NCBI GenBank assembly: GCA_002432635.1
Contig: DJFX01000047.1
Span: 320,766 to 384,765 of the forward strand
Direction: 5' to 3'
From: Halothiobacillaceae bacterium UBA5861
GTDB lineage: Bacteria > Pseudomonadota > Gammaproteobacteria > UBA5861
DNA: 64,000 bases
Positions 1 through 64,000 of the stretch are shown piece by piece. The notes beneath the pieces are model-generated. The model saw only the letters and a program-made list of their open reading frames with translations. It had not been told where the DNA came from and ran no database searches. Every line of letters begins with the position of its first letter. Position 1 is the stretch's first letter. Position numbers and translations under genes: made by a program.

Positions 1-236
1 TTACTCTCATAAGATAAGGTTAAAAAACCATTCTAGTGTCATTGATGCCATATCACATAGATACCACTCAATATGTATCAGGCGCGCCTAAACCATAACG
101 GCAAATTCTAGCAACCTTTAAAGAAAGCCGCTTATTACTATCTTGACAGAAGAAAAAAGGAACCCCTTGCCAATCACCCAGTGATTGATACACTCAAATG
201 CATATTACGAGCTAACAACCACAGGCTAACTTAATC

Positions 237-689
237 ATGATAAGCCGAATTCAAAAGTTCTTTCAAAGCAGTATGTCGCAAACAGACGAACAATTATCGG
301 ATCACCGCCTGAATATGGCGGCAGCGGCACTATTGATTGAAATTGGACGCGCAGACTTTTCCCTCCAGCCGGAAGAAATCGAAGCCATCACTCAATCACT
401 GCAAAAAACATTGGACATATCCGATGCGGAATCCGCAACGCTTGTGTCCATGGCAATGGAAGAAAGCGAATCCGCCTCTTCGCTCTACGAATTTACGAAA
501 TTAATCAAAGACCACTACACACCGGAGCAAAAACAAACGCTGATGGAGCAACTCTGGCGAGTCGCATTCTCAGATAATCAATTAGATAAATACGAAGAAC
601 ACCTGCTGCGCAGAATTGCTGACTTGATCTACCTGCCACATAAGGACTTCATCCAGGCCAAACACCGCGTAGAGGAGGAAGCGTGTTAA
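237..689 (+). CDS. TerB-like domain protein (tellurite-resistance TerB / DjlA N-terminal-like fold)
   Basis: 150 aa acidic helical protein; resembles TerB-family small proteins; stop overlaps the GTG start of the downstream HtrA protease. Confidence 0.45.
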   Translation: MISRIQKFFQSSMSQTDEQLSDHRLNMAAAALLIEIGRADFSLQPEEIEAITQSLQKTLDISDAESATLVSMAMEESESASSLYEFTKLIKDHYTPEQKQTLMEQLWRVAFSDNQLDKYEEHLLRRIADLIYLPHKDFIQAKHRVEEEAC

Positions 690-2056
690 ACCGCTTTGAT
701 GGCCTGAGCAAATCCCTGCTTGGCCTTCTGTTATTGCTGGTTACACTTCAACAGGCTCACACCGCTTTGCCTGCGGCCGTTAACGGCCAGCCCATGCCAA
801 GTCTGGCTCCAATGCTCGAAAAGGCCACTCCTGCCGTGGTCAATATTGCCACGCGAGGCGCTGTCAGAGTCCAGAGCAACCCTCTTTTCCAAGACCCTTT
901 TTTCCGCCGTTTTTTTGACATCCCCGATCAACCACGGGAGCGACAAACACAAAGCCTGGGGTCTGGTGTCATTGTAGACGCCAAACAAGGGTATATCGTC
1001 ACAAACCACCATGTCATCGAAAACGCGAATAAAATCGAAGTCACACTCAATGACGGGCGACGTTTTTTTGCCAAACTACGCGGCAGCGATCCACTGGCCG
1101 ATATGGCGGTTATTCAAATCCAAGCCAGCCAGCTCACACAAATTCCCTGGAGTAATTCCGACACGCTGCGCGTCGGAGACTTCGTGGTGGCTATCGGCAA
1201 CCCTTTTGGCCTTGGGCAAACAGTCACCTCAGGGATCGTCAGCGCACTGAGCCGAAGTGGCTTGGGCATTGAAGATTATGAAGACTTTATCCAGACAGAC
1301 GCCTCAATCAATCCTGGAAACTCCGGCGGTGCACTGGTCAATTTGCGCGGTGAATTGGTGGGCATCAACACCGCTATTTTAGGCCCCAGTGGGGGTAATG
1401 TTGGGATCGGCTTTGCCATTCCGGCGAATATGGCCAAGCAAATCATGCAACAGCTGATTGATTATGGCGAAGTCCGCCGAGGCCGCCTGGGCATCAGCGT
1501 TCAAGACCTCTCTGCCGACTTGGCCCAAAGCCTGAGTATCACAGCACCTCAAGGTGTCATCGTCACGGAGATCGAGGCGGACTCTGCTGCTGAGAAAGCT
1601 GGTCTCAAAGTCGGAGATGTCATCACCATGCTGGAGAACCGGCGCGTCACCAGTGTTAACGATATCCGCAATATCATCGGCCTGTTACGCGTCGGCGAAC
1701 AAGTCAACTTGCAAATCATCCGCGATGGGAGAGCCGTCATCATCCGCGCAGAGATACAGGAGCGTTCAAAAACACTTGCAAATGGGGAGCAAATCTCCCC
1801 TTACCTTGTCGGCGCTGAATTTGCCTTTCACGAAGAGAAAGACCGCTACCAAACGATCGCATACGTCTACGTTCAACACGTGGACAAACGCAGTCCAGCC
1901 TGGGAAGCCGGGTTGCGGGAAAAGGACATCATACTGTCAATTAACCGGAAACGCGTGCAAGATCTGGACGACTTGCTGCGCCTTGCGGCAAACGAGCCGG
2001 AATTACTCCTGAACATTCAACGTGGCCAGCGCGCCTTTTTTATTCTGCTGAGATAA
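683..2056 (+). CDS. degP: periplasmic serine endoprotease, HtrA/DegP/DegQ family (trypsin domain + two PDZ domains)
   Basis: Signal peptide, catalytic motif GNSGGAL, HHVI His region, two PDZ-like C-terminal repeats; GTG start at 683 preceded by GGAGGA at 674-679. Confidence 0.85.
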   Translation: MLNRFDGLSKSLLGLLLLLVTLQQAHTALPAAVNGQPMPSLAPMLEKATPAVVNIATRGAVRVQSNPLFQDPFFRRFFDIPDQPRERQTQSLGSGVIVDAKQGYIVTNHHVIENANKIEVTLNDGRRFFAKLRGSDPLADMAVIQIQASQLTQIPWSNSDTLRVGDFVVAIGNPFGLGQTVTSGIVSALSRSGLGIEDYEDFIQTDASINPGNSGGALVNLRGELVGINTAILGPSGGNVGIGFAIPANMAKQIMQQLIDYGEVRRGRLGISVQDLSADLAQSLSITAPQGVIVTEIEADSAAEKAGLKVGDVITMLENRRVTSVNDIRNIIGLLRVGEQVNLQIIRDGRAVIIRAEIQERSKTLANGEQISPYLVGAEFAFHEEKDRYQTIAYVYVQHVDKRSPAWEAGLREKDIILSINRKRVQDLDDLLRLAANEPELLLNIQRGQRAFFILLR

Positions 2057-2272
2057 ATGAAAGGGGGTACCAGCCACTCAATGTCGGCACCTTCGCCAAG
2101 CGTTCCAGTTTGCGAGAAACTTGCGTCTACGCCCCGAGCTCTTAATAACCCCAATGCCCTCAGGCTAGGGTCTGTGGCATTTAGCTAGAAATGAAACACC
2201 GCGGAAAATATAACCTTTAAAGCCTTTTGATAGGGGATCTGCGAGTGTTAGCAAACGGTCCGCCCTATCTTT

Positions 2273-3955
2273 TTAATAAGCGGCAGTTCCTCCCTGGTTA
2301 CGGGGATCATTTACGCCCTGCAGCACGCCATCACGAAATAAGACGGAATTAGCATCTCCAATCAGACGCTTGCTAACGGTGAGCCCTTGGTGTTGTTTCT
2401 GCTTGAGTTGTTTTAGCGTATCCGGCGACAAAGCGTAAGGCTCATAAAAAATCTGGTTAGGCTTCCACTGGTGGTGAAAGCGCGGCAAGCCCACTGCGTC
2501 ATTCAACGACATCTTGTGGTCAATAATGTTTAGGATGACTTGCAACGTCGTGGTAATGATGGTGGAACCACCAGGGGAACCCGTGACCAATAAGGGGCGA
2601 CCCGCCTGGCTGACAATCGTCGGCGACATGGAGCTGAGCATGCGCTTCCGGGGTTGAATCGCATTCGCCTCACTGCCCAGCAAGCCGTAACTGTTGGGCA
2701 CACCGGGTTTGGCGGCAAAATCATCCATTTCGTTGTTCAATAGAAAGCCGGCGCCCGCCACGACAATTTTATTGCCATAGCCCCAGTTCAGCGTTGTGGT
2801 CACCGCAACGGCATTGCCCTTTGCATCCATAACGGAGTAATGCGTCGTTTCCGGGCTCTCCGCTGGGATGCGGCCCGCTCCCACGGCCTCGCTGTCCGTG
2901 GCTTTATCCGAATCAATGTCACTGAAACGTTGCTTCGCATACTCAGGTGAAATCAAGGTCTCTACCGGTACGGCATAGAAGTCCGGATCACCTAAGTGGA
3001 CAGCACGATCCGCATAGGCCCGGCGCTCGGCCTCAACCATTAAGTGCACCAGTTCGGCGCTGTTCCAGCCGAGTTCAGCAACCGGGTAAGGGGAGAGCAT
3101 GTTCAGCATTTCCAGAATTAACACTCCCCCTGATGAAGGCGGGGGCATGCTGGTAACCCGGTAGCCCCGATAGGTGCCAGAAACCGGCTCCCGCCATTTG
3201 GCCTGGTACCGGGCAAGGTCCTCCAGCGTTATTTGCCCATTCCCTCTGGCCATTTCATCAACAATGAGCTGCGCGGTTTCACCTTTATAAAAACCCTCTT
3301 TTCCCTGATCAGCAATACGTTGCAGTGTTTTGGCCAAATCAGGCTGCTTCCAAAGGTCACCCGCCACATAGGGCACGCCGTTACGGCTGAACGTTTCCAT
3401 CGATGCGGGGTAAGCCGCCATACTTTCCAATTGCTTTTCAAACTGCGCAGCAAGGTGAGCCGGTAAAACAAAACCTTTTTGGGCCAGCTCTATGGCAGGT
3501 TTCAGGACATCACGCCGCTTGAGTGTCCCGTACTTTTCCAGTGCGTCCAGCAGCCCGGCCACACTGCCCGGTACCCCGGCGGCTTTATGCGTTTTGACCG
3601 AGTCACGCGTCACATTGCCTTGATCATCCAGGTACATCGTGCGGTGCGCACTCAACGGCGCAACCTCGCGGAAATCCAGGGCCACCTGATCACCCCCCTG
3701 GGTGTGGATAACCATAAACCCTCCTCCTCCCAGGTTGCCGGCCGAAGGGTAGGTGACGGCCAGCGCAAAACCAACCGCAACCGCTGCATCAATGGCATTG
3801 CCTCCCTGCTTCATAATGCTGACGCCAACTTCTGAGGCTAATGCGGATGCAGAGGCAACCACGCCCTGTCGGCCGTCAACCGGCACCGGTGTTGCCGCAA
3901 AAAGCAGTGGGGGCGTAAGCATCCAAAGCAACAAAATGGGAAGGATTCGACGCAT
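2273..3955 (-). CDS. ggt: gamma-glutamyltransferase
   Basis: 560 aa, signal peptide, conserved GGT autoprocessing region TTHYSV and C-terminal GSPGGSTIITT motif. Confidence 0.9.
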   Translation of the reverse strand: MRRILPILLLWMLTPPLLFAATPVPVDGRQGVVASASALASEVGVSIMKQGGNAIDAAVAVGFALAVTYPSAGNLGGGGFMVIHTQGGDQVALDFREVAPLSAHRTMYLDDQGNVTRDSVKTHKAAGVPGSVAGLLDALEKYGTLKRRDVLKPAIELAQKGFVLPAHLAAQFEKQLESMAAYPASMETFSRNGVPYVAGDLWKQPDLAKTLQRIADQGKEGFYKGETAQLIVDEMARGNGQITLEDLARYQAKWREPVSGTYRGYRVTSMPPPSSGGVLILEMLNMLSPYPVAELGWNSAELVHLMVEAERRAYADRAVHLGDPDFYAVPVETLISPEYAKQRFSDIDSDKATDSEAVGAGRIPAESPETTHYSVMDAKGNAVAVTTTLNWGYGNKIVVAGAGFLLNNEMDDFAAKPGVPNSYGLLGSEANAIQPRKRMLSSMSPTIVSQAGRPLLVTGSPGGSTIITTTLQVILNIIDHKMSLNDAVGLPRFHHQWKPNQIFYEPYALSPDTLKQLKQKQHQGLTVSKRLIGDANSVLFRDGVLQGVNDPRNQGGTAAY

Positions 3956-4011
3956 GATGACCTCCTGGTAAACCGCGATTTCAACAACCTTTGGCTGTTA
4001 TCGCGCGATGT

Positions 4012-4821
4012 TTATGTTTTGAATATTGCATGCACCGGGTCACCCACGGCAATCTGCCCTGTTTTCACGGGGATGGCATTTTGCCCAAAAAAAATCTGCC
4101 CTTGCCAGGCATGCATTTGTTTCAGTGTTTTTAAGGGTTCGTGACGATCCGGGCGCTGACCGGTGACTTGATCGATTGTTGTGATTTGGCATCGGCTACA
4201 GGGCTTCACAATGTTAAGCCTTATTGTATCTGTCTCTATCGCCTGCCATGTGTCTTCTGCGAACGCTTCACTGCCGCTAATCACAATATTAGGGCGAAAG
4301 CGGTTCATGGGAACCCGGTGTTCTAATGAACGATTCAATATCTTCAAAGAGGCTTCTGTCACAACCAGCACCGGAAAACCATCAGCAAAGCTGACAATAT
4401 CACCCTCACCACTCCGATAGTCCGGATCCACTTCACGCATGACGGAATCTGGCATGTAAACCAGACGGCAAGCCTCTCCAAGAAAGTTCGACAGCCATTG
4501 ATCAACTTCCACGGAGCACGCTGCAGCTTGCAGCCGGTCACCCCAAACCGTGACGGGAATCCATTCTTTTCCCCTCGGCTGCGCCAGAATACTGTCTCCT
4601 TCAGGGCCCGCTATCTGTAAGCCGGTTTCAACAACGCGGGCTTGCAACTGGGCCATCTGAGGATGTGTCCGCTGAGTGAGAAAGTCGCCGTGAACATCAA
4701 CCAGCATCCAACGGCGATCATGTTCCAAACCCCGTGCTTGAAGCGCGGCGGTTTCAACCGATATTCCTTGGGCCGATTTTAAGGGATAGTAAGTCAAACG
4801 GGAGATCTGCAAGGTCATCAT
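4012..4821 (-). CDS. MOSC domain protein (YcbX-like, MOSC N-terminal beta-barrel + MOSC domain)
   Basis: 269 aa; N-terminal YPLKS motif and C-terminal conserved Cys (VKPCSRCQ) typical of MOSC proteins. Confidence 0.75.
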   Translation of the reverse strand: MMTLQISRLTYYPLKSAQGISVETAALQARGLEHDRRWMLVDVHGDFLTQRTHPQMAQLQARVVETGLQIAGPEGDSILAQPRGKEWIPVTVWGDRLQAAACSVEVDQWLSNFLGEACRLVYMPDSVMREVDPDYRSGEGDIVSFADGFPVLVVTEASLKILNRSLEHRVPMNRFRPNIVISGSEAFAEDTWQAIETDTIRLNIVKPCSRCQITTIDQVTGQRPDRHEPLKTLKQMHAWQGQIFFGQNAIPVKTGQIAVGDPVHAIFKT

Positions 4822-4908
4822 TCAATATCCAAACGAAATATCAACCACTTCGGTTTGATCAAAATACGATAAACTCTACATATTCTTGCACACTATGATG
4901 ATGGAAAA

Positions 4909-5382
4909 ATGATTGATCAAACAAGCCCTCCTGAATACTACCTGGATGACCTTGAAATCGGAATGACCTTTGAGTCTGACCAGTACACAATCACCGAAGA
5001 AGAAATCATCACCTTCGCCAAACAGTATGACCCGATCTATTTTCATGTCGACCCAGAAGCGGCTAAACAGTCAGAGTTCGGTGGGCTGATCGCCAGTGGG
5101 TGGAATACAGCAGGGATCGCCCAACGCCTCTCTGTTCAAGGCTTTATGCACAAAATCGCCGGCATTGTCTCCCCCGGTATTGAGAAAATGTACTTCCTCA
5201 AGCCGGTGTTCCCGGGCGATACTCTGCGCGTGATCTCAACGATCACCGAAGTCAAACCCTCTCAAAGCAAGCCTGACAGGGGCGTTTTTCGCTATGAGCA
5301 CAAGGTGTTTAATCAAAATGATGTGTGCGTGATGACCATCGAATGCATGGTATTAGCCTGGCGCCGACCTGGTACTCACTGA
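4909..5382 (+). CDS. MaoC-like (R)-specific enoyl-CoA hydratase/dehydratase, hotdog fold
   Basis: 157 aa hotdog-fold signature (FAKQYDPIYFHVD, ASGW). Confidence 0.7.
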   Translation: MIDQTSPPEYYLDDLEIGMTFESDQYTITEEEIITFAKQYDPIYFHVDPEAAKQSEFGGLIASGWNTAGIAQRLSVQGFMHKIAGIVSPGIEKMYFLKPVFPGDTLRVISTITEVKPSQSKPDRGVFRYEHKVFNQNDVCVMTIECMVLAWRRPGTH

Positions 5383-5622
5383 TTGGCGCAAGCATGACGA
5401 GAGCAACCACTTTTTCCATGGGTTAACGCTGATCATTTTACATTCGTAATGCCACATTAACGCTTGACAATAAAGTGCTTTAGACTGGCATTGCATTATA
5501 TCTAACTGCTAAAATATTGCTTTTCTGCATATTTTGTTTTAGATGCTCCCAAAAGCCCTGCTTAATGCAATAGCAAACAAAGCGGTACATTCAAACTAAC
5601 CCAATACGATTCGAGAGAGAAC

Positions 5623-7704
5623 ATGACAGATTTGAGCCATTACCGGAATATCGGGATATTCGCCCACGTTGACGCCGGTAAAACGACAACCACAGAGCGC
5701 ATCCTTAATTTGACAGGAAAGACGCACAAAATCGGTGAAGTGCATGATGGCGAAGCAACCACTGACTTTATGGACCAGGAGCGTGAACGGGGCATCACAA
5801 TCCAGTCAGCTGCAACCACCTGTTATTGGGGAGACCATCGTCTCAATATCATCGATACGCCTGGGCACGTAGACTTCACCATTGAAGTCTACCGGTCACT
5901 CAAAGTACTTGATGGCGGTGTGGGTGTTTTTTGCGGATCAGGTGGCGTGGAGCCTCAGTCAGAAACAAACTGGCGGTATGCCAACGAATCCAAAGTAGCG
6001 CGGATCATTTTCGTCAACAAATTGGATCGCCTGGGCGCTGACTTCTTCCGTGTTGTCGGTCAAGTCGAAAAGATTTTGGGAGCCAAACCACTTGTCATGG
6101 TCCTTCCCATCGGCCGTGAAGACGAATTTTCAGGTGTTATTGACCTCCTGACTCGCAAAGCCTGGGTCTGGGACAACAGCGGTGACCCCAAAAATTATGA
6201 AATCCAGGATGTCCCCGCTGACATGGTTGATCAAGTTGAAGAGTACCGCGAAAAACTGATCGAAACAGCCGTTGAGCAAGACGACGATTTAATGGAAGCC
6301 TACCTGGAAGGAGAGGAACCCTCTCTTGACGATATTAAACGCTGCATTCGCAAAGGTACGATCAACCTCGACTTTTTCCCGACCTTTTGCGGCTCGGCCT
6401 TCAAAAACAAAGGTGTTCAAATCTTACTGGATGCTGTCGTCAGCTATCTGCCAAGCCCGACCGAGGTGAACCCTCAACCAGAAGTTGATCTGGAAGGCAA
6501 TGAAACAGGTGAGTTTGCTGTCGTTGATGACGGCCGGCCTCTTCGTGCACTGGCCTTCAAAATCATGGATGACCGCTACGGCGCTTTGACGTTTACACGC
6601 ATCTATTCCGGCAAACTTAAAAAGGGCGATACGGTCCTCAACACCTTCACCGGAAAAACCGAAAGAATCGGGCGTATTGTCGAAATGCATGCTAACTCCC
6701 GTGAGGAAATCGATTCGGCTCAGGCGGGTGACATCGTTGCAATTGTCGGCATGAAAAATGTCCAAACCGGACATACGCTGTGCGACCCTAAAGCACCTGC
6801 AACGCTGGAACCCATGGTCTTCCCTGACCCGGTGATTTCTGTCTCTGTCACACCGAAAGACAAAGGCAGTACTGAAAAAATGGGACTTGCCTTAAGCAAA
6901 ATGGTGCAGGAAGACCCCTCTTTTCAAGTGGAAACCGACCAGGAAAGTGGCGAAACCATCATTAAAGGCATGGGCGAACTCCACCTCGACGTCAAGGTAG
7001 ACATTCTCCGCCGTACTCACAATGTAGACGTTGAAGTCGGTAAGCCCCAGGTGGCTTACCGAGAAACAATCACCCAACGCGTTGAAGACAGCTACACCCA
7101 CAAGAAACAATCCGGTGGCGCCGGTCAGTTTGGTAAAATTGACTATGTCATTGAGCCCGGCGAAACAAATTCGGGATTTGTTTTCGAATCTAAAGTCACT
7201 GGTGGTAACGTGCCTCGGGAATACTGGCCAGCTGTTGAAAAAGGCTTTGGCTCCTGTATGCAAGAGGGCATTCTCGCAGGCTTCCCTCTATTGGATGTCA
7301 AGATTACCTTAATGGACGGCGCCTACCATGCGGTTGACTCTTCCGCTGTCGCTTTTGAAATCGCAGCACGTGGCGCCTACCGCCAATCCATACCCAAAGC
7401 AGCACCACAGCTGCTTGAACCGGTGATGAAAGTCGATGTTTTTACACCGGAGGATCATGTCGGCGATGTGATTGGTGACTTGAACCGCCGACGCGGCATG
7501 ATCAAAGCACAGGACCCTGCTTCGACAGGCGTCCGGATTAAAGCGGACGTGCCTCTGAGCGAAATGTTTGGTTACATTGGCGACTTACGCACTATGACCT
7601 CAGGACGTGGCCAGTTCTCTATGGAATTTTCACACTACATGCCGTGCCCAGCCAATGTTGCTGAAGCTGTCATTAAAGAAGTCAAGGAACGCAAAGCCAG
7701 CTAA
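5623..7704 (+). CDS. fusA: translation elongation factor G paralog (EF-G2-type; not in an str operon context)
   Basis: 693 aa; G1 motif [17 protein letters not shown], full EF-G domain set; flanked by unrelated genes rather than rpsL-rpsG/tuf. Confidence 0.85.
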
Positions 7705-7720
7705 CCTTGTACACATGCTT

Positions 7721-7756
7721 TGCCATAGGTGGAACACTTCTGCCTATGGCATCTTA
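7721..7756 (+). terminator. putative intrinsic terminator after the EF-G paralog (9 bp stem tgccatagg/cctatggca, 13 nt loop, weak T-tract)
   Basis: Perfect inverted repeat 17 nt after the stop codon followed by tcttagc. Confidence 0.4.
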
Positions 7757-7904
7757 GCGCCCTACCTGACATTTACCTTTTTATACCAACGGGTTAACCA
7801 AAGCCGTACGCTCCACTGGGCTTTCTGTATTAGACCCTCAACAACACCTCTTATACTCCTCAGCGGAGTTACAAAAAGCCAGCGCCAACACATGAGGTTT
7901 TTGA

Positions 7905-8570
7905 ATGAATGATTACCTGATTGCTCCCTCTATCCTCTCTGCTAACTTTGCCCGCCTTGGCGAAGATGTTGAAAATGTACTCAGTGCCGGTGCAGATATT
8001 GTCCACTTTGATGTTATGGACAACCACTATGTACCTAACCTGACCATTGGGCCGATGGTTTGTGAAGCACTGAGAAAACACGGGATCACAGCACCCATTG
8101 ACGTACACCTGATGGTCAAGCCCGTTGACAGACTGATTCCTGATTTTGCGGATGCCGGGGCCACATACATCACCTTCCACCCAGAAGCGAGCGAACACGT
8201 TGACAGAAGCCTCCAGCTGATCCGAGACTGCGGTTGCAAAGCCGGCCTTGTCTTTAACCCCGCCACACCCCTGGATCATATGAAATACGTCATGGATAAA
8301 ATCGACATGGTTTTACTCATGTCGGTGAACCCTGGGTTTGGCGGGCAGCGCTTCATCCCCGCAACACTGGATAAATTAAAGGAAGCCCGCTATTTGATCG
8401 ATGCTTCAGGCTTCGACATTCGCCTGGAAGTGGATGGTGGTGTCAACATCAACAACATTGCCCAAATAGCTGCCGCCGGGGCGGATACCTTTGTCGCCGG
8501 CTCTGCCATTTTTAATGCGGATGATTATGCCCAGGTGATCCAGGCCATGCGTGCAGAACTGGCGCGATGA
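7905..8570 (+). CDS. rpe: ribulose-phosphate 3-epimerase
   Basis: 221 aa; [17 protein letters not shown]-terminus and conserved DGG/metal-binding His/Asp pattern. Confidence 0.9.
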
Positions 8571-9259
8571 AACCCGCCCTAAAAGCCATTCTCTTTGACC
8601 TTGATGGCACCTTGGTCGATAGTGTGCCAGACCTTGCCTGGGCAATTGACCAAATGCGGGACCACTTTCAACTCCCTCCTTGTGGTGAAAATCAGGTTCG
8701 CAACTGGGTAGGAAACGGCGTTGATCAGTTGGTGCGGCGGGCGCTGACAAATGGCAATGATACAGCGCCAGTCGACCCCATGCTCTACAGCAAAGCACTC
8801 ACATCTTTCAAACACCATTACGGCTGTGAACCTTCCCGCTACAGCCGTACCTACCCGCATGTTGAAGATACCTTGAATCACTTTGCTCGTCGCAATATCA
8901 AGCTCGCCGTTGTCACCAACAAAGCCACACGTTTCACAGAACAATTGTTGGCGGACAAAAAGCTGGATTCCTGGTTATCTGCAACGGTTTGCGGCGACAC
9001 TTTGGCCGTCAAAAAACCTGCACCACAACCACTCTCCCACGCATTGAAGTTGATGAACGTGGCGCCGGATGAAGCCGTGATGGTGGGCGACTCCAAAAAT
9101 GACGTCGGCGCTGCCCGAGCGTTAAAGTTACCGGTTATTTGTAAAACAGGGGGGTATAACCACGGTGAGGATATCGCCCTCAGCCAACCTGACGCGATTT
9201 TTGATGACTTCTCAGAATTGCCGGACTGTATCGATCAAGTTTGGCATGCCGGACAATAG
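8567..9259 (+). CDS. gph: phosphoglycolate phosphatase (HAD superfamily)
   Basis: HAD motif [11 protein letters not shown] at N-terminus; ATGA overlap with rpe stop; classic rpe-gph pairing. Confidence 0.8.
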
Positions 9260-10047
9260 TAGCTTGCCCGCTGGGCAATCACCTTTCGTTTGATGGGACG
9301 ATGGCATTGCTGACAAGGCGCACCGTCCCGCCCATAAACCTGCAGTGATTGCACGAAGTACCCGGGGTTTCCCTCTGCATTGAGAAAGTCCCGTAACGTT
9401 GTTCCGCCTTCCTGAATCGCTTTTTTGAGCACACGTTTAATAGCACCCACAAGCTGCTCAGACTCCGCTTTCGTGAGCCTCCCTGCCGCTCTTCCTGGAC
9501 GAATACTCGCCATAAAGAGTGCTTCATTGGCATAAATATTCCCAACGCCAACAACGACATGGCTGTTCATAATAAATGACTTAATCGGTATACGGCGGTT
9601 CCGAGTCACTCGGTAGAGATACTCTGCATTAAACTTTGAACTCAAAGGCTCAGGCCCCAGTTCAGCAAGCAAGGGATGTTCATATGGCTCTTCTGCCGTC
9701 CACAGGATTGCACCAAACCTCCGTGGGTCATGGAATCTGAGCGATGTGCCCGTCTCAAAACAGCAGATAAAGTGATCATGTTTTCGATAAGGTTCTTCTT
9801 TAGCACAGACCCGCAAACTCCCAGACATCCCCAAGTGCATCATGACGGTACCCTGAGTCATTTCCAGTAAAAGGTATTTGCCCCGGCGATTGACGGCGGC
9901 AATATGATCCCCCACTATTGATCGAATAGACTCCGGCACTGGCCATCGCAACTGGGCATTTCGCACCATCACCTCGGTCACGCCTTGGTTTAATATATGC
10001 GGCTCAATACCTCGCCGCGTTGTTTCAACTTCAGGTAATTCTGGCAT
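9235..10047 (-). CDS. mutM: formamidopyrimidine-DNA glycosylase
   Basis: N-terminal MPELPEVE (catalytic Pro2) and C-terminal zinc finger CPACQ; start placed at internal Met giving Pro2 rather than the upstream ORF-track Met. Confidence 0.9.
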   Translation of the reverse strand: MPELPEVETTRRGIEPHILNQGVTEVMVRNAQLRWPVPESIRSIVGDHIAAVNRRGKYLLLEMTQGTVMMHLGMSGSLRVCAKEEPYRKHDHFICCFETGTSLRFHDPRRFGAILWTAEEPYEHPLLAELGPEPLSSKFNAEYLYRVTRNRRIPIKSFIMNSHVVVGVGNIYANEALFMASIRPGRAAGRLTKAESEQLVGAIKRVLKKAIQEGGTTLRDFLNAEGNPGYFVQSLQVYGRDGAPCQQCHRPIKRKVIAQRASYYCPACQT

Positions 10048-10049
10048 AG

Positions 10050-12176
10050 TTACAAACGTCGTCTTTTCCACCAAATGATCAACCCGGCCAACACCAGACT
10101 AACCGGCAAAAGGACGAGAAATAAACCACCGAGCACGGCAATTTGAGCGGAGGTCAACGCCACACGGCTATCAGCAGGTGACTGGCTCGCTATCTTCAGC
10201 AAGCCGTCATCACCAACGAGCCAGTCAAACAGGCGCTGGGCAAGGCTCAAATTACCGCCATTGCCAAGATAGGCGTTTGAGAGAAAATCACCATCGCCTA
10301 ACACAGCAATTCGTTGCTCTCGCTCGGCATACCGTCGGGTCAGCGTAGCCCCCAGTGTAATCGGCCCTGCACGCTCCTCCGTATCGGCATCAAAACGGAT
10401 TTCACCCATCAGCTGCTTGGTCTGCGGATGAATGGCGGCATTCACTTCGGTCCAACTGCCTTGGCTTGTTTGTAGAAAAGGTGTTGTTTGCCAGTTTTCA
10501 TGGGGCTGAATGACTAAACCCGCCGCCTGGGGGAAAAGTGTCACCAGACGTAAATCCGTGGTTAACGGGTGCGCGGGATACTGAGAAACCAATGCAAAGT
10601 CCGGGGAGTCAACGCCGTAGAGACTGGCCGATTGATCAATCACGACGCCGGGCAACACTTTCACACCCAGCTCAGCCGCCAGCGCCTCAACATGAAGCGG
10701 ACGCCCCGGCTCAACAAACCACAAAAGATTGCCACCGCGGCGGATGAAATCCAGCACCACCGCCATTTCTCCCGGAAAGTAGTCATACCGAGGGCTCGCA
10801 AGGATCACAACGTCCACATCCTCCGCAATCTGCGGTGAAGTCACCAGGCTTTGCGCACTGATCTCAAACCCGTTCTGTGTCAGGCGCTGACTTAATCGGC
10901 TCATGTCGAAGTTAGCCGACCCCTGAGGATCTCTCTCGCCGTGCCCCGTCATGAAAACCAGCTTACGCCGCTGATCACGGTACAGCCGGTACAGCGCTTG
11001 GCTGATACTGGCTTCGCTAATCTGCTGGAGTCTTTCCTCGCGATTGCCATAACGAATGGCCATAGTGCCACTGTTCTGGATATCCAGCTGCTCGGCCAGC
11101 GCCGGTGACTGGCCGAGATCGACAAAAGACAAGACCATGTCGGATTTGACACGCTGATAACGTGCAACTAGCGATTCAATCGCTTGCCGGGGCGCTGTTT
11201 GGCCTGTGGTATAAACCGTCACAGAGATAGGTTCTTGCAGCGTTTTTAACAGCGTTTCACTCGCTTCGGACAAGGTGTTACGTTGTGTGGCCGTTAAATC
11301 AATTTGCCAATGATCGCGAGAAAATAAAAAATATCCCATAACAGCCGCAAGGCAGATCACAAAAACAAAGCGTAGCGGGCGGAAAAAACACCAGCTTTTG
11401 ATGAACCCGGTGTAAGCACTCGGCACCTGCTGATAGCCTTTCATGGTCGCGGTTTGCATGACCGATAACAATAAAAAGAAGGCTATGAACCATGCGTAAT
11501 AGCCAAGATCTCCGGTATGTAAAAGTCCAGAATAGAAGCTTTCCAAGTGCTTGTGGGGGGCCAGCCAATAGAATATGGCACTGTCATCACGCGTCGTATT
11601 CCCCGATAACCACAGAAACAGTAAAAAGCAGTAAAGCGCAAACGCGGCAATAACGGGCTGGCGCGTCAAGGTAGAAAAAAAGAAACCCGCCGCACACACC
11701 CCCACAATCATCAAAAAAGCGCCCAGTGTGGCCAGCAAAACGGCACCGGTATCGATGGGAGTAATCACGGTCATCCCCAATAACATCAGCGCATTTAAGC
11801 CGAGAGGAATCAGAAAAAAAACCCATAAACCCAACAACTTACCGAAAACAATTTCAATGCTGTTTAGTGGGGCGGTCAGTAGTAACACCCAGGTGTTCTG
11901 GCGCCTTTCTTCCGAAACCAAGCGCATGCTTAACAGAGGAATAATCAGCAAATAAATGACAGAAACAGGCGCATAAAAACGTGCAATCAAAAACTGCGTA
12001 AGTCCTGGGGGCTGACTCATATTCACAAGCTGGGGTTGCAGCAAGAGGTAACGCTCGACTCCGGCCAGGAGGAGATAGGCGGATAACAGCTGCATACCCG
12101 ATAATATCACCCAGGCCACAGGTGATAAAAACAGACTGCGTAACTCGCGCCGGCTTATCGCCAAAAGGCCACTCAT
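10050..12176 (-). CDS. ABC-2 type permease fused to GldG-like auxiliary domain (ABC-type uncharacterized transport system)
   Basis: 708 aa; N-terminal six TM ABC-2 permease, large C-terminal GldG-like periplasmic domain with terminal TM anchor; stop is 2 nt from the mutM start. Confidence 0.65.
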   Translation of the reverse strand: MSGLLAISRRELRSLFLSPVAWVILSGMQLLSAYLLLAGVERYLLLQPQLVNMSQPPGLTQFLIARFYAPVSVIYLLIIPLLSMRLVSEERRQNTWVLLLTAPLNSIEIVFGKLLGLWVFFLIPLGLNALMLLGMTVITPIDTGAVLLATLGAFLMIVGVCAAGFFFSTLTRQPVIAAFALYCFLLFLWLSGNTTRDDSAIFYWLAPHKHLESFYSGLLHTGDLGYYAWFIAFFLLLSVMQTATMKGYQQVPSAYTGFIKSWCFFRPLRFVFVICLAAVMGYFLFSRDHWQIDLTATQRNTLSEASETLLKTLQEPISVTVYTTGQTAPRQAIESLVARYQRVKSDMVLSFVDLGQSPALAEQLDIQNSGTMAIRYGNREERLQQISEASISQALYRLYRDQRRKLVFMTGHGERDPQGSANFDMSRLSQRLTQNGFEISAQSLVTSPQIAEDVDVVILASPRYDYFPGEMAVVLDFIRRGGNLLWFVEPGRPLHVEALAAELGVKVLPGVVIDQSASLYGVDSPDFALVSQYPAHPLTTDLRLVTLFPQAAGLVIQPHENWQTTPFLQTSQGSWTEVNAAIHPQTKQLMGEIRFDADTEERAGPITLGATLTRRYAEREQRIAVLGDGDFLSNAYLGNGGNLSLAQRLFDWLVGDDGLLKIASQSPADSRVALTSAQIAVLGGLFLVLLPVSLVLAGLIIWWKRRRL

Positions 12177-13132
12177 GCGGACTCACTTTCCTGATGGACA
12201 GCAGGGTTGTCTTGGGAGATTACCGATAAAAACGTTTTTTCCAGCGTTTGCGCCGGCGGATAAATGGCTCCCAGGCCCCACTGATTTTCGTATGCGCATC
12301 GTGCGATTTTATCCACAGAAATTTCGGAGGAACGAAATTTTAATAGCCAGCCATCCGTATGCATGTGTACACTTTTTAACTCGGGTATAGCGCGCATCAA
12401 ATCACTTGAAGTCACTGTTTTTTTCAGTTGTACAATCAGCTGACTCATACCTCGGTGCGTCCCCTGATTCCCTATTGGCTCGTCATACACCAGTCGGCCT
12501 TTGGCCAAAATGGCAACGCGCGAGCAAGCTGCCTGGACATCGGCCAGCAAGTGCGTTGACAGAATAACCGAGCGATGCTCTCCCAGTGAGCTGATCAGCT
12601 CCCGCATCGAATGAGCCTGCTCAGGATCCAGCCCGGAGCTCGGCTCATCGAGAATGATCAGCTTGGGCTGGTGCACAATGGCCTGTGCTATCCCAAGGCG
12701 TTGCTGGAAGCCTTTGGACAGATTGCGCGATAAACGCCTTCCCTCAGAAGACAAGCCACACAGGTGTTTAGCATCTTTAACTGCAACCGAGCACCTGTTT
12801 GAAGGAACACCGCGTAAACGGGCGCAATACCACAGGTACTCATCAACCGTTAACTCAGGGTACAAGGGCAATTGCTCAGGCAGATAACCCAACAGGCGCT
12901 GAACCACTTTCGGCCGCTGGTAAGGGTTTTGCCCCATCATTTTCAACACACCTGATGTTGGACTAATCACTCCACTGAGAATACCAAGCGTGGTGGACTT
13001 GCCTGCACCATTGACACCCAATAAACCGAGTACTTCCCCTGCTTGAAGCTGCAAACTCAGCGCACTTAAAACAACCTGACCTGCGTAGGTTTTACAAATT
13101 CCATGAGCTTCTATGACGGGTGCTGATGACAT
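12173..13132 (-). CDS. ABC transporter ATP-binding protein (partner of the ABC-2/GldG permease)
   Basis: Walker A GVNGAGKST, signature LSKGFQQR, Walker B ILDEPSSGLD; start chosen at internal ATG (MSSAPVIEAHGI). Confidence 0.8.
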   Translation of the reverse strand: MSSAPVIEAHGICKTYAGQVVLSALSLQLQAGEVLGLLGVNGAGKSTTLGILSGVISPTSGVLKMMGQNPYQRPKVVQRLLGYLPEQLPLYPELTVDEYLWYCARLRGVPSNRCSVAVKDAKHLCGLSSEGRRLSRNLSKGFQQRLGIAQAIVHQPKLIILDEPSSGLDPEQAHSMRELISSLGEHRSVILSTHLLADVQAACSRVAILAKGRLVYDEPIGNQGTHRGMSQLIVQLKKTVTSSDLMRAIPELKSVHMHTDGWLLKFRSSEISVDKIARCAYENQWGLGAIYPPAQTLEKTFLSVISQDNPAVHQESESA

Positions 13133-13322
13133 AGGTTTCCAATCGTCCTTAACGGGAGGTCTGACGATACGCCTGACCACTTAATCTTTAAATCAAAACC
13201 ACTATTGACCGGCTCAAAGTATATGCGATTTCTGAGCATTTATAGATGGACCGGTTGTGTGGCGCATTAAGAAAATGAGAGATTGGCCGCTAGTGCGGGT
13301 ATCAGGTGTTGAAGGTATAGCT

Positions 13323-14108
13323 ATGGATTTATCTCAAATGCGCGTCCTGCTGGTTGAAGCTTCACTGACCCAACAACGCATCATCAAGGCTCGCTTGATG
13401 GAACTGGGGGTTCAGTATGTGACCTATGCGCAATCAGGGCAAGAGGCCTTACTGGCGATACGGCAAGGCTCACCCGATCTTGTTATCAGCAATATGTATT
13501 TGTCAGATATGACGGGCACCGAGCTGCTGCATGAGATCCGCCTTGACACTGAAACACAAGCAACGCCTTTTATTTTAATCTCTGGTGAACGCAACTGGCA
13601 CCTGCTTGATGGCATAAGACAAGCCGGATGTGTTGCCATTCTGCCAAAGCCTTTTGAGCTCAACGAGTTAAAATATGCGCTGACGGCCACCGCCAATTTT
13701 CATCATAAGCAGTCCCTCTCGTTATCAAGCTATTGTGTCGATGATTTAAATGTACTGGTTGTTGATGACAGCAAAATGGCTCGTAATCATATGATGCGCG
13801 TTCTACGCAGTATGGGCGTCGACAGATTGACTGAAGCCGCTAATGGCGTGGAAGCCACACAATACTTGTCCGAACACTATTTCGATCTTGTGGTGACTGA
13901 TTACAATATGCCGGAAATGGATGGGGAAAAGCTCACGGCTTACATTCGTGAAAATAGTGCCCAACAAACCATTCCTATCATTATGGTCACCAGTGAGGAA
14001 AGCGAAAGCCGGCTCAGTGCTGTTATGCAGTCCGGTGTATCAGCGATCTGTGACAAACCGTTTGACCCCAACACCGTTCGTGCACTGCTTGAAGAGGTGC
14101 TCTCATAA
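13323..14108 (+). CDS. tandem receiver protein: degenerate N-terminal REC (phospho-acceptor Asp replaced by Asn) + CheY-like C-terminal REC, no output domain
   Basis: REC1 LVISNMYLSDMTG lacks the conserved Asp and the N-terminal DD pair; REC2 VVDDS...VVTDYNMPEMDG...DKPF is canonical CheY-like. Confidence 0.8.
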   Translation: MDLSQMRVLLVEASLTQQRIIKARLMELGVQYVTYAQSGQEALLAIRQGSPDLVISNMYLSDMTGTELLHEIRLDTETQATPFILISGERNWHLLDGIRQAGCVAILPKPFELNELKYALTATANFHHKQSLSLSSYCVDDLNVLVVDDSKMARNHMMRVLRSMGVDRLTEAANGVEATQYLSEHYFDLVVTDYNMPEMDGEKLTAYIRENSAQQTIPIIMVTSEESESRLSAVMQSGVSAICDKPFDPNTVRALLEEVLS

Positions 14109-14145
14109 CCATGAACCCTCTTTGCATTCTCCATGGAACCGTAAA

Positions 14146-14940
14146 ATGTCTACCAGCGATATAGCCAGCTTATCAATCTTATTAGTTGAGCCTTCAGTCA
14201 CACAACGGCGCATCATAAAAGAGCAGATTATGGCAATGGGCGCGGTTGAGATCCATGATGCCGAAACCGGGGATGAGGCTCTGGACGTATTGCGCTCGGT
14301 ACAGCCGAACCTCGTGATCAGTGCGATGTACCTGCCCGATATGCTGGGCACTGACTTACTTGCCCGCATTAATGCTGAATCCTCTTTTGACAATACTGCG
14401 TTCATTCTGATTTCGAGTGAAACATCCATCAAAGCCCTTGAGCCCATCAAACAGGGGGGGGCCATCAGTATTCTGCCGAAACCATTTACAATTGAAGCAT
14501 TATCTTATGCCCTGCAAGCCTCCGTTGATTATTTCGTTCCAACACCTGTCGACTCCGACACGTTTGATACCCAGGAACTGGAACTGTTAGTTGTTGATGA
14601 CAGCACCATGTCACGCAAGCAAATTAAGCGTATTTTAACGAACATGGGCATTACCAATATTCACGAAGCCGAGGATGGACAGCAGGCGATCGAGATGATC
14701 AAAAGAAACTTTTATGACCTGGTTGTTACCGACTACAACATGCCGAATATTGACGGCCAGGCACTGGTTGACTTTATCCGTAACAAAAGTAATCAGTCGT
14801 CACTACCCGTACTCATGATTACCAGTGAAAAAGACCAAGGACGACTCAAAGCCGTACAACAAGCAGGCGTCTCGGCACTGTGCGATAAGCCCTTTGGGCC
14901 ACAGAGCATACGAGCGATGATCGAAAGCATTTATGCCTGA
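14146..14940 (+). CDS. paralogous tandem receiver protein: degenerate REC (Asp replaced by Ala) + CheY-like REC
   Basis: REC1 LVISAMYLPDM; REC2 VVDDS...VVTDYNMPNIDG...DKPF; start set at internal ATG (MSTSDIASL) matching the paralog's architecture. Confidence 0.8.
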   Translation: MSTSDIASLSILLVEPSVTQRRIIKEQIMAMGAVEIHDAETGDEALDVLRSVQPNLVISAMYLPDMLGTDLLARINAESSFDNTAFILISSETSIKALEPIKQGGAISILPKPFTIEALSYALQASVDYFVPTPVDSDTFDTQELELLVVDDSTMSRKQIKRILTNMGITNIHEAEDGQQAIEMIKRNFYDLVVTDYNMPNIDGQALVDFIRNKSNQSSLPVLMITSEKDQGRLKAVQQAGVSALCDKPFGPQSIRAMIESIYA

Positions 14941-15110
14941 TAATATTCGCCTCTTATTCGAGAGCATCTAAACCGGGCCTCTCCCTACTAACTTTCCCTA
15001 CACCCTGCCACAGAAAATACGTCTTTTCTAACCGGTCACAGAATCAGGCAACCACAATAGGGGATAATTAAAATTGGATAGCCCGTCTAATAACCGTAAA
15101 ATAACGTCCA

Positions 15111-16277
15111 ATGAAAAGAAAAATCACGCTCCTGGCATTGTTATCGTCAACACTGCTGAATGCATGGATTGCATCAGCCCGTGGGGAAGACGAAGTAGAC
15201 TATAACTTAGCGTCACGCTTCTATGCCGGTGCGGGGCTGGGTATCGCACGCCTGGCACCAGATGTTTCCGGCGCATCCACCAAAGACGAAACAGGGATAG
15301 GGTATTCCCTGCATTTTGGTTACGATATCAGTGAACGCTTTTCTATCGAAGGCGCTATTGCGGATTTAGGGGATGTTACCCTCGAAAGCGACAGTACCCA
15401 GCAAGACATCGGCAGCCTCGACTACTTTCAGTATGGGATCAGTGGTCTTGGCTACTTTTATAACAGCCATGGCTTTAGCGGTAGCTCCTCTGAAGAGTCC
15501 CCCTACCAATTGCGTTCAGGAATCTCGTTGTACGGCAGACTCGGTTTGAGTGCCATGGATATCAGCTCGTCCTCATCGAACCTCAATATTGATGGCAGTC
15601 CCGACATCAAATTGTTTGGCAGTGGCGGCTTGGAGTACGGATGGTCCAGTGGTTATACGGCACGAGCGGAACTCACATCGTTTTCGACTGACGTACAAAT
15701 GCTATCACTTGGCTTCAGTAAACGCTTTGGTGGTGCCCGATCTTCTATCTCTCAAACACCACACAATACAGAACAAAAAGCACCGCCACCTACCGCAAAA
15801 AAGCCTGAGCCTAAAGCATCCGTTTCAACACCTGCCTTATCCACTGACCTGGATGGCGACGGCATCAACAACAACATTGACCGCTGCCCGGATACCCCGG
15901 CAACAGCCACAATGGTTAACAGCTACGGCTGCCACCTGGATCTGGCAAAACTACCCGCTATCAAGTTCCAAACAGGCTCTGCGGAGTTGACCCAAAAATC
16001 ACAGGCACTGCTCGCCTGGTTAGCACGCCGCTTGCAAGATTTTCCCACCACCAAACTGGATGTTCATGCGCATACCGATGGCCAAGGGGATACTGATGCC
16101 AATCAACGCTTATCTGAACGCCGCGCAGAAGCCGTTGTTAACTACCTGATTGCAAAAGGAGTCTCTGCAAAGCGACTCACAGCGGTTGGTTTTGGTGAGT
16201 CCCAACCCATTGCTGACAACAGCACATCAGAAGGACGGCAACGCAATCGGCGAGTTGAATTTCACGTTGCTGAATAG
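15111..16277 (+). CDS. OmpA/OprF-like outer membrane protein (N-terminal beta-barrel, Pro-rich linker, TSP3-like Ca-binding repeat, C-terminal OmpA peptidoglycan-binding domain)
   Basis: Signal peptide; DLDGDGINNNIDRCPDTP repeat; OmpA_C motifs TDGQGDTDANQRLSERRA and RRVEF. Confidence 0.8.
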   Translation: MKRKITLLALLSSTLLNAWIASARGEDEVDYNLASRFYAGAGLGIARLAPDVSGASTKDETGIGYSLHFGYDISERFSIEGAIADLGDVTLESDSTQQDIGSLDYFQYGISGLGYFYNSHGFSGSSSEESPYQLRSGISLYGRLGLSAMDISSSSSNLNIDGSPDIKLFGSGGLEYGWSSGYTARAELTSFSTDVQMLSLGFSKRFGGARSSISQTPHNTEQKAPPPTAKKPEPKASVSTPALSTDLDGDGINNNIDRCPDTPATATMVNSYGCHLDLAKLPAIKFQTGSAELTQKSQALLAWLARRLQDFPTTKLDVHAHTDGQGDTDANQRLSERRAEAVVNYLIAKGVSAKRLTAVGFGESQPIADNSTSEGRQRNRRVEFHVAE

Positions 16278-16287
16278 CCGCTGAGCC

Positions 16288-16327
16288 GCTCAATCGGTTA
16301 TGCTAGTAACCGTGTAACCGATTGAGC
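16288..16327. promoter_or_regulatory. 13 bp perfect inverted repeat (gctcaatcggtta / taaccgattgagc, 14 nt loop) between the ompA-like gene and the aminotransferase, ending 5 nt before its ATG
   Basis: Read directly from the sequence; no T-tract, and the 3' arm covers the presumptive ribosome-binding region. Confidence 0.4.
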
Positions 16328-16332
16328 TGACC

Positions 16333-17475
16333 ATGCACATACCGTCCAAACTACCTGATGTTGGTACAACGATCTTCACCGTCATGTCTGCGCTGGCCAA
16401 TGAACACAGCGCGATCAACTTATCACAAGGTTTTCCAGACTTTAGTTGCCCGGAAGAGCTTATCGAAAGCGTCCACCGCTTCATGCGCGAGGGGTATAAC
16501 CAGTATCCGCCAATGAGCGGGATACCACAACTTCGTCAAGCCATTGCTGATAAGTACGCCTCTCTTTACCAAACCGCTTTGGATGCAGACACAGAAGTAA
16601 CGGTCACCTCCGGCGCGACAGAAGCTCTGTTTTGCGCGATTACCGCATTAGTCAATCCCGGTGATGAGGTAATCATTTTTGATCCAGCCTATGATGCCTA
16701 TGAGCCTGTCATCCAACTGTCAGGTGGCATCACACGGCGCATCAAACTCAGCTATCCGGACTATGCCATTGACTGGGACCAGGTCAAGGCATGTATCAAT
16801 GCTAAAACCCGCCTCATAATTCTCAATAATCCCCACAACCCCACGGGTTCCATTTTGACCTCGCATGATATTCAAAACCTTCAGGCGCTGGTCTCGAATA
16901 CACCTGTTTTTTTACTCGCGGATGAAGTTTATGAGCACATCGTATTCGATGGAGCTCAACACCAAAGCCTTTTACGTTTCGAGGATTTACGCACCCGGTC
17001 TTTTGTCGTTTCTTCTTTTGGGAAGACTTACCACATGACGGGCTGGAAAATAGGCTACTGTATTGCCCCTCCCGAAATGAGCACCGAATTTCGAAAAATC
17101 CACCAGTTCAACACATTCACAACCTGTACGCCAATGCAGTACGCCCTGGCTGAATTCCTGCAATACTCGGAATATTATCGATCGCTTGGCGAGTTTTATC
17201 AGAATAAACGCAACCACTTCCTGGACAGTATGAAACCATCTCGTTTTAAGGCGTTGCCCTGCCACGGCACATATTTTCAATTAATGTCCTATGCAGACAT
17301 CACCGACCAGCAGGACATCGAATTCGCACGCAAATTGACGACGGAATCAGGTATCGCCTCAATCCCCGTGTCCGTATTTTATGGTGACGGCTGTGATGAA
17401 AAGGTACTACGGTTTTGCTTCGCAAAAGACACCAAAACGCTGAATAAAGCTGCAGAAATCCTATGCAAGATTTAA
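16333..17475 (+). CDS. ybdL: PLP-dependent aminotransferase, YbdL-like methionine/glutamine aminotransferase
   Basis: N-terminus SKLPDVGTTIFTVMSALANEHSAINLSQGFPDF closely matches E. coli YbdL; fold-type I aminotransferase length. Confidence 0.75.
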   Translation: MHIPSKLPDVGTTIFTVMSALANEHSAINLSQGFPDFSCPEELIESVHRFMREGYNQYPPMSGIPQLRQAIADKYASLYQTALDADTEVTVTSGATEALFCAITALVNPGDEVIIFDPAYDAYEPVIQLSGGITRRIKLSYPDYAIDWDQVKACINAKTRLIILNNPHNPTGSILTSHDIQNLQALVSNTPVFLLADEVYEHIVFDGAQHQSLLRFEDLRTRSFVVSSFGKTYHMTGWKIGYCIAPPEMSTEFRKIHQFNTFTTCTPMQYALAEFLQYSEYYRSLGEFYQNKRNHFLDSMKPSRFKALPCHGTYFQLMSYADITDQQDIEFARKLTTESGIASIPVSVFYGDGCDEKVLRFCFAKDTKTLNKAAEILCKI

Positions 17476-18233
17476 CCATTACACTCATTCAAAGCGCTCT
17501 TCATTGGCAAAATAAAGCGGCCAATTTTGAAAAAAACGAACGTATTTTCGAAACCTTAGGTAAAACGGATCTTGTCATTCTGCCTGAAATGTTCACCACG
17601 GGTTTCACCATGCAACCTGAGCAACTTGCTGAAGACTTTCCAGGCGAAAGCGTTGACTGGATGGCCACCCAGGCTCGGCGCTTAAACGCAGTAATCACCG
17701 GCAGTATTGCCGTCAGAGAAAGCGGCCATTACTACAACCGACTGATCTGGATGCGGCCCAGCGGTGAATATGAAACCTATGACAAACGACACCTCTTCCG
17801 CATGGCCGGGGAAGATAAGCATTACTCAGCCGGCCAGAAACGATTGATCGTAGAATACAAAGGGTGGCGCATTTGCCCGCTGGTTTGTTACGACTTGCGC
17901 TTCCCGGTCTGGAGCCGCAACCGGAATGACTACGATTTACTCATCTACGTAGCGAACTGGCCCCGCGTACGCCGCGATCCCTGGCGCGCACTCCTCCCTG
18001 CCAGAGCGATCGAAAATCTTTGTTACGTTGTCGGCGTCAATCGCGTGGGTGAGGACGGCAATGGCTTTGCTCACTCGGGTGACTCCATGGTGATCGGACC
18101 CAAAGGCAACAGCCTGTTTCACTCAGCGGATGAAGAAATAAGCCCGACAATAACGCTCTCAGCCGAAGCGCTGATAAAATTTCGTGAGCGCTTTCCGGCG
18201 CATAAAGATGCGGATGATTTTGTAATTCAGTAA
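17463..18233 (+). CDS. yafV: carbon-nitrogen hydrolase family, omega-amidase (YafV-like 2-oxoglutaramate amidase)
   Basis: 256 aa nitrilase-superfamily protein with catalytic Cys region (WRICPLVCYDLRFP); overlaps the aminotransferase 3' end by 13 nt. Confidence 0.7.
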   Translation: MQDLTITLIQSALHWQNKAANFEKNERIFETLGKTDLVILPEMFTTGFTMQPEQLAEDFPGESVDWMATQARRLNAVITGSIAVRESGHYYNRLIWMRPSGEYETYDKRHLFRMAGEDKHYSAGQKRLIVEYKGWRICPLVCYDLRFPVWSRNRNDYDLLIYVANWPRVRRDPWRALLPARAIENLCYVVGVNRVGEDGNGFAHSGDSMVIGPKGNSLFHSADEEISPTITLSAEALIKFRERFPAHKDADDFVIQ

Positions 18234-18263
18234 AAACAAACCGACCATACGTTCAAGTATCGG

Positions 18264-18827
18264 TTACTTTACATCGCGCTTCAGTGGCGTATGCCCCTTT
18301 CCATTGCGGTGCGTGATCAATGCCAATTCTTCGCCGGAAAAACGGTAGGCTTGTCCAAAACCGAGTACAAAATTAGCCTGCTCAGGCAAGAGGCAAAATA
18401 AGTGGAAGTCTGACAAATTACGTAGCATTTTCATCAAGCCACCAAACATATCCTGAAACGCGTCCAATGTTTCTGCAAATTGAGGCGACGGCCGGGAAAT
18501 TTCTGTCACTGAGCAGTCCAGCGTCAAGCGCTTGCGAACAAACGGGTGTTCAGCCATCTCTTCATTTTCAATGAAAAGTATGCTGGCTCGTTTGGAAGCT
18601 TGAATATTTTGAGTGTGTTGCGCCAACTCACTGATGTAAATATAAAACCGACCCTCTACATTCAGATAAGGCGCATAACTGGCGTTCGGCTTCCCGTCTG
18701 CATCTGTCGTTGCCAACAACAATGTTTTAAACTGCTTGGGAAAAGTACTACAGGCCGCTCGAATGGTGTCCAAATCATCCGATTGAATTGGCGGCGAGTC
18801 ACTCATACTGGACTCCTGCTTTGTCAT
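18264..18827 (-). CDS. PNPOx-like FMN-binding split-barrel protein (HutZ/HugZ-like)
   Basis: 187 aa; LLATTDADGKPNASYAPY motif typical of pyridoxamine-phosphate-oxidase-like split barrels. Confidence 0.45.
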   Translation of the reverse strand: MTKQESSMSDSPPIQSDDLDTIRAACSTFPKQFKTLLLATTDADGKPNASYAPYLNVEGRFYIYISELAQHTQNIQASKRASILFIENEEMAEHPFVRKRLTLDCSVTEISRPSPQFAETLDAFQDMFGGLMKMLRNLSDFHLFCLLPEQANFVLGFGQAYRFSGEELALITHRNGKGHTPLKRDVK

Positions 18828-18859
18828 TCAGGCGTTCATCCTATCGTAGAATCCAGGCC

Positions 18860-19315
18860 ATGAAAAAGATAAAAATACTCTTGGGTACCGTGACCGGCAA
18901 TGCTCGCAATGTTGCACAAAACATTGTTGAGACCTGCCAAGATCCGTTGGGTAATGTGGAGCTGATTGAAAACGCTCAGCTTGAAGACCTTCAGAATACC
19001 GAAGCAGACGAATGTGTACTTATCTGCTCATCCACCACGGGAGCAGGTGGCCTGCCTAAAGGTCTGACCCCGCTGTATTTAACCTTGAGAGACAACCAGA
19101 CCAACCTGCATGGTCTCAACTATGCCATCATCGGACTAGGAGACAGCGTTTTTCGTGATACATTTTGTGGCGGGGTCAAAAAGCTGGACACACTGCTCAC
19201 ACGATACGGCGGCCAGCGTATCGGCAATGCACTCTTAATTGACACGCCTGCACATAAAAACTACGTCACACTCGCAACCGATTGGCTTTATGCGCTTTTC
19301 CGTGAAGAGCTGTAG
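18860..19315 (+). CDS. flavodoxin-like FMN-binding protein (MioC-like)
   Basis: Internal start at MKKIKILLGTVTGNA (flavodoxin phosphate-binding loop); GAGG and GLGDS motifs. Confidence 0.7.
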   Translation: MKKIKILLGTVTGNARNVAQNIVETCQDPLGNVELIENAQLEDLQNTEADECVLICSSTTGAGGLPKGLTPLYLTLRDNQTNLHGLNYAIIGLGDSVFRDTFCGGVKKLDTLLTRYGGQRIGNALLIDTPAHKNYVTLATDWLYALFREEL

Positions 19316-19348
19316 TTCCAATATGACAGCACCCTGCTTTATAAACCC

Positions 19349-20272
19349 TTGAAACCTACATCAACGGCATTTATGCACACACACTCACACCACCATGCAC
19401 CAAGCTACAACCAGGCTTTTGTCATCGGTGTAACCTTGAATTTGGTTTTTGTGGGGATCGAAGGTTTATACGGTATTTTGGCCAACTCCCTGGCCCTGGT
19501 TGCAGACGCCGGGCACAACCTGATTGACGTGGTTACCCTGCTACTGGCCTGGGGGGCTACTTTTCTCGCTGCGCAGCAACCAACACCCCAAAGGACTTAC
19601 GGCCTTCAGCGTGTGACCATTCTCACCTCCCTGCTCAGCGCCACCTTGTTACTGCTTGCACTGGGAGGTATTACCTGGGAAGCCCTGGGCCGCTTGGCTG
19701 AGCCAACACCCATTGACGGGTGGACAGTCGTAGTCATCGCCCTTGCTGGGGTTATCGTTAACACGATTACGGCGCTGCTTTTCTTCTCCGGCCAAAAGCA
19801 CGACTTGAACATCAAAGCGGCTTACTTGCATATGGCGGCCGACGCTCTCGTGTCTGTCGGCGTGGTCATTGCGGGCATCCTGATTCTATTCACCGGTTGG
19901 CTATGGCTGGACCCACTGATCAGCCTGGTGATTGTCGCCGTAGTGTTCGTTGTGACGTGGAAACTGCTTAAAGACTCAGCCCACCTTGCCATTGATGGCG
20001 TTCCAGCTCACATTCGCTTTGATGATGTCGAAACCTGGCTACTCGAATTACCTGGCGTAGAAAGCGTTCATGATCTGCACATCTGGGGAACGAGCACGAC
20101 GAAAGTTGCCTTAACAGCACACCTTATTATGCCTAACAAGCATCCTGATGATGCCTTTCTAAGCCACATCGCGCATAGGCTCAATATGAAGTTTGGTATT
20201 GCTCATACCACCGTTCAAATCGAACAAAGTGAAAAAAACGCCTGCCCGTTAGCAACACCTAAGAGCCTTTAA
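19349..20272 (+). CDS. cation diffusion facilitator (CDF) metal efflux transporter, CzcD-like, His-rich N-terminus
   Basis: HTHSHHH N-terminal tract, TM2 motif ALVADAGHNLID, C-terminal cytoplasmic domain. Confidence 0.8.
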   Translation: MKPTSTAFMHTHSHHHAPSYNQAFVIGVTLNLVFVGIEGLYGILANSLALVADAGHNLIDVVTLLLAWGATFLAAQQPTPQRTYGLQRVTILTSLLSATLLLLALGGITWEALGRLAEPTPIDGWTVVVIALAGVIVNTITALLFFSGQKHDLNIKAAYLHMAADALVSVGVVIAGILILFTGWLWLDPLISLVIVAVVFVVTWKLLKDSAHLAIDGVPAHIRFDDVETWLLELPGVESVHDLHIWGTSTTKVALTAHLIMPNKHPDDAFLSHIAHRLNMKFGIAHTTVQIEQSEKNACPLATPKSL

Positions 20273-20308
20273 ACAGACCCCATCGTCCGCGACAGACAAT
20301 AGACCGGC

Positions 20309-21325
20309 CTATTTTTCCGGCTCAATGTGAATAGAAATATCTTTAATGCCGAACTCTCCTTCCAGCAGTGCTTCAACTTCGTCGGCAATCTCGTGAGCCG
20401 CCTCTGTTGTCAGTTCAGGGTCGACTGTGAAAATCATATCAACCGCCCGTGTTGGCCCTATCCACCGCGACCGGAGCTGCAAAACATTGTGTACACCTTT
20501 AACTTTTTCGATGGCGCGAATAATCGGTTCAGGATCGACAGCAATTTCATCCACCAGCACGGGAACAGCACGCTTGAACAATCCGTACGCGAGGTAAAAA
20601 ATCATACCCGCAACGATCAAGGCACACAGTCGATCCAGCCAGGGGTAACCCGCAGCAGAAAGCTGCCAGCCAATGATGACAACCAGTGTCGTCAACACAT
20701 CACCAAACGTGTGGCTGGCATCGGCTTCAAGGATGTCTGAAGATAATCTTCGTGCCCAATACCGCTGCCAGGTTGCCAGGCACACATTCACCACCAATAC
20801 CCCTATCATGAGCCACAATTCCCATGTGCCTGTTGAAATAATATCGTCACGAGGTTGCACAGCGCGTATTACGAGCTCCAGTCCAAGCGCAGCCAGCAAA
20901 CTCGCCAGACCAAAAACGGCCAGTGTTTCAAACTTACGATGGCCATAGGGGTGCTCATGGTCGGCCGGTTTAGCGGATACGGCAATGACAATCCACGCAA
21001 CGATGTTATTCGCCATATCCGTCATGGAATGAATCGCATCACCCAGAATGGCGAGTGAACCGGTCATTAAACCAACCGTCAATTTCGCCAAAAAGACTAA
21101 TAAATTGACACCACCTTCAATCAGAATCAAAAGTTTTACCGCTTGATCCCGTGTTATCGTACGGGTTTTTGCGCAGACTTTATCGCTCAGTGATGCCCAT
21201 AAACCCGTTGCTAAAGCCACCATCAGTTCAGCCGCGAATATAAAAAAATGCACGACGTTTTGAAGCACAATAAACCCTCTCCCCATCTGGTCACGCAGCC
21301 CTCGAGTTTGCTTCTGGCGGTTCAT
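20309..21325 (-). CDS. cation diffusion facilitator transporter, FieF/YiiP-like
   Basis: LAILGDAIHSMTDMANN and HTFGDVLTTLVVI motifs; start codon overlaps the stop of the upstream DASS permease by 1 nt. Confidence 0.75.
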   Translation of the reverse strand: MNRQKQTRGLRDQMGRGFIVLQNVVHFFIFAAELMVALATGLWASLSDKVCAKTRTITRDQAVKLLILIEGGVNLLVFLAKLTVGLMTGSLAILGDAIHSMTDMANNIVAWIVIAVSAKPADHEHPYGHRKFETLAVFGLASLLAALGLELVIRAVQPRDDIISTGTWELWLMIGVLVVNVCLATWQRYWARRLSSDILEADASHTFGDVLTTLVVIIGWQLSAAGYPWLDRLCALIVAGMIFYLAYGLFKRAVPVLVDEIAVDPEPIIRAIEKVKGVHNVLQLRSRWIGPTRAVDMIFTVDPELTTEAAHEIADEVEALLEGEFGIKDISIHIEPEK

Positions 21326-22659
21326 CAGATAATGGCTCCTGTAACGAGGGTAATAAGAAAAATAAACACGATATTCAACCGTAATCCAATACGCATCATC
21401 TCCTTTTGCTCAATCAGACCCGTTCCGAATACCAACGCATTGGGTGGCGTGGCGACAGGCAACATAAAAGCACACGAGACAGCAACCGCCAACGTCAGCG
21501 CAAGGGTGTCAGATGAGTAACCTGACTGCACCGAGGGCAATGCGTAAAAAATAGGAATGAGAAGCGCTGCGGTGGCGGTGTTACTCGCCAGTTCCGTCAA
21601 AAAGATAGCCATTCCAACCACCAATAACAGAAATACGATGGGGGATACGGTATTTTGTAAATCCAACAGAGGTTCGGCCAAATAGGCACTGGCCCCTGTA
21701 CTGACAAGCACTTCACTTAAGGTGATCCCTCCACCAAAGAGAATCAGTACCTTCCAGTCTGTATCTCGCGTCAAAGCCTGCCAGCTCACAAGCCGTAACC
21801 CTGTCAGCACAACGATTGCAGCAATGGCGATCAATGCATCAAAGTCTTTATCGATACCCAACCCACTTGCCAAAGGCTGCCCAAATAACCAAAAACCTGC
21901 TGTCATCAGAAAAACGCCCAACACCAGCCATGTTGATGTAGACCAGACGACACGCTCTGCTTCCAGTGGCTGAGGGGGCGGCACCGTCGGCCTGAGAGTA
22001 ACCCACAAAATCAAAACCATGGCTGGCAGTAAAACACCAACCAACGGCAGGCCGATTTGCAACCAGCTCAAGAAGTCAATACCGATCACAGACGCGGCAA
22101 TCGCATTAGGCGGGCTGCCAATTAGCGTGCCGATCCCACCAATACTGGCGCTGTAGGCTGTCCCCAGTAAAACAAATACCAGGGTGGACCGGGGAGCCTC
22201 GCGTACAGGCCCGACAAGCCCTAGTGCGAGGGGTAATGCAAGCGCAGCAACGGCTGTATTGCTCATCCACATACTGAGAAAAGCCGTCCCCAGGAATAAT
22301 AAAAGGCTAGAGGGTAAAAACCGCCCTTTGGCTAGTCCCATCAGGTTCTGAGCCATCCAACGGTCCAATTTGTGTTCGCGCATAGCAGAGGCGAGCGTGA
22401 ACCCACCTAAAAATAAAAATATGATTGGGCTGGCGAAGTTTTTCAACGCGGTGACGGCATCTAACACGCCTGCGCCCATTGCCAGCAGGGGCACCAATAG
22501 CGCCGTGGTGTAAATTGGCAGTGCTTCTGTCAACCAAAGTATCGCCACCAGGCTCAGTATCCCCAGCCCAATAGCCGTTGCCGAATCGATGGGGCTGCCT
22601 AAAGCAATAGTCAACGATACGACGACCGCTACAAGAAAAATGAGCAGCTTGGCCATCAC
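21325..22659 (-). CDS. DASS/SLC13 family anion permease
   Basis: Two SNT hairpin signatures (MSNTAVAAL and ASNTATAALL) characteristic of divalent anion:Na+ symporters. Confidence 0.75.
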   Translation of the reverse strand: MMAKLLIFLVAVVVSLTIALGSPIDSATAIGLGILSLVAILWLTEALPIYTTALLVPLLAMGAGVLDAVTALKNFASPIIFLFLGGFTLASAMREHKLDRWMAQNLMGLAKGRFLPSSLLLFLGTAFLSMWMSNTAVAALALPLALGLVGPVREAPRSTLVFVLLGTAYSASIGGIGTLIGSPPNAIAASVIGIDFLSWLQIGLPLVGVLLPAMVLILWVTLRPTVPPPQPLEAERVVWSTSTWLVLGVFLMTAGFWLFGQPLASGLGIDKDFDALIAIAAIVVLTGLRLVSWQALTRDTDWKVLILFGGGITLSEVLVSTGASAYLAEPLLDLQNTVSPIVFLLLVVGMAIFLTELASNTATAALLIPIFYALPSVQSGYSSDTLALTLAVAVSCAFMLPVATPPNALVFGTGLIEQKEMMRIGLRLNIVFIFLITLVTGAII

Positions 22660-22752
22660 TACCCGTTAACCTTTATCGTCAGATGTTTTACCACGCTAAT
22701 ACAATCTTGCCAGGCGGGAGGCCAACACAGAACAAGAAAAAAGCCCACAGGA

Positions 22753-23535
22753 TTATGTGGTGGTTCCAGACGTGCAAAGTAAGTGAACATAACGCCCCAT
22801 CGCACGGAAAGGGTCGTGCCGGGAAAAGCGTTTTTCCATTTCGAGGATATCCTCCAAACTCCGTTGTTCTCGCATGTCAGCTGACAGGTAATCATACACA
22901 ATCCGTACACCACTATAGAGGTCCACCTGAACCTGACGCGCTTTTAACGCATTCAGTACGAAGCTTGGGTCTAACGGGTGATTCGGTGTTAATCCGTTTG
23001 GGTGACCTCGATAATCGCCCGACTGTACTTTACGAAAATTACCTTTTAATAAATTTCGCAGGATAATAGCGTTCACATTATAAAACATGAGCGAAAGCCT
23101 ACCGCCAGGTTTAAGGTACGTTAATAGCGATTCGATGGCTTCGATGGGCTCATCAACCCACTCCAGTACAGCGTGACAAATAACAATATCAAACTGCCCC
23201 CACATCTCATGCGGCAATTGCTGAAATGCTTGATGGATAAACGTCACATCGGCGTTTGGGACAGTTTCTGCAACGAGCCTTTCAGACTCACGCAGCATAT
23301 TTTTGGAAATATCACAGGCAACAACCGTATGCCCTTTTTGCGCAAAATAGCGCATCATTTGTCCGCTACCCGCGCCGGCATCTAACACCTTGAGTGAGCC
23401 TGGCTGAGACAGCTGCGGAATATTGTCCTCCAGGTCACTTTGCACAATTGCCAGACGAATTTTTCCTTTTGGGTGCGCGTAGATATTCTGGGTAAAGCGC
23501 GTAATCAGGTCATCAAAATTGCGGCCACCCGACAT
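22753..23535 (-). CDS. cmoM: SAM-dependent methyltransferase, CmoM/SmtA-like (tRNA cmo5U methyltransferase)
   Basis: RNFDDLITRFTQNIY N-terminus and VLDAGAGSG SAM motif closely match E. coli CmoM. Confidence 0.6.
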   Translation of the reverse strand: MSGGRNFDDLITRFTQNIYAHPKGKIRLAIVQSDLEDNIPQLSQPGSLKVLDAGAGSGQMMRYFAQKGHTVVACDISKNMLRESERLVAETVPNADVTFIHQAFQQLPHEMWGQFDIVICHAVLEWVDEPIEAIESLLTYLKPGGRLSLMFYNVNAIILRNLLKGNFRKVQSGDYRGHPNGLTPNHPLDPSFVLNALKARQVQVDLYSGVRIVYDYLSADMREQRSLEDILEMEKRFSRHDPFRAMGRYVHLLCTSGTTT

Positions 23536-23541
23536 AACCTG

Positions 23542-24342
23542 TCACTGCCCCTTGAAGGCAGGAGGGCGCTTTTCAATAAAGGCGTCGATCCCTTCACCGG
23601 TATCCTCCGCCATCATATTGCAGGCCATCACTTCTCCCGCAAAGTTGTAGGCATGATTGAGGCCTTGCTCCAGCTGCTTGTAAAACATGCTTTTCCCGGT
23701 ACGCACAGCTACCGGCGCTTTTTGCAGGATCTTGTCCACCAGCGCCTGCACTTCGGCATCCAGCTGCGCGGGTTCCACGGCACGATTGATCAAGCCGTAC
23801 TCTGCCGCCTGCTTCGCATTGATAAAATCTCCTGTAAACAACATTTCAAAAGCACGCTTACGTGAAATATTGCGGCTGAGTGCAACCGATGGCGTCGCAC
23901 AAAACAAGCCAACATTAATACCAGAAACGGCAAATCGTGCCTGTGTGTCGGCAATCGCCAAATCACAAGATGCGACCAATTGGCAGCCGGCCGCTGTGGC
24001 AACACCTTGTACTTTGGCAATAACTGGTTGAGGCATGTTGACCAGCGTCTGCATGACTTTTGCGCAGCGGGAAAACAGTTTTTGGTAGTAGGTTTTATCG
24101 GGGTTTGCGCGCATTTGTTTTAAATCATGGCCCGCACAGAATGCTTTCTCACTGGCGCTTTCGATGACTAATACCCGGATTGAGCGGTCATTGGCCACTG
24201 CATTCAGTGTTGTTTGCAAGGCGTCCAGTACATCTTCTGAGAGTGCGTTGAATTGTTGTGGCCGATTGAGTGTCAAAATACACTGAGCGCCTTCTTGTTT
24301 ACAAAAAACCGGTGTTGTATCCATCTCTCCCCTCCCCTGCAA
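23542..24342 (-). CDS. enoyl-CoA hydratase/isomerase (crotonase) family protein
   Basis: 266 aa; oxyanion-hole motifs AFCAGHDL and GVATAAG. Confidence 0.8.
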   Translation of the reverse strand: MQGRGEMDTTPVFCKQEGAQCILTLNRPQQFNALSEDVLDALQTTLNAVANDRSIRVLVIESASEKAFCAGHDLKQMRANPDKTYYQKLFSRCAKVMQTLVNMPQPVIAKVQGVATAAGCQLVASCDLAIADTQARFAVSGINVGLFCATPSVALSRNISRKRAFEMLFTGDFINAKQAAEYGLINRAVEPAQLDAEVQALVDKILQKAPVAVRTGKSMFYKQLEQGLNHAYNFAGEVMACNMMAEDTGEGIDAFIEKRPPAFKGQ

Positions 24343-24430
24343 TTTCGTGGTTTAATAGTGCGGCAACTGGCCATGACTCGCAAGCATAACTCTTAATAAT
24401 AAAATCCAAACCAGCTGGAGGACTGTTTTC

Positions 24431-24859
24431 ATGCCAAAAATTACGATTGAAGAATTTCAGGAAATCGCCCGTCGCAGCTTGACGTTTATGGATTCGATGG
24501 GCATTCATCTCGAACATATCGGCTCAGGAGAAGTCACTGCTCGGGCGCGCTATGATGAGTCATTCCTGCGGCCGGGCGGCACTGTCTCCGGCCCAATTAT
24601 GATGGGCTTGGCCGACGCCGCCATGTATGCCTTGGTGATGAGCCTGATCGGCCCCGTGGAACTGGCTGTAACGACGAACCTCAACATCAACTTTCTGCGT
24701 AAACCACTCCCAGGAGACATCACCGCCACTGCCAAAATTCTCAAACTGGGATCACGGCTGGCTATCGGTGAGGTTTATATCTATAGCGAAGGTGATGAAG
24801 ACCAAGCACCCGTGGCGCACGCAACCGTCACGTACTCAATACCCCCACGGTCACTTTAG
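24431..24859 (+). CDS. PaaI-type hotdog thioesterase
   Basis: 142 aa; GTVSGPIMMGLADAA motif of PaaI/YbdB 4HBT-like thioesterases. Confidence 0.7.
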   Translation: MPKITIEEFQEIARRSLTFMDSMGIHLEHIGSGEVTARARYDESFLRPGGTVSGPIMMGLADAAMYALVMSLIGPVELAVTTNLNINFLRKPLPGDITATAKILKLGSRLAIGEVYIYSEGDEDQAPVAHATVTYSIPPRSL

Positions 24860-24888
24860 CCAGTTCGAGCAGGACACGCCCTGCCCGC

Positions 24889-26259
24889 ATGTTCATGACG
24901 CTTCCCCGTAGCATAGCGGCTGTATTGCTTTCTACCGCCCTTCTGATCGGATTTTTCCCGCCTTTTGGCCTATCACCAATCGAAGGGCACGTCGCCGCCC
25001 TCACGCTTGGCGCAATTGCCTTTTGGTCAACGGGCGTGATTGCAGAACATCTGACCGCACTGATTTTTATGTTGTTGGCGGTGCTTTTATCCGTTGCCGC
25101 GCCACCGGTGATCTTTTCCGGCTTTTCTTCAACGGCTTTTTGGATGATCTTTGCTGGCCTGATCATTGGCGTAGCCGTTAAAGATACGGGTTTGGGCGAA
25201 CGGCTGGCCAGCCTGATTGCAAGGCACATCGACCGCAGTTACTTCACACTGGTGGCAGGCATGGTGGCGATTGGTGTGCTGATGTCATTCATTATGCCTT
25301 CGTCTCTCGGCCGCCTGATGATACTGATTCCCATTTCAATCGCATTGGCCAAGAAGTGTGGCTACACACCAAGCGACCGCGGCTATACAGGTATTATTAT
25401 CGCAACAGCCATGGGCAATCATATTCCCGCATTCACCATTCTTCCCGCCAATGTTCCCAATATGATCATGCTGGGACAAGCCGAGACGATCCTTGGCATC
25501 ACACCGTTGTATGGTGAATATCTGCTGTTGCATTTTCCCGTTTTAGGTCTTATCAAAGCCGTCTTGATTATAGCGTTGGTGCTTTGGCTTTTCCCCGAGT
25601 CAAAGCGACCTCAAATGTCCCGGAGTACTGAAAAAAAGGTTTTTTCTATTGACGAATTCAAACTGGCAACCGTGCTTTTTATCGCGCTGATTCTGTGGGT
25701 CACCGACTTCATTCACCACATTTCAGCGGCATGGATAGCACTCGCGGCAGCCGTTTTCCTCTTAATGCCACACATTGGCGTGATTCCGCGAGCAAACCTC
25801 AATAATCTCAATTACAGTTCGCTGTTCTTTGTAGTCGGAGTCCTGGCCATGGGTGGGTTGATTGCAGATTCCGGCCTGGGTAACCGCCTAGGTGACCTTG
25901 TTTTAGCCCATCTGCCTGTCGAAGAAGGCGCTGATTTTCAAAATTTCATGGCCTTGTCACTTGCGGCCACGTTAACCGGTGCGCTGGCCACTATGCCGAG
26001 TGTTCCCGCCATCCTCACGCCGATGGCAACAGGCATGGCCGAAATGTCGGGCATGTCTGTTTATACGGTAGTCATGACTCAGGTACTGGGGTTTTCTACT
26101 ATTTTGCTGCCTTATCACTCAGCACCCCTGATCATCGCCATGCAAATTGCAGGATTACCGCCGGGGAAGATCATTAAACCGATTTTTTACCTCGCTCTAC
26201 TCACCATTCTTTTACTCTTTCCCTTAGATTATTTATGGTGGCGTTTTTTAGGTTGGTAA
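24889..26259 (+). CDS. polytopic inner-membrane permease, ion-transporter (IT) superfamily, family uncertain
   Basis: 456 aa, about 12 hydrophobic segments, internal repeat-like organisation; no diagnostic SNT motif. Confidence 0.4.
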   Translation: MFMTLPRSIAAVLLSTALLIGFFPPFGLSPIEGHVAALTLGAIAFWSTGVIAEHLTALIFMLLAVLLSVAAPPVIFSGFSSTAFWMIFAGLIIGVAVKDTGLGERLASLIARHIDRSYFTLVAGMVAIGVLMSFIMPSSLGRLMILIPISIALAKKCGYTPSDRGYTGIIIATAMGNHIPAFTILPANVPNMIMLGQAETILGITPLYGEYLLLHFPVLGLIKAVLIIALVLWLFPESKRPQMSRSTEKKVFSIDEFKLATVLFIALILWVTDFIHHISAAWIALAAAVFLLMPHIGVIPRANLNNLNYSSLFFVVGVLAMGGLIADSGLGNRLGDLVLAHLPVEEGADFQNFMALSLAATLTGALATMPSVPAILTPMATGMAEMSGMSVYTVVMTQVLGFSTILLPYHSAPLIIAMQIAGLPPGKIIKPIFYLALLTILLLFPLDYLWWRFLGW

Positions 26260-26637
26260 TCAGCCCATGCGTTTTGCAAAATAGCGCTTTAATGTTTGAC
26301 TGCCTGAATGCAGGCACCCCCGTTACTCGGCAGTATGAGCGCTTCCAAAAGTGGTCATAAAAGGGAATAGCGATGAATCAAACGGAAGGCTACATTATAA
26401 AAAGTAAATCCAGCTACGGTTGAAGCCGGGTGGCTCGGCTTTGACACCACCTAACCAGCAGAGCCGAATTTCCCAAAAGCATGGGTTACGACTGTAATTG
26501 GGGGCGCCTTGGTAACCTATGGATACACTGACCGTAGCCCCGCTCAAAGAAGCAACTCAATGACTCGATGATGTCCACAGTAATGAAGTTAAAAGGGTTT
26601 ATAAATCGGCGTAAAGGCGCTCAGTTGCGCTAGAATG

Positions 26638-26665
26638 GAGTGCCGGGCCCAAGCATTCGGCACTC
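26638..26665. promoter_or_regulatory. inverted repeat gagtgccg-N12-cggcactc immediately upstream of the tetR-family gene, preceded by TAGAAT (26631-26636)
   Basis: Read from the sequence; candidate autoregulatory operator/promoter. Confidence 0.3.
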
Positions 26666-26672
26666 TATTTAA

Positions 26673-27317
26673 ATGGGAGTACCAATGGTCAACTCGAAAA
26701 ATATAAAAAATACACACTCAACCTCAATGAAAGAGGAATTAAGAACGTATAAGCGTGAACGCATTCTGGAAGAAGCCGGCAAGTTGTTTTACGAACGCGG
26801 GTACCACAAGACAACACTCGATGCGATTGCCGAGTCATTGGGTGTGACCAAGCCCTTTATTTATTCTTACTACAAAAACAAAACAGAGCTACTCACAGAA
26901 ATTTACAGCCGCGTCATCACCTATTCGCAGGACTGCATCATTGAAGCAAAAAGTGTCAGTGACTCTCCCCGAAAAATCATTGAGCGCTTTGTTCAGCTCT
27001 TCGTCCAGTTAACCATCCGTGAGCAGGCTGTAGTAGCGGTATATTTTCAGGAAGCCGCGAATATCCCGGAAGATGATCGCATCGCGATCAGTCAGCTTAA
27101 ACGTGAATACGATGAGCAATTAACGAGCTTGATTAAGGACGGCATTGACTGCGGTGAGTTTAAAGTGGACGATCCGCAACTCGCAGGTTTCGCCATCACC
27201 GGCATGATCAGCTGGGTCTATACCTGGTATCGCCCAAATGGCCGGCTCTCATTGGCCGGCATTTGTGATCGCATGGTTGATTATACCCTGCAACTTTTGG
27301 GTGCTGCTCGCAACTAG
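26673..27317 (+). CDS. TetR/AcrR family transcriptional regulator
   Basis: N-terminal HTH TYKRERILEEAGKLFYERGYHKTTLDAIAESLGVTKPFIYSYYKNK. Confidence 0.85.
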   Translation: MGVPMVNSKNIKNTHSTSMKEELRTYKRERILEEAGKLFYERGYHKTTLDAIAESLGVTKPFIYSYYKNKTELLTEIYSRVITYSQDCIIEAKSVSDSPRKIIERFVQLFVQLTIREQAVVAVYFQEAANIPEDDRIAISQLKREYDEQLTSLIKDGIDCGEFKVDDPQLAGFAITGMISWVYTWYRPNGRLSLAGICDRMVDYTLQLLGAARN

Positions 27318-28105
27318 TCGCCTGCCCACTTGGGCTTACGTTTTTCGTTGAACGCAGCAACACCTTCTTTAAAATCATCGGTCATAAAATATAAAGCCAC
27401 TTCGGATTGCGCATAGGCAAATGCTTCATCGAGGTTCATATTCCGAATCGAGTTCATGCCGTGCTTTCCACGCCGAATCGCCGCCGGAGACTTGGTAGTC
27501 ACACGCTCACAAAGCCAGTTAACTTTATTGTCCAGCTCACTTTGGGGCACGACATAGTTGAGCAGGCCCACTTCCTGACCCCATTGAGTGTCGAACGTTT
27601 CACCTGTGTAAATCATTTCATTTAACACTCGCCGCGGCAACGTTCTTTGTAAATAAGGTACGATCATCAGAGGAAACAAACCGATTTTGACCTCCGGTAA
27701 TGCGAATTTGGCGTGCTCTGCTGCCACGGCCATATCACACATTGCCAACAATGCCATACCACCGGCCATGGCAACACCATTCACGCGAGCAATCGTGGGG
27801 GTCGTACAGCGTTCCAGAACACGGAATACATCTACAATCGGGTGGTTTAAACTCTCCAAACGCATTTTGACTGGGCTGTAATCGGTATCCGGCTTAAGAT
27901 CTGCTCCTGCAGAAAAAGCCACATCACCCGCACCGGTAATCACAATCACCCGCACAGAGGGATCCTGTTCAGCCGCTTCAAGATGGGCACGAAGTTTTTG
28001 AAAAACATGCCCGGTTAATGAATTTCTTCGTTCTGGCCTGTTTACGGTTAGCCAAAGCGCATGGCCTTTCTGCTCGGCCAGTACAATATTGTCTATGTCA
28101 CTCAT
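27314..28105 (-). CDS. enoyl-CoA hydratase/isomerase (crotonase) family protein
   Basis: 263 aa; AFSAGADL and GVAMAGG oxyanion motifs; 4 nt convergent overlap with tetR. Confidence 0.8.
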   Translation of the reverse strand: MSDIDNIVLAEQKGHALWLTVNRPERRNSLTGHVFQKLRAHLEAAEQDPSVRVIVITGAGDVAFSAGADLKPDTDYSPVKMRLESLNHPIVDVFRVLERCTTPTIARVNGVAMAGGMALLAMCDMAVAAEHAKFALPEVKIGLFPLMIVPYLQRTLPRRVLNEMIYTGETFDTQWGQEVGLLNYVVPQSELDNKVNWLCERVTTKSPAAIRRGKHGMNSIRNMNLDEAFAYAQSEVALYFMTDDFKEGVAAFNEKRKPKWAGD

Positions 28106-28126
28106 GGGTTTCCTCCTCGAAATATA

Positions 28127-29254
28127 TTATTGCCCGAACACTTCATCATTATGCTCACCTAAATGAGGGGGTCGGCGCATAAAACCAGGGCGCTGACCAT
28201 CAAATTTAATCGGCAACCCCACTAGCTTCAGGGGGGAGCTTTCATTGGATTGAATCATCTGACTGGCAACCACTTGAGGATGGACAACGACTTCATCAAT
28301 CGTCTGCACCGGTGAATTGGGAATATTCAACGCATCAAATTTTTCAATCCAGTATGCTCGAGGTTGGGTCTTCATAACTTCAGCAATTTCTACAATCAAT
28401 AGATCAGCATTAGCATTACGGGCCTGTGCTTTTTCAAATCGTTCATCTTCAGACCACTCGTTACGATCGAGAGCCTTGCAAAAATTTTTAAATTGTCCAT
28501 CCGTACCGGCCGTCACCATGAGAACACCATCGGCTGTTTCAAACCCTTGGTTAGGCACTAAAGCAGGGCCGCGGTTCCCCATCCGTTGAGGCATATAACC
28601 TGATGCAAGATATTCAGTGATTGGCAACTTCATCCAGTTTAATGCGGTATCCAGGAGCGCTGTATCCACTACACCGCCTTTACCTGTCGTATGTCGGCGG
28701 TAAAGTGCCGCGATAATACCAATGGTTGACCACATGCCGGTGCCGATATCGATCAGGGAAACGCCCACACGTGAAGGTGAACGTTCGGCTTCTCCGGTAA
28801 TACTCATAATGCCGGAGAAGGCTTGCATCAATGGATCATAACCGGGCCTTGAGGACATAGGGCCATCGCCATAGGCATTCACATTACAGTAGATCAGTTG
28901 TGGATTTTTCTTAAGTACGGCCTCTGCATCAATGCCAAACTTTTTCACAACGCCTGCGCGAAAGTTTTGTAAAACAACATCTGCAGACACAATCAGGTGC
29001 ATCAGCATTTCCAACTGCTCAGCATTACCGAAGTCCACGGTTACCGAGCGCTTTTCGCGGTTCACACACTCATAACCAACGGCTGAATTCCAGTCGAGTT
29101 TTGTCCCCCAGGCGCGCGTCGCATCACCTTCCGGGCCTTCGACTTTAATAACGTCAGCCCCCATAAACGCCAATGCTTCTGTACAACTGGGTCCGGAAAT
29201 ACTGGAGCCTAGCTCGACCACTTTAATACCGGTTAAAGGAAGTGTTTCAAACAT
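28127..29254 (-). CDS. family III CoA-transferase (CaiB/BaiF/Frc type)
   Basis: LTGIKVVELGSSISGP N-terminus and conserved catalytic-Asp loop region. Confidence 0.85.
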   Translation of the reverse strand: MFETLPLTGIKVVELGSSISGPSCTEALAFMGADVIKVEGPEGDATRAWGTKLDWNSAVGYECVNREKRSVTVDFGNAEQLEMLMHLIVSADVVLQNFRAGVVKKFGIDAEAVLKKNPQLIYCNVNAYGDGPMSSRPGYDPLMQAFSGIMSITGEAERSPSRVGVSLIDIGTGMWSTIGIIAALYRRHTTGKGGVVDTALLDTALNWMKLPITEYLASGYMPQRMGNRGPALVPNQGFETADGVLMVTAGTDGQFKNFCKALDRNEWSEDERFEKAQARNANADLLIVEIAEVMKTQPRAYWIEKFDALNIPNSPVQTIDEVVVHPQVVASQMIQSNESSPLKLVGLPIKFDGQRPGFMRRPPHLGEHNDEVFGQ

Positions 29255-29266
29255 GATGACCTCGTC

Positions 29267-30457
29267 TTATTTATCATTTCTATTATTATTTTGGATGGAC
29301 TGTTCACCGCACTGCACGCCCTCCATCAGTTCATGTGCATGTTGATTTAAATGCGGAGGGGGACGGCGATATTCTGGCCTCTGCCCATTGAACACCAATG
29401 GCAATCCGATCAGATCAATCGGGCTATCTTGTTGGTGTTGCAGCAGGCCAGATGCCTGCATCTGAGGATGTGCTAATAACTCGCTGATATTCAGTAAAGG
29501 CGCGTGAGGAAGGCCCGCTGCCTCCAGCTTATCTAACCAGTGGTCTCGGGTATCGGTTGCAAAAATAGCCTCGAGGAGGCGATCTAACTCATGTTCATTT
29601 TTTTTTCGCGCCTGATTTTTTGCAAAAGCCGGGTTGTCTGCCAACTCAGGCTGACCGATGACTTCACACAGCACCTTGAACTGATTATCTGTACCAATAC
29701 AGAGCATAAAGCCCTGATCGGCTGCATTGTAAGCCCGATTCGGTGCCACAGCTGGGCCTCGTGTGCCCATCCGCCCAGGCATGGGGCCTCCCGCATGATA
29801 TTCGCTAATGGCATATTTCATCCAGTGTACCCCGGTTTCAAACAAGCAGCTGTCAACCACGCAACCTTCCCCGGTGAGACTTCGACGAAAAAGCGCACTA
29901 AGCACTCCGATCGTTGTCCACAGCCCTGTGCCAAAATCAATGACAGGGACACCAACACGAGCCGCATTACCCGACTCCTCTCCCGTCACACTCATAATAC
30001 CGGAAAAAGCCTGCATTAAAGGGTCATAACCAGGCCGGTTACGTAGCGGCCCCTTACGACCGAAGGCGCCTACATTACAGTAAACAAGCCTGGGATTACT
30101 GGCGCACATTGTTTTTCCATCAAGCGCCAGAGCCTCTGTCAGGCCCGGCCGCAGATTTTGAATAAGCACATCTGCATTTTGTATTAATTCAATTAATGTT
30201 TGCTTTTGGGCAGCATCGTTAAAATCAATCACAATGGACTTTTTTTCACGATTAACTGTTTCAAACCCAGCCGCTGAATTTATTCCCAGAGGTGGCCCCC
30301 AGCTCCTTGTGACATCCCCACCTGGAGGTTCAACTTTAATTACATCGGCCCCAAGCATGGCCAGATTTTCAGCAGCAAGGGGGCCTGAAAAACTCGAGCA
30401 AAGCTCAACAACTTTGAGCCCGGTTAATGGTAAAGCAGCCTCCATCATGTTCTCCAT
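29267..30457 (-). CDS. family III CoA-transferase (CaiB/BaiF type), paralog of the downstream gene
   Basis: LTGLKVVELCSSFSGP; same architecture as 28127-29254. Confidence 0.85.
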   Translation of the reverse strand: MENMMEAALPLTGLKVVELCSSFSGPLAAENLAMLGADVIKVEPPGGDVTRSWGPPLGINSAAGFETVNREKKSIVIDFNDAAQKQTLIELIQNADVLIQNLRPGLTEALALDGKTMCASNPRLVYCNVGAFGRKGPLRNRPGYDPLMQAFSGIMSVTGEESGNAARVGVPVIDFGTGLWTTIGVLSALFRRSLTGEGCVVDSCLFETGVHWMKYAISEYHAGGPMPGRMGTRGPAVAPNRAYNAADQGFMLCIGTDNQFKVLCEVIGQPELADNPAFAKNQARKKNEHELDRLLEAIFATDTRDHWLDKLEAAGLPHAPLLNISELLAHPQMQASGLLQHQQDSPIDLIGLPLVFNGQRPEYRRPPPHLNQHAHELMEGVQCGEQSIQNNNRNDK

Positions 30458-30555
30458 CTTAATTAATTATTAATTTAAACTATGCTGGCATTACGTAGTT
30501 CAAGTAAAATAAGCTGAAATCCTCCACTGAAATGCCTACTCTGTGGTAGCTCGTG

Positions 30556-30591
30556 TATAATCTCCTCTCTTGCTTGCATATTAGCAAGCAA
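30556..30591 (+). promoter_or_regulatory. TATAAT -10 box (30556-30561) followed by a perfect 8-6-8 palindrome ttgcttgc-atatta-gcaagcaa (30570-30591) upstream of the FadR-type regulator
   Basis: Read directly; divergent control region between the CoA-transferase operon and the GntR/FadR gene. Confidence 0.4.
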
Positions 30592-30691
30592 TACACGATA
30601 TTATCGTTACGTTAACTGGTTCAATCTTTAGACCATAATATAACACTATGTTGATAAACTGTTTTTCTCACGCTCGACAAAGGAGTTTGTA

Positions 30692-31408
30692 TTGTTTAAA
30701 CCAATCAAAGCGCAGAGAGTTTTTGAGCAAGTTGTCGATCAGATTCGTGCTCAAATCGCATCGGGAACACTGAAGCCCGGCGACAAACTGCCTCCTGAAA
30801 GAGAACTGGCAGAAACATTCAGTATCAGCCGAAACGCTGTGAGAGAAGCTCTACGCACGATGGAAATGTCAGGGACGATCCGCCTTGTCAAAGGTGTGCG
30901 CGGGGGAGCTTTTATTACTGAAGGTGACCCGAGCTTTCTGGCAAATGGTCTGCGCGACATGTTACTGCTTGGCAGTATTACTTTTAAAGACCTTGCCGAA
31001 GCGCGACTTTGGGTTGAATCAATCGCCTGTCGTGTTGTCTGCGAACGCGCAACAGAAGAGCACTTTCGGGAGCTCGAAGACAATATCGAAGAATCGATAG
31101 AACTCGCTAAGCAACAGCGCTACGAGGAAAAAGACTTAGTAGGTATCGAATTTCACAATATCCTGGCAGCCGCAACAGGTAACCCTGTTCTTGTGTTGAA
31201 TGTTAAGATGTTGATGGATATGATGCGCAACTTTGCCCGTCAAGTCCCTCCACAAGAAGGGATGGAAACGATCGAAGCCCGGAAGAAACTGGTGCGTGAT
31301 CTTCGGTCCCGCGATCCAGACAAAGCGGATGAAAGCCTCCATATCTTAATGAGGTTACTGCTGCGACGATTTGAAGGTATAACATACCAAATGGACGAAG
31401 ACGAATAA
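30692..31408 (+). CDS. GntR-family transcriptional regulator, FadR (FCD) subfamily
   Basis: N-terminal winged HTH LPPERELAETFSISRNAVREALRTME and helical C-terminal FCD-like domain. Confidence 0.8.
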   Translation: MFKPIKAQRVFEQVVDQIRAQIASGTLKPGDKLPPERELAETFSISRNAVREALRTMEMSGTIRLVKGVRGGAFITEGDPSFLANGLRDMLLLGSITFKDLAEARLWVESIACRVVCERATEEHFRELEDNIEESIELAKQQRYEEKDLVGIEFHNILAAATGNPVLVLNVKMLMDMMRNFARQVPPQEGMETIEARKKLVRDLRSRDPDKADESLHILMRLLLRRFEGITYQMDEDE

Positions 31409-31448
31409 ACGCATGTAAAGGGCAAAAGTGCAGCAGGCCTAACAAGTA

Positions 31449-31952
31449 ATGATCGACTCACCCATTTCAGTAGACGAATTTCGACTTGGAATGCGGCATC
31501 TAACTGCTGCTGTCACTCTCGTTACCAGCGAATTCCAAGAGATCAAAGCGGGATTAACCGCGACAGCTGTATGCTCAGTCACAGCGGAACCACCGTCCGT
31601 TCTTGCTTGTGTGAACCGGACAACATCCGCACATGAAATTATTGAAAAAAGCGGAGCCTTTTGCGTCAATGTGCTTTCTCGCTCCCAGGTAAATCTATCT
31701 GATATTTTTGGCTGGGGTGACGCTAAGCAATCAGAACGGTTTAAACACGGTAGTTGGACACATTTAAAGACTGGCGCCCCTGCCCTGGAAAATGCAATAG
31801 TGAACTTTGACTGCATACTAGACCAGCAAATCCCTCATGGCACACATGATGTACTGATCGGGCGCATTGTTGCGCTAAAAGTGAATTCACACGACCAACC
31901 ACTGCTGTATGGGGATGCCACTTACCAGACCACTTCACTGTCTAAGGAGTGA
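31449..31952 (+). CDS. flavin reductase-like FMN-binding domain protein (HpaC/RutF-like)
   Basis: 167 aa split-barrel flavin reductase motifs ([17 protein letters not shown]). Confidence 0.7.
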
Positions 31953-31957
31953 TAACC

Positions 31958-32617
31958 ATGTCTAACGAGGCAATGAAAAAAGCTGCCGCAGAATCTGCAA
32001 TCAGCTTTGTCACACCGGGTTCCGTGATTGGTGTAGGCACTGGCTCAACGACCAATTACTTTATCGAACTACTGGGCGACATACGCCAAGAAATAGAAGG
32101 CGCAGTAGCCAGCTCTGTTGAAACAGAAAAAAGGCTAAAAAACTCTGGCATTAATACTTTAGATCTTAACACCACGGGCACCTTACCACTTTATGTGGAC
32201 GGTGCTGATGAGGCCACCAAAGATAAACACTTGATCAAAGGTGGTGGTGGCGCTTTAACAAGAGAAAAGGTGATTGCAGCTGCAAGCTCCCAATTTATTT
32301 GCATCATAGATGAAACAAAGCTTGTAGGATATTTAGGAGCCTTTCCCTTGCCGGTCGAAGTCATCCCGATGGCGCGTAGCTATGTTGCACGAGAGCTCGT
32401 GAAGCTCGGTGGCCAACCACATTTCCGAAAAGGTTTTACAACAGATAATGGCAATATCATTCTCGATATCCACAACTTTGATGTACTAGACCCCGCAGCG
32501 ACTGAAAAGCAAATCAACCAAATAGCAGGAGTTGTAACAGTAGGTCTTTTTGCACAAAGACCAGCAGACATGTTACTTGTGGGACTTTCTAACGGCGAGG
32601 TAAAAAAATATACCTAG
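31958..32617 (+). CDS. rpiA: ribose-5-phosphate isomerase A
   Basis: GVGTGST and [11 protein letters not shown] motifs; start at ATG 8 nt after AAGGAG. Confidence 0.9.
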
Positions 32618-32696
32618 TCTCTCTACCCAGACATTTCCGGATAAACAGACTAGGCAACAATCAATGTTTTGCAAACAAATAAAGTAGAAAGGCGCT

Positions 32697-33089
32697 TTAT
32701 CGTTTAGAGAATTGTGTTGAACGACGTGCTTTATGCAAACCAACTTTCTTACGTTCAACTTTTCTTGCGTCTCGGGTTAATAAGCCAGCTTTTCTCAATT
32801 GCGGGCGAAGCTCCTCATTGTAATTGACAAGCGCTCTAGCAATACCGTGCCGTATCGCACCGGCTTGCCCACTATCGCCCCCTCCCACTACACTGACATA
32901 AACATCAAACTGGGATTGAGAATCAGTGACTTCAAGCGGTTGTCTAACAACCATTTTAGATGTTTCACGCCCAAAATAGTCATCCATCGACTGTTTATTG
33001 ATGGTGATTTCGCCGTTTCCTGGGCGTAAAAAAACACGAGCGCTTGATGTTTTGCGCCGGCCTGTCCCGTAATGTTGTTCCATGCTCAT
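32697..33089 (-). CDS. rpsI: 30S ribosomal protein S9
   Basis: 130 aa; [13 protein letters not shown] and C-terminal RRSTQFSKR. Confidence 0.95.
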
Positions 33090-33124
33090 AAGTTTTTTAA
33101 CTCGATTAATTTGACTTGTAACAC

Positions 33125-33553
33125 TTATATTTCAAGTGCTTGGGGCTGCTGTGCACTGTGTGTGTGAGAAGGACCTGAAAAAACTTTTAGCTTCTTGATC
33201 ATCGCCCTGCCAAGCGGATTCTTGGGCAACATACCTTTCACTGCCAGTTCAAAGACCCGCTGAGGGGACTTTTTCATCATGTCTTCAAAGTTAGCGGATT
33301 TCAGACTGCCAATATAACCCGTATGCCGGTGATACATTTTATTTTTAGCTTTGTCACCCGTTACAGTGATCTTATCTGCATTGACGATGATAATGTAATC
33401 GCCCGTATCTACATGCGGCGTATAAATAGGCTTGTGTTTACCACGCAAGCGTAAAGCAACTTCCGAGGCCAAGCGCCCCAAAGTTTTTCCTTCTGCATCA
33501 ATAACAAACCATTGACGCTTAACTTCAGCAGGCTTTGCACTAAAGGTTTTCAT
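33125..33553 (-). CDS. rplM: 50S ribosomal protein L13
   Basis: 142 aa; [21 protein letters not shown]-terminus. Confidence 0.95.
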
Positions 33554-33636
33554 TTTATGTCCCGTACCGAGTGATTAATCGCAGCTTTTGAGCTAAAAAG
33601 ACGCGAAATAATAGTTGATTTCAACAAGATTCGCAA

Positions 33637-35382
33637 CTAAAACTTTTGATTGACAAACCGTTTTTCAATCGAATAAGGGAAGACGTTCTCCTGGACACCT
33701 GAGTTTATAGCTGCTTGTTTTTCCTTCCAAAATTGAGGATCAAGAAGCTCTTTATGATACTTCATAAAGGGTTCTCGAACACGAGGATGACTACAGAAAA
33801 ACGCCTCGAACTCTTCCGGAAAAACATCATTGGGCTGCGCGGAATACCATTGACCACCTGACAACACAGCCTCACCAAAAGGTGACGCTGGAATTGTCCG
33901 GAAGCGGCACTCTGTGAGATAACACACTTCGTCATAATCATAAAAAACCACTCGTTTATTACGAGTCACGCCAAAATTTTTATACAACATATCACCAGGG
34001 AAGATGTTGGCAGCAACCATCTGCCGGATGGCATTGCCATAGTCCAATATAACCTGCTCAAGCTCCTGATCATTGGCGTGTGATATAAAAAGATTAAGCG
34101 GTTGCATACGCCTCTCAATATATAGGTGTTTGATGAGTATCAGATCTCCCTCTTGCTCAATACTGTTAGCACAGGTCGCAAATAATTCATCAAGAAGCTC
34201 TTGTGTCATTCGGTTACGAGGCAAGGCGACATCCGAGTATTCCATGGAGTCAGCCATGCGGCCAACCCTGTCATGCTGTTTAACCAATTGATACTTTTCG
34301 ATCACTGTCTGTCGGGTAATACCTTTTTTTTGGGGAGCAAATTTATCCTTAATCACTTTAAAAACATAAGGGTAAGACGGCAGCGTAAACACCATCATCA
34401 CCATACCTTTGATACCCGGCGCGATGATCAAGTCATCTTCTGAATGATTCAAGTGATAAAGAAAGTCTCTGTAAAATGCCGTTTTACTTTGCTTATGGAA
34501 ACCGATCGCCGCATAAACTTCAGCACTTGTTTTAGTGGGCAGCATGTTTTGCAAAAAGCTGACAGTCGCTGAAGGGACATCAGTTTGCGCCATAAAATAA
34601 GCACGTGAAAAACTAAAGATCTTCGAATGTTCTCTTTCATCTAAGAGAATGGTATCAACATAAATTTCCCCCCGTGAATTCTGCAGTAAAGGCACAATGA
34701 ACGGCGTCACTTCATGCCCATTCACAGCTTTGCCAATAATGTACGCGGCTTTATTTCGAAAAAAGAGGGAGTTCAGTATCGTAATATAGAAATTCAAGTT
34801 TGCATGATGAGGCCGAGCGGGCAAGTTTTGGCGTAGATAGTGAATAATACGTCTCACGTCTCGCCTCAAATCAAAAAACGAATTTTTCAAATTAAAGCTT
34901 TTTAAAATCGTCTCAATCGTAGCTCTGAAGCCATGTTTCGCGGGGTAATAATTATGGTAAACCATGTCATCGAAGTCCAAATATTCCGACGACATCGATG
35001 AACGTACAAAAATATTGTCGTTGTTATAGTAGCTGCGGTGAAATAGTTTGCAAAAGACGGTGTTGTAATAACTTTCAGCGAGCTGTGGTTGCTTGTGATT
35101 CAACAGCAAACGTACATAACGTAACTTGAGTTCTTGAAAATTTTCATCACTAAAATGTTGAATACGAAATTTTGTTTGTAGTATCTGAACAGTTTCATCA
35201 ACACGCTTGGTGTAGTAATAAATACGGTCACGGGAAGCCTGTTGCACGGCAGGCCAATCCGCCCGCTCAAAACGCGCTTGGGCGCCTGCTGTAATTTCGC
35301 TAAACAGTGTAAAGTGCTTTTCGAAACCATCCAGGATGGTTTTCGCAACAGCTTTAATCGTTTTTTTTGTTTCTCTACTCAC
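33637..35382 (-). CDS. aceK: isocitrate dehydrogenase kinase/phosphatase
   Basis: 581 aa; N-terminus LDGFEKHF...AQARFERADWPAVQQA matches E. coli AceK. Confidence 0.9.
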   Translation of the reverse strand: MSRETKKTIKAVAKTILDGFEKHFTLFSEITAGAQARFERADWPAVQQASRDRIYYYTKRVDETVQILQTKFRIQHFSDENFQELKLRYVRLLLNHKQPQLAESYYNTVFCKLFHRSYYNNDNIFVRSSMSSEYLDFDDMVYHNYYPAKHGFRATIETILKSFNLKNSFFDLRRDVRRIIHYLRQNLPARPHHANLNFYITILNSLFFRNKAAYIIGKAVNGHEVTPFIVPLLQNSRGEIYVDTILLDEREHSKIFSFSRAYFMAQTDVPSATVSFLQNMLPTKTSAEVYAAIGFHKQSKTAFYRDFLYHLNHSEDDLIIAPGIKGMVMMVFTLPSYPYVFKVIKDKFAPQKKGITRQTVIEKYQLVKQHDRVGRMADSMEYSDVALPRNRMTQELLDELFATCANSIEQEGDLILIKHLYIERRMQPLNLFISHANDQELEQVILDYGNAIRQMVAANIFPGDMLYKNFGVTRNKRVVFYDYDEVCYLTECRFRTIPASPFGEAVLSGGQWYSAQPNDVFPEEFEAFFCSHPRVREPFMKYHKELLDPQFWKEKQAAINSGVQENVFPYSIEKRFVNQKF

Positions 35383-35607
35383 TTAAATATCTGGGGCCGT
35401 AAATAGTGATGCGTCCGAAGCTCTAGCATGACTCAATGAAGGAAACCCACTCACGTCAAAAAGCGGATGAATGTTGTATTAAAGAACTACGTGAATACAA
35501 TAAAATTTTGTATCAATCCAGAGGAGCAAAACTCACTCCTCTGAATATATTCATCTATCCGTTAAATATAAGTAATTGATAGATTAAGGGCTCTACTCAA
35601 AAACCAA

Positions 35608-36861
35608 TCACATTGCTTGTATCTTAGCGATCAAGGCATCGGCAAACTTGCTTGTGGAAAGCTCAGTTGCATCTGGCATTTGCCGCGCAAAGTCATAGGT
35701 CACGGTTTTATCAGCAATCACTTGCGGATATACGTCATTAATGAGCTTAGCCGCTTCACGCCAACCCATGTAATCCAGCATCATCACGCCCGATAATAAA
35801 AGAGAGGATGGATTCACTTTATCTTGCCCGGCATATTTTGGCGCGGTGCCATGAGTAGCTTCAAAAACGGCTACATGATCGGCAATATTTGCACCAGGAG
35901 CAATACCCACGCCTCCAACCTCGGCCGCAACTGCATCTGACAGGTAGTCACCGTTCAGATTCATTGTCGCCAATACATCAAACTCGGCTGGCCGCAACTG
36001 CATAAGCTGAAAAGTAATGTCCGCAATGCGGTCATTGATCACAATTTTTCCTTCTGGGCGCTTGCCTTCATATTTTTCCCAAAGCTCATCTTCAGTGATA
36101 GTGACATCACCAAACTCTTCTTTGGCCACTTCGTAGCCCCAGTTCCGGAAAGCGCCTTCGGTGAACTTCATAATGTTACCTTTGTGCACCAGGGTCACCG
36201 TATCGCGCTCATTATCTATCGCGTATTGAATAGCTTTACGTACCAGGCGCTTAGTCCCAAAAGCACTGATCGGCTTAATGCCCAAACCGGCATCTTCAAA
36301 AAAATCAACACCCATTTCCTCACGTAAAAACTTGGCCAGCTTTTTGTTTTCAGGCGTACCAGCTTCATATTCAATCCCGCTATAAACATCTTCTGTGTTT
36401 TCACGGAAAATCACGACATCGACATCATCAGGCTTGCGCATGGGCGAGGGAACACCCGAATAATATTTCACTGGACGGACGCATGCATACAAATCCAACT
36501 CTTGACGCAATGCAACATTGAGCGATCGAAAGCCGCCACCTACAGGTGTAGTTAAGGGGCCTTTAATCGAAATAATCAGGTCTTTAAGGGCGGCCAAAGT
36601 TTCTTCAGGGAAATAATCCCCATCATAGATACCGGCTGACTTTTCACCCATGAATAGCTCAGCCCAGTAAATTTTCCGCTGACCACCATAAGCTTTTTCA
36701 ACGGCTGCATTCCAAACCCTAAGACTTGCATTGGTGATATCCGGGCCAATCCCATCCCCTTCCACATAACCAATAATAGGGTTATCAGGGACAACAAGCT
36801 TGCCGTTTTCTACGGTGACTTTTTTGCCACCTTCAGGGATTTTTACATGCTGGTAACTCAT
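35608..36861 (-). CDS. icd: NADP-dependent isocitrate dehydrogenase (E. coli type, AceK-regulated class)
   Basis: 417 aa; [39 protein letters not shown]-terminus, near-identical in pattern to E. coli Icd. Confidence 0.95.
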
Positions 36862-37104
36862 ACATATCTCCTAGTTAAGGCTCCTTTTGGGGCCGTAAGT
36901 GTTTTATCTTTATTTGAAGCAAATGAGCCTGGATAAGGTATCTGCTTTATTTAAATGTCAGCGACACCATAGTGCCGAACCAAGGGTCATGAGGATTATG
37001 AAAATGGATCGAGGGCCGCCTCGTTTAGTTTCGCTAAACAGGCTTATTTTAACGTAGTTTCATTTGTTTTTTCAGACACACTGCCTCCTCAACTGAGTAA
37101 ACCT

Positions 37105-37130
37105 GCCAAAAAAAGCCGTATACGGCCCTG
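37105..37130 (-). terminator. putative intrinsic terminator for the MFS gene (palindrome gccgtatacggc followed by TTTTTTT on the minus strand)
   Basis: GC stem plus 7-U tract 13 nt after the stop codon. Confidence 0.4.
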
Positions 37131-37142
37131 AAAACCACTCAT

Positions 37143-38336
37143 TTAAATATGAGCCGAAGCAATGACCGCCCCCTTTTGCTGTATCCGGTAAAAGTAAAGC
37201 ACTGCAAATAAGGACAAAATCAGAAATGGCAGGCTCGCCCATTGAATAGCCGCCCAACCAAAATGATGCATAACAATCCCAGAACCCAGTGAGCCAATCG
37301 CTTGAAATGTAAATATCCCAAAATCATTCATAGCCTGAACTTTAAAGCGCTCCTGAGGTAAGTAAGTTTGAGTCAGTAGCATCGTCGCCCCTAAAAAGAG
37401 AAAATTCCAGCCAACTCCAAGCAAAACCAATGCCCACCAATAGCTGTGAAGATCGTGCCCGCTGAGTGCAAAAGCCACTGTTCCCATATTCAGCAACACA
37501 CCCATCAAAAGGATACGGTGCAAGCCCACCCAGGCGATTAAATATCCTGTAAATAATGACGGAATAAACATAGCCAAAACATGGCTTTGAATCACCCACG
37601 TCGTATCCGACATGGAATGCTGATCAATCAGATGCATACTGAGCGGCGTCGCTGTCATAATGAAACTCATCACCGCATAAGCCGTCACACCCGAACATAA
37701 CGCAACCAGCACCACGGGCTGTCTAAAAATATCCACCAAGGATCGACCAGGCTCCTCGACAACTGCCGTCGATACCTGAACATTCCGGTAAAAACATAAA
37801 ACAACCGATGCCAGCAACAGGATCACGGCAAGCGCCACAAAAGAACCCGTATACAGACCATAAGGCAACCAGTCGCTCGTTGCCTTTGCCACAGCAGGCC
37901 CCAAATACGCAGCCACAATGCCACCGGCCAATACCCAGCCGATGGCCTTGCTCGCGTTTTCGGGCGTCACACTCTCGGCTGCCGCAAACCGGTACTGCTG
38001 AATAAATGCCAGTTTAGTACCTAAAAAAAAGGTGGCGAGTACCAACAACCAAAAGTTGTGACTGGCAATGGAAAAGGCCGCCATCAGTGCCGCGCACATA
38101 GCAACCAGCGCAGCACTGACGAAACCGACTCGTCGACCAAACCGCCCCATCAACAAGGCGGCAGGCACCGTTGCCACAGCCGTACCAACAATCATAGTGG
38201 AGACGGGGAGCGTCGCCAATGCTGGTGTTGGCGCAAGTTCGGTTCCGATGATGCCACCCAGCAAAATAACCACCGGCGCAGTTGCCATCGCCAACGATTG
38301 AGCGAGCATCAAAACAGGGATATTCGCAGGTTTCAT
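37143..38336 (-). CDS. major facilitator superfamily transporter
   Basis: 397 aa, 12 predicted TM helices, MFS-type motif GRFGRR after TM2. Confidence 0.75.
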   Translation of the reverse strand: MKPANIPVLMLAQSLAMATAPVVILLGGIIGTELAPTPALATLPVSTMIVGTAVATVPAALLMGRFGRRVGFVSAALVAMCAALMAAFSIASHNFWLLVLATFFLGTKLAFIQQYRFAAAESVTPENASKAIGWVLAGGIVAAYLGPAVAKATSDWLPYGLYTGSFVALAVILLLASVVLCFYRNVQVSTAVVEEPGRSLVDIFRQPVVLVALCSGVTAYAVMSFIMTATPLSMHLIDQHSMSDTTWVIQSHVLAMFIPSLFTGYLIAWVGLHRILLMGVLLNMGTVAFALSGHDLHSYWWALVLLGVGWNFLFLGATMLLTQTYLPQERFKVQAMNDFGIFTFQAIGSLGSGIVMHHFGWAAIQWASLPFLILSLFAVLYFYRIQQKGAVIASAHI

Positions 38337-38386
38337 AGAAACTCCTCACTTTCCCCAAGGCGTCAACCAGGGGCGCAGTATTATTT

Positions 38387-39070
38387 TTAGATCGTTAATG
38401 CGATTTTATCAGGCAACTGCCAGTTAACAGGTTGCTGGCCATGGGCCTGGAGGTAAGCGTTTGTTTGGGAAAAGTGCCGACACCCCAGAAACCCCCGGTG
38501 CGCCGATAGAGGAGAAGGGTGTGCACACTTCAACACCAAGTGCTTATCGGGATCAATATGCTGCCCTTTTTTTTGTGCGTAACTACCCCACAGTAAAAAA
38601 ACCAATCTTTCTCGGCTTTCGCTCAATTGCTGAATGGCATAGTCCGTGAATAACTCCCAGCCTTTGCCCTGGTGCGCACCTGCGCGCCCCTTTTCGACAG
38701 TTAATACCGCATTCAACAAAAACACACCTTGCTCAGCCCAAGGAATAAGGCAGCCATGATGAGGAGGCGCAATGCCAAGGTCACTCTGAATTTCTTTAAA
38801 AATATTGATGAGCGAGGGTGGTGGCGGAACATTAGGCAAAACAGAAAAACACAAACCATGCGCCTGACCAGGCCCATGGTATGGATCTTGACCTAGAATC
38901 ACCACTTTTACCTGATTAAAAGGCGTGGTATTGAATGCCGAAAAATACTGCTCTCCGGGGGGATAAATGACGGCCCCGCTTTTTTTTCGTTCCAGAAGAA
39001 ATTGTCGCAGCTCCTGCATATAAGCCGACTGAAATTGACTTTGCATCACCGCAAGCCACGAGGGCTCCAT
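38387..39070 (-). CDS. ung: uracil-DNA glycosylase
   Basis: [18 protein letters not shown] catalytic motif and HPSPLSA C-terminal motif; start at internal Met (MEPSWL) aligning with the E. coli Ung N-terminus. Confidence 0.9.
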
Positions 39071-39201
39071 CTGCACTGTACGACCCTTATCCATTCATTG
39101 CGACTCTTTCACTTGCCTGAAAGACTATCATTAATATACCTTCACGGTTTTGTTCTTAGCCGACTCAATGGCTTAAGCTATGGCATCTTACTATTGATTT
39201 A

Positions 39202-41361
39202 ATGAAAAAAACGCTTTTTATCACCGCATGTTGGCTACTTCTGACTAACAGCCTCTCAGCCGATACGCAGTGTTCAAATGAAAATATTTCGCAAGGTAAT
39301 ACCGACAGTATTCACCTTTTGCCCGAAGAAACAACTCGTATTTCCTCGGACTACCTGCTATTCGACGGCAGCAGCAGCTTCAAACTCGAAGGCAACGTCA
39401 ACGTTCTTGACGCAGATAAGCAGCTGTTTTCCAATCAGGCACGCTACGATAAAGCCGCACAAACCATTACCGCGAGTGGCGCGATCCGCTTTCAAACGAC
39501 AGACCTTACCGTGCTCGGTGAGCAGGCAGAACTGAACCTTGAGCGTGAAACGTTCACCATTGACAGCGCAAGCTACCAATACACCACGACCGTCCAAACT
39601 GCTCAGGGCCGCGCACAGCGTGTGATGCGAACAGGCTATGGCGTGCTTAAACTCACCGATGCAACGTACTCCAGCTGTCCCCCTGAAAATGAGAGCTGGC
39701 GCATCGAAGCATCAGAGGTCAACCTAGACACCGCAGCCCAAGCAGGCTCAGCGAAGCACATCAAACTGTATTTTCAAGATACCCCTTTTTTCTACTTTCC
39801 CTGGTTTGGCTTCCCGCTCGGCGATCAGCGTAAAACCGGTTTTCTTGCCCCCAGTGTGGGTTACAGCACTCGGCACGGAGCCGATATCGCCGCTCCCTGG
39901 TACTGGAACATCGCACCCACGGCAGACGCCACGTTCATACCTCGGTACCTGGAAGATCGCGGTTTACATCTTGACACGGAGCTTCGCCACCTCAATCAAG
40001 CAGGGCTGTGGGCCCTGAATACCGGTTATATTGATGATAACGAACAATCACAGGAGCGAAAATTTGCCCGCCTGCGTCAGACAGGCCAGTTTGGCTCTCG
40101 CTGGGAAACCGCCATTGATGCCAGCTATGCCTCTGACCAAGACTATTTCGATGACTTTGGCGATGAATTTTCAAACTCAGACATTGAGCACCTCCCACGC
40201 CGGGCCAGCCTCAAGTATCAAGGCGATCACACCGACTTTAGCCTGCTGGCACAAGGACACCAGACACTGGATCCAGACACGCCGATCACCGACCGCCCTT
40301 ACCGCCAGCTCCCCAAAATCAACTTGAATGCCTACTCCGACCGAGACACAGACACCCTGCAATATCGCATCAACACTGAGTGGACACGCTTTGACCGTGA
40401 TGAGTCCGTAACAGGTGACCGCGTTCTTCTGCAACCCCGGCTTTCCTGGCCTCATAAGCAGCCCGGCTGGTTTGTCATACCCTCGACCAGCCTTTGGCAT
40501 AGCCAATATCAGCTCGACAACCAAATGTCGGGGATAGAAGCCTCTCCCAGCGTCACGACCCCTGTTTTTTCTCTGGACAGCGGCCTGTTTTTTGATAGAA
40601 ACCTGAAAAATGGTGGATTGCACACCCTGGAACCTCGGCTTTATTACCTCTTCGCGGCCCATGAAGACCAAAACGACATCCCTGACTTTGATACCAGCCT
40701 GAATAGCTTCGGTTTCAACCAGCTTTTTCGGGAAAACCGATTCTCAGGGTATGATCGAATGGGCGATGCCAACCAGATAGCCTTGGCTCTGACAACCCGG
40801 GTTTTATCACCCCTGGGCCAAGAACAACTCACCCTTTCGCTGGGACGATTGTTTTACCTCCGTGACAGAAAGGTCACCTTACCCGAAGACGCCATCGAAA
40901 CATCTGAAATGTCGAGCCTGGCCTTTCAAGGCTTTTACCACGTCGCACCCCAATGGCGACTCGAGAACGACCTGCTCTGGGACCCCAAAACCGAGCGCAC
41001 TGAGCTTAGCAGTGCGTCGCTTCGTTACCAAAACAAGCAGAATGATTCGCGGTTTTGGCTGGCCCACCGTTACCGCCCAGAAGAAACCGAACGGGACGAA
41101 ATCGAACAGTTAGAGGCCGAATTCCTCTGGCCGGTTACCGGCCGCCTCTCGCTTTCTGCTAAAGCACTTTATGCTGTGCGAAGTCGCGAAACCATCGACC
41201 AAATGGCAGGGGTTCAGTATGATAGCTGCTGCTGGGCATTGAGGCTTTCCGCCCGCAAAAAAATAGACGAAAACAACGAAGAGCAGGAAGCCTATTACCT
41301 CGAATGGGTGCTCAAAGGGCTGACATCACTGGGTGAAAGTGCCGGCAGATTATTTGAATAA
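39202..41361 (+). CDS. lptD: LPS-assembly outer membrane protein LptD
   Basis: 719 aa, signal peptide, OstA-like N-terminal domain and large beta-barrel; followed by surA-pdxA as in the conserved operon. Confidence 0.9.
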   Translation: MKKTLFITACWLLLTNSLSADTQCSNENISQGNTDSIHLLPEETTRISSDYLLFDGSSSFKLEGNVNVLDADKQLFSNQARYDKAAQTITASGAIRFQTTDLTVLGEQAELNLERETFTIDSASYQYTTTVQTAQGRAQRVMRTGYGVLKLTDATYSSCPPENESWRIEASEVNLDTAAQAGSAKHIKLYFQDTPFFYFPWFGFPLGDQRKTGFLAPSVGYSTRHGADIAAPWYWNIAPTADATFIPRYLEDRGLHLDTELRHLNQAGLWALNTGYIDDNEQSQERKFARLRQTGQFGSRWETAIDASYASDQDYFDDFGDEFSNSDIEHLPRRASLKYQGDHTDFSLLAQGHQTLDPDTPITDRPYRQLPKINLNAYSDRDTDTLQYRINTEWTRFDRDESVTGDRVLLQPRLSWPHKQPGWFVIPSTSLWHSQYQLDNQMSGIEASPSVTTPVFSLDSGLFFDRNLKNGGLHTLEPRLYYLFAAHEDQNDIPDFDTSLNSFGFNQLFRENRFSGYDRMGDANQIALALTTRVLSPLGQEQLTLSLGRLFYLRDRKVTLPEDAIETSEMSSLAFQGFYHVAPQWRLENDLLWDPKTERTELSSASLRYQNKQNDSRFWLAHRYRPEETERDEIEQLEAEFLWPVTGRLSLSAKALYAVRSRETIDQMAGVQYDSCCWALRLSARKKIDENNEEQEAYYLEWVLKGLTSLGESAGRLFE

Positions 41362-41397
41362 CATCACTCCCAATATTATGGAGTCTTAGATACAACC

Positions 41398-42714
41398 ATG
41401 ATGACACGCTTTATTGCAATCACACTTGCTTGCACGTTAGTGACACTCACCCATACAACACACGCAGCAATAACTTCCCTGCAAGGGGAGCGCCTGTTAA
41501 ACAGGATTGTTGCTGTCGTCAATGACGATATCATTTTGCTTAGCGAGCTGAATGCAGAAATATCATCACAGAGAAAACGTGCCAACGAACGTGGTCAGAG
41601 ACTCCCGCCTGAGAACCGTTTCAGGCAGCAGATTCTCGACTACCTGATTCTACAAACACTGCAAAAACAAGTGGCCAGAAAACAAGGCATCCGCATTGAT
41701 GATGCCGCACTCAACCGTTCGCTACAACGAATTGCACAACAAAATCAGCAGTCACTCGATGAGTTTAGGCAAGCGCTGCTTGCAAGCGGCTATGATTACC
41801 TCAAATTCAGAGAAGATATCCGAACAGAGATGCTTATTGCCCGTGTTCGGCGTCAGGAAGTTGTTGCCAAAGTGACCGTCTCTGATCAAGAAGTCAACGA
41901 TTTCCTCGAGCGTGAGAAGCCTACAGAAGAAAATGCTACCAGCTACCACCTGTTTCACATCCTCATTGCAGTTCCCGAGGCCTCCAGCCCCGAAGCCATT
42001 CAACGTGCTCGAGAAAAAGCCGACAACCTGGTCCGTGAATTTGAGGCCGGTAGTGACTTTTCCAGCCTGGCACTGGCCTACTCCGATGGCAATAATGCCT
42101 TGGAAGGCGGAGATCTGGGCTGGCGCTCACTCGAACAAATCCCCTCGCTGTTTACCGATATCGTGGGCAACATGAAAGTGGGTGATATTACTCAACCCAT
42201 CCGCAGCCCCAACGGATTTCACCTCTTGCATTTAAGTGACAAAAAAGGTGCGGATAAATTACTGATCAACCAGACCAAAGCGCGACACATTTTATTAAAA
42301 GTCACCGCTGTTAGAAACGAGGAGCAGACCCGAAACAAACTGCTTGAGTTGCGCGAACGCATTCTTGCCGGGGAACCTTTCGCGGACATAGCCCGGGCTC
42401 ATTCCGAAGATACCGCCAGTGCCGTGGATGGTGGCGACTTACCCTGGTTTGGATCAGGAGAAATGGTCGAAGTATTCGAAGATGTCGCCGAAAGCTTATC
42501 CGTCCACGAAGTCAGTGACGCCTTTCGATCAACCTTCGGCTGGCACATCCTTGAAGTGTTGGGGAGGCGCACCCACGACGCCACGGAAGAACAACAACGC
42601 TTACAAGTAAAACGAGCGCTGCAACGGCAAAAAGTCGAAGAAGAAACGGACTTTTGGTTACAACGGCTCAAAGGCGAGGCCTATATTGAATACCGACTGG
42701 ACGAAAACACCTGA
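41398..42714 (+). CDS. surA: periplasmic chaperone / peptidyl-prolyl isomerase SurA
   Basis: 438 aa, signal peptide, two parvulin domains (GGDLGW repeated). Confidence 0.9.
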
Positions 42715-42724
42715 TGACAGCCCC

Positions 42725-43714
42725 ATGTCTATCACGCCACGCATTGCAATAACCCCTGGCGAACCTGCTGGCATTGGTCCGGAGCTCGCCGTCCAGCTCA
42801 TACAAAAAGACTGGCCGGCCCAAATCGTCTGGGTAGTCGACCCCCAACTGCTACAAGCGCGTGCCGAACAGCTCCACTTGCCCATACAAATCACTTCGTA
42901 CCAACCTCATACCCCGGTGACTCCATCAAAAGCGGGCACAGCTCTCGTCCTGCCTGTTCCGCTCGCCGCACCCTCAATACCAGCAAAACTCGACACACAA
43001 AACGCAGATTACGTCCTGCAAACACTCCGCATTGCGACTCAAGGCTGTTTGGACAACACCTTTTCGGCACTTGTGACCGGACCCGTGCATAAAGGCATTA
43101 TTAACGATGCTGGCACGCCTTTTTCAGGCCATACCGAATTTCTGGCAGAGCTCACCCATGCCTGGCCTGTCATGATGTTGGCAGCCGGAGACCTGCGAGT
43201 TGCGCTGGTCACCACCCATCTGCCTCTGGCTGACGTAGCCAGACAAATCACCCCATCTCGGTTATCACGAGTGATTCGAATCTTGCACAAGGACCTCCGC
43301 GAAAAATTCGCCTTGGACAATCCACGTATCCTGGTTTGTGGCCTCAACCCCCATGCTGGGGAAAACGGGCACCTGGGCCGGGAAGAAATAGACATCATCA
43401 TCCCTATACTGAAACAGCTCAAAGACGCAGGCATGAACCTTGTAGGGCCCTTACCGGCAGATACCTTATTTACTCCAGCCAACCTGGCCAACGCCGATGC
43501 GGTGCTCGCCATGTACCATGACCAGGGGTTACCGGTTCTTAAACATATCGGCTTTGGCAATGCGATTAATATTACCTTGGGATTACCAATCATCCGTACC
43601 TCAGTAGACCACGGCGTTGCACTGGATTTAGCCGGCACAGGCAAAGCGGACAGTGGCAGTTTTAACGCAGCACTCGAACTCGCCTGTCAGATGGCACACA
43701 AATATGATCTATGA
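42725..43714 (+). CDS. pdxA: 4-hydroxythreonine-4-phosphate dehydrogenase
   Basis: [14 protein letters not shown]-terminus and [15 protein letters not shown] motifs matching E. coli PdxA; start at internal Met after the surA stop. Confidence 0.9.
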
Positions 43715-43837
43715 AGAACTCAGTGCTGAGTGTTCTCAATTACGTCATTATTAACGCTATGATGACCGCAAAGTCAGCCAGCGAATCCTGTACCTTACGT
43801 TATTGATCTTACGTGCCCTTATCTACGAGTGAGTGCC

Positions 43838-44977
43838 ATGCTACCCCAACAACCCCAAGCCCTTTCCGATACGTTCGTGCGGCCCGCAAGCTGGGCGGAT
43901 TTGGACGCCTTGGTCAAAATCGAACAGCGTTGTTTCGAAACCGATCGCCTCTCGCGGCGCAGTTTCCGCCACTTTCTCAAGCGCGGGAAAGGTACGCTTT
44001 TAGTCTACGATGCCGGTGACGGCCCCATCGGCTATGCCTTGGTCCATTTCCACGCCGGCACCGCGCTGGCGCGCCTGTATTCCTTCGCCGTGCTGCCCGA
44101 AGCCCAAGGCCGGGGCGTGGGTCGATTGCTGCTTGAGGCAGCGGAAGGCGCCTCCCGCGAACACGGTTGCCTGGCCATCCGGCTGGAGATCCGCCGGGAC
44201 AACGAGAAAGCCAAAGCGCTGTACTCAAGCGCCGGTTATCGCGACCTGGAGCAACTAGAGGACTACTACGAAGATCACGAAGACGCGGTGCGGATGGAAA
44301 AGTCGTTGGCGCCCCAGCCCGACCGCGGTGTCACCCGAGTGCCCTACTATGCCCAAACCCTGGAGTTCACCTGCGGGCCGGCCTCGCTCATGATGGCGAT
44401 GAAAAGCCTTAACCCGGATCTGCCGCTGAACCGCAAACTGGAACTGCAAATCTGGCGAGAAGCCACCACCATATTCATGACCTCGGGCCTGGGAGGCTGT
44501 GGCCCCGATGGTTTGGCGCTGGCTGCGCACCGTCGGGGGTACGAGGTCGAGTTGATCCTGAAAGACGAACAAGCCTTGTTTGTCGATTCGGTCCGTTCGG
44601 CCGAAAAGAAGGAGGTCATCGCCCAGGTGCATGAAGACTTCAAGGAACAGATTCTCTCCGCCGACATCACGGTGCGCTACGGTGCAGTGCGGGTGGACGA
44701 GTTGGAAATGGCGATTCGGGAGGGTGCCGTGCCGGTGGTCCTGATCAGCTCCTATCGGCTTTACGGCGAAAAAACCCCGCACTGGGTGGTGGTCACCGAT
44801 GTGGCCGATGGGATCGTCTATCTCCACGAGCCCTACGTCGATTACGAGGAAAACCGAACGCCCATGGACTGCATGAACGTGCCGATTTTGAGCGAAGAGT
44901 TCGAAGGCATGGCCCGTTACGGACGCAGCGGTCAACGCGCCGTGGTCATCCTGAAGCGGCACGGAACGCACGTATGA
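43838..44977 (+). CDS. fusion protein: RimI-like GNAT N-acetyltransferase + papain-like (peptidase C39-like) cysteine peptidase domain
   Basis: GNAT motif AQGRGVGRLLL; C-terminal domain with Cys motif TCGPASLMMAM and His motif HWVVVTDV typical of C39-type peptidases. Confidence 0.7.
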   Translation: MLPQQPQALSDTFVRPASWADLDALVKIEQRCFETDRLSRRSFRHFLKRGKGTLLVYDAGDGPIGYALVHFHAGTALARLYSFAVLPEAQGRGVGRLLLEAAEGASREHGCLAIRLEIRRDNEKAKALYSSAGYRDLEQLEDYYEDHEDAVRMEKSLAPQPDRGVTRVPYYAQTLEFTCGPASLMMAMKSLNPDLPLNRKLELQIWREATTIFMTSGLGGCGPDGLALAAHRRGYEVELILKDEQALFVDSVRSAEKKEVIAQVHEDFKEQILSADITVRYGAVRVDELEMAIREGAVPVVLISSYRLYGEKTPHWVVVTDVADGIVYLHEPYVDYEENRTPMDCMNVPILSEEFEGMARYGRSGQRAVVILKRHGTHV

Positions 44978-46452
44978 GTCGTCACGTTGTGGTCGTCGAC
45001 CAACCCGCCGAATGGCAAGATGACTTGCCCGAGAGCCTGTTGCTGAGCGCCCGCGACTATATCGCAGGTCAGGATTTCGGGACCAATCCCACAGTCAAAG
45101 TGATCAACCTCTGCCGCAGCTATCGCTATCTCGGCGTGGGCTACTACGTCTCGCTCCTGGCGGAGGCCCGCCGTCACCGGGTGATTCCCTCGGTGCGGAC
45201 CATGCTCGATCTATCGCGCAAAACCATCTACCAGTTGGTCACTGAAGAACTCGACGAGGACCTGGCGCGGCATCTAAAGCGGAACCAGGAAGACCAGATC
45301 GACTTCGTCATGTATTTCGGTTACACGCAGCAAGCCGATTTACAGCCGCTGGCCAATGTCCTGTTCGACCGCTTCCCGACGCCGATTCTCCACGTGCAAC
45401 TGCGTCGCAGCGGCAAATGGCAAATTCACAAGATCACGACCCGGGGACCGGCTGATATCACGGCGGATGAGCGCAGCACCCTCACCGACGCCCTCAACAG
45501 CTATCTGGGTAAACGGTGGCGCGCGCCCAAAGCCCGTGCCGTGTCCCGTTACGACCTGGCGATCCTTCACAACCCGGAGGATACCCTCTCGCCCTCCAAC
45601 CCCAAGGCGCTGCAATCGTTCATCCGCGCCGGAAAACGGCTGGGCGTGGACGTGGACCTGATTACCCGGCGGGACTATCCGCAAATCGCCGAGTGGGATG
45701 CCTTGTTCATCCGGGAGACCACCAGTATCAACCACCACACGTTCCGCTTCGCCAAACGGGCCGAAGCCGAAGGCATGGTGGTCATCGATGACCCCACGTC
45801 CATTCTTCGATGCACCAACAAAGTCTACTTGGCCGAGCTGCTCCGTACCCATCGGGTGGGCACACCCCGAACCGTCGTGTTACAGCGCGATCGGTCCACT
45901 GCGGAAATCGAAAAGCTGGGATATCCGGTGGTGCTGAAAATTCCGGACGGCGCGTTTTCGCTGGGTGTATACAAGGCCAATACGCCGGCGGAATTCGACG
46001 AGATCGCCACGCGTTTGTTCAAAAAATCGGACCTGATTTTGGCCCAGGAATTCCTCCGCAGCGAGTTCGACTGGCGAGTGGGGATTTTAGGCGGAAAACC
46101 GCTGTTCGCCTGCCAATATTTCATGTCACGCGGACACTGGCAGATCTACCAACACAAGGCTGATGGCCGGTTCGTCGAAGGTGAGGCCCGGACCCTGGCG
46201 GTGGAAGACGCACCGAAAGATGTCATTCAGACCGCGCTAAAAGCCGCCAATTTGATCGGTGACGGCCTCTATGGCGTCGACCTCAAGCAAACCGACCGGG
46301 GGGTGTTCGTCATTGAGGTCAACGACAACCCCAACCTGGACGTGGGTGTGGAAGATTTGGTGCTGAAGGACCGCTTGTACCAGATGGTGATCGAAGAATT
46401 CGTCCGCCGGCTGGACCGACAGCAGGAAAAAGCGGCTCGGCGTTTCACATAA
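44974..46452 (+). CDS. RimK-type ATP-grasp ligase with ~190 aa N-terminal extension (RimK-like ATP-grasp N-terminal, RLAN-like domain)
   Basis: C-terminal ATP-grasp motifs (YPVVLKIPDGAFSLGV, LAQEFL, VDLK..VIEVNDNP); ATGA start/stop overlap with the upstream gene. Confidence 0.75.
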   Translation: MSRHVVVVDQPAEWQDDLPESLLLSARDYIAGQDFGTNPTVKVINLCRSYRYLGVGYYVSLLAEARRHRVIPSVRTMLDLSRKTIYQLVTEELDEDLARHLKRNQEDQIDFVMYFGYTQQADLQPLANVLFDRFPTPILHVQLRRSGKWQIHKITTRGPADITADERSTLTDALNSYLGKRWRAPKARAVSRYDLAILHNPEDTLSPSNPKALQSFIRAGKRLGVDVDLITRRDYPQIAEWDALFIRETTSINHHTFRFAKRAEAEGMVVIDDPTSILRCTNKVYLAELLRTHRVGTPRTVVLQRDRSTAEIEKLGYPVVLKIPDGAFSLGVYKANTPAEFDEIATRLFKKSDLILAQEFLRSEFDWRVGILGGKPLFACQYFMSRGHWQIYQHKADGRFVEGEARTLAVEDAPKDVIQTALKAANLIGDGLYGVDLKQTDRGVFVIEVNDNPNLDVGVEDLVLKDRLYQMVIEEFVRRLDRQQEKAARRFT

Positions 46453-46818
46453 AATAAACGCCAGATACCATCTTCCTCATTCCCTATAGAAACATAATAG
46501 GAACATAGCCGACCATCACTCCGGCTAGTGATACCGCCCCTCATCGCGGTTGTTGGTTTCAATGGCATGCGCTCGCCACACCCTTCTCGATCATATTGGC
46601 TTTCATCATTCAAACCACCTCGAGCTATCATGCCTCACAAGGCCAGCCGACCAAATTAAGTGAACAATTTCATACATGAAGCTGTGCATTTTTTGCATAC
46701 CTTAAGTGCGAAACTAGCAGGAGACAACGGCACCGAAAGCTCTTTATGATCAGAACTCAAGGCATTTCCCATCGGCCACAACCTAAACACGATCCTGCAA
46801 ACCACGAGGGCTGAGTTC

Positions 46819-47946
46819 ATGACCACCAAAAAGCGATTATCTCGACGATCCTTCCTAAAAAACAGTGCCGGCGTTGCTGGTATGGTTGCATTCAGCAGCA
46901 GCTTGCTACCCAGACTGGCACAGGCAAAAGATTTAACCGTTGGTTTCATTTATGTGGGTGCAAAAGACGACTACGGCTATAACCAATCGCATGCAGAAGG
47001 TGCCGCTGCGATCAAAAAACTAGGCGGCATCACCGTCGTTGAAGAAGAGAATGTCCCCGAATCGGTTGAAGTGCTTAAAACCATGGAAAGCATGATCAAC
47101 TTTGATAGCGTTGACCTCTTGTTTCCAACCTCCTTTGGTTATTTTGATCCATTTGTTTTGCAGCTGGCGTCCAAATACAAAGACCTCCGGTTTGAACACT
47201 GTGGTGGCCTGTGGAGCCCTGAGCACCCAAAAAATGTCGGCTCTTATTTTGGTTACATTGGCATGGGGCAATATTTAAATGGCATCGCTGCAGGCCATGC
47301 CAGCAAGAGTAAGAAAATCGGTTTCGTTGCCGCAAAACCCATTCCTCAAGTGTTGTTAAACATCAACTCCTTCTTGCTCGGAGCCCGTTCAGTCGACCCC
47401 AGCATTACCTGCCAGGTCATTTTCACGGGAGAATGGTCACTCGCCGTCAAAGAAGCTGAAGCGACCAACGCCTTGATTGACCAGGGTGCAGACGTCATTA
47501 CCTGCCACGTTGATGGTCCTAAAGTGGTCATCGAAACAGCAGCAGGTCGCGGAGCTTATGTCTGTGGTTATCACGCTAACCAAAGCACCCTCGCACCAGA
47601 AAAATACCTGACAGGAGCTGAGTGGAACTGGGCAAATGTTTACACCAATATGGTTCAAACCGTCCAGGCCGGTAATACGATCCCTAACTTTCATCGTGGC
47701 GGACTGGCAGAGGGGTTTATCAAAATGAGTCCACTGGGTCCGGCTGTTTCCGACACGGCCAGGAAGCAATTTGAAGAAACCCAAGCGAAAATCCTTAAAG
47801 GAAACTATGCGGTCATTCAAGGTCCCATGAAAGACAACAAAGGCAACCTGATTGCCAAGGCAGGCGAATCATTTGTCGAAACAGATGTCGCACTGGAAAG
47901 CATGGACTATCTGGTAGAAGGCGTTATTGGTTCCACGTCTTCCTAA
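46819..47946 (+). CDS. BMP-family (basic membrane protein/PnrA-Med-like) ABC transporter substrate-binding protein with twin-arginine signal
   Basis: Tat motif SRRSFLK, signal ending AQA; BMP-family fold motifs. Confidence 0.8.
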   Translation: MTTKKRLSRRSFLKNSAGVAGMVAFSSSLLPRLAQAKDLTVGFIYVGAKDDYGYNQSHAEGAAAIKKLGGITVVEEENVPESVEVLKTMESMINFDSVDLLFPTSFGYFDPFVLQLASKYKDLRFEHCGGLWSPEHPKNVGSYFGYIGMGQYLNGIAAGHASKSKKIGFVAAKPIPQVLLNINSFLLGARSVDPSITCQVIFTGEWSLAVKEAEATNALIDQGADVITCHVDGPKVVIETAAGRGAYVCGYHANQSTLAPEKYLTGAEWNWANVYTNMVQTVQAGNTIPNFHRGGLAEGFIKMSPLGPAVSDTARKQFEETQAKILKGNYAVIQGPMKDNKGNLIAKAGESFVETDVALESMDYLVEGVIGSTSS

Positions 47947-47964
47947 CTGAACGAGCACGCCATA

Positions 47965-49065
47965 ATGCCGCTTGACAGTCCCCTGCTCCAGCACCTGGCT
48001 CGACGCTCAGAGGCGATCGCCATTCCTCTCATCGCACTGGCGGCAGGTTTTATTTTGTTTGCCCTCTTTTTACTGCTCCAGGGACAATCACCCGCGAACT
48101 ATTTTGCGCTTGTCTACAAGGCCGGTTTTGGTACAGCCTTTTCCTGGCAGAATACGCTCACACGGGCGTCCCCTCTCATCCTGGCAGCTTTGTGCGTCGC
48201 GCTCCCGGCGCGTCTAGGCCTGATTGTTATTGGTGGTGAGGGCGCGATTGTGCTTGGCGGTGTCGCAGCCAGTGCATTCGCCATGTTTTTTCCAGGCGCC
48301 ACAGGTCTTGTCGGGCTTTTATTGATGGGGGCCAGTGCTGCCGCAATGGGGGCACTCTGGATTGGGCTGATTGGTCTGATGCGATACGGGCGCGGCGTTA
48401 ACGAAACCATTTCCAGCCTCTTGATGGCCTACATTGGTGTGGCGCTCATGAATCATCTGGTCGAGGGCCCACTGCGAGATCCCAGCAGCTTGAATAAACC
48501 GGCGACGTACCCGCTGTCTGCTGAACAACGGTTGGGGAGCCTTCCAGGCCTGGATATCCACTGGGGCCTTGTAATCGGGATCGTCAGCTGTTTTCTGGTG
48601 TGGATTTTGATGACCTATACGCGCTGGGGATTCTCTGCACGCGTTGCCGGGGGTAATGTACGCGCTGCACAAGTCCAAGGCTTACCGGTTGGCATACTGA
48701 TCGTTGGCTTTACGGCTTTAGGTGGCGCCTTTGCTGGCCTTGCTGGCATGGTAGAAGTGGCTGCCGTACACGGCACTGCAAATGCTTCGTTGGCGTCAGG
48801 CTACGGTTACACCGGAATACTGGTTGCCTTTCTGGCGCGACACAATCCACTGGTTATTATCCCTGTTGCCGTTCTACTCGGTGGGTTCGAGGCCGCTAAT
48901 GGCCTTGTGCAACGGCGCATGGATTTACCCGATGCGACTGTTCTGGTTCTACAGGGTTTTGTCTTTATTTCCATCCTCATCAGCGAAACACTCTACGGCC
49001 GTATTCGCCTGTTTAACCCGGAACATTGGAAAATAACACCGGCAACCATGAGAGAAAACTCATGA
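47965..49065 (+). CDS. ABC transporter permease (BMP-type, YufP-like)
   Basis: 366 aa polytopic membrane protein directly downstream of the BMP binding protein. Confidence 0.8.
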   Translation: MPLDSPLLQHLARRSEAIAIPLIALAAGFILFALFLLLQGQSPANYFALVYKAGFGTAFSWQNTLTRASPLILAALCVALPARLGLIVIGGEGAIVLGGVAASAFAMFFPGATGLVGLLLMGASAAAMGALWIGLIGLMRYGRGVNETISSLLMAYIGVALMNHLVEGPLRDPSSLNKPATYPLSAEQRLGSLPGLDIHWGLVIGIVSCFLVWILMTYTRWGFSARVAGGNVRAAQVQGLPVGILIVGFTALGGAFAGLAGMVEVAAVHGTANASLASGYGYTGILVAFLARHNPLVIIPVAVLLGGFEAANGLVQRRMDLPDATVLVLQGFVFISILISETLYGRIRLFNPEHWKITPATMRENS

Positions 49066-49985
49066 CAACTGACATTGGACTCTGGGGCGTGCCTCTCGCA
49101 ATTATCGGCGGCGCCATTCGTGTTTCAACACCGTTTTTATTCGTGAGCCTGGGCGAGTGCTTAACTGAACGTTCAGGCCGTATTAATCTTGGATTAGAAG
49201 GCACACTCGTCTTTGGCGCCATGTCTGGCTATGCTACCGCTTACCTCACCGGGTCACCCTGGCTGGGCGTGCTTGCGGCGGCTATCTGTGGCTTTGGCTT
49301 TGGGCTGGTACATGGGTGGATATGCGCTCTTCCACGGGTTAATGATATCGCCGTTGGAATAGCTCTGATGCTATTTGGCATGGGCCTGGCTTTTTTCTTT
49401 GGCAAACCCTTTATTCAACCTGTCGCGCCAGACCTGCCAACTATTAACCTGGGGGCCTGGTCAGACATCCCCCAAATCCAGGCTGCGTTAAAAATCAATG
49501 TGTTATTTATTATTGGTATTGTACTGGCCGTCACCATGGCCTGGATGTTTCGCAACACTCAACTGGGCCTGACCATTCGAGTCGTGGGCGATAGCGATGC
49601 TGCAGCTCGTGCCATGGGTTTAAAAACGAATAGGATACGTTTTCTCAGCACAGCGTGTGGAGGGGCTTTAGCAGGTATCGGCGGTGCCTACCTGTCTCTT
49701 TACTACCCCGGCAGCTGGAACGAAGGCTTATCTTCCGGCCAGGGCTTAATGGCCGTAGCACTGGTGATCTTTGCTCGCTGGAACCCACTGAACTGTTTCT
49801 GGGCGGCCCTTTTATTCGGTGGTGCAGGTGCGTTAGGCCCGGCACTCCAGTCCATTGGCATCACCCAGGGGTATTATCTTTTTTATGCCGCACCTTACGT
49901 TTTGACCTTGGCGTTATTAATTGCAACCAGCTCACCTTCGAAAGCACTCACCGGCGCTCCCGGTGCGCTGAGCATTACCCGTTAG
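49062..49985 (+). CDS. ABC transporter permease (BMP-type, YufQ-like)
   Basis: Internal start MTTDIGLWG overlapping the upstream stop (ATGA); polytopic. Confidence 0.8.
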   Translation: MTTDIGLWGVPLAIIGGAIRVSTPFLFVSLGECLTERSGRINLGLEGTLVFGAMSGYATAYLTGSPWLGVLAAAICGFGFGLVHGWICALPRVNDIAVGIALMLFGMGLAFFFGKPFIQPVAPDLPTINLGAWSDIPQIQAALKINVLFIIGIVLAVTMAWMFRNTQLGLTIRVVGDSDAAARAMGLKTNRIRFLSTACGGALAGIGGAYLSLYYPGSWNEGLSSGQGLMAVALVIFARWNPLNCFWAALLFGGAGALGPALQSIGITQGYYLFYAAPYVLTLALLIATSSPSKALTGAPGALSITR

Positions 49986-49994
49986 GAGCTTTTT

Positions 49995-50672
49995 ATGACA
50001 ACGATTAACGCGGATCCTTACCATTGGCCTTACAACGGTGACTTAAAACCCGAAAATACCGCTCTGATCATAATCGATATGCAAACCGATTTTTGCGGGT
50101 TGGGCGGTTATGTTGACAGCATGGGGTACGATCTTGAATTAACCCGAGCCCCAATCGAACCCATCCAATCGGTGCTGAGCCACATGCGGGCCAAGGGCTA
50201 TCACATCTTACATACCCGGGAAGGGCACCGGCCGGACTTATCGGATTTGCCTGACAACAAGCGCTGGCGTTCACAGCAGGTGGGTATCGGCATTGGCGAT
50301 GCTGGCCCCTGCGGAAAAGTACTCGTGAGGGGCGAGCCCGGCTGGGAGATCATCAATGAACTCCGCCCGGAACCCGGTGAAGTGATTATCGACAAGCCAG
50401 GCAAAGGTAGCTTCTATGCCACAGACTTGGAACTGATCTTACACACTCGCGGCATTCAGAACATTATCCTCACAGGCATCACAACAGACGTTTGTGTTCA
50501 CACCACCATGCGCGAAGCCAATGACCGGGGATTTGAATGCCTTATTCTTGAGGACTGTTGTGGCGCAACCGATCAGGGCAACCATCACGCGGCCATCCAC
50601 ATGATCAAAATGCAAGGCGGTGTTTTTGGCAGTGTGTCCAACAGCCAGTCCATACTCAATGAGCTGCCCTGA
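49995..50672 (+). CDS. isochorismatase-family (cysteine) hydrolase, RutB/BiuH/CSHase-like amidohydrolase
   Basis: Catalytic Asp region [11 protein letters not shown] and Cys motif [20 protein letters not shown]. Confidence 0.8.
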
Positions 50673-50679
50673 GCCACCC

Positions 50680-52230
50680 ATGACGCATATCGAAAAGAAG
50701 ACCCACAGCGCGATTGGCATTGAAGTCATTGGAATGACAATGCGCTTTGGGAGCTTCACCGCTTTGAACCAGGTGTCCCTGAAAATTCCCCCCGGTCACT
50801 TCCATGCGCTGCTGGGAGAGAATGGCGCAGGAAAATCAACTCTGGTGAAGTGCATGATGGGTTTTTATCAGGCCACCGAGGGAGAAATCATCGTCAACGG
50901 CCGCCAAGCCGAAATCCTCGCACCGCAAGATGCGCATGCATTGGGCCTTGGTATGGTCTACCAGCACTTTACCCTGGCACCGTCCCTCACCGCCGCTGAA
51001 AATCTGCTGGTTAGCCGGCGTGATGCTTCTACCGTTATCCATTGGTCACAGGAAAAACAAAAACTGACCGATTTCTTGGGCACGATGCCCTTTACTGTTC
51101 CCCTGGAACGGAAGGTTTACGCACTCTCAGCCGGCGAAAAACAAAAACTGGAAATACTCAAACAACTGTATCTCGGCTGCCATTTTTTAATTTTGGACGA
51201 ACCCACCTCTGTGCTCACATTATCGGAAGCCGACGAAGTGCTGGGCCTGATACGCCAGTTATGCCAAGCAGGCCAAATTACGGCCTTGATGATTTCCCAC
51301 AAGTTTCGCGAAGTCACCACCTATGCCGACGAGGTGACCATCTTGCGCAAAGGGGAACGGGTTGGGCAGGGCCAAACGTCTCAACTCTCAGTTGCTGAAA
51401 TGGCAACCATGATGGTGGGTAAACCCGTTACCCAAAACATTTATGAGCGCCAGCCACACACACCTGTCCCCGTGCTCTCACTGGAAAATATCTGTTGTGA
51501 AGATCGCAGTGGCCTGAAAAGCATAGAAATCGACTCACTCAACGTGTGTGCAGGCGAAATTGTCGGCGTTGCAGGCGTCTCTGGCAATGGCCAGGTCGAG
51601 TTGATGGAGGTGCTCACGGGTCAGCGCTCACTGCAAGCCGGTGGTATTTATGTCCAGGGTGAACCTTTTCGAGCCACACGCGAGGAAGCCTTTAAACACA
51701 ATGTACGTTTTCTCCCAGAGGAACCGCTACATAATGCCTGCGTTTCGGGCATGTCCGTCAAAGAAAATATTGCGCTCCGGGATTTCGACAGAGATCCCCA
51801 GCAAAAACGCTTATTCTGGCTTAAAAAGCGCTTGATGCGCTCACGATCAGCCCAGCTGGTGACGGATTTCAATGTTAAAACAACCTCACTGGACACACCC
51901 ATTGAGTCTCTCTCTGGGGGCAATATACAGCGCGCCGTTCTCGCCCGGGAACTCACAGGCAAAGTTGACTTGCTCATCATCTCCAACCCCTGTTTCGGCT
52001 TGGACTTTTCAGCCGTTGCGGATATCCGTGACCGCATTATGCAGGCCCGCAACGCGGGTGCCGCCGTTTTACTCATCAGCGAAGACCTCGATGAAATTAT
52101 GGAGTTATCAGATCGGGTACTGGTGATGTCTGAAGGCCAAATCACTTATGAAAGCCCGATTGAACAGACAACGCTTGAACAGATTGGTCAGCACATGGCC
52201 GGCCACAGGACAACCGCATGGATAAACTAA
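50680..52230 (+). CDS. ABC transporter ATP-binding protein with duplicated NBD (BMP/sugar-type double ATPase)
   Basis: First Walker [10 protein letters not shown] and second NBD with LSGGNIQR signature; start at MTHIEKK after the upstream stop. Confidence 0.85.
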
Positions 52231-52889
52231 CGATTCAGGCCAGGCCTCACGCCTTTAGCTACCAGCCGAACACATCTGCGCTGATCGTCATTGACATGCA
52301 ACGTGACTTTATTGACTCCGGTGGATTTGGAGAGAGCCTGGGGAATGATGTTTCCCGGCTGCAAAAAATCATTCCCGCAGTGAAACGGCTGATCAACGGT
52401 TTCCGGGGCGTTGGCATCACGATCATCCACACCCGGGAATGCCATTTACCAGACTTATCTGACTGCCCGGACGCAAAACGTTACCGGGGTAACCCCGGTC
52501 TTCGAATCGGCGACCCAGGCCCCATGGGACGCTTGCTGGTAAAAGGTGAACCGGGCGTTGAAATTATCCCAGCACTTGCACCCATCCCCGGTGAAAAAGT
52601 CATCGACAAACCTGGAAAAGGGGCTTTCTACCACACGGACCTGCAAGAGTTTTTACAAGACCAACACATCGAGACCTTGTTTTTTGCCGGGGTTACCACC
52701 GAAGTGTGTGTTCAATCAACCATGCGGGAGGCTAATGACCGGGGCTACTTCTGTCTGTTAGCGCGTGATGCAACAGAAAGCTACTTTGACGTCTTCAAAC
52801 AAACAACCATCGACATGATTGAAGCCCAAGGCGCCATTGTGGGATGGACCGCCACAGTCGATGACATTTTGACTTCTTTTCATGCTTAA
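52218..52889 (+). CDS. isochorismatase-family hydrolase, paralog of 49995-50672
   Basis: [11 protein letters not shown] and [20 protein letters not shown]; same Cys-PGK(G) spacing as the paralog. Confidence 0.8.
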
Positions 52890-53238
52890 GCCAGGTATTT
52901 TTCAAACACTACTCAGCGAGGGCTGGAAACAGCACCGTTTCGAACCCTTTCACGAAGGTGTACAAATCTGCACTTTGTGGGCAGAAGAAACCACGCTGGC
53001 GCTCCTCAAGTACGAGCCGGGGGCCTCAGTCCCCCGCCACCGCCATACCGGGACTGAGCTGATTCTCGTGCTAGAAGGCTCACAAAGCGACGAACATGCG
53101 ACTTATCCGAAAGGGAGTGTCATCCTCAACCCGGCGGGTTCAGAACACTCGGTTTGGTCTGAGCAGGGTTGTGTTATTTTAATTCACTGGGAAAAGCCGG
53201 TCGAGTTCATCAACGCTTGTGATGAAACATTTAAATGA
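52882..53238 (+). CDS. cupin-domain protein (ChrR-like cupin)
   Basis: 118 aa; His-containing cupin motifs [16 protein letters not shown] and GSEHSV. Confidence 0.5.
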
Positions 53239-53369
53239 AAATGCCACAAAATGTTTTATGCGTTAATCATTTTGACAAACACCACCCATCAGCACCTTTA
53301 CTGACAAGCAAGTCCCCTTGACCCCGTAAGTATTCATGGGGTCGCCTTCGAGGGGCAGGTCGCCCTTAG

Positions 53370-54491
53370 CTAGCCCGACCGGGTAGGTAAAACCACGACA
53401 CCGCCACCTTCACAGGAAATCTCATCATCCTGAGTGACAGCTCGAATTTCGACGGCAACCATGAACTTTCCATCTTTTTCATATTTATCGGTCACTTGTC
53501 CGCTGATAGTAAGCAGATCACCCACAACATTATGCCTGCGAATACGGGCATTTAGCTTGTATAGCCAGCCATCATCACCCATCCAGTTGGTTAAAATGTG
53601 TGTCATCCAGGAAATACGCTCTGGGCCGTAGTCGTAAGGTGCAGGTGCACCAACGCGAGTCGCGAGCGCATCTTCCCAGTGAACTCGCTCAGGGACATCC
53701 GGAATATTTTGAGCATTTGGAATGGATGCACTCGGTGCCTTTTTCAGCAGTTTGTAGAGTAACTTGTGTGAACGAATAAAAATTCCTCCCCAACCCTGTA
53801 CAAAAGCAAGAAAGCCCGTCACGGTCATCGGACCCTTTAGAATGGATGGAATTGCATCGCCAATTTTGACATCTTCCCAATAAAGTGTCTCACCACCACG
53901 GACATATTCGTTGATGTACTGCTCCGAAATCGCTTCAATTTCTGCGTCGGTATAGCGCTTATCCAGCTTGATATCTTCGTATTTCTTACCTTTTTCACGG
54001 GCAGAATCTCGCTCTGTACGAAAAGCCCACTGTTCGCATTCCGCGACTTTTTCATCATCTTGGTTAAAGAAATCGAAGTGAACAATCTGTTGAATGGACT
54101 TCCCGGAAAAGCGCGTTTTATGTTCGACTAAATCTTTCAGGTACGATTCTGTACGTATTTTTGTGCCAACTGGCATCGGTAAGTGCCAGGTCCAATTACC
54201 ACCGGCATACATTGCATGAATACCCGGCAACCCGTGGTAGGCATTCATTGGTGTCATCGCATGTAAAATACTGGGCGGTGCAATATTATTTTTATATTTG
54301 GATTGTTTACCGTATTCGCTGTCCAACCAGAGCGGGTTATCATCACCAATTCCGTGTGCGTAGTGACGAATCGCGTCTTCGTTACACTCGGTGAGCCACA
54401 CCACCGTATTTTCCATTTTTTTGCCAATGGTTTTACGCAACTCTTCGACCGCTTGATCGGAGATTGCCGGGAATCTACTCTCTGTGGACAT
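53370..54491 (-). CDS. double hotdog-fold MaoC-type acyl-CoA hydratase/dehydratase (itaconyl-/mesaconyl-CoA hydratase-like architecture)
   Basis: 373 aa with two hotdog halves; C-terminal MaoC signature region. Confidence 0.6.
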   Translation of the reverse strand: MSTESRFPAISDQAVEELRKTIGKKMENTVVWLTECNEDAIRHYAHGIGDDNPLWLDSEYGKQSKYKNNIAPPSILHAMTPMNAYHGLPGIHAMYAGGNWTWHLPMPVGTKIRTESYLKDLVEHKTRFSGKSIQQIVHFDFFNQDDEKVAECEQWAFRTERDSAREKGKKYEDIKLDKRYTDAEIEAISEQYINEYVRGGETLYWEDVKIGDAIPSILKGPMTVTGFLAFVQGWGGIFIRSHKLLYKLLKKAPSASIPNAQNIPDVPERVHWEDALATRVGAPAPYDYGPERISWMTHILTNWMGDDGWLYKLNARIRRHNVVGDLLTISGQVTDKYEKDGKFMVAVEIRAVTQDDEISCEGGGVVVLPTRSG

Positions 54492-54507
54492 TGTCTTTCC
54501 TCGTTAA

Positions 54508-56982
54508 TTAATAAATTATTTTCTTCTTTTTTAATTGTTCAATCGTTGATTGTTCCAAGCCAAGAATCTTGTCATAAACATAATCATCGTGCTCCCCTAG
54601 CAGAGGGGCCGCACTATAGATATCCAATGGAATCTTGCTCATTTGCCAGGGTATTCGGTACAGGTCTATCTCACCAAGCAAGGAATGTTTAGCCGTTTGG
54701 CGGAGCTTGCGACTGGCAAAGTGCGGGTGCTTGAATTGCTCTTCGATGGACAGTAACGGGGTTGCAGGTACACCTTCATCGCTCAACCTCTCTGCAATGT
54801 CATCCCGGTTTTGCTCGGCTGTCCATGCGTTTAAAGAATGCTCAATGCGGACTTCGTGTGCACGCCGGTCCTCCAACGTGTCAATATCATGCCACTCAAC
54901 CGGCTCCCCCATTATTTTTTTCAGTTGCCTCCATTGCTGATCGCTTTCCACGCTGATTGCAACCCACTGGTCTCGTCCGGCACATTGAAAATGACCGTGA
55001 GGTGTGAATAGCGGATGTGGGTTGATGGTTTTTTGAGTGCGCTTTGGATTATCTCCATTCCATTGAGTATCAATCATTGCCTCGGCAATGGCAGAAGCAC
55101 CGACTTCAAGCTGGGAGAAATCAATGTATTGTCCCTGCTGACTTTTCCGCCGGTGATACAATGCCGCCAGGATTGCATAAAGTGCGTGAATCCCTGCACT
55201 CATATCATTCAGCCCAAAATTGAGCATGCCAACAGGCGCTTCCCCCGGATACGCGAGCAAGGACTCAAGCCCCGAATACCCTGATAACACCGGTGCATAA
55301 CCTTTCAAGTCAGCGATGGGGCCGGACTGCCCAGCGCTTGATAGTGAAATCATCACCAGATCGGGACGTACTGTCTTTAATGAAGTGTAATCCAGCCCCA
55401 GTTTTGCAAGCGTACCCGGCGTGAAGTTTTCCAGCACAACATCGCTCTTGGCAACCAGGTTACGCAGCAGCTCTGCACCTTCTTCTGTTTTGATGTTAAG
55501 GCGAATGCTGAGTTTGTGGCGATTGACTTCATGGTAGAAAGGACCAAGTTCAATTGATTTTCCAGGTATTCGAAACAGCTCACCATCAAAGGTAGGGGCT
55601 CCTCTCAATCGGGCATTATCAAGCCGTTTCGTATGTTCAACTTTGATGACTTCCGCACCCAGGTCTGCGAGAAAGCCGGCCGCAAATGGGCCAGCCCAAA
55701 CCCATCCCAAGTCCAGTACGCGAAGCCCTTCGAGGGGGCGTTTGATGCTTTGCCTATGCGGAGTTTCCATGTTTGCTCGTTGGGTGAACTCTGAGCGGAT
55801 ACTGACGTTATGCTCCCCAAGTCGAGGGGGTGGTTTTAATGGCGGAACCGAACCACCGCTAAATTGAAATGGCATTTTGGGGATCTTCACTGGACCTCGC
55901 TCTACCATATCAAGTGTTCTAAAAAACTGGCGATGGGCAAATTGTGCTTCTTCAAGCGCTTGCCCAACGGTATTGACTGGCGCCATTGGAAAGCCCCACT
56001 GCCGAGCGAGTTTAAATAATTCCTGTTGTGTATAACGGGCAATCAATGGGCTGATTAATGCGTCAACTTCAGCGGAATAGTCCCGCCCCATCGCCACTTG
56101 GTCACGGTAGCGAGGGTTGTCCGCCCAATCCGGATTACCCATCGCCTTTAAAAACTGATCCCAGTCACGGGTAGACCTCGCAATCATCACAACCATGCCA
56201 TCTTTGCACGGGTAAAGCCCAAGTGGATAAGGCCCCATCGTGCCAAATGCCTGGTGCCCAGCTCGTTGCCACTGCAGGCCGTAGTAAATCATCAAGCTCG
56301 ACTGGATACCGGCATAGTTGGCCAAAATATCAGCCACTGATATGTCAATGAACTGGCCGCAACCGGTATCATCCCGCTGGATAAGTGCTGCCATTACAGC
56401 GGCGGCGGCATGCACGCCTCCTTGTGTATCCGCAAGAGTCAGTGGTAATTGCAGTGGTGCTTTATCGGGTGAACCAATGGCCCATGATGTCGATGACAGT
56501 GCGCTGGCATGTATTGCTGAGCCCAATCGGCCAGCGTAAAGTCCGGCCCAACCAAAATTACTGATTGCACAATAAATCAGGTGTGGATGCGTTTGTTTCA
56601 GGCTGTCGTAATCAAGACCGGCTTGCATCAACGCACTTTTATCCAACGCAGTTAAAAAAATATCACTGGATTTTAGGCGCTCAGCAAGCCACAGTTGGTC
56701 GCTTCTATCATCAAAATTAATGGTGATGGACTCTTTTCCGGTATCAAGAAAAGTGTGCAAAGCACTTTGTTCAATCTCTGGCTTGTCCTTTGGAAAGGGG
56801 CCATAGTGGCGGGCCAGCTTGCCATTAAAGGGTTCAAGCGAGATGACCCGGGCACCCATTTCAACAAGCAAGTGCGAGGCGTAGGGGGCTGAAGCAAGCC
56901 CACCCACTTCAATAACCGTGATTTCAGATAAGGTTTTATAGATATTTTTCATAGCATTAGAAATCAAAATCCCAAAAACCAT
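54508..56982 (-). CDS. tandem-fused family III CoA-transferase (two complete CaiB/BaiF/Frc-like domains in one 824 aa chain)
   Basis: Two repeats each beginning with a Rossmann-like L(x)VIEVGG / LRVLDLGW motif and each retaining a catalytic-Asp loop (ADTQGG; NDMSAG). Confidence 0.8.
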   Translation of the reverse strand: MVFGILISNAMKNIYKTLSEITVIEVGGLASAPYASHLLVEMGARVISLEPFNGKLARHYGPFPKDKPEIEQSALHTFLDTGKESITINFDDRSDQLWLAERLKSSDIFLTALDKSALMQAGLDYDSLKQTHPHLIYCAISNFGWAGLYAGRLGSAIHASALSSTSWAIGSPDKAPLQLPLTLADTQGGVHAAAAVMAALIQRDDTGCGQFIDISVADILANYAGIQSSLMIYYGLQWQRAGHQAFGTMGPYPLGLYPCKDGMVVMIARSTRDWDQFLKAMGNPDWADNPRYRDQVAMGRDYSAEVDALISPLIARYTQQELFKLARQWGFPMAPVNTVGQALEEAQFAHRQFFRTLDMVERGPVKIPKMPFQFSGGSVPPLKPPPRLGEHNVSIRSEFTQRANMETPHRQSIKRPLEGLRVLDLGWVWAGPFAAGFLADLGAEVIKVEHTKRLDNARLRGAPTFDGELFRIPGKSIELGPFYHEVNRHKLSIRLNIKTEEGAELLRNLVAKSDVVLENFTPGTLAKLGLDYTSLKTVRPDLVMISLSSAGQSGPIADLKGYAPVLSGYSGLESLLAYPGEAPVGMLNFGLNDMSAGIHALYAILAALYHRRKSQQGQYIDFSQLEVGASAIAEAMIDTQWNGDNPKRTQKTINPHPLFTPHGHFQCAGRDQWVAISVESDQQWRQLKKIMGEPVEWHDIDTLEDRRAHEVRIEHSLNAWTAEQNRDDIAERLSDEGVPATPLLSIEEQFKHPHFASRKLRQTAKHSLLGEIDLYRIPWQMSKIPLDIYSAAPLLGEHDDYVYDKILGLEQSTIEQLKKKKIIY

Positions 56983-57080
56983 GATGGATTATTTTCTTTA
57001 ATAGCCACTATAGATGAACAACCCGTTTTGAATCAAAAGCAGGATGACTTCATTTTGACATCAAGCAACTGACGTTTATA

Positions 57081-57197
57081 AACCAACAAACAGGTGTTGC
57101 AACCGCAAAGGCGGCAGGTGTCAAACGATGACTTGAATATTCAGCAAGGTAGGCCTGAATCACTTCATCAAGCGTCGCATAATGGGCGGTTGAAAAC
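57081..57197 (-). pseudogene. diverged duplicate fragment of glk (about residues 31-68 of the glucokinase at 61619-62629), frameshifted
   Basis: ~86% nucleotide identity by eye to 62418-62536, with 1 nt deletion. Confidence 0.6.
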
Positions 57198-57211
57198 ATT
57201 GGATATATGCT

Positions 57212-57331
57212 TCGAAAGGGAGTGTCATCCTCAACCCGGCGGGTTCAGAACATTCGGTTTGGCCTGAGCAGGGTTGTGTTATTTTGATTCACTGGGAAAA
57301 GCCGGTCGCATTCATCAACACTTTTGATGAA
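57212..57331 (+). pseudogene. diverged duplicate of the 3' end of the cupin gene (52882-53238)
   Basis: ~92% nucleotide identity by eye to 53108-53226. Confidence 0.65.
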
Positions 57332-57339
57332 GCAACGCC

Positions 57340-58443
57340 TTAAACGATCGCCTCTTCGGTGGCAGGATCAAACGCAACAATCATGGACGTATCAAAACCA
57401 AGCGCCATGGTCTCACCCACCTGACAAAGAGAGGAAGGTTGCACCCGCGCGATCACATCGGTTTTATTCAGACAAGTCGTCACCAAGGCATCGGGGCCTG
57501 TGAGCTCCACCCGATTTATCCGGCAGACACCGATTTGGATACGGCCCTCATGTTCCGGGGCATGGGTAATTTGCTCAGGACGGATACCCAACACCACCGC
57601 TTTGCCCACCCAAGCTTTGAGCGCTTGCGTGCAGTGCACCAAAGGAATGAAGATGCGCCCGGCGCCTCCTTCAAGAAAGGCTCCTAAACCCGATTCGGTT
57701 TGCTCGACCACAGCGGGAATAAAATTCATGGACGGAGAACCAAGAAAGCCCGCCACAAACATATTTTTGGGCGCATTATAAATAACCTGGGGCGGGCCAA
57801 ACTGTTGGATGATACCGTCTTTCATCACAGCGATGAGGTCACCGAGTGTCATCGCCTCAATCTGGTCATGCGTCACATACACCACGGTAGATTGAATCCG
57901 CTGATGCAGTTCTTTCATCTCGGCCCGCATTTCCACTCGCAGTTTGGCGTCAAGGTTACTCAGCGGTTCATCAAACAAGAAGATTGAAGGGTCACGCGCC
58001 AGCGCCCGCCCCATGGCCACCCGCTGACGCTGGCCACCGGAGAGCTGTGAGGGCTTTCTGTCCAGTAAATCTTCGATTTGCAGCATGGTTGCTACGCGCT
58101 GAACAGTTTCACGCTGTTCGGCTTTTGGCACTTTGCGAATCTCCAGGCCGAAGGAAATATTTTTGCGTACCGACATGTTGGGGTAGAGCGCATAGGACTG
58201 AAAGACCATAGCGATATCCCTGTCTTTGGGGCTTAAGTTCGTAACTTCACGCTCCCCAATATAAATATGGCCGCTGGTTGCGGCCTCTAAGCCCGCAATA
58301 ATATTCAACAAGGTTGACTTACCACAGCCCGACGGGCCAACCAGGATCAGAAATTGCCCCGGTTCAATGGCCACATTGATCCCTTTGAGCACCTCGGTAT
58401 CACCAAAAGACTTATATACATTCTCTATTTTTAACGCATGCAT
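57340..58443 (-). CDS. sugar ABC transporter ATP-binding protein, MalK/UgpC/GtsD type
   Basis: Walker A GPSGCGKST, LSGGQRQRVA, C-terminal TOBE-like domain. Confidence 0.85.
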   Translation of the reverse strand: MHALKIENVYKSFGDTEVLKGINVAIEPGQFLILVGPSGCGKSTLLNIIAGLEAATSGHIYIGEREVTNLSPKDRDIAMVFQSYALYPNMSVRKNISFGLEIRKVPKAEQRETVQRVATMLQIEDLLDRKPSQLSGGQRQRVAMGRALARDPSIFLFDEPLSNLDAKLRVEMRAEMKELHQRIQSTVVYVTHDQIEAMTLGDLIAVMKDGIIQQFGPPQVIYNAPKNMFVAGFLGSPSMNFIPAVVEQTESGLGAFLEGGAGRIFIPLVHCTQALKAWVGKAVVLGIRPEQITHAPEHEGRIQIGVCRINRVELTGPDALVTTCLNKTDVIARVQPSSLCQVGETMALGFDTSMIVAFDPATEEAIV

Positions 58444-58455
58444 CAGTGATTCACT

Positions 58456-59325
58456 TTATCCTTTAACCGAACCGGCGGTTAGCCCGCGCACAAAATACTT
58501 GCCTGATACGACATACACCACCAAAGTCGGCAATGCAGCAATAATGGCAGCCGCCATATCAACGTTATATTGTTTAACACCGGTCGAGGTATTAACCAGG
58601 TTATTCAAGGCAACTGTTATGGGTTGTTGATTACCCGCTGAATAAACCACACCGAATAAAAAGTCATTCCAAATCTGGGTGAATTGCCAGATGACAGAAA
58701 CGACAATGATTGGAGGTGAAAGCGGTAAGACAATACGGAAAAATATCAGCCAGAAGCCCGCGCCATCAATTCTTGCCGCGTTAGTGAGTTCACGGGGGAT
58801 ATTGACATAGAAATTCCGGAAAAAGAGCGTTGTGAAGGCAACCCCGTAAATCACATGTACAAATACCAGGCCCGCAACCGAACCGGAAATACCCAAAAAA
58901 CCAAGGGTTCTCGCCATGGGTAGTAAAACAACCTGAAAAGGAATGAAACAACCGAGTAGCAAAGCGCCAAACAGGACATCCGACCCGCGAAAGCGCCACT
59001 GAGTCAGCACATAACCATTGAAAGCGCCAATCATGGTCGAAATAACCACAGCTGGCACCACCATAAACACGGAATTCCAAAAATAACCTTTTAAGCCTTC
59101 ACAACTGACGCCCGTGCATGCGGAACCCCAGGCCACACGCCAGGCTTCCAGCGTAGGGTTGAGCGGTAACCCTAACAAGCTACCTGTACGAATCTCATCC
59201 AGGGGCTTCAATGAGGTCATGATCATCACAAACAGTGGGACTAAGTAATACACCGCAACCAGCAATAAACACCCATAAATAAACAGGCGACCCGCCCTAT
59301 GCTGTCGACCTACGGCCTTATTCAT
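58456..59325 (-). CDS. sugar ABC transporter permease (CUT1 family, MalG/GtsC-like)
   Basis: 289 aa, EAA-like loop region; 8 nt overlap with the upstream permease. Confidence 0.8.
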   Translation of the reverse strand: MNKAVGRQHRAGRLFIYGCLLLVAVYYLVPLFVMIMTSLKPLDEIRTGSLLGLPLNPTLEAWRVAWGSACTGVSCEGLKGYFWNSVFMVVPAVVISTMIGAFNGYVLTQWRFRGSDVLFGALLLGCFIPFQVVLLPMARTLGFLGISGSVAGLVFVHVIYGVAFTTLFFRNFYVNIPRELTNAARIDGAGFWLIFFRIVLPLSPPIIVVSVIWQFTQIWNDFLFGVVYSAGNQQPITVALNNLVNTSTGVKQYNVDMAAAIIAALPTLVVYVVSGKYFVRGLTAGSVKG

Positions 59326-60235
59326 TCCGCCCTCGCCGCAATTCTGAGTAAAGAAAAGGCACGATGATGGCCACCACAGCGGCTAACATCATCATCGCAC
59401 TGGCGGCACCCAGGCCAATCTGGCCGCGGGTAAACGAAAAGGCATACATAAATGTCGCTGGGACATCCGAGGCATAACCGGGACCACCGCCGGTGAGCGC
59501 CATCACCAAGTCAAAACTTTTGATGGCTATATGAGAAAGAATGATTAATGCGCTAAAAAACACCGGCCGCAAACTGGGGATCACAATGCGCCAGTAAATA
59601 GAAGGCAGTGATGCGCCATCTACCTGAGCGGCCTTAATAATGGTGTCATCAATACCCCGCAACCCTGCAAGAAAAAGCGCCATCACAAACCCTGAAGACT
59701 GCCAGACACCCGCGATGACAACGGTATAAATAGCTTTTTCCGGATCAACCAGCCAATCAAAGGTAAAATTCTCAAATCCTAAATCCCGCACTAATTTTTC
59801 AATACCCAGCCCGGGATTCAGCAGCCATTTCCAAGCCGTTCCTGTAACGATGAAGGACAGCGCCATGGGATAGAGATAGACTGTCCGAATTGCCCCTTCC
59901 AGCCTGACCTGCTGATCCAGCAAAATGGCCAAAAAAAGCCCGATAGCCATGCAAAGAACAATGAACAAGCCACCAAATATGGCTAAGTTTTCAGCGGCGA
60001 CCCACCAACGGTCATTGCTGAACAAACGAACATATTGCGTAAAACCGGCCCAATCCATCCGGGGCAACATGCGGGAGCTTGAAAAGGAAAGCCATGCATT
60101 CCAAAAAATGAACCCGTAAATGAATACAAGCGTGACAACGAATGTCGGTGCCATGACCAGCTTGGGTAGCAGACGCTCAAGCGCCGCTGCCGAAGCAAGG
60201 TCCTTGAAGAATGTTTTAGAGTGAGAAACAGGCAT
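59318..60235 (-). CDS. sugar ABC transporter permease (CUT1 family, MalF/GtsB-like)
   Basis: 305 aa polytopic protein with EAA motif region. Confidence 0.8.
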   Translation of the reverse strand: MPVSHSKTFFKDLASAAALERLLPKLVMAPTFVVTLVFIYGFIFWNAWLSFSSSRMLPRMDWAGFTQYVRLFSNDRWWVAAENLAIFGGLFIVLCMAIGLFLAILLDQQVRLEGAIRTVYLYPMALSFIVTGTAWKWLLNPGLGIEKLVRDLGFENFTFDWLVDPEKAIYTVVIAGVWQSSGFVMALFLAGLRGIDDTIIKAAQVDGASLPSIYWRIVIPSLRPVFFSALIILSHIAIKSFDLVMALTGGGPGYASDVPATFMYAFSFTRGQIGLGAASAMMMLAAVVAIIVPFLYSELRRGRNE

Positions 60236-60288
60236 CCGCTTCTAGCGCGCAGCTGGGGCAGGCGCCGAAACGCCTGACCCACGCTCAA

Positions 60289-61545
60289 TCACCGCGCATC
60301 TTTCACCGCAGCGGCAAGGGTTTCCGCTGCTTTCTCAGCAGGCATTTTATCGTCATTATAAAATTTGGTGACGACGTCGTAGATGGCCCCCTGAACCGAA
60401 GAGAATGTCGACATGCCGTGCGCCATACTGGGTACCAGTGTTGCTGTTTTTGCACTGGCGACAAATTCATCCATTGAGGTATGGGCACAGCTGTCAAACT
60501 TGTCTCGTGGCATATTTAAGCGGGCAGGAATGGATCCTTTATTCAGGTTGAAGACTTCCTGAAACTCCGGCTCCATAATGGTAGCGGCCAGTGCCATCTG
60601 GGCCTCCTGGCTGCTGCCAGCACCCACATCGAACATCACAAAACTGTCAATATTGAAAGTGAAGCTTCCTGCTGTACCGGGTGCCGCAACACACTCATAA
60701 TCAACACCGGGTTTCTTGCCCGCCGCCGTAAACTCACCTTTGGCCCAGTCACCCATGAACTGCATGGCCGCTTTACCATTAATAACCATCGCAGTCGCCA
60801 GATTCCAGTCACGCCCAGGCGCGTCTTTGTCTGTGTAGTGTTTGATTTTCCTGAGCACATCAAATGCTTGAATCATTGTGGGACTGTTGAGTGCAGACGG
60901 CTCCAAGTCAACAAATGCTTTGCGGTAGAAATCTGCCCCACCAATGCCCAAAACAACCGACTCAAATGTCGTTGAATCCTGCCACGCCTGACCACCGTGA
61001 GCGACAGGGATATATCCGGCAGCTTTGATTTTTTCTGCCGCAACAATAAACTCATCCCACGTTGTGGGAATTTTGGCGCCTGCTTTTTTGAAGATGTCGG
61101 GGTTTACCCACATCCAATTGACACGGTGAACATTGACAGGTACCGCTACATAGCTGCCTTTGTACTTCATCACATTTGCGACAACCGCTGGCAATAATTC
61201 ATCCCAGCCGCCCTGTTTGGCAACCTCATCCAGCGTGGCCAATACGCCTTCATCGCCCCATTCCTGAATAGATGGGCCTTTAATTTGTGCGGCTGTTGGA
61301 GGCTTACCGGAGACGACGCGTGATTTTAAAACCGTCATAGCGCTTTCACCGCCGCCACCAGCCACTGCAAAATCTTTCCAGGTATGCCCCTTAGCCTCCA
61401 GTAGTCGCTTCAGCTCGGCAGCTGATCGCGCTTCACCGCCTGACGTCCACCAGTGCAGTACTTCTACTTCGCCGGCCTTAACACCTGTTATCAGACAGAC
61501 ACTCATTACTGCGACCATGGCCGCACTTGCTAACTTTCTCATCAC
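60289..61545 (-). CDS. extracellular solute-binding protein, glucose/mannose-binding GtsA-like
   Basis: Signal peptide; EVEVLHWWTSGGE motif resembling Pseudomonas glucose-binding protein GtsA. Confidence 0.75.
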   Translation of the reverse strand: MMRKLASAAMVAVMSVCLITGVKAGEVEVLHWWTSGGEARSAAELKRLLEAKGHTWKDFAVAGGGGESAMTVLKSRVVSGKPPTAAQIKGPSIQEWGDEGVLATLDEVAKQGGWDELLPAVVANVMKYKGSYVAVPVNVHRVNWMWVNPDIFKKAGAKIPTTWDEFIVAAEKIKAAGYIPVAHGGQAWQDSTTFESVVLGIGGADFYRKAFVDLEPSALNSPTMIQAFDVLRKIKHYTDKDAPGRDWNLATAMVINGKAAMQFMGDWAKGEFTAAGKKPGVDYECVAAPGTAGSFTFNIDSFVMFDVGAGSSQEAQMALAATIMEPEFQEVFNLNKGSIPARLNMPRDKFDSCAHTSMDEFVASAKTATLVPSMAHGMSTFSSVQGAIYDVVTKFYNDDKMPAEKAAETLAAAVKDAR

Positions 61546-61618
61546 AGTACTCCTCCTTTTCGTAAAACGGCAGATTCACCATCACTCATGCCCATTACAT
61601 AGGAAACGTGCAATCATG

Positions 61619-62629
61619 TTATTGATTTGCCTCATTGTTATGTTTATAAGTCAGCCCAATGTGGCTGTATTTTTCGTCAAAGACGTGTGCAACGCCCAGC
61701 AAAGCGGGGGTATCACTTGTAATCACGAACGTTGGTATTGTTTGAAGGTATTCACTGAATCGGCCTCGCTGCTCAAATCGCTGGCGAAAAGATGATTGCT
61801 TCAATTCGTTCAGCAATCTCGGGATAATGCCGCCCCCGATGTAAACACCACCACGGGCACCCAGCGTTAAGGCTAAATTGCCTGCCACAACACCCAGCCA
61901 GCCGTAAAAGAGAGTCATTACTTCTTCACAGGTATCACAGGACTGTGCAGCCGCGCGGGTACTGATCGCTTTTGCAGACAAGGCTTGAGGTGGCTTGTTG
62001 TCCAACCCACATAACACGTGGTAAGTCTCAACCAGGCCCATACCTGAAATCAAACGCTCTGCTGACATATGTCCATAGCGGTTCCAAAAGACCTTGAAAA
62101 CCGCCAACTCCCGCTCTGTGGTGCCCCCAATCGTCACATGCCCACCTTCCCCGCTGAGTGGCATCCAGCCCAAGGGGGTTGGAATCAGGCCAGATACACC
62201 TAGCCCCGTGCCCGGGCCGATGACAGCGATGGCGCTACCGGAATCCGCATAACCGCCCCCAATCTGACAGTATTCCTCAGCAGCAAGAAAAGGAATCGAG
62301 AGTGCAAGCGCGGTGAAGTCGTTGATCACCTTAAACTCGGCAAACCCCAATCCCTTGCATAATCCGCTGATCGAAAATGACCAGGTATTATTTGTCAATT
62401 CGATTCGGTCGCTCTGCACAGGTGTTGCAACCGCAAGGGCAGCACGTGTCAAATTATTACTTGGACACTCGGCAAGGTAGGCCTGAATTGCTTCATCAAG
62501 CGTCGCATAATGAGCGGTTGAAAAACGCTGGATATAATCAGGGCGCAACATGCCTGGCTCGATGAGCCCAAACCGTGCATGAGTTCCGCCGATATCGCCC
62601 ACCAGCGTTGTGAGCTTATTCACGAGCAT
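61619..62629 (-). CDS. glk: glucokinase
   Basis: LVGDIGGTHARFGL ATP-binding N-terminus, 336 aa ROK-independent Glk family. Confidence 0.9.
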   Translation of the reverse strand: MLVNKLTTLVGDIGGTHARFGLIEPGMLRPDYIQRFSTAHYATLDEAIQAYLAECPSNNLTRAALAVATPVQSDRIELTNNTWSFSISGLCKGLGFAEFKVINDFTALALSIPFLAAEEYCQIGGGYADSGSAIAVIGPGTGLGVSGLIPTPLGWMPLSGEGGHVTIGGTTERELAVFKVFWNRYGHMSAERLISGMGLVETYHVLCGLDNKPPQALSAKAISTRAAAQSCDTCEEVMTLFYGWLGVVAGNLALTLGARGGVYIGGGIIPRLLNELKQSSFRQRFEQRGRFSEYLQTIPTFVITSDTPALLGVAHVFDEKYSHIGLTYKHNNEANQ

Positions 62630-62875
62630 ACTCCTCTCACTTTAGTACGACAGCCGCAATTCTTAATTTCACGTACTTTGGCACCACGTTCCCCGGCACC
62701 GCAGATCAATACCTGTTAAACGAACCCACGACGCATTATTTATACTCCTCAAACACTTAACAAGAAATAAATGGACGAACTGTAAGTCTGATGACTGCAA
62801 ATTTCTTTATCATTAAGCTCACAAGGCAGGTAAAGGACAGGTGATAAATTTGATGTCTGATGAGAGAAGCAGAAT

Positions 62876-63721
62876 ATGCGTTTATTAATGGGGATATTTG
62901 GGAGTCTACTGCTTTTATCAGGTTGCAGTAATGGGGGCACCGAGGACACAAACAATCAGCCTGCCGATCCGGCTGATCCCCCTCCGGCAACGCAACGCTG
63001 GTATCACCCACCCCTTTCTGTCAGTTGGCACATCCAATTAACGGGGCCCATCAATACCACTTACACGGTACAACTTTACGACATTGACCTTTTTGACTCA
63101 GCGAAAGACTTCATTGAAGAATTCCAATCAACAGGTATCAAGGTCATTTGTTACTTTTCGGCAGGTTCTTATGAGAACTGGCGCCCCGATGCCCAAGCGT
63201 TTCAAGCCAGCGATGTAGGTCACGCACTGGCGGGTTGGCCTGGTGAGAGCTGGCTGGATATCCGGTCAGATAATGTCCGCCGCATCATGCAAAAGCGCCT
63301 TGATCAAGCAAAAGACAAAGGCTGCGATGGCGTCGACCCGGATAATATGGACGGATATAAAAACAATACAGGGTTTCGCCTGACCGCCTCTGACCAGTTA
63401 AACTACAGCCGGTTTATTGCCGAAGAAGCGCATGCAAGGGGGCTCGCCGTTGGACTCAAGAATAACCTTGATCAGGTTGAAGAGCTGGTCGACTATTTTG
63501 ATTTTGCTGTCAACGAGCAATGCTTTGAATACCGCGAATGTTCCGCGCTAGCACCTTTTATCGAAAAAAATAAGCCTGTATTGAATATTGAGTATCAACA
63601 ACAGTATGTCGACCATGCCACGTTAAGAGATTTACTGTGCAACGATGCGATCAACAGACAATTCAGCACATTGATTCTTCCACTGGAGTTGGATGATGCA
63701 TTCCGTCTCAGCTGCTTGTAA
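62876..63721 (+). CDS. glycoside hydrolase family 114 lipoprotein (endo-alpha-1,4-polygalactosaminidase / PelA-hydrolase-domain-like)
   Basis: Lipobox LLSGC; TIM-barrel GH114-like motifs (YFSAGSYENWRPD, GCDGVDPDNMD). Confidence 0.65.
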   Translation: MRLLMGIFGSLLLLSGCSNGGTEDTNNQPADPADPPPATQRWYHPPLSVSWHIQLTGPINTTYTVQLYDIDLFDSAKDFIEEFQSTGIKVICYFSAGSYENWRPDAQAFQASDVGHALAGWPGESWLDIRSDNVRRIMQKRLDQAKDKGCDGVDPDNMDGYKNNTGFRLTASDQLNYSRFIAEEAHARGLAVGLKNNLDQVEELVDYFDFAVNEQCFEYRECSALAPFIEKNKPVLNIEYQQQYVDHATLRDLLCNDAINRQFSTLILPLELDDAFRLSCL

Positions 63722-63755
63722 GGATCACAAACCACGCGCTCACAATACTTATCGT

Positions 63756-63995
63756 TCACAAGCGAGCAGAAGCATTGCTGACAACAAAGGTTTCAAAAGG
63801 CAATTTTTTAATGTGATCAGCCATGAGCACGTATGCCACTGTGAAACTGGCGATAGAAGACAGCGCATAACCCCAGCCGTACCAAGACAAGCCCAAGCCA
63901 AGACTGGCCCAGGTAAAGAGTGTGTTCGTCACCAGAAAAACAATCGACACGTACAACACTTTAAGGCGGGCATCAAAATAAGTGAGTATTGTCAT
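63756..63995 (-). CDS. C-terminal part of a polytopic membrane protein (possibly polysaccharide transporter/flippase-like); ORF apparently continues beyond the window end
   Basis: Hydrophobic segments; in-frame sense codon precedes the first Met at the window edge. Confidence 0.3.
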   Translation of the reverse strand: MTILTYFDARLKVLYVSIVFLVTNTLFTWASLGLGLSWYGWGYALSSIASFTVAYVLMADHIKKLPFETFVVSNASARL

Positions 63996-64000
63996 TAAGA

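Follow-up and report, generated by a model that had tools for sequence, protein, structure and literature searches.

A chimera of glk and cupin gene fragments between a CoA-transferase operon and a sugar ABC transporter operon in Halothiobacillaceae bacterium UBA5861

Gene order and anatomy of the spacer

The window is the whole stretch of DNA analyzed, 64,000 nucleotides of Halothiobacillaceae bacterium UBA5861 (contig DJFX01000047.1), and coordinates refer to it unless another locus is named. Downstream of lptD-surA-pdxA lies an operon (~46456-53238) encoding a Bmp-family binding protein, two permeases, an ABC ATPase, two isochorismatase-family hydrolases, and a cupin. It is followed by two minus-strand blocks, one harboring a hydratase (hyd) and a CoA-transferase (CoAT) and the other a sugar ABC transporter (gtsDCBA) and a glucokinase (glk). 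The start of the CoA-transferase (56982) and the stop of gtsD (57340) are separated by a 357-nt spacer (56983-57339), which contains the feature under study. The relevant features are as follows.

50620-52230, plus strand: Bmp-type ABC ATPase
52218-52889, plus strand: isochorismatase-family hydrolase
52882-53238, plus strand: cupin of the ChrR C-terminal type, 118 codons
53106-53238, plus strand: intact cupin, 3′ portion corresponding to the cupin relic
53206-53226, with a relic copy at 57311-57331: palindrome TTCATCA-N7-TGATGAA (7+7+7), ending 3 nt before the breakpoint
53230-57089, minus strand: 3.86-kb segment, read here as inserted, comprising a tail, hyd, CoAT, and the upstream intergenic region
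53230-53369: tail of the segment, 140 nt, possibly the decayed first ~27 codons of an ECH gene
53370-54491, minus strand: MaoC/hotdog hydratase (hyd)
54508-56982, minus strand: fused double CaiB-type CoA-transferase (CoAT)
57007-57036, minus strand: predicted sigma-70-like promoter (TTGATT-18-TATAGT) for the CoA-transferase operon, with conservation across all four related lineages
57090-57210, minus strand: glk relic, codons 31-71, with one base lost (frameshift at codon 35) and truncated on both sides (BLASTN and comparison with the sister species)
57211-57343, plus strand: cupin relic, codons 76-116 followed by ACG CCT TAA (BLASTN and comparison with the sister species)
57340-61545, minus strand: sugar ABC transporter genes gtsD, C, B, and A
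57340-58443, minus strand: gtsD, a complete UgpC/MalK-type sugar ABC ATPase whose stop overlaps that of the cupin relic in a TTAA
61619-62629, minus strand: intact glk (glucokinase)
62418-62539, minus strand: intact glk, codons 31-71, corresponding to the glk relic

From left to right, the locus now reads cupin(1-116) / ECH-stub-hyd-CoAT-promoter region / glk(71→31) / cupin(76-118) overlapping gtsD / gtsCBA-glk.

A BLASTN comparison of positions 57000-57450 with the whole window returns two significant matches, both in the orientation of the full genes. Positions 57213-57334 match the cupin at 53108-53229 (93.4%, 114/122, ungapped, E = 5e-49), and positions 57090-57207 match glk at 62418-62536 (86.6%, 103/119, one 1-nt gap, E = 2e-35). 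There is no third significant match, all other hits within the window having E ≥ 0.08. The glk and cupin fragments that a first-pass annotation had noticed in the spacer are therefore real, and the BLASTN that it had proposed as a check places both similarities far above chance. The loss of one base from the glk fragment, with the resulting frameshift, is likewise borne out. The glk copy itself exists as described, while its BLASTN limits shift from 57081-57197 to 57090-57207 and its extent from codons 31-68 to codons 31/32-71. The two fragments had also been placed within 14 bp of each other. With the sister species (locus L001, described below) as a third comparator, the glk fragment reaches 57210 and the cupin fragment starts at 57211, such that the two abut flush with zero filler. 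The cupin relic is 92% identical to the L001 cupin, and the glk relic is 84% identical to the L001 glk.

The glk relic is limited to codons 31-71 and carries a 1-nt deletion; the cupin relic is limited to codons 76-118 and lacks a start. Judged from its sequence, the 245-base stretch consists of decayed, truncated copies of two nearby genes joined end to end, i.e., gene-fragment pseudogenes. At the joint, glk codon 31 (equivalent position 62539) is connected in direct orientation to cupin codon 76 (equivalent position 53106), a distal end leading into a proximal start. Microhomology at this joint (57210/57211) amounts to 0-1 nt as judged against the intact genes and L001, a count that a decay of 7-14% could have lowered by erasure.

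Likeness of the cupin relic to the intact cupin stops after codon 116 (53229), and the in-frame TAA that follows in the relic (57341-57343) occupies codon 119, the same number as the stop of the intact cupin. This stop overlaps that of gtsD (57340-57342 on the minus strand, where TTA reads as TAA). The cupin relic is thus probably the original cupin 3′ end at its original junction with gtsD.

At least eight independent assemblies contain the spacer with both fragments (99.9% identical), including GCA_052030945.1 and GCA_002410135.1 at NCBI and several ENA metagenomes from different projects and assemblers. The exact cupin protein is encoded on 22 contigs; the ten loci fetched are all 99.9-100% identical to the window over the DNA they hold, and those reaching the spacer share the gene order and both fragments. 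Contig L103 has the same arrangement at 99.9%. The relic structure is fixed in the species. One metagenome scaffold (L102) is 99.6% identical to window positions 59551-57604 and then continues into 171 nt of unrelated GC-rich DNA (L102 1949-2119). The diverged gtsD predicted on it (P0321) is rejected as genuine, as L102 is most likely a chimeric scaffold yielding a spurious “truncated gtsD”.

The sister species and the age of the chimera

In the collections searched, the clade is represented by two species, the sole other one being a gammaproteobacterial MAG (L001) that is ~90% identical in the flanking DNA. Its cupin shares 92% amino acid identity with that of the window, and its structure is backed by an independent contig (L090, 99.8%). 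In L001, the cupin is followed directly by a homologue of window 61269-62929, i.e., the first ~92 codons of gtsA plus glk, without CoAT or hyd. The gtsA remnant (L001 10355-10670) is decayed, harboring three frameshifts and a 33-nt deletion; gtsBCD are missing at this locus, and glk is kept. L001 has later lost gtsDCB and most of gtsA, and hence this glucose ABC transporter. The absence of CoAT-hyd from L001 applies to a locus at which the L001 deletion spans the insertion site. A 7-nt repeat, ACGCCTT, found in the relic tail and in gtsA, was considered as the cause of that deletion and rejected as a misfit with the L001 junction.

Because the L001 cupin adjoins the gtsA remnant and glk, the cupin and gts-glk blocks were already neighbors in the common ancestor, and the hydratase/CoA-transferase pair is not needed to explain their adjacency. 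The first-pass annotation had the hydratase/CoA-transferase block and the gts-glk block brought together by an event involving duplication of 53.1-62.5 kb. The L001 arrangement, with its neighboring cupin and gts-glk blocks and no pair between them, does not support this; it is the hydratase/CoA-transferase pair that was inserted.

The three copies of each fragment can be compared directly, with identities and unique changes (relic/intact/L001) as follows.

Cupin: intact vs relic 115/124; intact vs L001 115/124; relic vs L001 114/124; unique changes 5/4/5
glk: intact vs relic 104/121; intact vs L001 103/122; relic vs L001 103/121; unique changes 8/8/9

Private changes are also found on the intact genes and the copies form an equidistant star; therefore, the relic is not a recent in-situ copy. 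The relic lineage would have split at about the time the two species did, or it may derive from a third lineage of similar depth. The star, at 7-14% divergence where conspecific strains differ by ~0.1%, contradicts the description of the event as recent in the first-pass annotation. Within the set of only 13 relic-private changes, about 9-10 are non-synonymous and 3-4 synonymous, in addition to one indel. This mostly non-synonymous pattern, together with the frameshift, is consistent with neutral decay. The number of relic changes is no higher than that of the functional copies (5 vs 4-5 in the cupin and 8 vs 8-9 in glk), slightly fewer than a wholly neutral history would be expected to leave, and it fits a partial stay in the functional genes of another lineage.

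Intermediates were sought by scanning genome and metagenome contigs with the cupin protein; the scans yielded the window species, L001, and then Alphaproteobacteria and cyanobacteria at ≤59%. No intermediate is found among the glk homologues, of which the next relative is 62% identical and lies in an unrelated context, and cluster look-ups with every gene of the locus return conspecific variants only.

Elsewhere in the window, a 2.4-kb region (44028-46455) between pdxA and the Bmp-type ABC operon is missing in L001 and present in all conspecific contigs. It encodes a GNAT/DUF3335 protein and a RimK-like ATP-grasp protein. Synteny with L001 stops ~300 bp upstream of glk (window 62930-64000 vs L001 11980 onward), beyond which the window harbors a GH114-family gene (62876-63721) and L001 a ketoacyl synthase and a TetR regulator.

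Origin of the hydratase/CoA-transferase segment

The closest CoA-transferases share 77-85% amino acid identity and come from four other lineages. CoAT adjoins a divergent GNAT acetyltransferase gene in L078, L082, and L100, and it is the first gene of the operon in GNAT(-)/CoAT-hyd-ECH-EamA-ACAD in both L078 and L082. Window 53371-56954 is 81.5% identical in nucleotides to L078/L082. The upstream intergenic region is homologous as well: its Smith-Waterman score is 27, the mean for shuffled sequences is 9.8, and 0/1000 shuffles reach the observed value. This homology is traceable to ~57072, and the 137 nt of 56953-57089 compare with 140 nt of the L078 GNAT-CoAT intergenic region, which the segment carries in full. 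The predicted CoAT promoter sits inside the segment and outside the relic. At the opposite end, the tail (53230-53369) bears a colinear, weak resemblance to L078 ECH codons ~11-27 (9-16/1000 shuffles, p ~ 0.01). A blastn-short search of both flanks against all fetched loci gave no match; the promoter-region homology (significant) and the ECH resemblance (marginal) surfaced only by Smith-Waterman alignment with shuffling.

The native operon of the window species (L094; GCA_052030945.1, JBPEYB010000020.1) reads GNAT(-)/272 bp/ECH-EamA-ACAD and is devoid of CoAT-hyd, such that the acquired pair at 53.4-57.0 kb is the only copy found in the species. The 272-bp spacer of the native operon (L094 9729-10000) contains no cupin, glk, or gts fragment and hence provides no evidence for a reciprocal exchange.

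The synonymous divergence and composition of the pair also differ from those of host genes. The pS values against L078 are 0.59-0.63 for CoAT and hyd, whereas those of seven native-locus genes are saturated at 0.74-0.91. CoAT has a GC3 of 48.5 and hyd one of 45.5, both within the 44-49 of the L078 genes, as compared to 50-62 for 14 genes of the window species. The lower pS and the L078-like GC3 argue for horizontal acquisition, and the reading that suits CoAT-hyd best is that of a xenologue whose source was a lower-GC relative of the L078/L082 group. An intragenomic cut-and-paste of the native CoAT-hyd is unlikely and rejected on the same synonymous divergence and GC3.

The segment lacks the hallmarks of a mobile element (IS, transposon, integron cassette, or integrative island) and of a plasmid origin, both of which are rejected. 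Between 53.2 and 57.3 kb there is no transposase or integrase, the only ORFs being those of the hydratase and the CoA-transferase. No tRNA or recombinase gene is adjacent, and no plasmid relative was found. The direct repeat flanking the insert is a 124-nt gene fragment and not a short target-site duplication.

Reconstruction and competing histories

On balance, and with somewhat better than even confidence, the 245-nt chimera is a scar without function, in the course of decay, left where a single old illegitimate insertion ends on its right-hand side. We infer the ancestral junction, the single event, and its mechanism as follows. The ancestral cupin would have converged on gtsD with overlapping stops (cupin → ← gtsDCBA-glk). 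A composite DNA would then have entered at a single site, which can be placed behind cupin codon 116 or just as well ahead of codon 76. It would have consisted of (i) the 3.86-kb foreign segment with the CoAT promoter region, CoAT, hyd, and a stub of the gene that follows, (ii) 121 nt copied from glk codons 71→31, and (iii) 124 nt duplicating cupin codons 76-116. A relic stop at the native codon number that overlaps the stop of a complete gtsD would be expected if this were the original junction; otherwise, it is a coincidence. The intact ancestral cupin/gtsD junction is seen in no genome, the clade comprising two species of which L001 is deleted there.

An origin in situ is favored, for which two sub-routes fit equally. 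In the first, the composite would arise by template switching during replication, which yields short copies of nearby sequence at breakpoints. In the second, the interval from cupin codon 76 to glk codon 31, 5.4 kb long at that time, would have been transiently duplicated in tandem, and its left copy would have been overwritten by the foreign DNA. Templated insertions are found at the breakpoints of replication-based rearrangements of the FoSTeS/MMBIR type, for example at E. coli amplification junctions (PMC3161906). The chimera shares with such scars a distal-proximal joint in the same orientation, ~120-nt copies of nearby sequence, and a local duplication (cupin codons 76-116) flanking the insert. 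It differs from them in that its joints, after 7-14% decay, lack demonstrable microhomology, one of the templates would be foreign DNA, and the event is read from a single surviving structure. The anatomy of the glk/cupin joint, with no visible microhomology, gives template switching no positive support; at the joint between the promoter region and glk, a 6-nt match is present in L078 alone. As diagnostic microhomologies are no longer visible after 7-14% decay, the scar is assignable neither to template switching nor to homology-facilitated illegitimate recombination.

The latter process underlies the main rival account, which carries some weight but is clearly the less probable. Here, the DNA would have been imported from an unsampled third sister lineage in which CoAT-hyd had replaced gtsDCBA and most of glk, from cupin codon 116 to glk codon 71. 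Entry would have proceeded by homologous pairing on the left and an illegitimate join of glk codon 31 to cupin codon 76, or by a single crossover (Campbell-type) of a circle via the cupin. The intact cupin and the glk relic would then be donor DNA, and the cupin relic and the intact glk would belong to the recipient. Competent bacteria and E. coli conjugation provide documented cases of homology-facilitated illegitimate recombination, which can leave recipient sequence duplicated or deleted (PMC3240628). As in the present case, it places foreign DNA beside homologous sequence on one side and creates an illegitimate joint on the other (PMC3240628). The three-way star is what would be expected of three co-radiating lineages, the relic shows no excess of changes, as if it had been selected for part of its history, and the number of events is small (two). 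However, the typical joints of this process contain 3-10 nt of microhomology, of which the illegitimate joint here shows none. The relic changes look neutral (~9-10 non-synonymous to 3-4 synonymous). A single scan of the genome contigs, another of the metagenome contigs, and the cluster look-ups found neither the donor lineage nor its allele, with only the window and L001 types of cupin detected ahead of relatives at ≤59%, and the next glk at 62%.

The history proposed in the first-pass annotation is improbable. In it, CoAT-hyd was already in place, the 9.4-kb interval 53108-62536 was tandemly duplicated or circularized, and two deletions followed, in which the left copy lost gtsDCBA and most of glk and the right copy lost X1-hyd-CoAT-promoter. 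Bacteria commonly undergo tandem duplication. The geometry expected of a duplication or circle joint, with glk codon 31 connected to cupin codon 76, was correctly recognized and does mark a past rearrangement; the connection of a segment end to its start is what tandem-duplication junctions also display. They differ from the present structure in that here only ~120 nt are duplicated at each end and the interiors are unrelated, CoAT-hyd in one and gtsDCBA-glk in the other. Two interior copies, as a tandem duplication needs, are not seen, the self-BLAST giving only the two ~120-nt matches. In addition, at least four events are called for (an initial insertion, then the duplication and a pair of deletions), the two deletions must share one ancestral end nucleotide (57089/57335), and one of them must leave or restore an in-frame stop at the native cupin codon, overlapping the gtsD stop. 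One composite insertion is more economical than a 9.4-kb duplication and two deletions that share an endpoint.

A further proposal concerns the cupin end itself, which may conceivably be a recurrent, sequence-directed breakpoint, with downstream gene blocks exchanged by an undescribed site-specific or hairpin-triggered process. Three cupin 3′ ends (window 53206-53229 and 57311-57334; L001 10325-10348) diverge after the same codon 116. The intact window cupin continues with TTTAAATGA, the cupin relic with ACGCCTTAA, and the L001 cupin with ATACTGTAG, running into the gtsA remnant. All three arrangements yield a 118-codon ORF, and the switch lies 3 nt past the palindrome. Selection for an intact cupin narrows the viable insertion sites but leaves the left end of the L001 deletion unexplained. 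Taken together, such a swap is given little credence.

It is very improbable that the chimera has been kept for a function, be it as a terminating or regulatory spacer between the gts and CoA-transferase operons or as a 49-aa ORF. The spacer does separate the 3′ end of a minus-strand operon from the promoter of the following one, and an ORF of this length exists on the minus strand (57050-57199). This ORF starts at a new ATG generated at the 1-nt deletion and reads the frameshifted glk relic. There is no gene call in the spacer in any assembly, the 49-aa ORF included. A structured RNA is rejected on the basis of Rfam, which gives no match at E ≤ 1 in 52800-57600, and a terminator within the relic is rejected on account of the minus strand of 57090-57339, which has no terminator-like site. 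The relic-specific substitutions are mostly non-synonymous. Conspecific strains, at ~0.1% divergence, are too similar for a conservation test. A present function of the relic is unlikely.

Chance similarity or the assembly artifact (collapsed repeat) that the first-pass annotation had named as an alternative is excluded, to near certainty, by E values of 5e-49 and 2e-35 and by the identical structure in at least eight independent assemblies.

Read as the scar of one old insertion, the chimera is of a known kind, a rearrangement scar of pseudogene fragments, and this instance is undocumented; it represents ordinary genome wear and not a new element. It resembles other intergenic gene-fragment pseudogenes in being truncated, frameshifted, and unannotated, with a near-neutral substitution pattern. 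It differs from them in joining fragments of two genes that lie 9 kb apart, a fusion that records the topology of the event and not simple gene decay. The locus provides a dated, base-resolved case of an acquired gene pair wedged between two chromosomal operons without mobile-element machinery. The pair is lost from the native operon elsewhere in the genome, making this a xenologous replacement at a new locus. Because its adjacency to the gts-glk block would be an accident of insertion, CoAT-hyd is not to be read as linked to glucose uptake. In annotation, the spacer should be labeled as pseudogene fragments. Beyond the example of insertion and this annotation, the feature is a routine trace of genome rearrangement.

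Two minor observations concern the neighboring genes. The nearest relatives of the cupin outside the clade (≤59% aa) belong to Rhizobiaceae and other Alphaproteobacteria, which suggests that the whole Bmp-to-cupin block (~46456-53238) is an older transfer. The CoA-transferase (54508-56982; 813-824 aa) is a fusion of two CaiB/type III CoA-transferase domains. Its start is called at 56982, and homology with its relatives begins only at ~56952; the true start may lie 10 codons downstream of the called one.
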